A stretch of 53,028 nucleotides of DNA. It comes from a virus (Duplodnaviria > Caudoviricetes). The notes under the pieces were generated by a model, which saw only the letters and a program-made list of their open reading frames with translations, searched no databases and had not been told where the DNA came from. Below, in pieces: positions 1 through 53,028 of the stretch (position 1 is its first letter; each line of letters opens with the position of its first letter). The stretch spans positions 1-53,028 of IMG/VR virus record IMGVR_UViG_3300030380_002089; one strand, given 5' to 3'. The position numbers and the translations under genes are program-made.

Positions 1-66
1 TGACAACGCTACCCCTCACGCACGACAGGCGAATGCCTCACATGTGATACGCCCGCACTGCTTTCT

Positions 67-187
67 AGTTTAGACGGCTAGTTTAGACACCGCAGTACAG
101 CGGTCTATAGAACGCAGCACCGCAGTTTAGACGGGCCAGTTTAGACGACCTTCGCCGGAGGCATGCAGTTTAGACCCCAGTTTAGAC
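67..187 (+). repeat. Six direct copies of AGTTTAGAC arranged as three pairs
   Basis: Copies at 67, 80, 124, 138, 167 and 179, with within-pair spacing of 13, 14 and 12 nt, in a GC-richer non-coding region. GTTTAGAC recurs immediately before the ATGs at 292 and 846. Confidence 0.9.
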
Positions 188-234
188 TTCTTTAACCCCA
201 TACGGCGCTCCAGAAAAAAAATTTTCAGAAAACT

Positions 235-250
235 TTTTGGTATACCAAAA
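235..250. promoter_or_regulatory. Perfect 16-bp palindrome TTTTGGTATACCAAAA, candidate operator or protein-binding site
   Basis: Self-reverse-complementary. It lies after A/T tracts at 214-238 and about 11 nt upstream of the T-rich promoter box at 261-267. Confidence 0.55.
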
Positions 251-260
251 GAACCGATGG

Positions 261-294
261 CTTTTTGTCCTGTTCCTTCATAGGTTTAGACATG
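261..294 (+). promoter_or_regulatory. Duplicated promoter/start cassette, copy 1 (leaderless-type)
   Basis: ctttttgtcctgttccttcataggtttagacATG matches 815-848 at 30/34 positions. The T-tract lies about 30 nt before the ATG. Confidence 0.7.
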
Positions 295-807
295 AGTCCT
301 TTTGATGATGCTTGGCGTTTGTTAAAAATGCCAATTGTACCTGATTCATACACCCAACCGAACCCCAATAATCCACATTATCATCGTGCTGATTTTGAAA
401 TGCCCGACATAAGGGATAAACCACCAAATCAAAGAGCGAGCCTCCCTCTCGGTTATTCGGAGAGAGACAGGCCGAGATATGCTGGCAAAAAGGCATCTTT
501 ACAAGGAAATTATAACCCTGAAAAAAAGGAGTTTGATATAAGAATGTTAGGTTTTGACCGCTATGGAACGCCACCAACATTACCTGATAACATGGGCTTG
601 TTGATTGATAATCCGCAAGAGAATTACCGACAGTTAAGCACTCATGCTTTAACACGAAGGCATGGAGTCGCTACGGCTATGATGGATATGTTATCATTTT
701 TGAGAGAAAAATATGGCTTTGAACCTGCAAAGCCGACCAATTTAACTTTTGAGGGAGACCGTTTTTGGGGCGATAGGGAGTCATGGCCTGTGAGGGATGA
801 ACTATGA
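292..807 (+). CDS. AWxLLK-tagged protein with a C-terminal GNAT-acetyltransferase-like motif
   Basis: Start re-assigned to ATG 292 (MSPFDDAWRLLK). RRHGVATAMMD resembles GNAT motif A (R/Q-x-x-G-x-A) and is followed by LTFEGDRFW. Confidence 0.6.
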   Translation: MSPFDDAWRLLKMPIVPDSYTQPNPNNPHYHRADFEMPDIRDKPPNQRASLPLGYSERDRPRYAGKKASLQGNYNPEKKEFDIRMLGFDRYGTPPTLPDNMGLLIDNPQENYRQLSTHALTRRHGVATAMMDMLSFLREKYGFEPAKPTNLTFEGDRFWGDRESWPVRDEL

Positions 808-814
808 CCGGAGC

Positions 815-848
815 CTTTTTGTCTTGTTCTCTCATGGGTTTAGACATG
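815..848 (+). promoter_or_regulatory. Duplicated promoter/start cassette, copy 2
   Basis: ctttttgtcttgttctctcatgggtttagacATG, 30/34 identical to 261-294. Confidence 0.7.
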
Positions 849-1034
849 GGAGCATTTGAACAGGCTTGGCAACTTCTAAAAGAAGAAGGCCCTTACATTA
901 CTTGGCAGACTCCTGAAAAGAAAATGGGCTACATAGATGGGAAGGGTCCTTACGATGCTAATTCTATCTACGCTTATTTGAAACAATACGATATGTATGA
1001 CAGTCGGATTGAAAGCGTGTCAGGGGAGGAATAA
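846..1034 (+). CDS. Small AWxLLK-tagged hypothetical protein (62 aa)
   Basis: Start re-assigned to ATG 846, giving MGAFEQAWQLLKEE. Confidence 0.75.
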   Translation: MGAFEQAWQLLKEEGPYITWQTPEKKMGYIDGKGPYDANSIYAYLKQYDMYDSRIESVSGEE

Positions 1035-1036
1035 AT

Positions 1037-1912
1037 ATGACAGCATTCGACAACGCTTGGACACTTCTTAAGAATCGTGGGTTTGAAATGGACCCACGGT
1101 ATGAAGACGAGCGTGAACGCCAACTTGAAGAAATCCGTTATAGTGACGACCCTGAAAGAGATGAGTTGCTAAGTTTTCCCAATCAATATATTCCACCAAA
1201 GTCAAAGCAAGGACTTTACGAACTCCGTTACTACGACGACTTAGAGCGACAAAATAGGTTACGGTCACAGACCGGACCAATGTATCAGCAACAACAAGAC
1301 CAAGAGGCTGAGCGTATAGAGGCGGAAGGAATTGATTTACCTGATGTGCCGAGCAGTGCACCACCTGTTGACATAGGGCGGGCTGGTAGTCTGACTCCTG
1401 AACCTTTCAGACCTGACCTTGAACAAACGAAGCAAAGAATGTCACCTTTGGGTCAGGCATTAGCACAGGCTAGGTCACAACCTCCTCAGCCTTTGCAGTT
1501 TGAGAAGGCTTGGGCTACTCTCAAGGCAGACCCAAATATGCTTGATACTCAAGGGCGTAGTATACCCCCTGCATTAGCAAATCCTCAAAATTTTAATAGA
1601 CCGCCGGGCGATGCTGAAAGAAGTTTCCAATCAATAAGGGATGCAATGCTTGCAGCAGAAACAGATATGCCTTATTATGATAATCTTAGACAATACTTAT
1701 TGGCCAGAATACATAGAACTTCTAGGCCAAGCGCCTATCATTTTCTACAAAACGCTAATGAAGAAGAAAGAGAAAACATGCGTCAAAATGAGCGAAGGTT
1801 TGGCCCGCTGAGTTCTATTTTAGCCCAAGATACTGACAAGGGTAGAGAATTTTATCAGTACAGAGGGCCTGATGTATCAAACATGTATGCTCCTGTGCCT
1901 CAGCCAGAATAA
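1037..1912 (+). CDS. Hypothetical protein with two AWxLLK-type tags
   Basis: N-terminal MTAFDNAWTLLKN and internal QFEKAWATLKAD (about 1496-1531). SD-like GGGGAGG upstream. Confidence 0.8.
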   Translation: MTAFDNAWTLLKNRGFEMDPRYEDERERQLEEIRYSDDPERDELLSFPNQYIPPKSKQGLYELRYYDDLERQNRLRSQTGPMYQQQQDQEAERIEAEGIDLPDVPSSAPPVDIGRAGSLTPEPFRPDLEQTKQRMSPLGQALAQARSQPPQPLQFEKAWATLKADPNMLDTQGRSIPPALANPQNFNRPPGDAERSFQSIRDAMLAAETDMPYYDNLRQYLLARIHRTSRPSAYHFLQNANEEERENMRQNERRFGPLSSILAQDTDKGREFYQYRGPDVSNMYAPVPQPE

Positions 1913-1961
1913 TTTCAGGAAGACCGACAAGTTTAATTTCTACACTGCTTTAGGCTCGCAC

Positions 1962-2144
1962 ATGAGTATGTTAGAATTTTTATTCCCAAGAATGATTGGG
2001 TTATTTATACTGGGATTTATATTTGGATTTGTTTGGATATGGTTTACTTTCATAGCCGATGAAGACCCCGGTATGGTTATTTTTGAAGACGAGACTGAAC
2101 TGCAAGAAATGTGCATGAATGGCCTTCGGAGAGTGAAGGAATGA
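1962..2144 (+). CDS. Small single-pass membrane protein
   Basis: Start re-assigned to ATG 1962 (TTTAATTT box at 1932-1939). Hydrophobic IGLFILGFIFGFVWIWFTFI; the stop overlaps the next ATG (ATGA). Confidence 0.7.
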   Translation: MSMLEFLFPRMIGLFILGFIFGFVWIWFTFIADEDPGMVIFEDETELQEMCMNGLRRVKE

Positions 2145-2962
2145 ATGTAACCGTCTATGAGGTCGGTCCTCGTGACGGTTTGCAGTATTTAGAACACATA
2201 GTAAGTGTAGATGATAAACGACAACTGATACAGGCTCTTTACGATGCTGGCATAGAACATATCGAAGAAGTAAGTTTTGCTCATCCTAAGCGTTTACCTC
2301 AGATGGCTGATGCTGAACAAGTCTTTACTGGCAGGGGTGCTGGGTTAGTTATGAATAAAAAAGGCTTTGACAGGGCCTGTTCTATAGAAACTAAGAAGAT
2401 AAATATAGTGTTTAGTCCATGTGAAACTTTCAATATTAATAACATGGGTAAGACTCGCTCGGAGATAGTTTTGATGTACAAGACATTTATGGACAAGGTG
2501 CCTAAAGAAAATGTAAGAGTTTACATTAGCATGGCCTTTGGAAGTCGTCATAGTGGTGTAGTAAGTCCAAGTCTAATGCGTCTTTGCATTCGAGATGCTA
2601 AGATGTTTGGCGACACTGTGGTATTCTCTGACACTAATGGGGCGGGCACTAGAAAAGAAGTTGCTCTTTGGGCACAGATGGCTATAGAAGAAGGCATGAA
2701 GCCAGCACTACATTTACATCATAGAGGCGATGAATCGAGAGCAGTGTCCTTACTTAACGGTATAAAGGAGTTCGACAGTAGTATACAGGGTTTGGGCGGT
2801 TGTCCTTTTACAGAAGACGGTGGTGCTAACTTAAGCACAGAGACACTGGTTAGGCATCTAAACGCATGGGGATTTGATTGTGGCACTACCGAGGACAACT
2901 TGAAAGAAGCATCTAGGCTTGCTTATCAAATATCTAATCCTACCGTGACGCTTTTATCATAG
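2141..2962 (+). CDS. hmgL: Hydroxymethylglutaryl-CoA lyase-like enzyme (DRE-TIM metallolyase), putative auxiliary metabolic gene
   Basis: EVGPRDGLQ N-terminal motif, metal-binding HxH (HLHH), and FDSSIQGLGGCPF...NLSTE C-terminal signature. Start at ATG 2141. Confidence 0.85.
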   Translation: MNVTVYEVGPRDGLQYLEHIVSVDDKRQLIQALYDAGIEHIEEVSFAHPKRLPQMADAEQVFTGRGAGLVMNKKGFDRACSIETKKINIVFSPCETFNINNMGKTRSEIVLMYKTFMDKVPKENVRVYISMAFGSRHSGVVSPSLMRLCIRDAKMFGDTVVFSDTNGAGTRKEVALWAQMAIEEGMKPALHLHHRGDESRAVSLLNGIKEFDSSIQGLGGCPFTEDGGANLSTETLVRHLNAWGFDCGTTEDNLKEASRLAYQISNPTVTLLS

Positions 2963-2979
2963 TTATCTTTACGAGACAC

Positions 2980-3348
2980 ATGGCGGGCGCTTTTGAACAA
3001 GCATGGAGTTTGTTGAAAGCATTGCCCGGACAGAGAGAAATGGCTGACTCAGGTCGAACTATGACTCAGAGAGAAATGGGTTACGGTAGCGATGATGATG
3101 TTGATATGGGTTCTGTTCATCCGGGTGCACTTTCTGCTATGAGAAGATTACAGGGCGAAGGTCCACTAGACACTCGTAGTTATGAAAGTGAAGATGACCT
3201 TACAGATGAAGCAGGTAATTACACTCCAGATGCAAAGGGTAGACTAATAGGAACTTCTCGACAAAGAGATGTTACTAGGTCAGGTGCAAGAAAGCCAGAC
3301 ACAGGTAAATTTTACAACCCTGATACTGGGCAAATGGAAGAAAGGTGA
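2980..3348 (+). CDS. AWxLLK-tagged hypothetical protein
   Basis: Starts MAGAFEQAWSLLKA. TTTTAT box at 2952-2957. Confidence 0.8.
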   Translation: MAGAFEQAWSLLKALPGQREMADSGRTMTQREMGYGSDDDVDMGSVHPGALSAMRRLQGEGPLDTRSYESEDDLTDEAGNYTPDAKGRLIGTSRQRDVTRSGARKPDTGKFYNPDTGQMEER

Positions 3349-3354
3349 ACAACA

Positions 3355-4587
3355 ATGACAGCATTTGACCACGCATGGAGACTTTTGAAAGCAACGCCTG
3401 AACAACAACTCATGGGTATGAGAGGTTCTATTCCACAGGCTCTCAGTAGATTTCCAAGAGGAGATGTTTCGAGAGCGCCTTTCACAGGTGACGAAGGAAT
3501 GGAAGACCGTGAAGAACGGATGGCAGAAATAGCAAGGCTTCGACAAGAAGGGATGGCACAGTCTGACAAAGACCGAATGACTTCTGAGGGTGCTAGAGGA
3601 CCCGCTGATTTACGACAATATTACGATAGACAATTCCAAGAAGGCTTCATCGCCCCTCAAGAAAAGAGAATGATGTTAAGACCGGGAGAAACTGAAACAG
3701 AAAGAGCAGCCAGATTAAATCTTGGTGGCGGTCAAAGAGGAGGAAGAATGGATGCAAGCAGTATGACTGCTGCTCAAAGATTTGGTAGACCTGATGAAGA
3801 AACCGGAGAAACTGGAATGAGACCTAAGACAAGAGTTAGAAGAGGTAACATGGAAGGTATTATGACAATGGGGCGAGGTCGAGGCCGAAGAGGTGCGTTT
3901 AATCCAAGAACTGCTGAGGCTTTACCAGAGCGCCCGCCAGAATCTAAACCAATTACTTCGGCGCAGAAGCGTATAGCGTTACTCGAAAGTATGCAAAGAC
4001 AAAACCCTAATTTTGACATTAAAATACCTACAGAACAAGAGTTAATGGAACAAGAAACTCAAGAAAAGAGACCTTACAAATCACGCATAGACAATGAAGA
4101 GTTAGAGGAAATAGAAGATAATTTGACTAATATATACGGACCAGAGATGGCAAGTAGGATTGTTCAGTCTATGATTGACGACCCTCAGCCTCCAGCCCTT
4201 AGAACTGCTGGAGTCCGTCAGCAAAACATTGACCCTCAAGGAGATAGACCAACCTTTAGACCAAGTAGCGGTCAATTCCTAGGTCCTCAGTTTGATGATA
4301 TGGGCGAACCTAAAATGACTTCCAGAGGCAGACCTTCGATGACAGGTATTTCCCCTATGGATATTGAACAGATGGGTCGTCAGGCTATGGTCGAAGGTGA
4401 GATTGACCCACGAATTACTAGTAGATATACTGACGCTTTGGATAAAGTACCAGTGACTGCTGGTGAAAAGGCAAGAACTGACAGGGCAGCAGAACAGGCT
4501 ATGCGAGAATATGCTCAAAGAACAGGTCAAGGTATGACTTATACCCAAGGTACTGATGCTGAGGGTAATGTTCGATACGGTCTTTAA
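3355..4587 (+). CDS. AWxLLK-tagged, probably largely disordered (R/E/G/M-rich) protein
   Basis: Starts MTAFDHAWRLLKA with SD AGGTGA upstream. Low hydrophobic content. Confidence 0.8.
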   Translation: MTAFDHAWRLLKATPEQQLMGMRGSIPQALSRFPRGDVSRAPFTGDEGMEDREERMAEIARLRQEGMAQSDKDRMTSEGARGPADLRQYYDRQFQEGFIAPQEKRMMLRPGETETERAARLNLGGGQRGGRMDASSMTAAQRFGRPDEETGETGMRPKTRVRRGNMEGIMTMGRGRGRRGAFNPRTAEALPERPPESKPITSAQKRIALLESMQRQNPNFDIKIPTEQELMEQETQEKRPYKSRIDNEELEEIEDNLTNIYGPEMASRIVQSMIDDPQPPALRTAGVRQQNIDPQGDRPTFRPSSGQFLGPQFDDMGEPKMTSRGRPSMTGISPMDIEQMGRQAMVEGEIDPRITSRYTDALDKVPVTAGEKARTDRAAEQAMREYAQRTGQGMTYTQGTDAEGNVRYGL

Positions 4588-4627
4588 TGACACCAAAGTT
4601 CAAGTATAGTGTTACTTACCCGTAGAC

Positions 4628-4801
4628 ATGCTGTGGGATTTAGTTTTAGGTTTGTCTTGGCTGGCCCTCGCACTGTCGATGTATGTTTTGACACAGACAA
4701 TATCTACTATGCGAAAGGATGTAGACGACCTTATGGCGATGGTAAGAGTGATTAGGTATAATTCTCTCAAAGAAAGGGATGATAAAAATGACACAAAGTA
4801 A
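4628..4801 (+). CDS. Small membrane protein (57 aa; not in the ORF track)
   Basis: Hand translation gives MLWDLVLGLSWLALALSMYVLTQTISTMRKDVDDLMAMVRVIRYNSLKERDDKNDTK*. TTCAAG box about 29 nt upstream; start context gtagacATG. Confidence 0.65.
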   Translation: MLWDLVLGLSWLALALSMYVLTQTISTMRKDVDDLMAMVRVIRYNSLKERDDKNDTK

Positions 4802-4943
4802 ATCTAAAGGTAAGCAAAAGAGTTTACCATGTGAACATTGTCAATATCACCCTACTAAGCGGGTTTATATTAAGCAGAGTAATGTTTTCAAGGGGTTCGC
4901 TTGGTACTGTAAAGTGTGTCAAAAGTTTACTATAGCGGAGTAA
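4788..4943 (+). CDS. Small zinc-ribbon protein (51 aa; not in the ORF track)
   Basis: Hand translation gives MTQSKSKGKQKSLPCEHCQYHPTKRVYIKQSNVFKGFAWYCKVCQKFTIAE*, with two CxxC motifs. GGGATGA upstream. Confidence 0.65.
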   Translation: MTQSKSKGKQKSLPCEHCQYHPTKRVYIKQSNVFKGFAWYCKVCQKFTIAE

Positions 4944-4969
4944 CTGTTAAATAAGCACTCATTAACGCA

Positions 4970-5058
4970 GGTTTGGCTGGCTTATCTTTTGGCTCTTTCT
5001 CGGTTATGCTTGAACACACCTATTTTTCCAATTTCTTTCTTGGGTAAGTCGGCCACCC
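4970..5058 (+). ncRNA. Candidate small structured RNA
   Basis: A 13-bp terminal stem (4974-4986 with 5043-5055) contains three G-U pairs, which favours the + strand. It closes a pyrimidine-rich loop. TTAAATAA box at 4947-4954; the region is intergenic. Confidence 0.4.
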
Positions 5059-5093
5059 TAATGTTTTTGTTGTGATTGAGCATGGCTCTGTTT

Positions 5094-6269
5094 ATGGAGG
5101 CAGCGTCAGCAATAGATATTGCTTGGCTTTTGCTTAAAAATGAGCCTATACAAGAAATGTCAAACGACGACTTAATGGCTTTAGTAGAAGGACCAACTGC
5201 CTTTGATGCGGGTCTAGGTCATTATGCTAGACAAGAAAACCCTGCGACTCCTGAACAGCAGCAACAAGCCTTACGAGAACTAGAATTGAGACAAATGGAA
5301 ATGTCAGGTAATATGCCTCAAGTCTACGACTCTCCTGATGATTTAGAACCTGTTAGGCAAATAGTAGATTTTTATGAGCCTCAATTCGACAGCACTGGTA
5401 TTGGCGCCTCTTCTATTCCTCAAACAGAAAAGGAAGGGGAGCAGTACATAGAAGACTTTCCGGGTGAATTAGATGAAGAATATATGGACAGAATTATGGA
5501 TGTAAGAGAATCAATGCCCGGCCAAAGTAATATTTTAAATGACGATTACCTAGGTACATATAATCATCTGAAAAATACTGCACCACCCGAAGTCGCTCAG
5601 CAATTTTTTGAAAGGTATAGAAATTTTATTATGAATCAAAATGAAAATCCTGAGTACTTAAGCCAGTCATTAATCCAAGCACTTGATGAAAACGCACCCG
5701 CACCCACCGCCCCAAAGTATACTAGAGAATTTCCAACAGATGAAAGTTTATTCGACATTAAGCCACCTAAAGGAGTAAGTATGGTTTCTCCAGATGCCAC
5801 AGGCTTTTCGCACAGGTTCCAAGATATTAACAAAGGTGAACCTATGGACATTGCTTGGCGTTTGCTCAAACGCCAAACTACTCTTCCTAATTTTGATATG
5901 GGACTAGATGAAACCACCGGCTATCAAGGAGTGGCGCCTGTTCAACAGGTAAGTGCTCAGCCTTTGGGTTACAAAGATGCGTATTTACAGGGTCAATATC
6001 CTGATGAGTTTTGGTCGGCAGTTGGTGGTGACCCTGAGATAACTAGGGGTCATGGAGGCTCTCGACACCGAGCAGATGAGCAGGGTAATTACCTTGCAGT
6101 AGGAGTCCGTGGTCGACAACCAATGGGTGATTTACCTACTCGTGGACCCTTTAGACCAAGAAAAGGTAGAGCAGGTTATCCTCAAGATATGGGCGTAAGG
6201 GTAATATCTTCGGGCGATATGCCTGAACCGGAGCAGATGGTTACTACGCCAATGAGAGGAGGTAATTGA
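5094..6269 (+). CDS. Acidic hypothetical protein with two AWxLLK tags
   Basis: Start re-assigned to ATG 5094 (TTTTTG at 5064-5069), giving MEAASAIDIAWLLLKN. Internal GEPMDIAWRLLKR at about 5835-5873. Confidence 0.8.
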   Translation: MEAASAIDIAWLLLKNEPIQEMSNDDLMALVEGPTAFDAGLGHYARQENPATPEQQQQALRELELRQMEMSGNMPQVYDSPDDLEPVRQIVDFYEPQFDSTGIGASSIPQTEKEGEQYIEDFPGELDEEYMDRIMDVRESMPGQSNILNDDYLGTYNHLKNTAPPEVAQQFFERYRNFIMNQNENPEYLSQSLIQALDENAPAPTAPKYTREFPTDESLFDIKPPKGVSMVSPDATGFSHRFQDINKGEPMDIAWRLLKRQTTLPNFDMGLDETTGYQGVAPVQQVSAQPLGYKDAYLQGQYPDEFWSAVGGDPEITRGHGGSRHRADEQGNYLAVGVRGRQPMGDLPTRGPFRPRKGRAGYPQDMGVRVISSGDMPEPEQMVTTPMRGGN

Positions 6270-6270
6270 C

Positions 6271-6585
6271 ATGGATTTAGCGTTTGAAGAAGCATGGGGT
6301 ATTCTCAAAGGTAAAAAGAAATCAAAACCTTTCCATGGCTATAATCCTAAAAAGCATGCTAAAACTGGTGGATTAAATGCAAAAGGTCGTGCTGCGGCTA
6401 AGCGTAAGACTGGTGCAAATCTTAAGCGACCTGTCACAAAAAAACCAAGTAAACTTAAGCGTGGCAGTAAAGCGTCTAAGCGCCGTAAATCATTCTGTGC
6501 TCGTATGACAGCAGTTAAAGGCCCTACAAGTAAAAAGGGTAAATTGACTCCTAAAGGAGCAGCGTTGAAAAGGTGGAATTGTTAA
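6271..6585 (+). CDS. AWxLLK-tagged highly basic protein (GGLNAKGR...RRKSFCARM type)
   Basis: Starts MDLAFEEAWGILKG and is very K/R-rich. The motif resembles small basic proteins of marine phages (DUF6321-like, from memory). Confidence 0.75.
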   Translation: MDLAFEEAWGILKGKKKSKPFHGYNPKKHAKTGGLNAKGRAAAKRKTGANLKRPVTKKPSKLKRGSKASKRRKSFCARMTAVKGPTSKKGKLTPKGAALKRWNC

Positions 6586-7232
6586 TGGCAGAGTGGTGGA
6601 ATCTTTTAAAGAAACAAAAGGACCCTGATTTGACCTTGCCTAGAGGTAAAGAAGTGGTTCTTCAAGCCGAAGACAAAGATTACGAAAGAGGTTTACTTGT
6701 TAAGTTGTTGAAGAACGGTGGTTATGAAATGGCTTATTGGTATGATAAACATAAACCATATCCAATAGAAGTATTAGTTGATGGTAAATCAATCAAAAAA
6801 GATGCTAAAAAAGTTACCATGAAATTCCATCCTCAGTTGAAAAAGGCTATGGAAAATACCGAACAAGTGATTTTAAATGAAATAGAAAAAGAAGGTGGTG
6901 CTTTAGGTATGAAAAACCTTAGAAAAGTTGTACCTGATGAAGAAGAATTGAAATCTACATTGGATAATATGATTAACCAAGGTAAAGTATTTGTTCACGA
7001 AGATGGTGACATATATACCCACGAACCTGATAATAGAATGGAGAAGTCTTGTGACTGTAGTCATTGTGTCGGTAGTTTTGCTGCTATGGACTTTTTAGAA
7101 AAAAAATTGTGTCCAGCGGGTAAAGCAGCAGCCAAGCGTAAGTTCAAAGTTTATCCATCAGCGTATGCAAATGGTTGGGCAGTGCAATACTGCAAAGGTA
7201 AATTCCGTGGTAAAAAGAAGGGGAAGAAATGA
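6585..7232 (+). CDS. Multi-module protein with a degenerate tag and a basic C-terminal KFKVYPSAYAN module
   Basis: ATG 6585 overlaps the previous TAA. Starts MAEWWNLLKK; the central part is wHTH-like (ALGMKNLRK...GKVFVHEDG). Confidence 0.75.
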   Translation: MAEWWNLLKKQKDPDLTLPRGKEVVLQAEDKDYERGLLVKLLKNGGYEMAYWYDKHKPYPIEVLVDGKSIKKDAKKVTMKFHPQLKKAMENTEQVILNEIEKEGGALGMKNLRKVVPDEEELKSTLDNMINQGKVFVHEDGDIYTHEPDNRMEKSCDCSHCVGSFAAMDFLEKKLCPAGKAAAKRKFKVYPSAYANGWAVQYCKGKFRGKKKGKK

Positions 7233-7786
7233 GCATATGTACTTGCCATGATGTTCTTATCGTCAAGAACCTAAACAGGTGGTTTAAAGAGAAATGGGTC
7301 GATGTTTCTCGTAAAGACAAAGATGGTAAGCATCCCCCATGCGGTAGGTCAAAGGCTAAGAAAGGAAGTAAGGGTTATCCAAAGTGTCGACCAAGTGTGA
7401 AGGTATCAAGTAAAACTCCAAAGACTTCTGGTTCAATGTCCGAAGGACAAAAGCGAGCAGCGACTAAGCGTAAGCGAAGTAAAAAACAAGGAGTTGGTGG
7501 TAAGCCAACTATTGTTAAGTCACCAATGGACCTCGCTTTTCAGTTGTTGAAAGACGCAGTAAGTCCAGAGGCTAAGCGTCACAAGTTAGAGTATGATAAA
7601 AAATATGAGTCTAGTCCTGAGCGTGTAAAGTATCGTGAGGAATTAAATCGTGAGCGTAGAAAAAGGGGCATTTACGGTCATGGAGGGCCTGATATGAGCC
7701 ATACTAAGGACCATACGCTGGTTGCAGAAAGTCCACATGCGAACAGGGCTAGGCACTTTAAAGAGCGTGGTACACTTAAAGGATAA
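7229..7786 (+). CDS. Basic two-module protein with an internal tag; C-terminal module is HNH-like
   Basis: LNRWFKEKWVDV...CGRS...YPKCRP module, then SPMDLAFQLLKD, then a DMSH...ANRARH module. Confidence 0.7.
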   Translation: MSICTCHDVLIVKNLNRWFKEKWVDVSRKDKDGKHPPCGRSKAKKGSKGYPKCRPSVKVSSKTPKTSGSMSEGQKRAATKRKRSKKQGVGGKPTIVKSPMDLAFQLLKDAVSPEAKRHKLEYDKKYESSPERVKYREELNRERRKRGIYGHGGPDMSHTKDHTLVAESPHANRARHFKERGTLKG

Positions 7787-7817
7787 CTAAATTAGCCTTC
7801 TGCCCTTAGCATGTATC

Positions 7818-8024
7818 GTGGATGAGTTTTGGGACACACTATTTCAACACATGTTAGCAGTGGCTTTTGAAAATGTCATGCGTATGGAAGAAAAGGTTAG
7901 CGAATACGACTCGCCAGAAGCCCTTTGTCTTTTAGTAGAGGCTGCGGATAACTATCAGTTCTTGCGACAGGCTTATCACGATAAATGCGCTGGGGATATA
8001 CATGTCGAGTTCAAGCCCTATTGA
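7818..8024 (+). CDS. Small hypothetical protein
   Basis: 68-aa ORF that fills the gap between genes in the + operon. Confidence 0.5.
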   Translation: MDEFWDTLFQHMLAVAFENVMRMEEKVSEYDSPEALCLLVEAADNYQFLRQAYHDKCAGDIHVEFKPY

Positions 8025-9084
8025 TTCGGCATGGTCGTTATTACAAAACGACGACAAGATTGAGAAGGTTCTTCCACTTATTCCCTTAGCAATCGGTGCA
8101 GGTTTTGGTGCTGCTGGTGCTTTTAGTGGCGCTGGTGGTAGATTCATTAATCCAGAAACTGGTGAAGTTGACCCCGGATTTTATGCAGACCCTAAGTATC
8201 AAGACCCTTTGACTGGTGGACTTATTGCTGAGGGAGAGGTTGGTGATACTCCTTTTAGTACAGGTAATACTAACCAAGACAGGTTTTTGGGCGGTGCTGT
8301 AGGTGCACTTCAAGCATTCAATCCTATAGGTATGGCGGGCAGAGCGCTTAAACCTGCTTCAAGAGGGGCTAAAGCACTTCGGGCTGGTAAATCCAAACCT
8401 ACTATCACTCAAGTTTCACCGGGTGTAACCGATACCACCTTTTCTAGGAGGCAAGTTCTTAATAATGCTGTTAGAGAAAGAGCAGCAAGAGGACTAGAAG
8501 GTGCAGGTAGATTAGGACAAAAGGGCCTAAATGTAGCAGGTAGAGGTGCACAATTTGCAGGTTTTGCTCAAGAACAAGGTCTCGGTGACTTAGCAGCAGG
8601 TCTTGCTGGTGGTTATGCTATGGGCCAATTACCACAACCTGCTACAGGTTTTGCATCACAAATGGGGTCAGCAGGTGCTGCCCCGTCACAACAAACTCCA
8701 GTCAGCGGAAACGCAGACCCGTATGCTTTGAGGGAAATATATAACCCACAGGCGGGTAGTGCGTTTGAAACTCAACAAGAGTTTGGCGGGCTTGGATTAC
8801 AGAAAGGTGATAATATGTTTAAACAAAACATTGGAGAAGAATTGTTGAATGAAGTGGCTTATAGACTTCATAAAGCACATTGTATGACGGAACAAAAAGC
8901 AGACTGTCCAAAAGGCTGCAAAGGTTGTCCTAATTGTGATGGTGACGATAAGAAGAAAGCCGATAGCAAAAAGAAACCTGCTCATGGCATGGTTATTGTT
9001 ATCGGTTCAAAAGCCGGTCCGGGTCCATCTACTGATGGCAAAAGAGACAAACTCGACTCTGATAAGGACAAGAAAGAAGAGTGA
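8002..9084 (+). CDS. Gly/Ala-rich protein with a degenerate tag and a C-terminal Cys-rich segment
   Basis: Starts MSSSSPIDSAWSLLQ. Hydrophobic LIPLAIGAGFGAAGAF; CPKGCKGCPNC near the C-terminus. Confidence 0.75.
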   Translation: MSSSSPIDSAWSLLQNDDKIEKVLPLIPLAIGAGFGAAGAFSGAGGRFINPETGEVDPGFYADPKYQDPLTGGLIAEGEVGDTPFSTGNTNQDRFLGGAVGALQAFNPIGMAGRALKPASRGAKALRAGKSKPTITQVSPGVTDTTFSRRQVLNNAVRERAARGLEGAGRLGQKGLNVAGRGAQFAGFAQEQGLGDLAAGLAGGYAMGQLPQPATGFASQMGSAGAAPSQQTPVSGNADPYALREIYNPQAGSAFETQQEFGGLGLQKGDNMFKQNIGEELLNEVAYRLHKAHCMTEQKADCPKGCKGCPNCDGDDKKKADSKKKPAHGMVIVIGSKAGPGPSTDGKRDKLDSDKDKKEE

Positions 9085-9098
9085 TTACGCCTTCGGAT

Positions 9099-9145
9099 AG
9101 TTCGGGTCGGAGGGGGCAATCCCTCTCGCAATCTCCGACCCAACT
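9099..9145. promoter_or_regulatory. GC-rich stem-loop with an anti-RBS segment (terminator, translational switch or sRNA)
   Basis: GGGTCGGAG (9104-9112) pairs with CTCCGACCC (9133-9141). The loop segment CCCTCTCGC (9121-9129) is the exact complement of GCGAGAGGG (9208-9216), the SD region of the 9223 gene. Confidence 0.55.
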
Positions 9146-9222
9146 CAATTTAGTTATACTTAAACTAATATGGTAGCCTTTTATTTAGGGTAAAGTCTTG
9201 GATTGGAGCGAGAGGGGCTAAT

Positions 9223-9789
9223 GTGCAAGCAGGTATAGAATCTAATCGTGAACACGACCAAGCAGAAATAAGATTGATGGGACTGATACTTACACAGGCA
9301 GTTTCAATAGGAATTGCAGTGGGTATTTTTGACGCTGAACTATGGATTGATTTAGACGACCCTACAGTAAATGGAGTGACATATGCTATGGCTGCATTTG
9401 CTGTTCAAGGTTTGGCTTATTATTTATTCAAAATGTTCTTTCAACAAGGTATGGATGAGAGAGCAAGAATGGCCTCTCAAGAAAGGGAGCGTCGAAATAG
9501 ATACAGGTCTATGGAATTTACATTCGATAGGCGCAGACAAGACATGGAAATGCGTATGCAAGAAGCGCAGTTAGAGGCTGAACTCAAATGGATGGAAGAA
9601 AACCCCGGCCAAACTCCTCCTTGGATAGAAGCAAGGATGTATGGGGACAGTTTGGGTACTGCTGATTTTGTTCCAGAAGTTACAAAGACTACTAATCCTT
9701 TGACATTAGGTGTCGATTTTACAGAAGAAAAGCAAAAAAAGTCTGGCAAGATTAGAGGGGCAGATGGTAAATTTAAGAAAAAGGAGTGA
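9223..9789 (+). CDS. Membrane protein with two TM helices and a coiled coil
   Basis: Hydrophobic LMGLILTQAVSIGIAVGIF and VTYAMAAFAVQGLAYYLFKMFF, followed by a charged helical region. GTG start with GAGGGG SD. Confidence 0.75.
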   Translation: MQAGIESNREHDQAEIRLMGLILTQAVSIGIAVGIFDAELWIDLDDPTVNGVTYAMAAFAVQGLAYYLFKMFFQQGMDERARMASQERERRNRYRSMEFTFDRRRQDMEMRMQEAQLEAELKWMEENPGQTPPWIEARMYGDSLGTADFVPEVTKTTNPLTLGVDFTEEKQKKSGKIRGADGKFKKKE

Positions 9790-9795
9790 TAACTC

Positions 9796-10044
9796 TTGGG
9801 CCGCATCTTCAAAACTCCTAGCGATGATGCTGTGGAAGAAACTTTGAGGAGCATGCATATAGCAAATACAGTAGATGTTGCTTATGAAAGAGGCATGGGT
9901 TGGGTTAAAGTAGTGTTATTTTCTACAATAACTGCTTTTACTATCAGTGCTTTTGAATATTATAGTGATTGGAATCTGTGGCAATCTACTGGTAACTGGT
10001 TGAAAGAGTGGTTACAAAATCGAGCAGATTCTATATTCGATTAG
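9796..10044 (+). CDS. Small single-pass membrane protein
   Basis: Hydrophobic WVKVVLFSTITAFTISAF. GGAGTGA SD and TTG start. Confidence 0.7.
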   Translation: MGRIFKTPSDDAVEETLRSMHIANTVDVAYERGMGWVKVVLFSTITAFTISAFEYYSDWNLWQSTGNWLKEWLQNRADSIFD

Positions 10045-10052
10045 GTGAAGTT

Positions 10053-10772
10053 ATGTCAGCATTAGGTGGTTCTGCTCTCGTCGGAGGAGTGGTATTTGCT
10101 AAGGAATTGTGGCATTATTGGAAACCTAGGAGAGTTGGAGTCTATGGACCTACTATGGTTGGTAAGACTACATTAGACCGCTATATGACTACACCGGGTG
10201 AAATGGAAGAAATACCGATTAGTGAAAGGACAAAGCATTTCAAAGTACCGGGAATTAATAGATTTCTCTTACCTCGACCAAGCAGAAAACGAGTCACCTA
10301 CAAGGGTGATACTAGAGTAGTTTATTCTTCTGATATAGGAGGAGAGGAAAGGTTTTGGAATTTATGGTTAGATGATTTAGTTAATCGCCAAGTAGAGGCA
10401 GTAGTTTTTTTAATAGACCACCGTAGTAGCAAGGGCGGTGATGAAGCAGTGCAAGCGGTTGGTGGTTTCAAATACTTAGTCGACGCTATACTTCACAGGC
10501 AGTATCGTTATCGTAATCTAAGGTCTTGGTGGCGTGGTAAAAAATATTCACCTAAATTAATTATGTTAGTTGCTAATAAAGCCGACCAATGGTGGGATGA
10601 ACAGGCGAATATACTTTGGCAACAACAAAGATTGGGAGAGCATAAGATATTTGACCCATTTAGAGAAGATTTGGTTAGGCTTCAAAAAGCAGGTGTACCT
10701 ACTAAAAGAGGTATGATGGCTACTAAAATAGGATGGAATGTAGAAAATACAATGTTAGATTTACTTACTTAG
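10053..10772 (+). CDS. Ras-superfamily (Arf/Rab-like) small GTPase
   Basis: G1 GPTMVGKTT, G3 DIGGEERFWNLW, G4 VANKAD, G5-like MATKIG, and a hydrophobic N-terminal segment. Start at ATG 10053 after AGGTGA. Confidence 0.85.
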   Translation: MSALGGSALVGGVVFAKELWHYWKPRRVGVYGPTMVGKTTLDRYMTTPGEMEEIPISERTKHFKVPGINRFLLPRPSRKRVTYKGDTRVVYSSDIGGEERFWNLWLDDLVNRQVEAVVFLIDHRSSKGGDEAVQAVGGFKYLVDAILHRQYRYRNLRSWWRGKKYSPKLIMLVANKADQWWDEQANILWQQQRLGEHKIFDPFREDLVRLQKAGVPTKRGMMATKIGWNVENTMLDLLT

Positions 10773-10780
10773 GTGATAAA

Positions 10781-11806
10781 ATGAATAATTGGGGATTTGG
10801 AGGATATGGAAGAGTGCCACAAGGCGATGCGAACTTAGCAAACATGAGTCAGGCTCACTTGATAGCCTTAAGTCAGCAGGGTAATGCTAGTCACGAACAA
10901 TTACTTGAAATACAGGCTGCTCAGCAAGGTATGAAACAGGTTGCTGAGAAGCAAAATATAGAAGTCCCAAAGGTCAATTTTTATCCAAGTAGGCATCCTG
11001 ACCCAAGAAAGGCAAGAAAGCAAGACATTAAACAGGCTCGTAAATTACTTACTCCTACCAAAAGAAGCCTACTTAATCCTTTGAGATGGATTTGGGGTAT
11101 GAAATATAGATACAATCGTCAAAGTAACTTATGCGTTATTGACGGTTGTGATTGTGAAGAACTGATTAAGTATGACAATCTTTATGCAAAAATAACAGAT
11201 GAAGAATCTGGACAGAGCCTTTGGGACCTTTATTGGAGAAACCCCGTAACGCAAACACCAGAGCCATTTGTTGCTAGAGAAAATGTAACTGATGGTCGAA
11301 AAATGAAAGGTACTTACTGCCCTGAGCATTTACATCTTTATCATTTACTTTGTAAATGGGAATTGGAAGCCGATAAAGACCACAATAAAACAAAGACTGG
11401 TATGAAAGAAATGGTTAAGAAAGGAGTTTCTACAATCGCAGTGCCAATATCTATAGTTAAGAAGAAAGACAATACCCCTGAATTTTTGAAAAAGTATGAG
11501 CCTTTCTTTATGGAACTTGAAAAAGACTCCAAGACACAATCTGGAATAAACTTAATTCATTATAAAAATCCAGAAACAGGGATTAATGATATTACTGCTA
11601 TATATTTTGATTTGAGATTGTTTCAAAAAGAAATATTAGCGACTAATCCACAACTTAGTGACGCTATTTCTAACTTAGGGATTACACAAAATCTTACTCC
11701 AAGCGCTGGAGGCTCGCTTGGAATGGCTATGAATAGTACGACCAATGGTGTTATCAATCAAAACACCTTGGAGCAAACAGAACAGATGAGCCTTCCTCAA
11801 CAATAG
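10781..11806 (+). CDS. Hypothetical protein with a probable Zn-binding site
   Basis: CVIDGCDC ... YCPEH. Start at ATG 10781 after AGGTGA. Confidence 0.75.
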   Translation: MNNWGFGGYGRVPQGDANLANMSQAHLIALSQQGNASHEQLLEIQAAQQGMKQVAEKQNIEVPKVNFYPSRHPDPRKARKQDIKQARKLLTPTKRSLLNPLRWIWGMKYRYNRQSNLCVIDGCDCEELIKYDNLYAKITDEESGQSLWDLYWRNPVTQTPEPFVARENVTDGRKMKGTYCPEHLHLYHLLCKWELEADKDHNKTKTGMKEMVKKGVSTIAVPISIVKKKDNTPEFLKKYEPFFMELEKDSKTQSGINLIHYKNPETGINDITAIYFDLRLFQKEILATNPQLSDAISNLGITQNLTPSAGGSLGMAMNSTTNGVINQNTLEQTEQMSLPQQ

Positions 11807-11814
11807 GTGATACA

Positions 11815-12456
11815 ATGGGAATATTTGGAAACAATCAACAACAGAATACTGGAACTTTGAATTTAGGCGTAGGTCAGCCCGGTCAAATGCCTGTTCAAAG
11901 CCAAAATCCTTTTGCTCCTCAGAACGGAATGATGCAACAAATGAGTCAAAATCCTTTCATGGCAGGTATGGTAGGTGGCACAGGCATGCAACAAGGTATG
12001 ATGGGTCAACCTATGGTACCTCCAAGCGAAACTGATATACTATTGGCTTTGATGAAAAGCCTAGCCCCTGCTGACCGATTTATTGTCGGTGCTCAAATGC
12101 AAACTCTTTTACAATTACTTAATGATTTAGTTAGTTTTTCAGTGCTAGAGATATTAAAGAACGCTAAATTTACAATAGATGAAGAAGATAGCACTATGCA
12201 AATGGATGTAACTAGTTTACCTCAAAATCTTCAAACAATGAGTGGTGAAAATGTGGCTAATCAATTCAATGCGCTAAAAATGTCAAGTCAGCAAAATATA
12301 CAAAACGCTGAAATGCAACAGCAGCAAATAGCAGCGATGGCTCAACAATCTATGATGGGGGGTGCCTTGAGTGCCGCTTTACAAGATGAAGGTTTTATGA
12401 ATAAAGCGGGTACTGCTGCCGGTAGTTTCATGGGCAGAATGATGGGGATGAGATAA
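11815..12456 (+). CDS. Q/M/G-rich hypothetical protein
   Basis: AGGTGA SD. Low-complexity ends flank a helical core. Confidence 0.75.
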   Translation: MGIFGNNQQQNTGTLNLGVGQPGQMPVQSQNPFAPQNGMMQQMSQNPFMAGMVGGTGMQQGMMGQPMVPPSETDILLALMKSLAPADRFIVGAQMQTLLQLLNDLVSFSVLEILKNAKFTIDEEDSTMQMDVTSLPQNLQTMSGENVANQFNALKMSSQQNIQNAEMQQQQIAAMAQQSMMGGALSAALQDEGFMNKAGTAAGSFMGRMMGMR

Positions 12457-12698
12457 TGATAGAAAATAATCCAATGATAGGTTTTTCTTCGACAGCAATG
12501 GGAATATTTGCACCAGTAAAAAGAGTCATAGTCGATATGGTAATGGTTCAACTATTAGCAATCATAGTTACATTAGGGTTGATACTAGTTACAGGTGCCG
12601 ATAATTTGAGTAGTGATACTATGGCATATCTTGTAGCAGGTTTATTCGCTGCTTTCTTTATGCTCGGCGGAATCTACAGTAGAATATCGAGTATCTAG
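12456..12698 (+). CDS. Small two-TM membrane protein
   Basis: VIVDMVMVQLLAIIVTLGLILVTG and MAYLVAGLFAAFFMLGGIY; translationally coupled (TAATG). Confidence 0.75.
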   Translation: MIENNPMIGFSSTAMGIFAPVKRVIVDMVMVQLLAIIVTLGLILVTGADNLSSDTMAYLVAGLFAAFFMLGGIYSRISSI

Positions 12699-12965
12699 TT
12701 CTACATGCCTACCCCACTTTTTCAACGGACATTCGCTTGAACTTAGGCTCGTTTTGACTCTCATCTGACATCCGCATTCTGTGCATCTGTTACTAGTATG
12801 CTCCCAACTAGGACAAACCATACATATGTCCATTCTTATTTGCTTTACATCTTTTGGTACATATCTTCTCATAAATATGTCTCTTCCGGCTCTCGTTAGA
12901 CTTTTTGCTGTCTCTATAGAAACAGGAACTCCCATGATTTTAGGCTTAATTCTTGGCAGTTTCAT
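12642..12965 (-). CDS. Cys-rich protein (CxxC...CxxCGC...CPxxKW; DUF6171-like from memory)
   Basis: RMDICMVCP...RCTECGCQMRVK...ECPLKKW. Start re-assigned to ATG 12965, with a TTTTGAA box about 29 nt upstream on the minus strand. The only credible minus-strand gene. Confidence 0.75.
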   Translation of the reverse strand: MKLPRIKPKIMGVPVSIETAKSLTRAGRDIFMRRYVPKDVKQIRMDICMVCPSWEHTSNRCTECGCQMRVKTSLSSSECPLKKWGRHVELDTRYSTVDSAEHKESSE

Positions 12966-13025
12966 ATAACTATGCTGGCACTTCTTGTTCAAAAGGGTTA
13001 TCCGTGTTAATGACATGGGCTGCAC

Positions 13026-13721
13026 ATGGCGGGTGAGCGACAGACTAAGCGCTCATGTCCTTTCTGTCAACACGAAGATAGAGATACCCTAGAACAAAAC
13101 ATCATTGACGGTATCTCTGAGCCTAAGATTTTAGACAAAGATATGGGTTGGAGAGCCAACACTGCTGAGCGACATATGAAAAATCACGCAGGTGAATATC
13201 ACAAAGGTGCAAATCATTCCTGTGTAGTTTGCACGAGTGACGATAGAAGCGCTTTGGAAGTTGCATACTTTGAAGGTGACCGTACCAGTGAAGACATTGC
13301 TACTGAACTAGACTGTAGTGAAGAATTAGTTTACAGACACATGAAACATCACTTTCAACCACTCGTTAAGCGTGGTGCAACCGCTATCGTTTCCGTCAAA
13401 GTAGGGCAAGAAGTAGATATTTTGAGAGGGAATGTAGAAAGTCTCAACGGTAAGTTGGCTCAGTTTATGACAGAAACTAGTATACACGATGATGGGGTAA
13501 TATCTGATATGGTTAAATTACATAAAGAGGTCAGAGAAACTCTCAAAGATTTATCAGCGTATCAGGAAAAATGGGCAGAGCCTACTCAAAATATTGCCAA
13601 CAATACTATCAATGTGCTTAAACTGGAGTTGAGCAAGGAGAGTCCTGATACTTGGAAGCGTATCAAAAAGAATTTACTTGACTCTGATAATGTTGAACAA
13701 GATATAATGGATTTACTGTGA
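13026..13721 (+). CDS. Tandem CxxC...RHxxxH zinc-finger/HTH protein; candidate terminase small subunit
   Basis: Two repeats (CPFCQH..RHMKNH and CVVCTS..RHMKHH) plus a C-terminal coiled coil. It heads the operon leading to the large terminase. Confidence 0.5.
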   Translation: MAGERQTKRSCPFCQHEDRDTLEQNIIDGISEPKILDKDMGWRANTAERHMKNHAGEYHKGANHSCVVCTSDDRSALEVAYFEGDRTSEDIATELDCSEELVYRHMKHHFQPLVKRGATAIVSVKVGQEVDILRGNVESLNGKLAQFMTETSIHDDGVISDMVKLHKEVRETLKDLSAYQEKWAEPTQNIANNTINVLKLELSKESPDTWKRIKKNLLDSDNVEQDIMDLL

Positions 13722-13731
13722 GGAGATATAC

Positions 13732-14853
13732 ATGCCAATGATTACAGGTTCTGACACAAGGATGTACAATCCTAGAAGTGAATCTATGCTTGGTTATTCT
13801 AAAGACGATGATTATCGTTACGGAATAGGTGACCCTAAATCGATGGAAGAGTATCGTGATAAAAAGCAGTCTGAAAAAGAAGCCGAACCTAAATCAGATG
13901 ATTTACCACACTTGCAGATAGAAGTTCCAAAACCTACTCCAAAGATGCCTCCAGTGATGCCGGAAGAAGAGGAGCCTGAAATGAGCGACCAATTTAATGA
14001 AGGTCAGCAGTTCGGTGCTATGACAGGAATGCCTGACATGGGTAATTTGAGTATAGGGAATGCTACAGGAACTATGCCTCAGCCCGGTGGTACACTAATG
14101 ACTGGTGAACCAATGGAAGATGCTTGGTCTACTTTGATGAAAAGTCGACTTGACAAAGTAAAGGGTGCCAAAGACCAATCTTGGAAACAACCTCAATACG
14201 AAACTCAACCGGGCGGGGCAGATATTACAACTGCCAATACTCGTCGTGCTAAATTACAATCAAGATATGTTCAACCAAGTAAGAAAAGAGGGCTTGACAG
14301 AGCACCTTTGAGCGTACATCGTTCTCACTTGGGTATCGCTACTAAGCAACCTTTGAGGCTATTTCCTCAAAAATACGGCCAACAAATGGGAAGTATGGCT
14401 CGCCGTAAGTTGATGGGCAACATCCCAACAGCGCCAGCAGGTCACGCAATGGGTCCTGAGACTACATATTCACCAAAGTCTCCTAAAGTGGCATCTGGTG
14501 CTGGGCTTCCTTTGAAAGAACCAAGAGCACCTATGATGAGAGGACAGGCTCTCGCTAAATCAGAACTTGAATTAATTAAGCAAGACCTTGAAGAGTTGAA
14601 GAAAAAAGATGATTACATGCGTTTTGCTCAGATAAGAAGACTTCTAAGACAACTGAAAGATGTTGCTGAGAGACAAGAGCGTAGGCTAAAAGCGAGTGCT
14701 GGACCCGGAGAAGTAAAAGAATCGGGGCATAGAGAGGGACAAGATAGCACTACTCGACCAGAGGGTGCTACAGAAGACATGGAGAATGACCCCAAGAATT
14801 GGGGTGCTCCTTCTACTATATTTGCAGCGAGAGGTAGCGGGAGGGTCGGCTGA
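13732..14853 (+). CDS. Hypothetical P/K-rich protein with an internal tag
   Basis: Internal GEPMEDAWSTLMKS at about 14104-14145. GAGGAG SD. Confidence 0.75.
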   Translation: MPMITGSDTRMYNPRSESMLGYSKDDDYRYGIGDPKSMEEYRDKKQSEKEAEPKSDDLPHLQIEVPKPTPKMPPVMPEEEEPEMSDQFNEGQQFGAMTGMPDMGNLSIGNATGTMPQPGGTLMTGEPMEDAWSTLMKSRLDKVKGAKDQSWKQPQYETQPGGADITTANTRRAKLQSRYVQPSKKRGLDRAPLSVHRSHLGIATKQPLRLFPQKYGQQMGSMARRKLMGNIPTAPAGHAMGPETTYSPKSPKVASGAGLPLKEPRAPMMRGQALAKSELELIKQDLEELKKKDDYMRFAQIRRLLRQLKDVAERQERRLKASAGPGEVKESGHREGQDSTTRPEGATEDMENDPKNWGAPSTIFAARGSGRVG

Positions 14854-17048
14854 TGTTCAAAGTCCACTTGCCTTCTAAAACTTACATCCGTAAAACTTTA
14901 CCAAGTGTTAGTTTAAAGCGCATGCTATCCTTTGTCAATCCAACTTTACAAAAGTCTGCATCTATGATGTATACTCATCGAGATTTGTACGACAAAGAGT
15001 GGAATTGGAATCCTAGTGATGAAGGACTCAGCGACGACCACGATACTCACGACCACCCTCCATGGAATCATAATCCAGATGGTAGCCTTAGATATAAAGA
15101 AGGTCCAGATGGTAAAGTAATGGTTGGTGAAGATGGTAAACCTATTCCAGAAGGGATGCATCCTATCGATTATATTCATTATGATTTAATTAATACTCAT
15201 AAATTAAATCCTGACGATGCGAAAAACCACATACAAAGTGCTATAGATTTATTTAACAAAAGATTACCTCCTAATTCTAATCACTACTTACCTGACTTTG
15301 ATAGCCCCTTGCATAGGAAAGTTTTTTCTGCACCTCTAGGTAGTTATGACTACCATGCTGATAGTAATGTCCGTAAGACTAGAGGACATGCTAAAGGTGA
15401 TATGCCAGCCCCTCTAGTTACTTATTTTACAAACGATGGTAATGTAAAATTGCCGGGGGCAACTACTGGTACTTGGTTAGATTCGGGCGCTGTCCACTTT
15501 AATAGAGAACTCGGAGAAGTTCTAAGAGGAAACGGTATTAATACTAAAGGTATGAATTATGTTAATCATAATAGATTATTAGCAGGTGACCTTTCTTTTG
15601 GAGTAGTTAGAAGTCAAAATAGACAAGAACACCAAAATATGCTAGAGACTGGGCATTTACCAAAGTATGCAAGGCCAGACCATGTTCAAGATACTATCAA
15701 TCAGGGTAGCCAATATGAAGAAGCACACCCTCACCAAATTTTAGAATTATTCCCTGACAATATGTTTAGGTCGTCTACTAGAAATCAAGGAGGTAGACCT
15801 TCTAAAGACCCTGATAAAAAGAAGGCTTGGCAAAGTTTTGCCGAAGATTTACAAGAAATAGGTATGGGTGACAAGTATAGTGAAGATGAGATAAAGGATA
15901 TTGCTAGTACTCGTGCTATAAGAACTTTGTATGGAGATGTTACTAACTTAAATCAAGGAGAAGAGGGCACTGGCGGTCAGGCTAGTGCTAAAGGGGCAAT
16001 CAACCAATTCATGTCTGCTTTAGGAGTAGACCATCGCCATCCCCATTATAATGCACATTTAGAAAATTTACAATCTAGCAAAGGCTCCAGTAACTTGTTT
16101 CCAAGAGCCAAGCAAACAACTGAAAGGATATTGGCTCGATATAAATCGGCAATTAGTCAAAGAATGGAAGATGGCATGTCGGAAGAAGAGGCCATAGAAG
16201 ATGTTGTCAACACTAGTAGAAACTTTCAGGCTACTGATGGAAAGGGTAATCCTATTTATCATAGGGATTTCAACCCTACCGTTAGAGAGGGTAAAAGAAG
16301 CAGTATAGACCATAGAGATGCGATTATGGAATTTGTTAATGCTAAGGCTGAGCACTATGGTGCTCCGCCATCTTATACATTCGCTAATATACTTGACGAA
16401 GAAGGTAGAAAGGCAACTGAGGATAGATTAGAGCCTATGAAACCTACTTACGCAGCGCATCACGAACCTCCTGAGCATTGGCAGCGTAGGACAGTAATGA
16501 ATCCACAAGATGAATTAGCACCTTCTATTGGTGACTATACTCCCCCTCCTTCAAGATTTGAACAAGTTCCTCCTATGATTGACTTACCTCCTCCTCAGCC
16601 ACAAGTTCCTATGACTCCTTACATGAGGCAACCTAGGCCAGATGAAAGAGCGTTTGCAGACTTGGGCATAGGACCGCATGCTTTTAATCCAACTGCCCCT
16701 ACCACTAGACAAACTATGTTTGACCCATACGCTGAACAGGGTGACCCTTTCCTAGTTAGAACTTCTAATGATGTTATGTCAGGTCTAAGTGATATACTCA
16801 AGAAGATGGAGGAAGTTCAAGTGCTAGATGCTTTACAAGATAACTCTGTTAGAAAACTATTACCTACTAAGAAGGTATCAATTGATTCTTTTTGGGATGT
16901 TCAAAGTGTCGCTAAGAGTTTAGGTATTACTAGTGTTGATGTTCATGGACTGTATCAAAGCACAGGTGATTGGCATAAAGTTGCCGACCAATGGAATGTA
17001 AAGCCTGATGTAGTAAAGGCCGTCAAGGTTGCTTTTGGGGGTATGTAA
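14853..17048 (+). CDS. Large hypothetical protein, possibly internal virion
   Basis: 731-aa ORF coupled to both neighbours. H/D/P-rich; no motif recognised. Confidence 0.75.
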   Translation: MFKVHLPSKTYIRKTLPSVSLKRMLSFVNPTLQKSASMMYTHRDLYDKEWNWNPSDEGLSDDHDTHDHPPWNHNPDGSLRYKEGPDGKVMVGEDGKPIPEGMHPIDYIHYDLINTHKLNPDDAKNHIQSAIDLFNKRLPPNSNHYLPDFDSPLHRKVFSAPLGSYDYHADSNVRKTRGHAKGDMPAPLVTYFTNDGNVKLPGATTGTWLDSGAVHFNRELGEVLRGNGINTKGMNYVNHNRLLAGDLSFGVVRSQNRQEHQNMLETGHLPKYARPDHVQDTINQGSQYEEAHPHQILELFPDNMFRSSTRNQGGRPSKDPDKKKAWQSFAEDLQEIGMGDKYSEDEIKDIASTRAIRTLYGDVTNLNQGEEGTGGQASAKGAINQFMSALGVDHRHPHYNAHLENLQSSKGSSNLFPRAKQTTERILARYKSAISQRMEDGMSEEEAIEDVVNTSRNFQATDGKGNPIYHRDFNPTVREGKRSSIDHRDAIMEFVNAKAEHYGAPPSYTFANILDEEGRKATEDRLEPMKPTYAAHHEPPEHWQRRTVMNPQDELAPSIGDYTPPPSRFEQVPPMIDLPPPQPQVPMTPYMRQPRPDERAFADLGIGPHAFNPTAPTTRQTMFDPYAEQGDPFLVRTSNDVMSGLSDILKKMEEVQVLDALQDNSVRKLLPTKKVSIDSFWDVQSVAKSLGITSVDVHGLYQSTGDWHKVADQWNVKPDVVKAVKVAFGGM

Positions 17049-18035
17049 GTGGGCAAGGTGTTAGTCAAGAAAGGAATTAGTGCACAGTACCCTGTAGGAG
17101 CAGGTGGTCCGATTATGGTCATGGGCGGAGGAGGTCGTTCAGGAGGAGGGAGAACCAAAAGACAGAGGCTAGGTGGTGCACTTGGTGGACTTGTAGGAGT
17201 CGCTGGTGCACTTACTGGGCAACACCGAAGTCTTGGTGGACTTACACAAAGTATGATTTCTGGAGGCGCTCAAGGCCGACAACTCGGAGAAGCAGTTGGT
17301 AGAGGGTTGTCTGGTAGGTCAAGTCGTGCTAGTGCCGATTTAAAAGACAAGAGAAGGCAAGCAGAGGCTGAAAGAAAAACTTTGAGAGGAGAAGGTATTA
17401 CTAGAGTCACTGCACCAATTGATTCTTACAATCGCAGAGTAGCAGTTAGGAATGACGAGGCTTTAGAACAGGCTAATAGGAGTAATCCTATGGCATCTTT
17501 TGCACAAATGACTGACCCTAATGCTCCTAAAGCCGAACTTAACCCTATGACTAGAAATGTATTAGACATAAACCAAATGTTAGATGAGTCAGTACCTGAA
17601 ATGATTGACTTACCACCTGTTGGTGTTAAAAATGTCGCTACGACTAACTTTGCTAATAGAGTAGGGGTTGACGAAGATAGATTAAGACAGGCTTCTGAAC
17701 AAGTTTTAGTTGCATCAAGTAACCCTGCTAATAGAATAGACCCTGTTCAAGCAGCAACTAATGCAGCACAGGCTAATCCAACACAAGCGTCTAGTATGTT
17801 TAATTCAGTTCCTCAACCACAAAATGGAGTAGGTGCAGAAGCCACAGCAGATGCGGGCTTGGAAAACACTGCTAATTATGGAGCAGGGGCAATTGATGAT
17901 GATATAGATGTTTATCAGTCACCTCAAGGTAGTTCTTCTGCGCTTCCTGAAAATCAAGTTAAGGTTATGAATAATCGTCAACAAATAGAGTCTGCTAAAC
18001 AGAAGGTTAAGGATAGAGAAGAAATGATGGAGTGA
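17049..18035 (+). CDS. Gly-rich hypothetical protein
   Basis: Glycine-zipper-like LGGALGGLVGVAGALTG; GTG start directly after the preceding stop. Confidence 0.7.
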   Translation: MGKVLVKKGISAQYPVGAGGPIMVMGGGGRSGGGRTKRQRLGGALGGLVGVAGALTGQHRSLGGLTQSMISGGAQGRQLGEAVGRGLSGRSSRASADLKDKRRQAEAERKTLRGEGITRVTAPIDSYNRRVAVRNDEALEQANRSNPMASFAQMTDPNAPKAELNPMTRNVLDINQMLDESVPEMIDLPPVGVKNVATTNFANRVGVDEDRLRQASEQVLVASSNPANRIDPVQAATNAAQANPTQASSMFNSVPQPQNGVGAEATADAGLENTANYGAGAIDDDIDVYQSPQGSSSALPENQVKVMNNRQQIESAKQKVKDREEMME

Positions 18036-18041
18036 TGAGAT

Positions 18042-19523
18042 GTGGAAGGGGTTGATAAACTGGTCCATGACATGGATGTGGAAATGTCCAGAAAGTCATT
18101 CGAGTACTTCTTCACTGAAATTTTACAATTCGAGTTCTCACATCACCACAGAGACTGGCTCGAAGGATTAAATGAAAGTCGCAGATACTGTGTCAAAGCG
18201 TCAAGAGACCACGGCAAGTCAGTTTTCTTTATGTCATATGCACTTTGGTTAGCAGCGTTTACTCCCAACACTCACATTATGGTATTCAGTCACTCTTTAG
18301 AGCAGACATTAGAACACATGCGTTTTATTCGCAACAACATAGAAACTGCTGATATTCTCAAAGGGCTAAAGCCAACAGGTAAGCCTTGGGCTAAATCTTA
18401 CTTCGAGTTCACTAACGGTAGCCGTATGATGGCTAAGTCGGTTGGTGGTGCTACTCGTGGTTTCCACCCTGATGTCGTAGTATGTGACGATATTCTTTGG
18501 GGGACTACTAGTTCTGAGTTACAGAGAGCAGCCGATTGGTTCTATACAGTTTTACTTCCTGTTCTTCACCACACTGGTAGACTGATGATGGTCGGTACAC
18601 CGTTTAGTTACAATGACCTGTACGCTGAGTTAGAAGATAAATCTGCGTTTAGAGTTGAAACCTATCCGGCTATCTTACCTAATGGAGAACCACTTTGGCC
18701 TAGCCGATGGCCTTTAGATGCGTTAAAGGTGCGTGAAGACTCTATGCCCGCTATCAAGTTCGCTCGTGAGTATCTCTGTGAACCTATTCACGATATGTCT
18801 AGTATGTTTCCAATGACTCTTTTGGAAAAGGCTAGAGATAAAAATTTAATTTTACTCGATAAAGCCGAACAACAGTTTGATGAAAACGGAGAAGCCAACG
18901 GTGTATTCGGTCAGCACTTTATCGGTTGGGACCCAGCGATAGCATCAGACTCTAATGCTGACTATACTGCTATGACAGTTCTTAGAATATTACCTGATAG
19001 TGAAGAGAAGCAACTAATCCATGTTGTTAATCAAAAAGGTATGAGTGGTTCAGCACAGAAGCGTCACATAGTTTTACTCAACAATCGATTTCAACCTGAC
19101 TTAATTGAACTTGAAGGTAATAATTTCCAGCGTATGTTTGCTGCTGAGTTACAAGAGATGAGAGACGACATACCCATTAAGACATTTATGACTACTCGAC
19201 AAAAGAAGGAAAGTATGTTTATGAGTTTACTGATGGCTTTTGAACAAGGTAAGATAAAGACACCTTGGGGTGACGCTAAGAGTAAAGAATTTACTCGTGA
19301 ATTAGAAACACAATTGAGTAGATTCGGTATGCAAAAGAATGGTCGATTAGAATCTGTAGGTAGCCATGATGACTTAGCCATGAGCCTAGCATTATCTAAT
19401 TGGGCAACCAAAGAATTTAGAGGCTCTATTATCGCATTAGATGATTACTTAGATGGCTTTGATAAGTGGTTTGGAGATGTGTCACAAAGAAATGTAGCGG
19501 GCGCTTCTTGGTTTACTATGTGA
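18042..19523 (+). CDS. terL: Terminase large subunit
   Basis: Walker A ASRDHGKS, Walker B VVCDD, coupling motif VGTP, and RNase H-like nuclease residues GWDPA ... HDDLAMS. Confidence 0.93.
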   Translation: MEGVDKLVHDMDVEMSRKSFEYFFTEILQFEFSHHHRDWLEGLNESRRYCVKASRDHGKSVFFMSYALWLAAFTPNTHIMVFSHSLEQTLEHMRFIRNNIETADILKGLKPTGKPWAKSYFEFTNGSRMMAKSVGGATRGFHPDVVVCDDILWGTTSSELQRAADWFYTVLLPVLHHTGRLMMVGTPFSYNDLYAELEDKSAFRVETYPAILPNGEPLWPSRWPLDALKVREDSMPAIKFAREYLCEPIHDMSSMFPMTLLEKARDKNLILLDKAEQQFDENGEANGVFGQHFIGWDPAIASDSNADYTAMTVLRILPDSEEKQLIHVVNQKGMSGSAQKRHIVLLNNRFQPDLIELEGNNFQRMFAAELQEMRDDIPIKTFMTTRQKKESMFMSLLMAFEQGKIKTPWGDAKSKEFTRELETQLSRFGMQKNGRLESVGSHDDLAMSLALSNWATKEFRGSIIALDDYLDGFDKWFGDVSQRNVAGASWFTM

Positions 19524-19560
19524 TGGACACAATTATATGACACTAAAATATGGGATGAAT

Positions 19561-20862
19561 ATGTGGGCAAGTCTTAGTGTTGGGGAATTTACTAAGAGTC
19601 TGGAGATGGATAATGATATTATGACGGTTATTGCATCTAGCCTTTCCTCTCATCCACTAGTAGATGATAGCATTGCTAAGTCTATCGCTGCTCAAACATT
19701 GATAGTCACAGAAGAGTCAGTCCCTCAACCTGTCTACGCTGATTTTTGTCCAACTGGTGAGGGCTGGTTTGAAGATAAACTTGGCAAGAGCGCTACTCAA
19801 ATTGTTAAAGAATTAAGAAAGGCAAGAAGAGTATTCAAAGATAGTAGAGAAGAAATAGATTCAATCATAGATAATGTCCGTAAAATCAAAAGTATGGAGG
19901 TTGACGCTACTCTCAAAAGTCTTAATTGGTCTCAAGGCTATGAAGGAACTGTAAGAGACTTAGGTGTATCTGAAAAAGATTTAAGGTCACTTAGGCTATT
20001 CGGCAATACCAGAAAAAGTAGTTTGGTTAGAGCATGTAATACATGGGATGCTGCTAATGATGCTTTGCATAAACTTGATGAGTTTGAAGATGTATGGGGT
20101 GAAGAGGAAAAGAATGCTTGGGTAAATGCTATGCAAATGAAACAAGACGCTCGGAAGATGTGGAGAAATTCATTACATCAGTTTGATAACCTTTCCAAAG
20201 AACAGCAGAAGTGGTTGAAAATGTCAAAAGAGCAGGTTGAACTACATGGCTCCATGTCAGCAAGGGCGATTACAGAAAACCTCATTCAAAAAGGAGTATC
20301 TAGGCTTAACCCTAATCGCTTGTCTAAGTTACTCAAAATGTACGGTGAGGAAATTAATATCATCAAATCTCCAAGAAAGGGAGAATATATGTCTTTATCC
20401 AAAGACGGGCTGATTATCAAAGACCCTTGGGCATATGCAGCGGGCTTTTTAGACGCTGATGGTTACATTACTATTACAGAAAGAGGCGAGCCAAGGGCTG
20501 GTTTTATTGCGACTGGTGATAGAGGTCGTATTCATTGTGAGCAACTACACAAAAACATAGGTGCTGGTAGATTACAACTAGACCAAAAGGTGTACAAGAA
20601 TGGACAAAAAAGCCAGCACCGTGTAAGTTTCTATTCTAAAGACGACCTTACAAAATTATTAGCGAAAATTACTCCTCACTTGAGACTAAAAGACAGGCAA
20701 GCAAAAGCAGTATCTGCTTACTTAAAAGAGTCTGACCCTATCAGAAAAGTTCAATTAAAGCGATTTGTTCAGTTCTCTAATAGAGATGGAACAACTAAAG
20801 GTGAGGAGTCCCTGCGAGAGTGGGGAGTAGACAAAGATACGGTTATGAGTTGGGCGGTGTAA
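19561..20862 (+). CDS. Protein with a C-terminal single LAGLIDADG endonuclease domain
   Basis: AYAAGFLDADGYITI followed by a typical beta/helix pattern (LLAKITPHLRLKDRQA). About 290-aa N-terminal extension. Start re-assigned to 19561 (TTATAT at 19533). Confidence 0.75.
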   Translation: MWASLSVGEFTKSLEMDNDIMTVIASSLSSHPLVDDSIAKSIAAQTLIVTEESVPQPVYADFCPTGEGWFEDKLGKSATQIVKELRKARRVFKDSREEIDSIIDNVRKIKSMEVDATLKSLNWSQGYEGTVRDLGVSEKDLRSLRLFGNTRKSSLVRACNTWDAANDALHKLDEFEDVWGEEEKNAWVNAMQMKQDARKMWRNSLHQFDNLSKEQQKWLKMSKEQVELHGSMSARAITENLIQKGVSRLNPNRLSKLLKMYGEEINIIKSPRKGEYMSLSKDGLIIKDPWAYAAGFLDADGYITITERGEPRAGFIATGDRGRIHCEQLHKNIGAGRLQLDQKVYKNGQKSQHRVSFYSKDDLTKLLAKITPHLRLKDRQAKAVSAYLKESDPIRKVQLKRFVQFSNRDGTTKGEESLREWGVDKDTVMSWAV

Positions 20863-20867
20863 TTACA

Positions 20868-22637
20868 ATGGCAGATAAAAAAAGTAGAGTTGGTCGATTC
20901 TTGGAATCTATATCCAATCCGTTTAGAAGAAGAAGCACACCTGAGCCACAAATGCCGTTATGGACAACTGGTATTCAAGAACCAGTACTAGCACAGGGTA
21001 TTACTATACCTGCTCTTTATTCAGTCGCTAATGAAAACTTAATTTTGAGAACAGTATTGACTACTTTACAACAAGAAATATTCAGAAGAGGTTACTTTTG
21101 GGAAAAGAAGTTTCATAAAAAGTGCGTTGCCTGTGATGCTGAATTTCAACATGATGTAGAGGAATGTAAAGAGTGTGGAAATTCCGAGTTGATAGCACCT
21201 AATCCAGACCAATTAGTATATCCTAAATGGTTAATTCAACAAAGAAATTCTATGGAACAGACTTTTATGGATGTACTCAGAGAGTTAGAATATGATTTGA
21301 ATATAACTGATGATGCGTTTATGATTATTATCAAAGAATATTACATGGACCCTGAAACAAATGAAATTGCATTTTACAGAGTAAAAGAAATTTTGAGAGG
21401 AGACCCTATATTTATGCGTATAATTGCAGATAAGAGAGGCGTAAGAGGTGGTCGTTTCCGTGTCTGTCCTGTACACAGAGATGAAGTTAAGGCTTATTCT
21501 AAAGAAGAAAAGTCATGTCAAACCTGCGGTCACGCTTTGGAAGATGTGCATCATGTAAATACAGCAGGTTCTGGTAAAACTCAATATTATCTTGAGGGCG
21601 AAGTTATACATGTAAGTAAATATCAACCGAGTAAATTATACGGGCGAAGTCCTGTATCTACACTATGGCGACAAGCAATGACACTTACTGCCATGGACAA
21701 TTATATGTATACTGCTTATTCTAAAAGAAGAATACCAAGAGGTATATTGAGTGTAACCACTGATAACCTTGAATCAATGAAATCTTTCTTCAAGGCGACT
21801 GATGAAAAGTTAGAGCGTGACCCTCACTATATACCTAAGATTGGTATAGAGTCAGGTAGTGGTAGAGGCGGTATCAATTGGGTAAAATTGATGGACAGTC
21901 TTGACGAGATGCAATATATTGCAGCAAGAGACGAAATGCGACAAAGAATCGCTGCGTTTTATGGAGTATCAAATGTGTTTATGATGGACACTGGTAAATC
22001 GGGTGGTTTGAATAACGAAGGTATGCAGATATTGGTTACTAACAGAGCAGTTGAGTTTGGGCATAAAGTTTACACTGAGCATTTATTCCCTCGTCTTTTG
22101 GACCAATTAGATGTTACAGATTGGAATTTGACACTCTATCCTAATGAAGAAGAAGATGAAGTTACTCGATTACGCCGTGATGAAATGGAAGTTAACATTG
22201 CTCAGAGAATGATGATGTTAGGTTTTAAGCCAGAACTCAAGGAAGATGCGAATAGAGATATACGGTTCATATACAAACAACCTGACCCAATGGACCCTGC
22301 TCAACAAATGCCACCGGGCGGAGTGCCACCGGGTGGAATACCAATGGGCGGTATGCAGATGGGAGGAGGTATGGGTACGCCCGGAGCACTACCGGGCCGT
22401 AACATAAGTCCTCAAGGCGCTGCCATGATGGGTAGACAAGCGAGAGCCGGGATGAGTCAACCCGGAGGAGAGGGGATGGGAATCCGAACTCCAAGTGGGC
22501 CAGCAAGTCCACAAAACAGAAGCAGCATGGGAGCAGGTGCCCCGTTCTCTAGTGTACAACAAAGAGGACCTCAGATGGGCGGAGTTCAACAGGCTGGACA
22601 AAGTATAATTGACGCAAGGAATCCTAGAGGGGCATAG
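20868..22637 (+). CDS. Portal protein with zinc-ribbon insertions
   Basis: Lies after terL. YGRSPV, PRGIL and RIAAFYGV portal-like motifs; CxxC inserts; G/P/M/Q-rich C-terminal tail. Start at ATG 20868. Confidence 0.85.
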   Translation: MADKKSRVGRFLESISNPFRRRSTPEPQMPLWTTGIQEPVLAQGITIPALYSVANENLILRTVLTTLQQEIFRRGYFWEKKFHKKCVACDAEFQHDVEECKECGNSELIAPNPDQLVYPKWLIQQRNSMEQTFMDVLRELEYDLNITDDAFMIIIKEYYMDPETNEIAFYRVKEILRGDPIFMRIIADKRGVRGGRFRVCPVHRDEVKAYSKEEKSCQTCGHALEDVHHVNTAGSGKTQYYLEGEVIHVSKYQPSKLYGRSPVSTLWRQAMTLTAMDNYMYTAYSKRRIPRGILSVTTDNLESMKSFFKATDEKLERDPHYIPKIGIESGSGRGGINWVKLMDSLDEMQYIAARDEMRQRIAAFYGVSNVFMMDTGKSGGLNNEGMQILVTNRAVEFGHKVYTEHLFPRLLDQLDVTDWNLTLYPNEEEDEVTRLRRDEMEVNIAQRMMMLGFKPELKEDANRDIRFIYKQPDPMDPAQQMPPGGVPPGGIPMGGMQMGGGMGTPGALPGRNISPQGAAMMGRQARAGMSQPGGEGMGIRTPSGPASPQNRSSMGAGAPFSSVQQRGPQMGGVQQAGQSIIDARNPRGA

Positions 22638-22672
22638 GTAAACTTAAAGTCAAAGTATGTAATCGGGTTGCC

Positions 22673-23011
22673 ATGGACCTGATGAAACTTGACCCTATGG
22701 CTCGTAAGATGCGTACCCACATTGACGCTTTTTACAAGGCGTTAACAGACAATGATGGATTTGCTGCTCGCAATCATATTAATGAAATTGTAAAGTATGC
22801 TGACTATCTAAGTAATGATGTAGAAAGCGCTGTCATAAAAGAAGAGAAAGTAACAGGAATCAATGAAATTTATGCTGGTGGAGCACCTGTAATGAAGATG
22901 CAACAAGTTCAAACTGTTCACGAAACTACTACTAATATTTTGCCGGGTACTATCAGAACATCTCGCTTTGGGACAATCAACAATAGAAGAATGGGCAACC
23001 GTACACTGTGA
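22673..23011 (+). CDS. Hypothetical head-region protein
   Basis: 112-aa ORF; TTAAA box at 22644-22648. Confidence 0.7.
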   Translation: MDLMKLDPMARKMRTHIDAFYKALTDNDGFAARNHINEIVKYADYLSNDVESAVIKEEKVTGINEIYAGGAPVMKMQQVQTVHETTTNILPGTIRTSRFGTINNRRMGNRTL

Positions 23012-23022
23012 GGTTGATTAGT

Positions 23023-23394
23023 ATGAGTAACGAGGGGGATAATGTTGCTGAGAAACTTATGGGTGCGCTCATAAGTAAGATGGAAAATATGGATGCAGGT
23101 TTACAATTACTTAAGGCTGAGAATGCTGAATTGAAGAAAGTAGTTATGAACCCTGCTAATTTACTAAGAAAGGCTGGATTTATTTCAGCAGGTAATCGTC
23201 ATCCAGAGGATGTATTGCCTGATACTTTTAGAGGAGACTCACATGATGTATTGCTCAAAGGAGAAGATGGACAACCTATAGATATACCAAAGACAAATGC
23301 TGATTTCCATAGTATGGACTGGGCAGACATACATGCTCTAGCCGACCAAGCAAAGTCTTCTGGCGCAATTGGAAATGAACTAGGAATGGAATGA
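23023..23394 (+). CDS. Hypothetical head-region protein; C-terminus resembles the scaffold C-terminus
   Basis: IDIPKTNADFHSMDWADIHALA compares with the scaffold end VEIPSTEELNSMSWDDVHRLA. Start at ATG 23023. Confidence 0.7.
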   Translation: MSNEGDNVAEKLMGALISKMENMDAGLQLLKAENAELKKVVMNPANLLRKAGFISAGNRHPEDVLPDTFRGDSHDVLLKGEDGQPIDIPKTNADFHSMDWADIHALADQAKSSGAIGNELGME

Positions 23395-23399
23395 TAAAT

Positions 23400-23783
23400 A
23401 TGAGACCAAGATTTGAACCAAAACACAGTAAACTAGAAATTCTTTTGAAAGAAGCAAAGGAACTAGAAGAGAGAATTGCTAAGGCGCAGCCAAATTACTC
23501 TGGACAAAAAGAAGGTTCTATGGAAGGCTACGCTCGATTTGAGGGCCAACCATCCGGCGTACCTACAGCATTTTACAATACTAATAATATAGTTACAGAG
23601 TCAGAAGATGTGGCTAACAAAGGTGCAACAATGGAAAACAGTGATGTTTTGACAAGAACTTCGCCTTACTACCCAACTGCTTTTAGCACCACAGGCGCTC
23701 TTGAAAACTTCAAAGGTGGCGACGGTCCAACCTTATCAGAACTAAAGAAGTCTATTGACCGACTATCCAGCCGTCTAAATTGA
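23400..23783 (+). CDS. Hypothetical head-region protein
   Basis: About 127-aa ORF containing ILLKE, IAKA and LKKS sites. Confidence 0.7.
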   Translation: MRPRFEPKHSKLEILLKEAKELEERIAKAQPNYSGQKEGSMEGYARFEGQPSGVPTAFYNTNNIVTESEDVANKGATMENSDVLTRTSPYYPTAFSTTGALENFKGGDGPTLSELKKSIDRLSSRLN

Positions 23784-23799
23784 ACGGCTGGTGGTGTGA

Positions 23800-26700
23800 A
23801 TGAGAGAAGGTCACCTAGACATTTTTGATAGGAACAAAACTATTTTTATTCAGTCACTCCATGACAATATAGGTAAAGCAGATGCTGGCGCTGATTATTA
23901 TTTCAGCGCTATTAACTTACAAAGACATGGCTACATACTTAGTCCTCAAGATGAAAGTCTTTTGAAGATGGTAGATTCTATTATCAAGCAAGATGAATTT
24001 GCAGATTCTCTTCAAGGTACTGCTTTAGGAGAAGGTTATGGTCTATTACCTGACCCTAGTTATGATACTTCGAGAGTTCAAAGACCACAGCCCGGTCAAC
24101 CGTTTACGGGTGCTAATATACAATTAAACCCCGGTGACCCTAATACAGATTCTCACCACGATATAGATTATTTTAACTCACATATGTTTCCTTTGTATGG
24201 TAAGATGGGAAATGTAATCTCTGACTTTTACTTACCTCAAGAAGCGGGCTTAGATAGCCAAAGTAAAATAGACGCTGGTAAAGAAAATCATTTTGATAAC
24301 AAGCATACCGTTGACGACTATAGTGATTATACTTCTAGTAAGCATTTGTTAAATCACGCACATTATCATAATCTTGACGCTGACATGACTAATCACGATA
24401 TTTACGACAGAAATTATAGAAATTGGCATTCTAGCAATGATGCTAAGGTAAGTCAGATTACTGCAAATATGCATGAGCAGGGTATATATGATGAGGCTAT
24501 AATCGACCATGAATTAAGAAAGTTGCATATGGATGAGGCTAAGCAAGGTTGGAATAAAAATCTAACATTTACTGATTACCTGTTAGGCTTAGAATGGCTA
24601 AATCCTGAACAAAGAAATCAGGCTTATGATTATCTTAGTAAAAATGGAATAAGTCAAAAGCATAACGGATTAAAATTAGAAGGTGGGAGTGATTGGAGAG
24701 GTAGACTAGTCCGTAATTTTCATCAAAGATTTGCTCCCGTTTACAATCATTGGATAGGTAAACCACAAAAGCCCGGATTTGGAGTAGCAGCGCAACGCAA
24801 AGAACTTCCCGCAAAAGCAAGAGAACCGGGCATCGAAGAAAATTTAGGAGCATTTTCTGCTGTTAAGGATGGCTATCAAAGAGCAATCGATTATTGGAAA
24901 AGTAAAACGGGAAGTAAAGCAAGCACTGCCGGACAATATCCTAGTTTGTATACTAGTCTTGAGGGAGTGCGTACATTACAGTTTAACCCATTGAGGGGTG
25001 GAATCAGGTCTGAAAATATTAACAATTTAAGGCCGGGTGATGTACCGGGTATGGAGTTCAAAACCATGCAAGTTATGTTGGGTATAGATAATAATAACAG
25101 ATTACACCAAGCAGGTCAGCATCCCCTCTATGGAGATGATTGGCATCCAGATGAAAGTCCATTTACTCAAGAAGAAATAGATAAAATCTTAAACAAAAGA
25201 TATGAGTTGACAAAGGAAATATATACTGGAAGAGTAAGTAAAAATGAAGCAGGGGTTCATTATAATACATTTCAAGATAAAGATTCGCATGACTCTGAAT
25301 ATACAGAAGGGGGACAATCTCACGATACTTTATCGACTCATTGGCAGAGACCATTTTTTGGAAAAGGTGGTTTAAGTAAACACCCTAACCTTTTGTTTGA
25401 TAAACTTCACAATGCTACAATACTGTATGGTAAAAATCACTTTGGTGCAAAACAACCAGAAAAGGATATTGTCGAAAGCGATGATATATATCAAGATATA
25501 GACTTTGAACAATTAAGGGGTGCTGATAATTTAGAAGGAGAATTTAGTAATGACCCTTACCACGATAAGTTCCATCCAGAAAATGTAACTACTGACGGAA
25601 AAGGTCACGAACACAGTCTTTGGTTTAAGAAAGATTCTGCGGGGAATAGAATTATGCCAAGGACTGATGAATTTGCTGATGATTCAGATGATAGAGATTT
25701 TTTACAATTCAGTATGAAATCTTTTTTAGCACCGTTTGCATCAAGACCTACTGAGTTGATAGAAGGCCAACATGAAACATTTATCGATAGAGGAGGCCCT
25801 CTCAATTCCATCAATAATTTATCACCATCTCAAGCCAACAGAGTTAAATTAGGACTTGCCTCTCAAGGTAATACACATGTGGAAAGACACGCTGAAACAG
25901 TAGCACCTGCTTATTCCAACCAATTAACCAGAGAACACGAAGACTTAACTTTTGACAGAGAAAGCAAAGATGCTGAAAAAATTAGAAACGCTTTGGCTGG
26001 AAGAATAAGTGGTGGGTTAGAAACTTATAATCGATTTTCTCATAAAGGTGGAATACACGACCCTAGAGAACAGTTGAAAGTAGCAGGGCGTGATGCTTAT
26101 TCTATAGCGCATGATTTACATTTACATGGTCCACCCGGCTCTCCAATTGACATAGGTGGTCCTAAAGGTCAACATCCTTTGGCTAGTGGAGAAAAGGGAT
26201 TCTTACCACTTACCTTACCATTAGATTCTCAAGATGGTATGGTCGATACACCAATGTCTAGGAATCTAAGGGCTAAACATGCACAGGAAAGTGAAGCCTT
26301 AGAAAATGTTATTGATGAATTAGAACAGAAGTTATCAGTAGCGTTACCTAATGAAAAAGAGGCTTTAGAGGATTTGATAAATGCAAATGAAGAAAGGTTA
26401 GCAGAACTTGATGAAAAGATGGAGAGAGGTTACGCACAGGTAGAAGCCAAGCCTTATGATGGAAATGCACCATTGTGGCTTCAATCTAGGGGTGAAAAGT
26501 TAGCGTCAGATGATAATGCACTTGCTCAAGCAGCGGCTATGTGGGCACCTCAGTTTCCTCAGTTGTTTGATAGAAGTTTACCACCCGATGTATTAGATGG
26601 TAATACAAGACAATTTGCTCGCATGATGAATGACTTTTTACACACTGCTCCTCACGAAGTGCATGGTATTCATACTCTTTCTCCTAACCAAGGTGTTAAC

Positions 26701-29382
26701 GAAAATGACCTTAGTAGGTCTAATCCTTTTGCAGAGTCAGCGAAAGATTTTGCACATAACAGTGATATAACTTTTAACATAAACGATTTTATGAAAGCGG
26801 GTGGTGATTTCGATAAATACTTGTCACAAATGGCTGATAAACTTGGATTAAATTATGATGATTTTCATACTAAAGAAACACTTAATCATTTCTTTGATTC
26901 AACTGTTAACCCCTCTTGGGAAACTGCAATCCAAGCGGGATTGGATGATTACCCAATACCAGTTCAAACTATGGGTAATTGGGCTAAATCTCATTTTCCC
27001 GAATTGTCTGACACAGATTTAAATCATCATTTGAATCTAATGAGGCAACCTAGAGGCTTTTCTCAGGCTGAAAATAACAATATTACTAATGCTTATAATG
27101 CTATAGAAAGAGCAATATTACCTCACAAAACAGGTATGGGGGGTAGTGTAAAGCGAGGTATAGGAGAGAGAAATGATATTTTAGGATTGGGTATACACCT
27201 CGCTGTAAGTCCAGATGAAAGAAAACATGATGATTTTAAATCACAATTAGAAGATATAAGCACCCGTACATCTAAAAATATTCGAGGAAGAGGGGATGTT
27301 AGTTCAGCAATAAATCAAAAATTAATGGACTTAAGAGATAAAATGCAAAATCTTTACACATTTCCAAAAGAAAAAGAAGCAGGTGTGAGTGCTAAACAAA
27401 GAAGAATAAGAAATAAATCTTATAGGCATCAGCATCTATTTGATTCTTTGGTTTTTAGTAACCCCGCTATAGAGCCGACTAGTGCCCCTACTTCTTTACC
27501 TACTGTGCAGCATCAGTTTGATTTACAACCCATAGAACCATTCGGGCCTGATGCAAAAGCAACTCCCTACTCTTTGTATAACTCATCAGGATTTATGCAC
27601 GAGTTCGGACATAATGTACCTGTTACATTTGATTATCATATAAATAGGGATGGGAAGATAGAAATAATGCCCTTCTCTGAACCTAAGCGTATGAGGCTGG
27701 TTCAGCCTACTCGTAAGTTTTGGGGTGCTTTGGGAATGCAAGATGTATTAGACGGCGTTGATTGGCGACAATACAACTTAGCAGAGCATCAACCTGCTCA
27801 ATTCAGAAATGATAGAAATACTTTCAACTCATTCGCTAAATCTGAATTTAACTTAGCAACCTTGACTAATCCAGATATAATAAGAAAAGAGATAGGTAAA
27901 GAAGTTCCTATTCTTCAACCAATGCATCGCATCTTTGAACTTGGGGACCTTGAGCACTTAAGAGGATTTACAGGAGATTGGATTGTGTCTGCTATGCCAA
28001 AAGGTGACAGGGGCTTTGTTAAGAAAGAAGATGAAGAGGTTTCATCTGATGCCTTTACTTTATCCGATGAAGACAAAGATAATTTCAAGAAGGTAACTGA
28101 TAACGATTATCATTTAGATGTTTTCAAAACTGATGAGGGCTACTACATATTTGATATACTGAAATACGATGATAAAGAAGTTCACGACATACCTATGGAT
28201 GAAAGAATAAAAATACTTAGAGGTGGATTAGAAGGTGTAGAAAACATACATGTTCCAAGCGCCAGTGATACTCGACTTACAGATGATGCTGGTCTTAAAT
28301 TGACTGTCGATAATTTACAAGAGGAGCATGATGAGTTGTTACTTAGGGATGCTAAATCTACTTACATGGCTGGTGAACTACGCCATCCTAAATGGGTTTT
28401 GTTGAGTCCCGGCAATGATGTAGTAGTCAGAGTATTAGAGCGTAGAGGTAACGGACCATATACTTACAGACTAGGGACTGGCCCAATTACACAAGATGAT
28501 GATTTAGGAGACAGGGCTGTAGAGTCTGATGGAGAAATGTACATGGATTTGGGCGCTGCTTTCGATAGTCCTGACAAATACAATGAGGGCGACCATGTGA
28601 AGGTTAATGTTTCTAATGTAGCCGAATCAGAAACTTCTGATGGTAATAAATTGTATACAGTAAGTGGTTCTGATATTCAAGAGGAGGCTGAGGGCGAAGG
28701 GTTAGTTAGTCAAGAAACACTTTCTTTGTTAGCCAAATCTGAAAATCCTCAATGGCTGTGCGAAGTCTATAGAGCAGGTAGCGGTATTAGAGTAACTATG
28801 CCTCAAGGAGATGTAGTTTACAAGTGTACACAATCTGGTAGTAGTTGGACTGTTCATAGTCCACTAGCGTCTAATACCTATCTCATAAGAATGTCTGAAA
28901 GCCAAAGACCTTACTGGGCACCAGTTGCAGGTGCTTTACTCAAGGCTGATGTGGAAATAACCGAGCCAGAGCAAGAAGATAAAGCAGAAGTGCACGAATC
29001 TAAAAATGATGGTAAGCCGTTGATGCCCCCTAAGAAAATAAAAGATTCGGAGTGGTGGGCCAATCAAAGTAAAAACAAAGTTTTAGTCAAGGGTTTACAA
29101 TTAGTAGAAAAGTTACTGAAAAGTGGAGTAGGTGCAGTAGGTCAATCGAGTACAGGTACTATGGGTCTAGGTATTGATTATGCTACCCCTATAGAATCGC
29201 CTATGGGACCGACTAATTTACACGATAAGAAAACTATGCCCGATTACGATGTTAGAGACATGGAGGAAGATTCTTCTATAGAAGCAGATACTGAGGAAAA
29301 GGAAGAGTCTAAACGCATGACTGTGCCTACAAAAGAAGGCGTTTTGGAGATAACAGAGGATTCTGCCATCTTCCGTACTTAG
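23800..29382 (+). CDS. 1,860-aa protein with a C-terminal degenerate ATP-dependent DNA-ligase (NTase + OB) domain
   Basis: At about 27920-28740: WIVSAMPKGDR (motif I position), YIFDILKYDDKEVHDIPMDERIKIL, LLLRDAKSTYMAGELRHPKWVLL, then OB-like strands. It lies between portal and prohead protease. Confidence 0.7.
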   Translation: MREGHLDIFDRNKTIFIQSLHDNIGKADAGADYYFSAINLQRHGYILSPQDESLLKMVDSIIKQDEFADSLQGTALGEGYGLLPDPSYDTSRVQRPQPGQPFTGANIQLNPGDPNTDSHHDIDYFNSHMFPLYGKMGNVISDFYLPQEAGLDSQSKIDAGKENHFDNKHTVDDYSDYTSSKHLLNHAHYHNLDADMTNHDIYDRNYRNWHSSNDAKVSQITANMHEQGIYDEAIIDHELRKLHMDEAKQGWNKNLTFTDYLLGLEWLNPEQRNQAYDYLSKNGISQKHNGLKLEGGSDWRGRLVRNFHQRFAPVYNHWIGKPQKPGFGVAAQRKELPAKAREPGIEENLGAFSAVKDGYQRAIDYWKSKTGSKASTAGQYPSLYTSLEGVRTLQFNPLRGGIRSENINNLRPGDVPGMEFKTMQVMLGIDNNNRLHQAGQHPLYGDDWHPDESPFTQEEIDKILNKRYELTKEIYTGRVSKNEAGVHYNTFQDKDSHDSEYTEGGQSHDTLSTHWQRPFFGKGGLSKHPNLLFDKLHNATILYGKNHFGAKQPEKDIVESDDIYQDIDFEQLRGADNLEGEFSNDPYHDKFHPENVTTDGKGHEHSLWFKKDSAGNRIMPRTDEFADDSDDRDFLQFSMKSFLAPFASRPTELIEGQHETFIDRGGPLNSINNLSPSQANRVKLGLASQGNTHVERHAETVAPAYSNQLTREHEDLTFDRESKDAEKIRNALAGRISGGLETYNRFSHKGGIHDPREQLKVAGRDAYSIAHDLHLHGPPGSPIDIGGPKGQHPLASGEKGFLPLTLPLDSQDGMVDTPMSRNLRAKHAQESEALENVIDELEQKLSVALPNEKEALEDLINANEERLAELDEKMERGYAQVEAKPYDGNAPLWLQSRGEKLASDDNALAQAAAMWAPQFPQLFDRSLPPDVLDGNTRQFARMMNDFLHTAPHEVHGIHTLSPNQGVNENDLSRSNPFAESAKDFAHNSDITFNINDFMKAGGDFDKYLSQMADKLGLNYDDFHTKETLNHFFDSTVNPSWETAIQAGLDDYPIPVQTMGNWAKSHFPELSDTDLNHHLNLMRQPRGFSQAENNNITNAYNAIERAILPHKTGMGGSVKRGIGERNDILGLGIHLAVSPDERKHDDFKSQLEDISTRTSKNIRGRGDVSSAINQKLMDLRDKMQNLYTFPKEKEAGVSAKQRRIRNKSYRHQHLFDSLVFSNPAIEPTSAPTSLPTVQHQFDLQPIEPFGPDAKATPYSLYNSSGFMHEFGHNVPVTFDYHINRDGKIEIMPFSEPKRMRLVQPTRKFWGALGMQDVLDGVDWRQYNLAEHQPAQFRNDRNTFNSFAKSEFNLATLTNPDIIRKEIGKEVPILQPMHRIFELGDLEHLRGFTGDWIVSAMPKGDRGFVKKEDEEVSSDAFTLSDEDKDNFKKVTDNDYHLDVFKTDEGYYIFDILKYDDKEVHDIPMDERIKILRGGLEGVENIHVPSASDTRLTDDAGLKLTVDNLQEEHDELLLRDAKSTYMAGELRHPKWVLLSPGNDVVVRVLERRGNGPYTYRLGTGPITQDDDLGDRAVESDGEMYMDLGAAFDSPDKYNEGDHVKVNVSNVAESETSDGNKLYTVSGSDIQEEAEGEGLVSQETLSLLAKSENPQWLCEVYRAGSGIRVTMPQGDVVYKCTQSGSSWTVHSPLASNTYLIRMSESQRPYWAPVAGALLKADVEITEPEQEDKAEVHESKNDGKPLMPPKKIKDSEWWANQSKNKVLVKGLQLVEKLLKSGVGAVGQSSTGTMGLGIDYATPIESPMGPTNLHDKKTMPDYDVRDMEEDSSIEADTEEKEESKRMTVPTKEGVLEITEDSAIFRT

Positions 29383-29413
29383 TTATATAGTATGAGCATT
29401 GTCTATAGAAGCA

Positions 29414-30832
29414 ATGACAGCCTCATCTTTGCTGAGAACCTCTCCGGTTTCGCATTTTGGTGACATTAACATTATCAAGGCTGACAATGACTTGGTTATC
29501 GCTGGATATGCATCTGTTGAGATGGTAGATAAGCAAGGGGATTTAATTACTCGTGGCGCTTTGAAAAACGCCTTTGGTGACTTTATGAAAGCAAATGGCT
29601 ATCGCAATGTTCAACTAGCACATTCCAACATACAAGTAGGGGAAGTAATTCCTAACTATACAGACTCTGACGGAAGAGTTTGGAAATCCGGTGTCGATGA
29701 TGCCGGAATGTTTGTAGTAATTAAACTACGAGATGATATAGAAAAGGCAAGAGAAGTTGCCAACGAGATTCGCAAAGGTGCCCTTAGAGGTTTCAGCATC
29801 GGAGGACAGGCATTCAAAAGAATGAATAAGTCTGACGATAAACATGGAAATTATACAGAGATTTCCAAGTTGGAACTACATGAGGTTACTATTTGTGAAA
29901 AAGGTATAAACCCGGAGGCGACATTCCGTATATTGAAGGAGGACAATAGTATGACAAATGAAAATAATGCAATGACTGAACTATCGAGTGTGTTAGACAG
30001 ATTGAATGGCCGCCTTGACGCAATGGAAAAAGGCGAATTTGCTAAAGAAATGGATGACAAAGCCATGCCGGAAGGTCTTAGAGAACACATGGAAGATAAG
30101 AAAAAAGATAAAAAAGACGAGGCTAAAGAAATGGCTGAGGATAATGAAGATAAGAAAATGTACGGTGCCGACCACAAAGGTATGCATGGTGAAATGGCTA
30201 AGGGTGAAGAATACTCTGATGTTATCTCCAGCGACTACCTGAACTGGATGGAAAGTACCTTGAAAGGACAAGGTGTTGACATTGGTGGCGCTCGTGCTCA
30301 CTTTGACAGCGTATCTAAAGCAAATCTTGGTAGCACACCAGAAGCAATTGGTGACGGTGCTGACTACTTCGCTGGACAAGTTAAGGGTCGTGCCCAAGAA
30401 GGCGGAAACCCATCAACTGGTGCTGTTGGTAAAATAAACAGTGGTAAAGAAGTAGCCAAAGGTTACCTAAGCCCAAGTAATGTTACCTCTGCTGATGTAG
30501 AGGCTGCTTATGAAGTTTACAAAGCCGCTGCTCTTGAAGAACAATTCAAAAGCAATCTAAACGGTGTATTCGCTGAAAGACTTAACAAAGAACTTACTTC
30601 GGAAGCCCAAGCAAGAGAAGCCGCTTCATTCGATGCAAGAACACCACTTGCTAACATCGAAAAGGCTCTATCTGACTTGAGTTCAAGAATCGACAATATC
30701 TCCACTGCTGCTCCAGAAGCAACAATTCGCAAGAGCAGTGACATGTCCAAAGTTGAAATACCATCAACTGAGGAACTTAACTCAATGAGTTGGGATGATG
30801 TACACAGACTAGCAGGGAGTGTCTGGAACTAG
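29414..30832 (+). CDS. Prohead protease (HK97-type) fused to a C-terminal scaffold
   Basis: IAGYASVEMVDKQGD, LAHSN (catalytic His), GFSIGG (catalytic Ser), LHEVTICEKGINPEATF, then a charged coiled-coil C-terminal half. Start at ATG 29414 (TTATATAG at 29383). Confidence 0.9.
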   Translation: MTASSLLRTSPVSHFGDINIIKADNDLVIAGYASVEMVDKQGDLITRGALKNAFGDFMKANGYRNVQLAHSNIQVGEVIPNYTDSDGRVWKSGVDDAGMFVVIKLRDDIEKAREVANEIRKGALRGFSIGGQAFKRMNKSDDKHGNYTEISKLELHEVTICEKGINPEATFRILKEDNSMTNENNAMTELSSVLDRLNGRLDAMEKGEFAKEMDDKAMPEGLREHMEDKKKDKKDEAKEMAEDNEDKKMYGADHKGMHGEMAKGEEYSDVISSDYLNWMESTLKGQGVDIGGARAHFDSVSKANLGSTPEAIGDGADYFAGQVKGRAQEGGNPSTGAVGKINSGKEVAKGYLSPSNVTSADVEAAYEVYKAAALEEQFKSNLNGVFAERLNKELTSEAQAREAASFDARTPLANIEKALSDLSSRIDNISTAAPEATIRKSSDMSKVEIPSTEELNSMSWDDVHRLAGSVWN

Positions 30833-30849
30833 ATAAAGGAGGACTATAT

Positions 30850-32019
30850 ATGGCAAGAAATTATATGAGAACAGTAAATGATATGGAGCGCTATTATTAT
30901 GGCGCTGGGCAAAGCATGGGGTATTCCTACAGTGGTTCTGAACTACTAAAGGCAGATGCACCTATGCTTTCCACTACAGCGGGAACATACCAAGCAATAT
31001 ACGGTAGAAAAGTATGGAGCCAGTTGAACCAAGAGTTCAACGCATTCTCCATCCTACCTAAGAAACCTTGGGACAGAAGTGGATGGCGTGTTGTAACCGC
31101 TAAGCCTTCTGACACAGTTGGTGGAGGAATTGCAGAGAACGGTACTCTACCGGAAACTCAAAAACCAACTTTCCAAAATGTTGCAGCGAAGCCAAAGACC
31201 GTCGCTCACTCATTCGATATGTCTGAGATGGCAATTTTCCTAAACGATAAAGATGATGGTCTAGGTGACATTCGCTCAGTATTGAAAGAAGAAATGGGTA
31301 AGCACCACGCAGAGATGATTAACAAAATGCTACTTAGAGACACTGACACCCCAGCAGGTAATGATATTGAGTCACTTGACCGTGTTACCGCCGGTCACGC
31401 TGCAAGTTTAACTACCAGTACAAGTGCAATTGCAGATGGAACAGGTCACATCAGTGCAGCAACTGACTTAGATATTTATTCAATAAACCGTGAGACTAAC
31501 GCTTCATGGGCTAACGCTGAAATGTCAGTTAACGGTATTTCTGGTACCCCTACCAACAGAACTCTATCTCTCGACCACTTTGATGAATTATTCAGAAAGA
31601 TTTGGCAGAGAGGTGGTAATCCAAAGGTTATGCTAACTGGATATGACACTTTGATGAGACTTCAACAACTTCTACAAAGCCAACAAAGGTTCATGGAAGA
31701 AAAGCGTGTTGTACCAACTTACAACGGTGTCAAGGGTGTCCCCGGTATGGAAGCAGGGTTTATCGTCGCTACCTACAATGGTGTACCAATCATCCCATCT
31801 AAGGATGTTGAAGCCGATGGTATCAGCAGAATTTACATGTTAGACACTGACTACTTATACTACAGCACTGCTAAGCCTACACAATACTTTGAATCTGGTA
31901 TCGAAACTGGAGACCCATTCGCCATTAACAGACTTGGACAGGAAGGGCTTTATCGAACCATGGGTGAAATATGGACAACTTTCTTTGGAGGTCAAGGTTC
32001 AATCCGTGACTTACAGTAA
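30850..32019 (+). CDS. Major capsid protein (HK97 fold)
   Basis: Follows the protease; 389 aa with a strong AGGAGG SD. GGIAENG, KPKTVAHSF and YNGVPIIPS motifs; SELLK/ADAP near the N-terminus. Confidence 0.9.
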   Translation: MARNYMRTVNDMERYYYGAGQSMGYSYSGSELLKADAPMLSTTAGTYQAIYGRKVWSQLNQEFNAFSILPKKPWDRSGWRVVTAKPSDTVGGGIAENGTLPETQKPTFQNVAAKPKTVAHSFDMSEMAIFLNDKDDGLGDIRSVLKEEMGKHHAEMINKMLLRDTDTPAGNDIESLDRVTAGHAASLTTSTSAIADGTGHISAATDLDIYSINRETNASWANAEMSVNGISGTPTNRTLSLDHFDELFRKIWQRGGNPKVMLTGYDTLMRLQQLLQSQQRFMEEKRVVPTYNGVKGVPGMEAGFIVATYNGVPIIPSKDVEADGISRIYMLDTDYLYYSTAKPTQYFESGIETGDPFAINRLGQEGLYRTMGEIWTTFFGGQGSIRDLQ

Positions 32020-32057
32020 GGAGAATAATGGAGAAAAAATATAGGAGATGATTAAAT

Positions 32058-32459
32058 ATGGCAATAGAATTAACAATTAGCGGAACAGCAAGCGGAAACG
32101 CAACACTTGTAGGTGCATGGGAATTAAGAGCAGGTTCACATGGAACCACCGAATGGCTTGATGGAGCAGCAGATGTATCTTATCCGGGCGGAGGTCCGGG
32201 TACCTTCAACGCTTCTAACAGCGATGGAGCAAACGGATATGACCCAGCACCAAAGATGGCTATGATTACCCTTGGCTCAACAACTGATGGACAAACAATT
32301 GTTCTTGGTGGCGGTGCAACCGCTATTCTTGGATTTGTTGTATCAGCGGGCACAGCAAACATGGCTCAGTCAATTGGTGGAAATCACAGTGGACTTACTA
32401 TCACTTTGGAAACTACAGGAACTGTAACCAGTGGACAACTATTAGTGTTTTACAACTGA
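32058..32459 (+). CDS. Small virion structural protein (beta-rich; decoration candidate)
   Basis: G/T/A-rich, directly after the capsid gene, with AGGAGA SD. Confidence 0.6.
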   Translation: MAIELTISGTASGNATLVGAWELRAGSHGTTEWLDGAADVSYPGGGPGTFNASNSDGANGYDPAPKMAMITLGSTTDGQTIVLGGGATAILGFVVSAGTANMAQSIGGNHSGLTITLETTGTVTSGQLLVFYN

Positions 32460-32470
32460 GGTGAGGAAAC

Positions 32471-32875
32471 TTGCCTAAGATAACCTACATAGGTTCTAAC
32501 CCTTATCTCAAATTGCGAGACGATACAGAAATGTATCGTGGCCAAGTTAGAGAGGTTTCCCAAGAGTGGCTGAATAAATACAGACAATGGGCAACACAAA
32601 AAGGTCCTAAGAACCTACTCATAGAAGGTGATGAAGGCGTTACTAAAGACGCTGGAAATGACGGACTACCTGATTCTGGTTGGACTAAGAAGGACATTAC
32701 TACATGGTTGAAAGATAAGGGAGTAACTGTAACAGGCTACGCTACCAAAGGTAAACTTTTGGATAAAGTAAAGACCGCCCTCAATCCACCGGCACCAGAG
32801 CCAGTGGTTGAGGAGGTCTTGGTAGAAGAGACTAAAGCAGAAGACCCTATCGTAGAGACAAGCGGAGATGAATAA
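32471..32875 (+). CDS. Protein with a HeH/Rho-N-like helix-extended-helix motif
   Basis: WTKKDITTWLKDKGV...ATKGKLLDKV. TTG start after GAGGTGAGG. Confidence 0.6.
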   Translation: MPKITYIGSNPYLKLRDDTEMYRGQVREVSQEWLNKYRQWATQKGPKNLLIEGDEGVTKDAGNDGLPDSGWTKKDITTWLKDKGVTVTGYATKGKLLDKVKTALNPPAPEPVVEEVLVEETKAEDPIVETSGDE

Positions 32876-32877
32876 TT

Positions 32878-33120
32878 ATGGCAATAACAGTTGATGAAAG
32901 GCCCCATGTAATGGGTGATTTAATGTTGGTAACAGGAACTTGGGCTAATGGGGACACATCTATTGATTTGTCTGACATGTTAAGTTCTATAGTTATGGCT
33001 ATGGTATGCCCTAGCACCACTACCGAACAAGCAAATCCTATCAGCATAGTTGGTACTACAATACACTTTACAGAGTCAGGTAGTGACGATGGTGTATGGT
33101 CTGCATTAGGTCGCCGTTGA
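32878..33120 (+). CDS. Small virion protein, paralog 1 (minimal form)
   Basis: N-terminal DERPHVMGDLMLVTG..GDTSIDLS; C-terminal ALGRR. Confidence 0.7.
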   Translation: MAITVDERPHVMGDLMLVTGTWANGDTSIDLSDMLSSIVMAMVCPSTTTEQANPISIVGTTIHFTESGSDDGVWSALGRR

Positions 33121-33127
33121 TTAGGCG

Positions 33128-33823
33128 GTGACTCTAATGGGAATGGATATTGATAAGTTCAATGTTATAGAGAGAACATCTATTGGTGGGTCTTTACAAC
33201 TAGTAATAGTGGAACTTCAAGCAGGTACTTTTAATGACACCTCTGGTAATTTAATTGATGCTTTTAAAATTCAATACATGGATTTAGGGCTATCAGAGAT
33301 ATATGGCGCTAAGGTCTTGTTGGATGAAACTAATAGACCTACACTCGCTAATTGTAACGACGGTAGTAACAGCGCAGTAACTGTTAATATAGCAACTAGA
33401 GTATTTTACGATAATAATGCTCCCGGTTGGGTAACTATTGGTGAAATAACTAATGGTGGTTCTGGCTATACTGCTGGAACAAACCCTCCAAATAGAGGCG
33501 CAGAAAATTCTGCAAAAACAGACGGCTCTGGTCCTGTTATCTTTAATCCGTTAATAACTGCTAATGCAAGCGGCGTAGTAACTAGTGTTGCTATAGGTAT
33601 AACAAATGGTAACAGGGGTACTGGGTTTACTGACGGAGATTCAATTTATGTTAATCAGGCTGGCGGTACAGCAGGTGTAGCAACAGGTCATAATGCAGTT
33701 GCTAAAGTTATTGTCAATAAAGGAGGTCCTGAATTGACAATAGTAAATAGTTGTTCTGCTACGAAGGCTGCAAATCATAATACATCGACAGCGACTTTGA
33801 TGTTAATAGGGAGGAAAGGTTGA
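33128..33823 (+). CDS. Virion protein, divergent paralog 2, with a GGSGY-type insert
   Basis: ERTSIGGSLQLVIV ... LMLIGRKG, with an internal ITNGGSGYT / GFTDGD repeat-like insert. Confidence 0.65.
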   Translation: MTLMGMDIDKFNVIERTSIGGSLQLVIVELQAGTFNDTSGNLIDAFKIQYMDLGLSEIYGAKVLLDETNRPTLANCNDGSNSAVTVNIATRVFYDNNAPGWVTIGEITNGGSGYTAGTNPPNRGAENSAKTDGSGPVIFNPLITANASGVVTSVAIGITNGNRGTGFTDGDSIYVNQAGGTAGVATGHNAVAKVIVNKGGPELTIVNSCSATKAANHNTSTATLMLIGRKG

Positions 33824-34161
33824 TGGCATTAACAATCGATAATAGACCTACTTCAATTGGAGATATGGTTATATTAACAGGTACATTTGACGCAGGGGAC
33901 ACTAACTTAGATTTTAGTAGTCATGTTAGGAAAGTATTTTCTTTCAATATGTACCCGACTAATCTAAATACAGGAAGTCCTATAACAATGGCAACTAAAA
34001 CAATAAATATAGACGGCAATGATACTGTCGCTACAGTTGCTTTGGCTACAGGAGATTTTGCTGTAAAGTCAGGCGAAACTACAATAAAGATATTTGGTGA
34101 AATAACTAACCATGTGGTTGCTAAATATAATTATAAATATACATTGATAGGGAGGAGATGA
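33823..34161 (+). CDS. Small virion protein, paralog 3
   Basis: DNRPTSIGDMVILTGTFDAGDTNLDFS ... LIGRR. Confidence 0.7.
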   Translation: MALTIDNRPTSIGDMVILTGTFDAGDTNLDFSSHVRKVFSFNMYPTNLNTGSPITMATKTINIDGNDTVATVALATGDFAVKSGETTIKIFGEITNHVVAKYNYKYTLIGRR

Positions 34162-34162
34162 A

Positions 34163-34546
34163 TTGGTTGCCACTGTAGAATTTAATAGACCAGAAAAAGT
34201 AGGTAATTTAATATTTATCACTGGTGAATTTACTTCATCTGATACCTTACAAATCGATGTGTCTGATTTTGTTAATGAAATAATAGATGTTATGGTAATA
34301 CACGGAAATAACCCTAGAGGTGGTTCTGACACAACAGATAATTACCTTTTTGCTACTGATAGTGGCAGTTCGGATGATGCAGCCAACACTTATAAATTGT
34401 CAGCAGACTTTATACCCAAAGTAGACGGCACAGTAGTTGATTTTTTCTCAACAAAACAAACTCTAGCAGACGGTACAGTGGCCTTTAATAGCACAGTATT
34501 TGCTGCGGCTAGTGAAGGTAGATTTTGTATAATAGGTAGGAAGTAG
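34163..34546 (+). CDS. Small virion protein, paralog 4
   Basis: FNRPEKVGNLIFITGEFTSSDTLQIDVS ... IIGRK. Confidence 0.7.
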   Translation: MVATVEFNRPEKVGNLIFITGEFTSSDTLQIDVSDFVNEIIDVMVIHGNNPRGGSDTTDNYLFATDSGSSDDAANTYKLSADFIPKVDGTVVDFFSTKQTLADGTVAFNSTVFAAASEGRFCIIGRK

Positions 34547-34554
34547 GTGTTAAT

Positions 34555-34758
34555 ATGGCGAGTTTAAGTAAAGTAGCATCAAAGGTCGTAGGTCCACTTT
34601 CTCCACAAGAATTTAGTGATGCATCTACACTACAGACTACAATCAACACTGCTATACAAGCAGTGACTGGAGCCAGTGCAACAAATGCTATTCTTGGTAC
34701 AGAGATTATTACTGTTTTAGGAAATCATTTTCTAGTAGTGCTTTATCAACTATCCTGA
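34555..34758 (+). CDS. Small hypothetical virion protein
   Basis: 67-aa ORF with AGGTG SD. Confidence 0.65.
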   Translation: MASLSKVASKVVGPLSPQEFSDASTLQTTINTAIQAVTGASATNAILGTEIITVLGNHFLVVLYQLS

Positions 34759-34767
34759 GTTGGTTTA

Positions 34768-35049
34768 ATGAAGTCGGCTGGAAATATTGGCCTTGATGAT
34801 ATAGAGCGCTTACAGAAGCGTGGCATCAAACTCAATGAGTCTTACGGTGCATCGATTAGAACTGATGAAGATAACCCACTTGCTGGGTTTACTATGAAAC
34901 AACGCAATCGCAATAAGAATGCAGGGGATGTTCTTAACATTGGTTCAGGTACTAGATGTAAGCATTGCGGTATGCTTTATTTTTGCTGGGTTGACAAATG
35001 TAGAACTTGTAATAACAAGGTAGATTTTAATTTATCGACCAGAGAGTGA
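34768..35049 (+). CDS. Zinc-ribbon protein
   Basis: CKHCG...CRTCN. Confidence 0.7.
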   Translation: MKSAGNIGLDDIERLQKRGIKLNESYGASIRTDEDNPLAGFTMKQRNRNKNAGDVLNIGSGTRCKHCGMLYFCWVDKCRTCNNKVDFNLSTRE

Positions 35050-35102
35050 TAAGCGACAAGGTTAATTCATAAGCCTTTCATCGATGTACTGAGGGGAGCG
35101 AT

Positions 35103-36695
35103 ATGCCAGTAGTATTTTCACCCGGAGAACCAGAGACTCGACCTCTTGACCCCGATGCAATTGTATATACCAGCGCTCAGAAAGTTGCTGATATACTAGG
35201 GATAGGGCCAAGTGAAGCAGTGTTGATGGCTGCTAACGCAGAAGCAAACGCAGTGTTTGTTACAGGTGGAGACTACAGAAACACTGGATTTTCAGTTGGA
35301 GATACAATACTTATCTATAGTGACGCTGACCCTTTAGGGCAAGAACATGCGATTACTGGAATTACAACATCTGCTAGTGGTGTAAAATTGGCATTCTCAG
35401 CGTCTATAAATCCCGGTCTTTATGAAACAGCAGACAATGCTTATGTCCAAAATACTGCGTCATTTACTAATGGTAAAACTCGTGGAATGACAAGAGCGAT
35501 TGTAGAACACAGAATCAAAGAGGTCCAAGACCGTATAGATAACTATACTCATAATGCTTGGAGACCTTATCTAGCCTCAGCCGAATACATCAACTTCGAT
35601 ACTTACAAACCTTACAGGCGTAGATACTTTACAGATTATGTAGGAACTGCACCTTTGTTGTTTAGGAATGTTCAACAAATGTTGAGGATTGAATTATGGC
35701 AAGGTGACGACTATAGAGAGATATGTGGAGCAGAGGCTCGTATAACATTACCTGATGATGTTAGAGCACTTGTTGGTAAGTCAATAGTCTTATCACCGGG
35801 TAATGGTAGCGCTAGTGTTTTAACTGCTGGGTCGCTAGGTACTTCCACTAGTTCTCAATGGTCTGTAGATTTTGATAGGACAACTAGCGCACAAAACCTT
35901 GCTGATTTGATTAACAAAGAAGATAGAGTAAGTAAGGCTGCTGTAGAGTTTAGTCCAACATTTACCTTGGAAGGTTCTACATCTAATGTGGCAGTTCATA
36001 ATGAGTTTCTTGCTTCGGCCAATGCTGATTATGGCACTGGGAAATTAAAAGTCACAAGTATGAGAGCAACTAAGGCTGGTGAGGTTTGTAGCATAGTTAC
36101 TACATCAAGTGATATAGGACTCTCACAAACCAGTTCATCTAGTTCTACTATATCAAGTAAAAGCGGAGACTTTGGTAGCGATGCTACGGGCGAAGTAACT
36201 GTAGGTAGCACCGCTGGTTTTGCTAAAGCGGGTGTATTTACAGACGGCACTAATGTTGTAAGATATACTGGCGTGACTGCTACAACATTTACTGGGTGTG
36301 CTGAAATAATAGGTACGGCACCATCCAGTGGAACTGCTACTCAACACTTGCTTCAACTCGATTTACAGGGAGGCTCTACTGCTGGTGACAACGCTAGACT
36401 TAGAGATTGGTGGCTAGACCATGAAATGGGCATAGTTTACTTCAATAATTCATATCCTTTCTTTGAACATAACGCTATCAAAGTATCTTACATCTACGGT
36501 GAAAGGTATCTTGAAAAAGCAATAGAAGAGGCTGCTACTAAGATGGTAGCAAGTGAGTTACTAATGTCGGATGATAGGAGCGTCTTGATACCAGAGGGTG
36601 GACAGAATATAGATTTAGGTTCCAAAGCCCAACTGTGGCGTAAAGAAAGTATGGAAATTTTAAGCCGCTATAAAGAAGTGGTGGTGTTTTCCTAA
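35103..36695 (+). CDS. Head-tail adaptor/neck protein with beta-rich insertions
   Basis: YTSAQKVADILG, IKEVQDRIDNYT and IKVSYIYG...IEEAATKMVA...EILSRYK fit an adaptor-like core. The position also fits. Confidence 0.6.
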   Translation: MPVVFSPGEPETRPLDPDAIVYTSAQKVADILGIGPSEAVLMAANAEANAVFVTGGDYRNTGFSVGDTILIYSDADPLGQEHAITGITTSASGVKLAFSASINPGLYETADNAYVQNTASFTNGKTRGMTRAIVEHRIKEVQDRIDNYTHNAWRPYLASAEYINFDTYKPYRRRYFTDYVGTAPLLFRNVQQMLRIELWQGDDYREICGAEARITLPDDVRALVGKSIVLSPGNGSASVLTAGSLGTSTSSQWSVDFDRTTSAQNLADLINKEDRVSKAAVEFSPTFTLEGSTSNVAVHNEFLASANADYGTGKLKVTSMRATKAGEVCSIVTTSSDIGLSQTSSSSSTISSKSGDFGSDATGEVTVGSTAGFAKAGVFTDGTNVVRYTGVTATTFTGCAEIIGTAPSSGTATQHLLQLDLQGGSTAGDNARLRDWWLDHEMGIVYFNNSYPFFEHNAIKVSYIYGERYLEKAIEEAATKMVASELLMSDDRSVLIPEGGQNIDLGSKAQLWRKESMEILSRYKEVVVFS

Positions 36696-37168
36696 TGGTC
36701 GCTACATGGAAAGAGCCATTGGAAACAGTCATTGACTTACTCAAGGCTAACTTCAACGCTAGTGATTCTACTGGTTGGAACAGAGCCAATACAGATAATA
36801 TAAAGCCTATAGTTTTAGATATAGCGAGCGAAGGCCCTGAGCGTGGTAAGCGTTTAGATTTACAGAGAAGTGATTTCATTCTTTGTTACGAAACTGCGCT
36901 CAATGAAGAAGTGCCAGATTTACTTTACAATTTTGTAACTACTCGTGTCAACATCACCGTTGATATGAGAACTTCAAGAAGTCGCTCTCGACTAAGAAAG
37001 ATGGAAGATGAAATGAGGAGAGTCATTCATGTAAGTCGTAAAGGTGACGGGGAAAACTTTGACCGTATGATTGTCAAGACTCGTACAGATTTATCTGACC
37101 GAACTAAAAAGTTATTTAGGCATACATTCCAAATAGAAGTAGTAATACTAGCGGAGATGATACCGTGA
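36695..37168 (+). CDS. Putative tail terminator/completion protein
   Basis: 157 aa, between adaptor and tail tube, with an alpha/beta pattern ending FRHTFQIEVV. Confidence 0.55.
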   Translation: MVATWKEPLETVIDLLKANFNASDSTGWNRANTDNIKPIVLDIASEGPERGKRLDLQRSDFILCYETALNEEVPDLLYNFVTTRVNITVDMRTSRSRSRLRKMEDEMRRVIHVSRKGDGENFDRMIVKTRTDLSDRTKKLFRHTFQIEVVILAEMIP

Positions 37169-39219
37169 CTGGCTTTGGTGCTCACTATAAGGGAGATGTT
37201 TCAGAGGTCGTTATGGGTCACGAAACTAGCCTTTTCATAGAGCATGGTGAGCCTAGAACATGGACCGCAGTTACTAGTACTTCTGCTCCAGATTTTACAG
37301 AAATACAGTTTAAAGGTACTACTAATATTGGTAACAGTAGCAGTATCTTTGAACAACAAAAGCCTATACTAAAAGTGCCGCTTGGTATGCTTATAGGTCA
37401 AAAACTATCTTTCCACTCATCAGCGTCTGGACAAAATAATTTTTCTTCTTATTACTACACAGATGTAAAGAGCAGGTTGTATACTATCGTAGACCACACG
37501 CTAGATAGTGACTCTACTAAAATAAAAATCGTACCTGCACTTTTGTCACCTTTACAGGCTTCGCTAGATAGTGGAACAGGTGACAGTATTCTCATTCATT
37601 CGACTGGTTTACCTACAGTCCAAGGAGATGCGAATAGTGCCATGAATGCAGCAGCAGCGTCTTCCAAAGAAGTTAGTTTAGTCGACGGGTTCATAGGACT
37701 TGCTTCATTTATGACATTACCTGATACTAAGGTAGATTTGCATAGTTATCATGTTGTAGGTTTGGGTAGACAAGTAGCCGTTCAGCAAACAGGAAAAGTC
37801 CATCACATGGGCGGTTCTATAGAGATGCCACTACATAGCCCTAAGTGGTTATTCTATAGTTTAGGAAGAGAGGTTGTAGACCAAACATCATGCGGTACTG
37901 CCAGTTCAGGTTCAGCAGTGAATCCATCAAAAACTATTCATCCGGGCCAAGGTTATGTAGATGTAAGCACACTTACAATAAAGGGTGCTACCGCAGCAGT
38001 AGGTGATTACTTACTTATCAAAGACACCACTTTAGTTCCTACTACAACATACAAAACTCCAGAAAGCGGAGCGAGTAGTAATATCTATTGGCCCCCTGCT
38101 CAAGGTGCTGGTTTAACTTCCGATGCTCATCATTTTGAGTGGGCTGAAAGTAGCGAGTGTAGAAGAATAAGTGCTATAGAAACTTTATCCAGCGGTCATA
38201 GAATATATGTCGATGGAGGCTGGCAATTTGAGCATACTACTAGTGATAATATAGAATTAAGAAAATATGCTGATGGAAGCACTGATGGTAATTTTGGTAG
38301 CCCGCATGTAGAAAGCACTCGTAAGATTACAAATCCTGTTAGAAGACTTTTATTTTCAGGGGAAACAGTTCCTAGTTTCTCGATGGAACATAGCATAAGA
38401 ACAAGAGATTTAGGCTCGTTTAACGATGTTAATGAAACGACAGTAGCGCCCGGCTCTGCCGGTGATACTAAGCAGTTGACAAGAGTATTCAAAGGTTGTA
38501 AAATAGTTGAATATGAATTGACTAGTACGGTAGATGCTGAATTGAAATATCGTGCAGTATTCGATGCATTGTCTTGCTTTACTGATACTGGTCGCCTTGA
38601 AAGTGCTAACAAAGGTGACAGATACACTGCCCACAGAATGTTTCAAAATACAGCCAATACTCTCAAGGGTAAGAAAGCATCTGGTATAGCAAAAGGTTCA
38701 GAAAAGCCTTTCATGTTTTACAACGGTAGCATTACAGCATTCGACCAAAATTTAGGATTTGTTAGTGCGTTTGAACTGAAAGGTAAAACTGGTGTAGAGG
38801 TATTCCATACTATCCAAAGTAATCCTGTTGCTGAAACAGTAAACTCAGATAATCTGAGCACTAAACAAGTTCCTTATGGGGGCACTCGTAACGCTAGTAT
38901 TATCCGTGAAGGTAAAGAAAACTTTGACATGGAAATTACACTTGCTTTAGAAGACTCTGCTCTTTATCACGAGTTGAGAACCCATGTGCAGAGAGGAGGC
39001 ACAGTTGGCTCTACAGGGGGCACTATCATGCTTCACTTTACCAAGCCTGTAACATCTGGCTCTGGCACTACGCCCAGTCTAAGGATAATTATAGACGATT
39101 ACTTCATAACTGACTTAGCAATACCCGTACCTGACGACAAGGGGCTACTGTTCACAACTATGAAAATTAAGCCACAGAATGTCAAAGTTATTAGCGAAGA
39201 TACCATTTACCATTGTTGA
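37165..39219 (+). CDS. Putative major tail (tube) protein with inserted domains
   Basis: Position in the tail module; PSFSMEH...TRVFKGCKIVEYELT and REGKENFDMEITL tube-like motifs. At 684 aa it is larger than a plain tube protein. Confidence 0.6.
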   Translation: MTGFGAHYKGDVSEVVMGHETSLFIEHGEPRTWTAVTSTSAPDFTEIQFKGTTNIGNSSSIFEQQKPILKVPLGMLIGQKLSFHSSASGQNNFSSYYYTDVKSRLYTIVDHTLDSDSTKIKIVPALLSPLQASLDSGTGDSILIHSTGLPTVQGDANSAMNAAAASSKEVSLVDGFIGLASFMTLPDTKVDLHSYHVVGLGRQVAVQQTGKVHHMGGSIEMPLHSPKWLFYSLGREVVDQTSCGTASSGSAVNPSKTIHPGQGYVDVSTLTIKGATAAVGDYLLIKDTTLVPTTTYKTPESGASSNIYWPPAQGAGLTSDAHHFEWAESSECRRISAIETLSSGHRIYVDGGWQFEHTTSDNIELRKYADGSTDGNFGSPHVESTRKITNPVRRLLFSGETVPSFSMEHSIRTRDLGSFNDVNETTVAPGSAGDTKQLTRVFKGCKIVEYELTSTVDAELKYRAVFDALSCFTDTGRLESANKGDRYTAHRMFQNTANTLKGKKASGIAKGSEKPFMFYNGSITAFDQNLGFVSAFELKGKTGVEVFHTIQSNPVAETVNSDNLSTKQVPYGGTRNASIIREGKENFDMEITLALEDSALYHELRTHVQRGGTVGSTGGTIMLHFTKPVTSGSGTTPSLRIIIDDYFITDLAIPVPDDKGLLFTTMKIKPQNVKVISEDTIYHC

Positions 39220-39228
39220 GGAGATAAT

Positions 39229-39450
39229 ATGCCGTTGAGAAATTGGAGGTCACTAAATCCATTTGGCAAGCGAATTATTGTCGATTTACAAGAAGATGAA
39301 GAAGAAGAGGGAGGAGACAACCTTTTCGACCCGGAAGCAGGGAGAGCCAGTGATAACCCATTCGCTCACCTGCACACGGAGGATGAACCCTTGGAAGAGG
39401 CATCATCCGATGAGGAAGTGAGTAAGTATGTCACAGGAGAACAAGAATAA
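39229..39450 (+). CDS. Small acidic protein
   Basis: 73 aa, E/D-rich, with GAGGAG SD. Confidence 0.6.
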   Translation: MPLRNWRSLNPFGKRIIVDLQEDEEEEGGDNLFDPEAGRASDNPFAHLHTEDEPLEEASSDEEVSKYVTGEQE

Positions 39451-39763
39451 AATAACGATAAACAAGAAACCAATTGAAGTCACAAAGCGGCGATTAACTT
39501 TTTACAATATACAACAAGTTGCACCCTTAATGACTCATGGTAGTCTTGACTTTTCTGATTACTGGCGACATGCATTTTCACATTGGCTCAGTTATACTGA
39601 CCCTGATGGTCGCTCTATAGAAATTGACATAGAGGGCTTATCTCCAGAAGATGGACAGACTCTAGCCAATCTATTACCTAATCCAAATCAGATTATGGAA
39701 TGGCTAGTTTTTCGGGAAGCGAAGTCGGACAAATCAAGCACTTCATTAACGGGAGGCCAGTGA
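39428..39763 (+). CDS. Putative tail assembly chaperone
   Basis: Lies after the tube gene and overlaps a -1-frame ORF. Confidence 0.5.
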   Translation: MSQENKNKITINKKPIEVTKRRLTFYNIQQVAPLMTHGSLDFSDYWRHAFSHWLSYTDPDGRSIEIDIEGLSPEDGQTLANLLPNPNQIMEWLVFREAKSDKSSTSLTGGQ

Positions 39764-39975
39764 GTGAACGACTTCGCTATCAGGAACAAGCCATGGAATA
39801 TTTATTAATGACACACTACAATATGAGTTTAAAGGATGTGAGAGAATTGGGAATTGACGACGCTAAGCAACTTCTTTACTGGGCACAGGCTATGCAAGGT
39901 GAAGAGAAGGCTGCTGAAAACGCAGTTTATTTGGGCTATGACATATTGGCTAGACTGGAGGGAGATGAATGGTAG
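39760..39975 (+). CDS. Putative second tail assembly chaperone (own GTG start, or a -1 frameshift extension)
   Basis: The frame is open from 39700. GTG 39760 has a GGGAGG SD. YNMSLKDVRELG resembles gpT-like chaperones. Confidence 0.5.
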   Translation: MSERLRYQEQAMEYLLMTHYNMSLKDVRELGIDDAKQLLYWAQAMQGEEKAAENAVYLGYDILARLEGDEW

Positions 39976-40379
39976 ATGAGCACATAGACCCAAGAACTGT
40001 AGAGTCTATGAAAAACTTTAGCGAGTACAGTAAATCTGCTAAAGAAAACATGCAGGTTTTGCAGCAACAAATGGACAAATTCACTAAGTCAATGGCAATG
40101 ACCAAATCGAATACAGTTGACCTTACTAAGTCTTTGAAAGACATGAGTAATACACAACCTATGCAACAGGCTACAGGCGAAGGAGTAGCACCTACCCCTG
40201 CGGGTGGAGCAAGTCAACAAAACAATGTAACTGTTAATCTAAAGATTGATGTTAGCGGAGTCACTGACAAGACTGACAAAAAAGCATTGGCTAAAGAAAT
40301 CAGCGCTATGATAACAAAGGAACTCAAGTCTAAGATAGGCGGCTCTTTGACACAAAGCGGATTTAGTAGGAGTGGTTGA
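39969..40379 (+). CDS. Very short tape-measure-like protein
   Basis: Occupies the tape-measure position. Helical N-terminus and a NNVTVNLKIDVSG...ALAKEISAMI C-terminus of the kind seen at tape-measure ends. Confidence 0.45.
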   Translation: MVDEHIDPRTVESMKNFSEYSKSAKENMQVLQQQMDKFTKSMAMTKSNTVDLTKSLKDMSNTQPMQQATGEGVAPTPAGGASQQNNVTVNLKIDVSGVTDKTDKKALAKEISAMITKELKSKIGGSLTQSGFSRSG

Positions 40380-42939
40380 TTTGGCTGACGCTGGAGAGAA
40401 AATGCCTATTCGCCTTGTTCAAGAAAACGGCGAAACTATTTCTCTTGATGCAACCAGCGTAGACATAGTAGTAGAAAGACAGGTCAGTAACTTTGGAATA
40501 CCTTTCTTCGATGCTAAGAAAATGGGTATAGATTTAAACCAAGCATCTGTATCAGTTGAAGTTCAAGGGGTCTTGACTGACGAGTTAGGACAAGAAGAAT
40601 CTAAGCAGTCAGTAGCCATCATGGACTTTTATCAACCACAACAACTCATTACTGCAAAACCGGGTAGTGGTAAGGGTGGAGGAAGTAACAGCGAATACGC
40701 TAGTGCGTATAACTCTAAAGGTAATGCGAGTAATCAAACCGAAGAAGGTCTAAGTGAAAGAGACAATAAAGGTAATTCTAGTGGAGGAGGGACTAGTAGA
40801 GGTAAGCCTGTGTTTCAATTAAGGCCATTATCAGCAGGTGCGTTAAACGATTGGCAGAATAGATGGATAGACTTTCCCGTTGCTTATTGGGTAGAGCAAA
40901 ACGCTGTACTTGATAACCCAATGAAAACCAATTTACAACTTTGGTTGAAAGGTGAAAATTACTCTGATGGTACTTGGACAGACTCTAGTGGATTCTCTAG
41001 GAATGCTACTCAGACCAACTCTGCTAACAAGCCTTCAATTAGAGAGCATGGTATAAACGGACAGACTGGTATATTTTTTGCCGGAGATGATTTTTTAGAG
41101 GTTTCATTTGATTCAGCACTTAATAGTAACGAGTTCACTGTATTTGTGGTGGCTAGAGCCACCGCTACGGGCGATAAACCAATACTGGATTCTGTCACAA
41201 ATGGTTATGGACTTTCTTTGGATGTACAGACTAACACTGCCAATTCTGATTTTACTGCTAAGTGGGTAGATACAGGAGGGGCGGATAGTAAAAATTCTTC
41301 TCCGTTTAAAATAGAACTAGCAAGATATGAAGGTGCCATATTAGGATATACTATGGAAGATACTGATTCTAATAACACATCTGATAAAGTAAGTATATTC
41401 TTCAATGGGGCAGGGGTAGGTACTGAAACCTCTGGAGTGGATTACACAGGGGCTTCTAGTGGCAATTTGAGAATAGGTTATGACGGCAGCAGTTATTTTA
41501 CTGGTGATATATACGAAGTTCTTATCTATAACTCTGTTTTATCTGATAGTGATAGACAAAATGTAGAGGGCTATTTGGCTAGAAAATACAATATCAATTT
41601 GATAATGGGTAAATACCGAGGCACAGGTTCTTATTCTTACCAGAATGAAAATGTTAGAGTGGCCTTTGACAAGCAGATGATAGGTACCAAACAGGAGCCT
41701 TATGGCTTCCTCAACGAAAGAAGAGTGGCTACATTTGCTGATGGTAACAGTTTGAGGATAAATCAAGGCACCCCTCCCATTACTAGCGGTTCTACTATTA
41801 CAGTTGATGGAGGAGATGCTAGAGATTGGTTTGAATTAACAAATAGACCTTACAAAATTACATTCAGTCCAAGTGCTTCTGGCTCACCTGCAAGGCAGAC
41901 AAGTGGAGATAAAGATTACCATGCAGTAGTAACAGCAGTCACTCAAAACTCAATCACTGTTAACTTTAGTGAAACGGGTGGACAACATGCTGATAACGAT
42001 TACATAGTGATTGAGCCTATAGATTATGGAGAGGCTAGTTTACAAAGCAATGATTTATCACCTGTAATTATAGTCCCTATATCTAACGCTGATACATACA
42101 TAAAAGGCTCAACCTCAGAGGAAGCCATAGGACCAGACCATCCTGATTTTACAGACACTAGTGTAAGAACTTCCGCCGACCACGGCGCTGACATTACAAG
42201 GACAGACGAATACATAGCATTCCTAGTGTCAAAGGCACTTACTGCTACTTACATTCAGTTAGGAAGAGATATTGATGCTTCTAATACAACTCCTACAATG
42301 GACAAAGTTTTCACTACTAGTATATCTGAATCTTATCATGGACACGATGCTCGACTAACAATTACTCAGGTATATGCTACTTCTTTGGGAGGAATGGATG
42401 GTACAATCGACACTAATCTAGGGGTCGGACAAATGCCTGTTATACAAGGATTCTCTGGAGGTAAAACAGGTAAACAAGTAAAGAGTGGTGGTGACAAAGC
42501 ACAGGACTTGTTAGGTATACTTGCTAACAGCAATAACTTCCTTGGTAATCCTAATAGTAAATCAGATAAAATAGATGCGTTGATAGATATGACTGTTGGC
42601 TTTGTTCAACAAACTGTTTACAATGACACTAATGCTCAAGGAGATTACATAAGAGGTATTCAAATACCTTACAATACACTGGCTACCAAAGGAAAAGATA
42701 CCCTTGACACAGAGGTAGCACAGAGAAACTTTTTCCTAACTACAACAAACTCTCGTACTTCCGATAAAATATCTAGTGCTAATGATATACACGCTAGTCG
42801 TGACTTTTTACATTCCTCAGAAGGGCATGAAAAGAATGGCATCAGCGGATTGGTTGCTGACTTTAATGTTCATCGAGATGCAGAAATGAAGGCTTATGAG
42901 TTTAGTTTAGTATTTGTAGCGGCGGATATAATTTTGTGA
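40372..42939 (+). CDS. Tail-tip/distal-tail protein with a LamG/concanavalin-like insertion
   Basis: LQLWLKG...WTDSSG..RNATQ...FTVFVV...FTGDIYEVLIYNSVLS LamG pattern. The termini are shared with the next gene. Confidence 0.65.
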   Translation: MVDLADAGEKMPIRLVQENGETISLDATSVDIVVERQVSNFGIPFFDAKKMGIDLNQASVSVEVQGVLTDELGQEESKQSVAIMDFYQPQQLITAKPGSGKGGGSNSEYASAYNSKGNASNQTEEGLSERDNKGNSSGGGTSRGKPVFQLRPLSAGALNDWQNRWIDFPVAYWVEQNAVLDNPMKTNLQLWLKGENYSDGTWTDSSGFSRNATQTNSANKPSIREHGINGQTGIFFAGDDFLEVSFDSALNSNEFTVFVVARATATGDKPILDSVTNGYGLSLDVQTNTANSDFTAKWVDTGGADSKNSSPFKIELARYEGAILGYTMEDTDSNNTSDKVSIFFNGAGVGTETSGVDYTGASSGNLRIGYDGSSYFTGDIYEVLIYNSVLSDSDRQNVEGYLARKYNINLIMGKYRGTGSYSYQNENVRVAFDKQMIGTKQEPYGFLNERRVATFADGNSLRINQGTPPITSGSTITVDGGDARDWFELTNRPYKITFSPSASGSPARQTSGDKDYHAVVTAVTQNSITVNFSETGGQHADNDYIVIEPIDYGEASLQSNDLSPVIIVPISNADTYIKGSTSEEAIGPDHPDFTDTSVRTSADHGADITRTDEYIAFLVSKALTATYIQLGRDIDASNTTPTMDKVFTTSISESYHGHDARLTITQVYATSLGGMDGTIDTNLGVGQMPVIQGFSGGKTGKQVKSGGDKAQDLLGILANSNNFLGNPNSKSDKIDALIDMTVGFVQQTVYNDTNAQGDYIRGIQIPYNTLATKGKDTLDTEVAQRNFFLTTTNSRTSDKISSANDIHASRDFLHSSEGHEKNGISGLVADFNVHRDAEMKAYEFSLVFVAADIIL

Positions 42940-42948
42940 GATGATATA

Positions 42949-44979
42949 ATGGCTTTACCAATCAGACTTTTGCTTGCTAATGGCAAGGATGAGATAGACT
43001 TGGTAGCGCAGAGCATAGATATGTCGGTCAATAGGAATGTTAGCGCTTTCCCTACGCCTAATAATGCTTTGAAAAGATTCGCAGTTGATACAAATGTACC
43101 TGCAATAAAGGTTGATATTAACGGTATATTTGCAGACGATGAAGGAGTAAATACAGATAGTACAGTAAATCTTGACTCAAATCCCATGAGGAGTGCGATA
43201 AACTTTGGGGGATTGTTACCTACTAAGCGTAATGATTTTACATCCGCAAGATATGTTAGTGGTTCAGGAACTGGAGATATTTTAGTTACTACCTGTACTA
43301 CAGCAGGTGTTTATTCCGATGATTTTTATTCAGAATCTACCTTTTTCAAAAATCAAACTAACACTTTAAACTTAGTAGGTGCAGTAGGGACAATATATGA
43401 AGAGGCTAGTGAAGATACAGAAGAAATAAATGTAAAGCCATTTACTAATTTCAAATCAGCGAGTAATTTTTCCGGCGTTAATCAAATAACCGTCTCTTAT
43501 GTTCCAACATTTTTAACTAAAACGGCAGAAGATTTAATAGAAGTAGGTGAAAGATTAGTAAAAGAAGATGGTTCTTTACTTGGTATCGTAAGTTCTGTTT
43601 CTAGCAACACTATTAATTTTGTAAGTAATATAGCAACCAGTCTATCTACCAATGACCGAATACATATTTCGCTAAGAGTATTTAACCACATTGGGGAAGA
43701 AATTGGCTTTGCAGACTACTTAGTTGACGACCCATCAATAGAAGACGATGATGGGCAGACTGCTAAATTTACATTAGGACTGACTGATACTAACAGTGCT
43801 GAAATAAAATCGGGTCAACTAATTACTATAAATAGACAATCACCAATTATTGGGAGATTTAGAAACCAAACTATAAAATTAATACCGAGTTATTGGTTGG
43901 AAAATACTGCTCGTCGAAATTTAACTAGAGATAGTTCTATGGAAAACAACCTTAATGCTAATGGCTCCACTAATTCTGGTGGCACAGGTAATATACCTAG
44001 GGTAGGGGTAAGACTACATTTTGATTTAAACAATCCGTACACTAATGCCCCCTCTTTAAAAAGAACAGGATTAATTGCTCCTTCTACTCCTAATTTACCT
44101 GCATTTGGCGATGCTGCTAATTATGATGCAGTTATCAATGTCCCAATTCAGGATATAGACACCGCTGATAACCCTGCTTTAGAAATGGCTAAACAAGTAG
44201 AAAAGGCATTTGGAGGAACTGAAAGTCCACCAATAACTGGTAATATAATAAGTGCAACAGGCGCTATAGGATTTAATCCGGCGGGCGACAGAACTTTAGC
44301 GTCTGCATTTAGAGTAATTAGAACAGGTACAGTTGTGACAATCGAGCAAGTATACAACCCTGCCATAGAAACTCTGCATCCACAAATACTTAGTCCAGAT
44401 TTGTTAGATTTGTTTGGCTCTGTTGAGTTTCATAGCAGTAACACTACGCCTACCCAATCAAGAAAATCAGCAGGTGATAAAGCACAGGATTTGATTGGTT
44501 TGGTTTCAAACGCTAATAGAAATTCAGATTTGCTCAGAGGTGTACAGATACCATATGATAGTCTAGTGACTAGCACAGGTGTGACAGGTATAGCAAGAAA
44601 CTTCTTTTTGACATTTGGTGAAGTCGATACCACTAAAAAGTTGTCAACTAACAATAACCGTTCTGCAAGCCAAAGCATGTCAGACTTGCTACTAGGCATG
44701 GATGAAGGAGGGGCTAGTAGTGACGATAGTCCTGATAAATGGTATGAAAAAATTCTCAAGGCAATAACGCCTGATGAGATTGAATCTATATTTGGTTTCT
44801 TAGTAGGTGCTGCAAAAGATGCTCTTTGGATAACTCTTAGCCAGCGTGGTAAAGTATCAGAAAATGATGGCGGAATTAGAATTATTCCAGAAAAACTTCA
44901 TGTGCGTTATGATGCTGGCAACAACTACTACGCTTTCAACTTAGAGTTAATGGTTTCAGATTATGTAATGGGTGTTTGA
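42949..44979 (+). CDS. Tail-tip protein, paralog of 40372..42939
   Basis: Shared PIRL N-terminus and KSAGDKAQDL...RGVQIPY...RNFFLT C-terminal block. Confidence 0.65.
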   Translation: MALPIRLLLANGKDEIDLVAQSIDMSVNRNVSAFPTPNNALKRFAVDTNVPAIKVDINGIFADDEGVNTDSTVNLDSNPMRSAINFGGLLPTKRNDFTSARYVSGSGTGDILVTTCTTAGVYSDDFYSESTFFKNQTNTLNLVGAVGTIYEEASEDTEEINVKPFTNFKSASNFSGVNQITVSYVPTFLTKTAEDLIEVGERLVKEDGSLLGIVSSVSSNTINFVSNIATSLSTNDRIHISLRVFNHIGEEIGFADYLVDDPSIEDDDGQTAKFTLGLTDTNSAEIKSGQLITINRQSPIIGRFRNQTIKLIPSYWLENTARRNLTRDSSMENNLNANGSTNSGGTGNIPRVGVRLHFDLNNPYTNAPSLKRTGLIAPSTPNLPAFGDAANYDAVINVPIQDIDTADNPALEMAKQVEKAFGGTESPPITGNIISATGAIGFNPAGDRTLASAFRVIRTGTVVTIEQVYNPAIETLHPQILSPDLLDLFGSVEFHSSNTTPTQSRKSAGDKAQDLIGLVSNANRNSDLLRGVQIPYDSLVTSTGVTGIARNFFLTFGEVDTTKKLSTNNNRSASQSMSDLLLGMDEGGASSDDSPDKWYEKILKAITPDEIESIFGFLVGAAKDALWITLSQRGKVSENDGGIRIIPEKLHVRYDAGNNYYAFNLELMVSDYVMGV

Positions 44980-44980
44980 T

Positions 44981-47900
44981 ATGAGTTTGTTAATAGATGC
45001 TGGATATGGAGTCAAATTCAACGGTATCAGCGACAGCATACTAGTGCCTACAAACAATGTCGACATACATGGTAATCAGACAAAAGAAAGAAAAAGATTA
45101 CCAAATGCAATGAGTTCATTTACATTAGAAACATGGTTTATACCTGACTCTGGCGGTACAGTATTTGAACAAGAAAATGTTATGCGCTTAAGTGTAGGCT
45201 CTCCAAGTAGCCCTGCACCTGCTTCTTTTGAAGTACGACTTAGAAATATAGGTAATGGTAGAGATAGTGTATTTACTTTAACAAGCGCCAAGCCCGTCAA
45301 TAAAGTCAATGGCACTCTTGCATATTGGGATGGTATTCTATTCCCTACATCTAGTTCATTTATAGACTCATCAAACTTAGCATCTGATATAGATAGTAAC
45401 GATGTAAGCGCATTTACTGACGGTAGTCGAGAACTACTCAATGTAACTGTTACATTTGATAGAAAGATATTGAGTATGCATGTAAACGGGGACTTGTTAG
45501 TTCAACAAGTTTTGGAAGAGGAGCATGAACTAGTGCCGCAACAAAGTCAAATGTTTTTGGGAGGAAGAGGTGGTGATTTCAGAGGAACATTGGAAACCAT
45601 ACATTTGTCTTCTGGTGCGCTTGCATCAGGTAGACAACAATTTGCTCCTATGAAAAGTGACAATACGATAGGACTATGGAGGTTTGAAGAACCTATAGAG
45701 CCTATTTCTTTAATCACTACCACTCCTTCTATTAGCGCTTCTACGGCAGCAAGTTCAAGTGTAAACATAGGTGCGACTGCTGCACAGACTTTGTTAGATA
45801 CACTTAGTGGACAGAGTGGACTTACCTCTCTTGATTTAACAGCCAGTCCTTATAGTGCAGGTGATTATAAGATAAAGGCTTACAACGCTTCTACTGGAGT
45901 TCCTACTGAAAGAACTATCCCTAAAGTACCTTACAACATCATAGTCAATCCTTTAGGTTATAATGTCAACACAGGTAAGCCAACCAACAAAGCGCCTGAG
46001 AGATTGAGATTAACTGCAATTGACGCTAGTGCGGGTACAATCACTGTCGAATCTATACATTTAGATTTTGTAAGCAATGCTACTAATGGGAGGAGAGGAG
46101 CGTTAATGGCGCACGATGCTGGTCGATTTGTTGTAGTAACAGGCGACTGCTTAGTAGACAGTGGTAATGGCAATAAGTATCAGCCACAGGGAAGTGGTAC
46201 TCAGTTTTCTCAAAGGCAAGGACAGGTTATAATTGACGAAAGTGATTTTGAAAACCACGGTATAATGTTTTCATTGAGTATGGCTATTGACTCACACGAA
46301 TACAATCAATTCTCTGCTAGTAGCGTTAACATGGGCAATCCTTTCTTAATCGGGCACAGCGGTAGACATACACTAAATCATGTTACTAGTCACCCATTTA
46401 TGGGTAACTTACCCCCTACAGAATCGCATTTAGTCGAAAAGAAATTAGACGCAGGTAGTGATGTAATCACTGCTACCTTTGTATCTCAGTTTGGAAGTGT
46501 GAAGGATATTATACCAGTAAATTCAGTTATATCTAGTTTTGATGAACATGGCCCTATGCCTGTGAAAAATATAGTTTCTTCTAGCGTAGTTTCAACATTT
46601 GTTGAAAACGGCATGGCAGACATAGACGATACCCAAAGGGGCTTACTTGCTCTAGGTGGTACTAACTTTGACACAGAACCTTTCCTCCTCAAATCTATAT
46701 CTTCTACAGATAGTAATTCAGATGTAAAAGCATTGTCTCCTTCTACACAAAGCAGAGTTGCTATTTTGTCTTTACCAGAACTAGAGACCTACGACTACGC
46801 CCCTTTTGTTCAAATTCACTATAATGCGGTTGACAGAACTGGTAATCATTTCAATGTAGGCGCTACTTCTAGGCTAACCGCTGGGATTTCTACAGCGACT
46901 ATAACTCTTCAAAGTATCAAGTCATTCGGTGTCGATGGGCAAGTCATACCTGCACACAGAATATCAATAGGTGGATTCAAGCCATTTACTAGTGTAACTA
47001 ACCAAACTGCAAAAATCAATCATTCTGCTAAGACCATTGTATTTTCAGCCACCCCGAACAATAGTAATTTCAACAACGCAGCAGTTACAAGCGCTATTGT
47101 AAAAATGTCAGACAATTCACCTAAGATACTAATTGAAAAGACTTTACCCAATGTAAATCAAGAATTAAGTTCTGGTTATCAAATTATAGATTTGATAAGA
47201 GATTCAATGGCAATGAGACCACTTGGTTTAGTAGCACCCGGTGGTATAGTCACATTTGACAATCCTGATTTGTTTCAATTCGATGATGGGCAGTTAGAAG
47301 GCGAAGATGCCGAAGGTACAATATCCGAGGATAATTTAGACTTTACTTTATGTCCTGATAATCATTTACCAACCGTTAGTACTGATTCTCCACAGGTCAC
47401 TCCAAAGGCTATAGGTATAGCACAGACAGAGTTAGCCACTAGGTCTTCTATATTCCACAGAGTATTAGTTAAAAGTAATTTAGTTAGTTCAAAAGACTTT
47501 TCAGAAGTTGCTGGTATCAAATTCAGAAACCCAAGTAACGGTAGACGCACATCTACTGGGTTGAAAATTAACAATGGTGCAGGGTATTCTGCATCTACTT
47601 CAAGCGCTATGAATGTAGATGGAGGAACTGCTAATCAAATAGTGGCAGTTAACGATATTGTGTTTAAATTAGATGGTAAGCAATTAGGTACAGTCACTGC
47701 TGTCAGTGGTAGTAGTATTACAATTGGTGGAGGTACAACTGTCGCTGTTGTAGACGATGATGAATTATTCCTTGAGCCTCAAGTTATTGGTAGGGGTAGC
47801 GCTAATCATAGCACATGCGTACACGAATATTTTGATATTATAGAACACAAGTCGAGAAACAATGTAACTAGTTTAGTAATGCATCCAAGTGACAGAAATA

Positions 47901-50900
47901 GATTTGCTCAACTAGGTAAAATGATGATTGATAAAAATAGTGGTAACTATATTGGCATCAAGCATCTTTTGTCAAAGGGTAGGGTTTTGTCATTTGGGGA
48001 TGATGCAGATGGTAACACTGTTCTCAGAGCACATGGCTTGATTAGTGATATAGCGTCTTCTACTGTGAATGTAAAAGGTTCAGCAAGTCCAGATTCTCAC
48101 ATTGTCAAAGAAATTATGCCCGGAGCGCCTGTTGTAACAATGACTCTTGGAGGAATGGGCCAAGGTGCTATCAATACAAAAGAAACATACGACCCAAGTC
48201 CACTAAGTAGATTGGCTTGGAACACTAGAAGGAATTGTCAAGTTTCTGTTGGTACTATAATAACAGGTGGTAAGGCTCGCTTATTTGTTACCCCGCTTAA
48301 CAACAAATCTACCGATTTACAATCATGGGGTACATATTGTTTTCCTTCGGCAGGTACTTTGTACTTAGAAAGAAAATCTGGTGACGATATTCAATATGCT
48401 AGTTTAACATATACAGGCAAATCCGGCTCCGCTTTTGTTCCTCCATTATCTACAGGGCATACAGGAACGGGTGTACTGATTGGGTTTGATGGGCAAGAGT
48501 TAGATTCTTTTTCAGACTGGGTAACTGCGACTGGTATATCTGCCGGAGATGTGATTCACTTAGATGATAAATTTTCAGAAGAGGGTATCTGTAATGACGG
48601 TACTACCATTAATGATAGGTTATTTCAAACGCTCGATACTGTTCAACATGATTATCAATTAGGAACTCAGTATGCTAGTACGAGAGCATTGGTCGAAATA
48701 CCTCTGTTTGAAGATTTCTTCTTTGATAATCCAGAAAAGGGAATATTCCCCGGACCTGATAACAGCATGAAACTACACATAGACGCTACTCACACTGCTC
48801 ATTCTTGGAACCCTAACCCAGTAGGGAGAAGATTTGAAAGTATTTCTCCAGAAGACCCCGAAGTATTTGGACCATTTTCTTACGGAATTAACAACAAAAC
48901 GCATGTAACAGGTACTAAATTAGTAAGACCTTACGATGTTAGCAACAATAAGTTGTATGTAGCCGATGCAAATGTATTTCCTATATCTAGTGCTGCACCA
49001 ATAAGGGTTGCTGGATTAGACGGAAGCGCTCGATACCGTAGAGTATATCTTGCTACAGGAGAATGGGCTATATATGTCACTAGAGATACTACAGACCACT
49101 TTTTAACATTAGCAGGTTCTGCTGGAGATGATTGGATAGCAAGTGCGAATTTCTTTAGAGACTTGAAAGTAGGCGCTCATCTTTTCTCAGCGCCCGGCTA
49201 CCAAGATATGAATTACACAGGAATTGCTGACAATCCAGATGTTATTAGCACAGGTTATGAAAATCGTCGTTCTTTTTACTATGATAAATCCAATGTAATG
49301 ACCCAAGGTGGGAATGTTGATTACGGACTAAGGCAATATGTAAGTGCAGTTGAGTTAAAGGCTGGTCCTAGAACAAATCCTCATTTACCTAGAATAGAAA
49401 CTAAAACTGCTAAAGCGGTTGTAGATGTATCGACTGCGGGTGCTATTGCATCTATGACAGTGGTCGCAGGTGGTAGTGGATATAGTGCTACTGCTGGTGT
49501 AGAAATAGGAAGTAAGCATGAACTGACTTCGGGCAATGAAGCCAACTTTGATTTTGGAGTAAGTGGGGGCGCTATAAATTCAGTTACTATCAATAGTGGA
49601 GGTTTGAATTTTAGAATAGGTGATAGGCATAACATTACTACTGGAGGAGGTAGTAATGGTGTATTAGCAGTTGCTACATTAGCAGCAGTTTCCTCTTTGA
49701 CAATAAAAGACGCTACTAATTGGCCTGTTCAAAGTATTCATGGTGGGTATAAATTTAGAGTAGGTTGGTATGACGAAGACGGTGTTTTACAAACTGCTTT
49801 CTTTACAAGAAGCGGTACTCAATTAAATCTTAGTGGACAGTCTAGTAATTTTCAACCACCTTCTGGTGCTGAAATATTTGTTGTAGATTTACATGTAGAT
49901 GGGACCGGAGTTTCATTCCCTACTACCAAAGAAGCCTTCCTAAATACTTCTTGGGCGCACCCTTATGCACCCGGTGGTATGCGTAATGGAGATACTGTTT
50001 GGATGAACATGCACTATACTAATCCTCACGCTATAGAGGGTCTGTTTTGTAAAAGTCGAGGCACACTTAACGAAAGACAAGTTTGGTCCGGTTTCAATGG
50101 CGGGCGAGGTAGTATGGACTTTAACCCAAGAGACAGCATACCTTTGGAAAACTTTTTGATTGGGAATACTTGTATAGAAACTGCTCAAAACTTAGTTCAG
50201 CACATTAACAAAACCATAGAACTAAATTACAAAGCGTTAGGATTTTCAGATTCGCATTCAGCGCCAGTAGTTGCTTACTTAGACCCTTATCAGTCTACAG
50301 AGGATTTTACTAGAATATTACTTTATGATTTGAAACATGATAGAGAATTTATTGCTTTTCAGGATTTATGGATGCAGGTTCAGTCTAGTCCAGACGCTGC
50401 TAAAATAGGTAACGAAACTGCAACTGGTTCAATAGTAGATGGTACTGCTGGGAGTGGTTCTGGACTTGATGTAGCAAATGGTTTTCCTTCTGAAAATAAA
50501 AACCTAAATACAACAACTAAATCTGATTTTATTGAATCTAGTTATTCCCACTCATCTACTTGGAATCAAAGTGCAAGTGATGCAATATCCGAACACAATG
50601 TAGGTAACGCTGATTTTATATCGAGAACAGGTCATACCCTTAGAACTAATCATGCAGTGATAGATGGAGGCTCAGCAAATACCGACCACAAATCTATATA
50701 TGCTCAAAGGTCTACTGATGAAATATCTACTTTCTTTGATACTCCTGATGGTACAAGAGCAATACCTGCATTTTTGGCACTGAAAGGAATAAGGAGTGAG
50801 CCTTTTGATACAACTTTACCTACCGACTTTACTGACAAAAGAAACCATTGGAAGCAAATGGACTTTGTAAGAAGACTCACTGTTGACTTAGGAGAGGTGT

Positions 50901-53028
50901 CGTTAAAAGATGGAGTCACGGATATAGAGGCTGCTGCGAGAGAAGTCATTAGGCTCATTAACCAAGCGGGCGCTAAGAATGGAAGGACACATGCTAGAAG
51001 ACCAAACGACCAATTTTTAGGCGAAAGTGAAAAGTTCGACCTGTCTAGCCCCGGTCCTAAAGGTAGCGACTATAGTGGTGTATTAGACCCAGCAGCCACT
51101 CATCAAAGAGCAGACTTTGCAGCAACTGCTTCTACGCACGACCCTGCGCCATTTTGGGACACAAAACAGGCTTTTTCTAGCCATGACAGAGGAAGCCACA
51201 TGGGTTATGTAAGAGCACATTTAGGTAGAGTCGTATTAGATTCTGACGGAAACAAAGGATATTCTATCGTAATTCATTCAACAGTGCCCGGTGCTGGTGG
51301 TAGAAATTTCTGTACATGGCTAGACAATAGTAAATCTCAATCTGTTTACAAACCAGAATATCTGATAGGACACGGTGGTAGATTCAGAAACTATTGGTGT
51401 CAGCCTGACGAAATGAGTGGAGAAAACATGCACCCTGCTCCTATGCCTATCAACAGATTCGGTAGACCATTTGCTCCAATTACCACTCTCAAAGAATATC
51501 TACCATCAGAATTTGTAACTGATGAAACTATCAATAATCTGAATTTGGGAGCAGCGGTAGAAGGAGGGGCTGACGCAGTATCTAACTTTAATACAGAAAC
51601 TGTTTCTGGAAGAGATACTAACACTTTGATTAATGAGTCATTTGAAGTTAAAAGTCATAACGGAGTTTTGGTAGAAGGATTACAAGTAGGTACTAAAGCA
51701 CAGGCTAGGATTAACTTTGGTGGTATGACTCAAGCAGGTATACCGGGCTGGTGTCCAGAGGCTGGTAAATGGGGATTCGGAAGAGATAACCTAAACGATA
51801 GATACAAATCTGTATATGGTAATCCTTCAAATGTAACTACTGCTATGGTCGGCACTATAGTTGAAAAAGCATCTGGTGGAGATGGATATGTACCTGCGAA
51901 TGATATGGAAAATAAAAACATAGGTAACTCTCCTTTGTACGGTATAAAGTTTGTAGACCACAGAGGCGGAGAACACACTGTTAGATTGGTCTATAGGCAG
52001 TTCGGTCATGCTTTTACTAATGACTTAACGAATATACCTTCAAGTCTTGATGATGAAATAATTATACATTTCGATGATAGAGATGTAGCGCAGGGAGGAT
52101 TTACTATAGGTAATCACATGGTAGGCTCTGGAGAAGTATGCGGAGAGTTGACAGGTGGGACTTTGAAGCCTTACAAAGGTAACCTATGGAATACTTATCC
52201 AAGTCCAATAGTAGGTATAGACGCAACTACAACTTTGTCTGGAACTACTATGACAGTTGCTTTAGAAGACCCATATGATAATAGCGTGGCAGTAATGCAA
52301 AGTCACCCTGATATTCTTGGTTATCTTGGTTTTCCAGAAAGCGGTATGTTTCAATTATCTAAATCTAGCGGTGTACAAGGTTTAACTTTTCACTATACTA
52401 GTAGAACTCATAATTCAGTAAGTGGTACTCACAAATTTTTCGGAGTGGTTGGAGGAAAAACCTCTCACAGTAACGGTGATTATTTTATTAGCCCTAGAAT
52501 TAATTGGACTTGTTTACTCACTGACGAGGTAGTAGCGGCGGCGGTAGAATATGCTATGAAATTAGGAGATGCTGAACAGGATGATGTAGACGCTACTAGT
52601 TTTGATTGTACGGAAATGCTTGCATCAGACGGAAGAACATTTGGACATTGGGGTGTAAGTCCAACTGCAATCAGAGTAAAGGTAAGAAGTAAAACATCTG
52701 TTCCATTAAGTAAATTATTTGAAGTAAGTCGTGAAAAAGATTGGGGTTTGCTTGACGGTGCATCATCAGACGCTGCTGTAAGTAATCATCATACAGGTGG
52801 TCTAACTGTTTCAGAGATTAACAACAACACTAGGTTAGATATAGGTTACATTCCTAGAACGGTACTGCATATTACCACTAAGTATAGAGGAACTAATGCC
52901 AATACCGCCACTCCTGTTTTAGTCGACGGTCAAAATAATATAATCGATGTTTCAACATGGCAGAGAAATCTGCGTGGCGAAAACTTTACTGATGTAGCGG
53001 GCGACCATATATTACCAAGAATAGATGC
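44981..53028 (+). CDS. Giant tail/adhesin-like protein (>2,680 aa, truncated by the window end); N-terminal LamG-like domain
   Basis: ATG 44981 gives MSLLIDAGYGVKFNG...FTLETWF...MHVNG...FLGG.GG.FRG. The frame was spot-checked open at several points and at the window end (..VAGDHILPRID). The track shows no + ORF here, as expected if no stop codon is reached. Confidence 0.8.
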   Translation, partial: MSLLIDAGYGVKFNGISDSILVPTNNVDIHGNQTKERKRLPNAMSSFTLETWFIPDSGGTVFEQENVMRLSVGSPSSPAPASFEVRLRNIGNGRDSVFTLTSAKPVNKVNGTLAYWDGILFPTSSSFIDSSNLASDIDSNDVSAFTDGSRELLNVTVTFDRKILSMHVNGDLLVQQVLEEEHELVPQQSQMFLGGRGGDFRGTLETIHLSSGALASGRQQFAPMKSDNTIGLWRFEEPIEPISLITTTPSISASTAASSSVNIGATAAQTLLDTLSGQSGLTSLDLTASPYSAGDYKIKAYNASTGVPTERTIPKVPYNIIVNPLGYNVNTGKPTNKAPERLRLTAIDASAGTITVESIHLDFVSNATNGRRGALMAHDAGRFVVVTGDCLVDSGNGNKYQPQGSGTQFSQRQGQVIIDESDFENHGIMFSLSMAIDSHEYNQFSASSVNMGNPFLIGHSGRHTLNHVTSHPFMGNLPPTESHLVEKKLDAGSDVITATFVSQFGSVKDIIPVNSVISSFDEHGPMPVKNIVSSSVVSTFVENGMADIDDTQRGLLALGGTNFDTEPFLLKSISSTDSNSDVKALSPSTQSRVAILSLPELETYDYAPFVQIHYNAVDRTGNHFNVGATSRLTAGISTATITLQSIKSFGVDGQVIPAHRISIGGFKPFTSVTNQTAKINHSAKTIVFSATPNNSNFNNAAVTSAIVKMSDNSPKILIEKTLPNVNQELSSGYQIIDLIRDSMAMRPLGLVAPGGIVTFDNPDLFQFDDGQLEGEDAEGTISEDNLDFTLCPDNHLPTVSTDSPQVTPKAIGIAQTELATRSSIFHRVLVKSNLVSSKDFSEVAGIKFRNPSNGRRTSTGLKINNGAGYSASTSSAMNVDGGTANQIVAVNDIVFKLDGKQLGTVTAVSGSSITIGGGTTVAVVDDDELFLEPQVIGRGSANHSTCVHEYFDIIEHKSRNNVTSLVMHPSDRNRFAQLGKMMIDKNSGNYIGIKHLLSKGRVLSFGDDADGNTVLRAHGLISDIASSTVNVKGSASPDSHIVKEIMPGAPVVTMTLGGMGQGAINTKETYDPSPLSRLAWNTRRNCQVSVGTIITGGKARLFVTPLNNKSTDLQSWGTYCFPSAGTLYLERKSGDDIQYASLTYTGKSGSAFVPPLSTGHTGTGVLIGFDGQELDSFSDWVTATGISAGDVIHLDDKFSEEGICNDGTTINDRLFQTLDTVQHDYQLGTQYASTRALVEIPLFEDFFFDNPEKGIFPGPDNSMKLHIDATHTAHSWNPNPVGRRFESISPEDPEVFGPFSYGINNKTHVTGTKLVRPYDVSNNKLYVADANVFPISSAAPIRVAGLDGSARYRRVYLATGEWAIYVTRDTTDHFLTLAGSAGDDWIASANFFRDLKVGAHLFSAPGYQDMNYTGIADNPDVISTGYENRRSFYYDKSNVMTQGGNVDYGLRQYVSAVELKAGPRTNPHLPRIETKTAKAVVDVSTAGAIASMTVVAGGSGYSATAGVEIGSKHELTSGNEANFDFGVSGGAINSVTINSGGLNFRIGDRHNITTGGGSNGVLAVATLAAVSSLTIKDATNWPVQSIHGGYKFRVGWYDEDGVLQTAFFTRSGTQLNLSGQSSNFQPPSGAEIFVVDLHVDGTGVSFPTTKEAFLNTSWAHPYAPGGMRNGDTVWMNMHYTNPHAIEGLFCKSRGTLNERQVWSGFNGGRGSMDFNPRDSIPLENFLIGNTCIETAQNLVQHINKTIELNYKALGFSDSHSAPVVAYLDPYQSTEDFTRILLYDLKHDREFIAFQDLWMQVQSSPDAAKIGNETATGSIVDGTAGSGSGLDVANGFPSENKNLNTTTKSDFIESSYSHSSTWNQSASDAISEHNVGNADFISRTGHTLRTNHAVIDGGSANTDHKSIYAQRSTDEISTFFDTPDGTRAIPAFLALKGIRSEPFDTTLPTDFTDKRNHWKQMDFVRRLTVDLGEVSLKDGVTDIEAAAREVIRLINQAGAKNGRTHARRPNDQFLGESEKFDLSSPGPKGSDYSGVLDPAATHQRADFAATASTHDPAPFWDTKQAFSSHDRGSHMGYVRAHLGRVVLDSDGNKGYSIVIHSTVPGAGGRNFCTWLDNSKSQSVYKPEYLIGHGGRFRNYWCQPDEMSGENMHPAPMPINRFGRPFAPITTLKEYLPSEFVTDETINNLNLGAAVEGGADAVSNFNTETVSGRDTNTLINESFEVKSHNGVLVEGLQVGTKAQARINFGGMTQAGIPGWCPEAGKWGFGRDNLNDRYKSVYGNPSNVTTAMVGTIVEKASGGDGYVPANDMENKNIGNSPLYGIKFVDHRGGEHTVRLVYRQFGHAFTNDLTNIPSSLDDEIIIHFDDRDVAQGGFTIGNHMVGSGEVCGELTGGTLKPYKGNLWNTYPSPIVGIDATTTLSGTTMTVALEDPYDNSVAVMQSHPDILGYLGFPESGMFQLSKSSGVQGLTFHYTSRTHNSVSGTHKFFGVVGGKTSHSNGDYFISPRINWTCLLTDEVVAAAVEYAMKLGDAEQDDVDATSFDCTEMLASDGRTFGHWGVSPTAIRVKVRSKTSVPLSKLFEVSREKDWGLLDGASSDAAVSNHHTGGLTVSEINNNTRLDIGYIPRTVLHITTKYRGTNANTATPVLVDGQNNIIDVSTWQRNLRGENFTDVAGDHILPRID

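What the first reader, a model, noticed from the sequence alone, without database searches (positions are those of the whole stretch)
9223..12698. Arf/Rab-like small GTPase embedded in a six-gene membrane module
Seen: a 2-TM coiled-coil protein, a 1-TM protein, a GTPase with intact G1/G3/G4 and a hydrophobic N-terminus, a Zn-binding protein, a Q/M-rich protein and a 2-TM protein. They are tightly packed and none carries the tag. DIGGE..F..LW is close to the Arf DxGGQ...LW switch II. Established: Arf/Sar-type GTPases drive membrane remodelling, and small GTPases are unusual in tailed viruses. No holin/endolysin pair is recognisable in the window. Inference: an undescribed GTPase-controlled membrane-remodelling system for egress/lysis, vesicle formation or superinfection exclusion.
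Basis: partly seen in the sequence, partly recalled or inferred. Interest (0 to 1): 0.82.

Follow-up and report, generated by a model that had tools for sequence, protein, structure and literature searches.

The report
Arf-like GTPase membrane operon in magroviruses
A very abundant group of marine archaeal tailed viruses carries a strictly conserved six-gene operon, made of a divergent Arf-like small GTPase, three small membrane proteins and two unknown soluble proteins, which is a plausible but unproven candidate for how these viruses act on the host membrane.

Summary
Window 9223-12698 holds six tightly packed + strand genes (gaps 6, 8, 8, 8 and -1 nt): A (2 TM plus a charged helix), B (one hydrophobic segment), C (239-aa small GTPase), D (Cys/His-rich), E (Q/M-rich) and F (2 TM). 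The window is a magrovirus-type archaeal tailed virus. All six genes keep the same order in 79-80 of 80 related viral loci, and most of them in 17 loci of two distant clades. G1, G3 and G4 are invariant in 81 of 81 GTPases, and dN is far below a saturated dS. The fold is Ras-like. The nearest families by sequence profile are Arf-type (Asgard Arf 8OUN, Arl8/Arl10), but the protein fails Pfam Arf and three Arf hallmarks. It is therefore a separate, virus-restricted family: only 85 hits among 1.84 billion representatives. Function is inferred, not shown. I read it as a GTP-switched, membrane-acting module, most likely for egress, a step whose players are unknown for archaeal tailed viruses. No paper I could search mentions it. 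Complex prediction gave no verdict, no RNA data were found, and supplements were closed.

The parts
9104..9141 (+). Stem-loop (GGGTCGGAG ... CTCCGACCC) in the 138-nt gap before gene A. It is a likely terminator or regulatory hairpin. Its loop holds CCCTCTC, which can pair with the AGAGGG at A's ribosome-binding site.
   Evidence: Sequence read. Fold of 9085-9222: -45.5 kcal/mol, z -2.42. The stem differs between loci with both sides changed (L001, L008 and L009; seen by eye, not counted). The CCCTCT...AGAGGG pair occurs in that order in 28 of 76 loci; these loci are related, so they are not independent.
9149..9164 (+). AT-rich box TTTAGTTATACTTAAA, a possible archaeal TATA-like promoter of the operon.
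   Evidence: Read. Near-identical in many related loci. Promoter function is inferred. The sigma-70 scan found no more sites than shuffles give.
9223..9789 (+). Gene A: a 188-aa membrane protein with two hydrophobic helices (18-36 and about 51-73), then a long charged helix-like stretch and a basic tail (DGKFKKKE).
   Evidence: Present in 79 of 80 loci and 16 of 17 distant loci. By the positive-inside rule both ends would be cytoplasmic (inference).
9796..10044 (+). Gene B: an 82-aa protein with one central hydrophobic segment and a Trp-rich C-terminus.
   Evidence: Present in 79 of 80 loci. Its HMM hits 0 of 17 distant loci, but a 72-79-aa ORF sits at the same place in the 3 distant loci I inspected.
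10053..10772 (+). Gene C: a 239-aa divergent Ras-superfamily small GTPase with Arf-like traits and a roughly 25-residue hydrophobic-amphipathic N-terminal helix.
10781..11806 (+). Gene D: a 341-aa soluble protein of no known family. It has conserved Cys/His residues (C118, C180, H183, H185, H188) and Q-rich ends.
   Evidence: 786 clusters, no Pfam, no informative name. In the distant clade its start overlaps the GTPase stop.
11815..12456 (+). Gene E: a 213-aa protein with Q/M/G-rich ends and a conserved helical middle. It starts MG(I/L)FGN.
   Evidence: Present in 80 of 80 loci and 13 of 17 distant loci by HMM. A Q/M-rich ORF holds the same place in the two loci of the other clade that I inspected (L085, L088).
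12456..12698 (+). Gene F: an 80-aa protein with two strong transmembrane helices and short ends. Its start overlaps E's stop by 1 nt.
   Evidence: Present in 80 of 80 loci and 12 of 17 distant loci.
13026..13721 (+). Gene G: a 231-aa protein with two CxxC motifs and weak HTH-type hits. It always follows the module and may be a DNA-binding or packaging protein rather than part of the module.
   Evidence: Present in 80 of 80 loci and 12 of 17 distant loci. Only sub-threshold Pfam and PHROG hits.

Best explanation
The six genes are one operon of a magrovirus, a marine archaeal tailed virus. The operon encodes a GTP-switched machine that works at the host cytoplasmic membrane.

Shown:
- The genes are real, under purifying selection and packed like an operon.
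- They stay together in the same order across deep divergence of the virus group.
- C is a small GTPase with an intact nucleotide-binding site and a hydrophobic-amphipathic N-terminal helix.
- A, B and F are small membrane proteins.

Inferred mechanism:
1. In the GTP form, C releases its N-terminal helix and docks on the membrane, as Arf, Sar1 and ArvA are held to do.
2. There it meets the cytoplasmic charged helix of A and the small hairpins B and F.
3. The residue at the catalytic-Gln position varies (E, Q, D, H), so hydrolysis probably needs a partner. The always-adjacent Cys/His protein D is the best candidate regulator or effector.
4. The output is a timed deformation or permeabilisation of the membrane that lets virions out. 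A and F would be the membrane-breaking parts and the GTPase the timer.

My odds are about 0.75 that this is a membrane-associated GTPase module and about 0.35 that its job is egress or lysis.
For: Virus identity:
- The MCP hits only archaeal tailed viruses (11 of 11 records), at 32% identity to HVTV-1. This matches Philosof 2017.
- A ligase-like domain lies inside the structural block (compared).
- PolB is present in 4 of 4 complete 100-115 kb relatives, and a chaperonin in 4 of 4.

Operon:
- Gaps are 6, 8, 8, 8 and -1 nt.
- GGTGAT-type ribosome-binding sites lie 5-8 nt before B to E.
- A hairpin and an AT-rich box precede A.

Co-conservation:
- C, D, E and F are in 80 of 80 loci and A and B in 79 of 80, in the same order. 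The one miss is a contig end.
- Among 17 distant loci (GTPase about 30-40% identical), C and D are in 17 of 17, A in 16, E in 13 and F in 12.
- Position-equivalent B-like and E-like ORFs were seen by eye.
- 3 of 3 genome-collection hits carry A to G.

Selection: dN is 0.05-0.26 against dS above 1.

GTPase:
- The motifs are invariant in 81 of 81.
- The fold is Ras-like, with 480 PDB matches at E <= 0.001.
- The A5 profile gives Asgard Arf 8oun_A at 9.8e-6 and Arl10C/Arl8A at 6-8e-4, ahead of Rab33B at 6e-3 and KRas at 0.016.
- The nearest named cellular Atlas clusters all carry Pfam Arf (a lead only).
- The N-terminal helix has muH >= 0.236 in 80 of 80.

Membrane partners.

Context from papers:
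- An Arf-like GTPase, ArvA, with two operon partners drives vesicle budding in Euryarchaeota (passages of PMC10927574).
- The egress players of archaeal tailed viruses are called 'completely uncharacterized' (passages of PMC10791045).
Against: - No experiment or expression data bear on function.
- No family library (Pfam, PHROGs, NCBIfam, PADLOC) names A, B, D, E or F.
- F lacks the charged C-terminal tail typical of holins, and no lytic enzyme is recognised nearby.
- The narrow family profile (A1) hits no GTPase in the PDB at E <= 1, and none of about 40 small GTPases of an Asgard genome at E <= 10. The Arf link therefore rests on distant family members and short stretches.
- The AF2 model is only moderate (pLDDT 68) and is below 50 in the P-loop and switch regions.
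- In the most distant clade F and G were not found, so the six-gene set is not universal.
- The position just upstream of the packaging and head genes fits a morphogenesis role equally well.
- Synteny in related viruses partly reflects shared descent, not only functional linkage.
Confidence: 0.4

Rival explanations
1. Morphogenesis or packaging accessory. The GTPase and its partners help head assembly or DNA packaging, for example by anchoring assembly to the membrane or acting as an assembly chaperone or checkpoint. They do not remodel the membrane for release.
For: The block lies directly upstream of the always-linked DNA-binding-like gene G and, 5 kb on, TerL and portal, all on one strand. 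G is in 80 of 80 loci and TerL in 78 of 80, in the same order. The interswitch insert carries an invariant basic RKR patch that could bind nucleic acid as well as lipid (inference).
Against: Three of the six products are small integral membrane proteins, which tailed-virus head or packaging modules do not usually need (general knowledge). No PHROG family of structural or packaging proteins matches any of the six. The nearest cultured relatives by MCP (haloarchaeal siphoviruses) have no detectable GTPase homologue.
Confidence: 0.17
2. Vesicle or compartment building, or membrane-protein targeting. The Arf/SR-beta-like GTPase buds vesicles, builds a replication or assembly compartment, or helps insert viral membrane proteins. 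It does not lyse the cell.
For: ArvA drives vesicle budding in Euryarchaeota with two operon partners, one of them a Zn-ribbon protein. 3 of the 15 proteins in alignment A2 weakly match Pfam SRPRB (best 5.9e-6, for P0205, itself a Pfam Arf-family protein outside the viral family). An N-terminal membrane helix is present.
Against: D, E and F do not match DUF2073 or DUF2072 at E <= 0.1. Nothing suggests a coat. Philosof 2017 reports that magrovirus reads lie mostly in the free-virion fraction, which says nothing either way about vesicles.
Confidence: 0.15
3. Superinfection exclusion or host takeover at the membrane. The module blocks entry of competing viruses or rewires host transport or signalling.
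For: It combines small membrane proteins with a switch protein and is conserved in a very abundant virus group where co-infection is likely (inference). The lack of hits in any library does not exclude this.
Against: PADLOC shows no defence-system match for any of the six. The SLATT_4 hint for A is noise: 1 of 25 members. Exclusion genes are usually variable, whereas this block is among the best-conserved parts of the genome. GTPase identity of 63-93% is similar to TerL's 57-92% (69-92% in 77 of its 78 hits).
Confidence: 0.1
4. Not one system. The six genes are simply neighbouring core genes of the virus family with unrelated roles, kept in order by descent.
For: All compared loci belong to one virus lineage, so conserved order is partly phylogenetic inertia. 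Neighbouring genes G and H are as conserved (80 of 80 and 79 of 80).
Against: Spacing is translational-coupling type, with overlapping stop and start codons, also in the distant clade. A to E are retained in clades where the GTPase has fallen to 30-40% identity and the flanks have changed: a thermosome-like gene lies upstream in L085, and other genes lie downstream in L085 and L088.
Confidence: 0.1

Closest known systems
ArvA-ArvB-ArvC (OapABC) vesiculation operon of Haloferax volcanii and other Euryarchaeota/DPANN (PMC10927574; passages read)
   Same: A small Ras-superfamily GTPase with an N-terminal amphipathic helix. It is encoded in an operon with conserved partner genes directly downstream, one of them Cys-rich (Zn-ribbon). 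It acts on the archaeal cytoplasmic membrane.
   Different: ArvB is DUF2073 and ArvC is DUF2072, and D, E and F match neither. The Arv operon is cellular and has no membrane-protein genes in the description I read. Here three TM proteins are part of the block and the genes are viral only. I could not compare with the ArvA sequence directly. Only 85 proteins in 1.84 billion representatives reach the viral profile, so the large ArvA family as a whole is not detected.
Arf family GTPases, including Asgard Arfs (PDB 8OUM/8OUN; PMC11914678) and Arl8/Arl10
   Same: These are the best sequence-profile matches in the PDB. Shared traits are an N-terminal amphipathic helix, Gly at the third position of G3 (69 of 81), the aromatic/Trp pattern after switch II, and the NKxD and G5 Ala.
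   Different: The protein is below Pfam's Arf cut-off. It has no Leu-Asp in G1. It has about 17 extra residues before the interswitch, including an invariant RKR patch, and about 20 extra between G3 and G4. The catalytic Gln is kept in only 22 of 81. The G5 Ser is replaced by Met.
Phage holin / antiholin lysis cassettes (as described in PMC10791045; details of classes recalled)
   Same: Small membrane proteins with one or two TM helices, encoded together beside the late genes. A has the highly charged cytoplasmic C-terminal part expected of a holin.
   Different: No endolysin is recognised (and none is expected for a host without murein; inference). F lacks a charged tail. No known holin cassette I am aware of includes a small GTPase (recalled; no call tests this).
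Small GTPases of giant eukaryotic viruses (Rab/Ras/Ran-like; recalled; only a search listing of PMC10583209 seen)
   Same: A virus-encoded Ras-superfamily switch protein.
   Different: Those are recent captures from eukaryotic hosts and are easily recognised by Pfam. This one is in a tailed virus of archaea, is highly divergent, has no detectable cellular counterpart, and is embedded in a membrane-protein operon.

Membership tests
Ras-like small GTPase superfamily (P-loop, TRAFAC) | G1 GxxxxGK[ST], G3 DxxG, G4 [NT]KxD | tested here: met
   G32, G37, K38, T39, D94, G97, N175, K176 and D178 are each invariant in 81 of 81. G32, G37, K38, D94, G97, N175 and K176 are also invariant across the distant homologues.
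Ras-like small GTPase superfamily (P-loop, TRAFAC) | G5 (S)A motif | tested here: inconclusive
   The Ala is invariant (A223, 81 of 81) but the preceding residue is Met, not Ser. Distant homologues mostly have SA(K/L/R/Q).
Ras-like small GTPase superfamily (P-loop, TRAFAC) | Ras-like fold | tested here: met
   AF2 model pLDDT 68, pTM 0.70. Foldseek against the PDB gives 480 matches at E <= 0.001, and the rows listed are almost all Ras-superfamily small GTPases (Rab, Ras, Rho, Rheb, Rag). TM-scores are only 0.35-0.53 on the query.
Ras-like small GTPase superfamily (P-loop, TRAFAC) | Binds and hydrolyses GTP | not testable with these tools
   Needs biochemistry. The Q61-equivalent residue is E 46, Q 22, D 12, H 1 of 81, which suggests slow or partner-dependent hydrolysis (inference).
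Arf family (Pfam PF00025) | Score over Pfam's gathering cut-off | tested here: not met
   13.1-13.6 bits against 22.3. Of the 15 proteins in alignment A2, 6 hit Arf at E <= 1. Of the 8 distant members scanned separately, only P0205 is over the cut-off (36.2 bits).
Arf family (Pfam PF00025) | N-terminal amphipathic helix | tested here: met
   The best 18-residue window has muH 0.25-0.37 in 80 of 80 scored. 37 of 80 fall within both ranges used for Asgard Arfs, and 43 are more hydrophobic than that range.
Arf family (Pfam PF00025) | Leu and Asp at positions 2 and 3 of G1 (as stated in PMC11914678) | tested here: not met
   Position 2 is P 43, A 29, T 6, S 2, G 1. Position 3 is T 29, S 21, P 14, A 11, G 5, R 1.
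Arf family (Pfam PF00025) | Gly at the third position of G3 (DxGG) | tested here: met
   G in 69 and A in 12 of 81.
Arf family (Pfam PF00025) | Interswitch of typical length | tested here: not met
   In the HMMER alignment to Asgard Arf 8oun_A, query positions 55-82 face chain positions 45-55, an excess of about 17 residues in the viral family.
ArvABC vesiculation system | GTPase followed by a DUF2073 (ArvB) and a DUF2072 Zn-ribbon (ArvC) gene | tested here: not met
   D, E and F have no match to DUF2073 or DUF2072 at E <= 0.1. D and F have no Pfam hit at all, and E has only a sub-threshold Tfb4 hit. The definition comes from passages of PMC10927574.
ArvABC vesiculation system | GTPase is a homologue of ArvA (HVO_3014) | not tested
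Indirectly, only 85 proteins in the 1.84-billion library reach E <= 0.001, while the paper counts 1,666 ArvA homologues.
Holin (for A and F) | [quoted passage not shown] | tested here: inconclusive
   A has 2 TM helices plus a charged C-terminal part. F has 2 TM helices but no charged tail. No endolysin-type Pfam family appears in the 40 ORFs scanned.
SLATT 2-TM effector domain (for A) | Match to a SLATT profile across the family | tested here: not met
   The window's A hits Pfam SLATT_4 at 13.9 bits (cut-off 27) and NCBIfam at 16.2 bits (cut-off 55). Only 1 of 25 family members hits it.
Magroviruses (Philosof 2017, PMC5434244) | MCP about 33% identical to haloarchaeal siphovirus MCPs only; roughly 100-kb genome with PolB and often a chaperonin; a DNA ligase inside the structural module (groups A and B) | tested here: met
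   MCP: 11 of 11 hits are archaeal tailed viruses, at 32% identity to HVTV-1. PolB in 4 of 4 and Cpn60_TCP1 in 4 of 4 complete relatives of 101-116 kb. There is a ligase-domain hit in the 1860-aa ORF between portal and protease, but it is sub-threshold (23 bits against 26.2). Pfam MCM was found in 0 of 4; the paper says most replication proteins need profile-profile searches.

The most novel reading that the evidence does not exclude
Magroviruses, among the most abundant archaeal viruses in the surface ocean, carry their own Arf-like GTPase machine. This GTPase, with dedicated membrane proteins (A, B, F) and a Cys/His regulator (D), times and executes virion release. It would be the first egress system identified for any archaeal tailed virus, and the first GTPase-controlled lysis or budding system in a prokaryotic virus.
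Probability: 0.3. Interest if true: 0.9.

Novelty: new variant of a known kind. Interest (0 to 1): 0.68.

Why it matters
How archaeal tailed viruses leave their cells is an open question. The review I read calls the players 'completely uncharacterized' (PMC10791045). This operon is a concrete, strictly conserved candidate in a virus group reported to rank third in abundance among marine viruses (PMC5434244).

It also shows that Arf-type membrane switches, known from eukaryotes, Asgard archaea and the haloarchaeal ArvA vesicle system, have been taken up and remodelled by viruses of archaea. That bears on the early history of GTPase-driven membrane traffic.

The family is small, isolated and very well conserved, so the proteins are good targets for heterologous expression, liposome assays and structure work even though the host is uncultured.

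Tried and rejected
- SLATT pore-effector reading of A: rejected. Only 1 of 25 family members hits SLATT_4, below the cut-off.
- Defence-system reading: no PADLOC hit for any of nine proteins.
- ArvB/ArvC identity of D, E and F: no Pfam match to either.
- Complex prediction of the GTPase with D (residues 50-295): no verdict, score 0.00 in two runs, controls not run. It counts neither for nor against binding.
- Expression: no RNA holder was listed among 20 runs that hold the stretch or part of it.
- ESM Atlas for D: no usable hit.
- PDB sequence search with the single GTPase, and with the narrow profile A1: no GTPase hit.
- Narrow profile A1 against an Asgard genome with 40 Arf-HMM matches: only the mis-binned viral contig itself was hit. 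The wider profile A5 picked an atypical 216-aa GTPase at 1e-7. Its neighbours (an acidic-repeat protein with a Cys-rich part, metabolic genes) taught nothing.
- Phage GenBank collection: no tblastn match to the GTPase.
- Sigma-70 promoter and terminator scan: no more sites than shuffles give.
- A proper phylogeny with Arf, Rab, Roc and ArvA references was not made. No named reference sequences could be obtained, and the family is too divergent for a trustworthy tree.
- Print search: 'GTPase' has 0 occurrences in the main texts of PMC5434244, PMC11706807, PMC10160649, PMC8651126 and PMC12999244. Library searches gave nothing on a GTPase in archaeal tailed viruses. Supplements were closed, so gene tables such as Table S13 of PMC11706807 may list such an annotation that I could not see. 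One JGI record names a homologue 'GTPase SAR1 family protein' (P0112).

Full report
What is there

With the starts conserved across relatives they are:
- A, 9223-9789
- B, 9796-10044
- C, 10053-10772
- D, 10781-11806
- E, 11815-12456
- F, 12456-12698

The gaps between them are 6, 8, 8, 8 and -1 nt. GGTGAT- or GGAG-type ribosome-binding sites lie 5-8 nt before the starts of B to E.

The 138-nt gap before A holds a stem-loop (9104-9141) and an AT-rich box (9149-9164) that recur in many relatives. After F comes the only minus-strand ORF of the region. The anatomy is therefore that of one operon.

Hydropathy, taken on the window proteins and on family averages of 80-81 orthologues, gives this picture:
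- A has two membrane helices, followed by a stretch with 44% charged residues.
- B has one hydrophobic segment.
- F has two strong helices.
- C and D have none.
- E is 14.6% Q, 12.2% M and 10.3% G.

What virus this is

The window is a tailed virus with all large genes on one strand. Pfam identifies TerL, portal, prohead protease and an HK97-type MCP.

- The MCP matches only archaeal tailed viruses in the GenBank phage collection (11 of 11 records). It is 32% identical to Haloarcula siphoviruses. That is the pattern by which Philosof et al. defined magroviruses.
- A ligase-like domain lies between portal and protease (sub-threshold), as that paper describes for groups A and B.
- Four complete relatives of 101-116 kb that carry the GTPase all encode PolB and a chaperonin.
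- Pfam MCM was found in 0 of 4. The paper says most replication proteins need profile-profile searches.

The host is therefore most likely Poseidoniales (Marine Group II), not a haloarchaeon.

Is the block conserved?

The GTPase has 474 clusters at 90% identity in the 5.8-billion protein set. All 120 listed are about 205-240 aa, come from marine sources and have no Pfam assignment. IMG/VR holds 189 relatives.

In the best 80 loci (GTPase identity 63-93%), tblastn found:
- C, D, E, F and the next gene G in 80 of 80
- A and B in 79 of 80; the miss is a locus cut at its left end
- H in 79 of 80 and TerL in 78 of 80
- always the same order and strand

By contrast, the upstream gene at 8002 was found in only 37 of 80.

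Two deeper clades were reached through distant hits of a library-wide profile search.
- In 13 loci of one clade (GTPase about 40% identical), family HMMs found C and D in 13, A, E and G in 12, and F in 11, in order. The misses are at contig ends.
- In 4 loci of the other clade, A, C and D were found by HMM.
- In the 3 loci I read by eye, a 72-79-aa ORF sits where B should be. In the two from the most distant clade, a Q/M-rich ORF starting MGLFGN (L088) or with similar composition (L085) sits where E should be, and D's start overlaps the GTPase stop.
- F and G were not found in that most distant clade.

The only three hits in 185,579 species genomes are 8-16-kb contigs that carry the whole A to G block. 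They are binned into MAGs of Maricaulis, Parvibaculum and an Asgard archaeon, so they are viral contigs, not cellular homologues. That scan used two peptide patterns only and would miss distant relatives.

For all six genes, and for G, dN against the window is 0.05-0.26 while dS is above 1 or saturated. This includes the small ORFs B and F, so all are real genes under purifying selection. The ratios themselves are rough because dS is saturated.

The GTPase

In 81 sequences, G1 (G32, G37, K38, T39), G3 (D94, G97), NKAD (175-178), F/W101-102, W105 and the G5 Ala are invariant or nearly so.

The AF2 model is moderate: pLDDT 68, pTM 0.70, and below 50 in the P-loop and switch regions. It matches 480 PDB chains at E <= 0.001, and the listed matches are almost all Ras-superfamily small GTPases of several families. 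None of the listed matches is an Arf.

By sequence the family is isolated.
- A profile of 22 members found only 85 proteins at E <= 0.001 among 1.84 billion representatives, mostly fragments of the same family.
- The narrow profile hits no GTPase in the PDB.
- When the distant viral-type members are added, and the two most Arf-like outliers (P0203, P0205) are left out, the best real hits are an Asgard Arf (8oun_A, 9.8e-6) and Arl10C/Arl8A (6-8e-4). These come ahead of EF-Tu, Rab33B (6e-3) and KRas (0.016). The RecA rows are P-loop repeats in fusion constructs.
- 8OUM and 8OUN are Asgard Arf structures.
- P0205, a marginal hit of the viral profile (6.4e-4), is a true Pfam Arf at 36.2 bits.
- The nearest named cellular clusters in the ESM Atlas all carry Pfam Arf on 17-67% of members (a lead only).

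Measured against the Arf hallmarks stated in PMC11914678:
- The N-terminal helix is present: muH is at least 0.236 in 80 of 80, often more hydrophobic than in Arfs.
- DxGG is present in 69 of 81.
- The Leu-Asp of G1 is absent.
- The interswitch is about 17 residues longer and carries an invariant RKR patch.
- The Pfam cut-off is missed.
- The catalytic Gln is E in the window. Across the family it is E 46, Q 22, D 12 and H 1.

My reading is a distinct, virus-restricted family of the Ras superfamily whose nearest kin are Arf-type GTPases. It works like an Arf in outline but is not a member by the usual tests.

The partners

None of A, B, D, E or F matches Pfam, PHROGs, NCBIfam or PADLOC above noise.

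D is as widespread as the GTPase, with 786 clusters, none with Pfam or an informative name. It keeps C118 and C180 (invariant) and H183, H185 and H188 (at least 90%). A metal site is plausible but unproven.

A has the build of a two-helix membrane hairpin with a long charged cytoplasmic arm. F is a bare two-helix hairpin.

How it most likely works

Shown: an operon, co-conserved over deep divergence, that joins a small GTPase with a membrane-seeking N-terminus to three small membrane proteins and two soluble unknowns.

Inferred: the GTP form of C docks on the membrane by its helix, as described for Arf, for Asgard Arfs on liposomes and as proposed for ArvA. There it engages A, B and F. D, always next to C and translationally coupled to it, regulates or reads out the switch, because the catalytic position is not conserved. 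The outcome is a timed change of the membrane.

I favour virion release for three reasons:
- The block lies at the head of the late, structural part of the genome.
- A and F look like the membrane-breaking type of protein.
- No other egress candidate is recognisable in the 40 ORFs scanned.

The review of archaeal virus egress states that tailed archaeal viruses lyse their hosts by an unknown system.

The rivals are an assembly or packaging aid, vesicle or compartment formation in the manner of ArvABC, superinfection exclusion, and no common function. My evidence excludes none of them; they are weighed in their own sections.

Limits

- No expression data were found.
- The one complex prediction gave no verdict.
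- Supplements of the magrovirus papers were closed, so an annotation of this gene in a supplementary table cannot be ruled out.
- In the main texts I searched, 'GTPase' never occurs, and library searches found no paper on such a gene in archaeal tailed viruses.

Verdict

- Observation: confirmed.
- Interpretation: partly supported. The module and its Arf-like, membrane-linked character are real. The family label is too strong, the host guess is wrong, and the function is untested.
- Novelty: a new variant of a known kind, namely an Arf-type membrane switch in a new, viral, membrane-protein-rich setting.
- Interest: 0.68.

Noticed in passing
window 9104-9141 and 9210-9217: The conserved stem-loop before gene A has CCCTCTC in its loop. 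This can pair with the GAGAGGG at A's ribosome-binding site about 90 nt downstream, and the MFE fold does pair them. The ordered pair CCCTCT...AGAGGG is in 28 of 76 related loci, against about 0.04 and 0.09 expected per 260 nt. It could be a terminator, or a switch that masks A's start on read-through transcripts.
   Followed up: partly
window 12642-13025 (- strand): This is the only minus-strand ORF in the region: 127 aa with a CxxC...CxxCGC...CP..KW pattern. It fills the F-G gap and overlaps F's last 57 nt. tblastn finds it in 58 of 80 related loci (29-77% identity). Where it is absent, the F-G gap is about 30-40 nt. It has no Pfam or PADLOC hit.
   Followed up: partly
window 7818-8024, 8002-9084, 13732-14853: Three ORFs share a short D-x-[AF]-W-x-x-L motif (MDEFWDTL, IDSAWSLL, MEDAWSTL). 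None of the six module genes has it. Its role is unknown.
   Followed up: no
window 2111-2962: An HMGL-like (pyruvate carboxyltransferase/HMG-CoA-lyase type TIM barrel) gene scores 54.3 bits in Pfam. It looks like an auxiliary metabolic gene, although Philosof 2017 reported none in magroviruses.
   Followed up: no
window 23800-29382 and 44972-53026: Two giant ORFs. The first is 1860 aa, lies between portal and protease, and has a weak ATP-dependent DNA ligase domain hit at residues 1443-1532. The second is at least 2685 aa, runs off the window end and has no Pfam hit at all.
   Followed up: no
L102, L103, L104 (genome contigs): Magrovirus-type contigs of 8-16 kb carrying the whole A to G block are binned into MAGs labelled Maricaulis, Parvibaculum and Promethearchaeati. 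This is almost certainly mis-binning of viral contigs.
   Followed up: partly
window 13026-13721: Gene G has two CxxC motifs, each followed by a similar helix-turn-helix-like stretch (weak Sigma70_r4, GerE and HTH_20 hits). It follows the module in 80 of 80 loci. It may be a small-terminase-like or regulatory DNA-binding protein.
   Followed up: no
L085 7250-8785: In one distant clade a thermosome-type chaperonin gene lies directly upstream of the A homologue. The module's left neighbour therefore differs between clades while A to E stay together.
   Followed up: no
window 7229-7786: The ORF matches DUF5872 (40.9 bits) and is found in 66 of 80 related loci, but at varying distance and twice on the other strand.
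   Followed up: no
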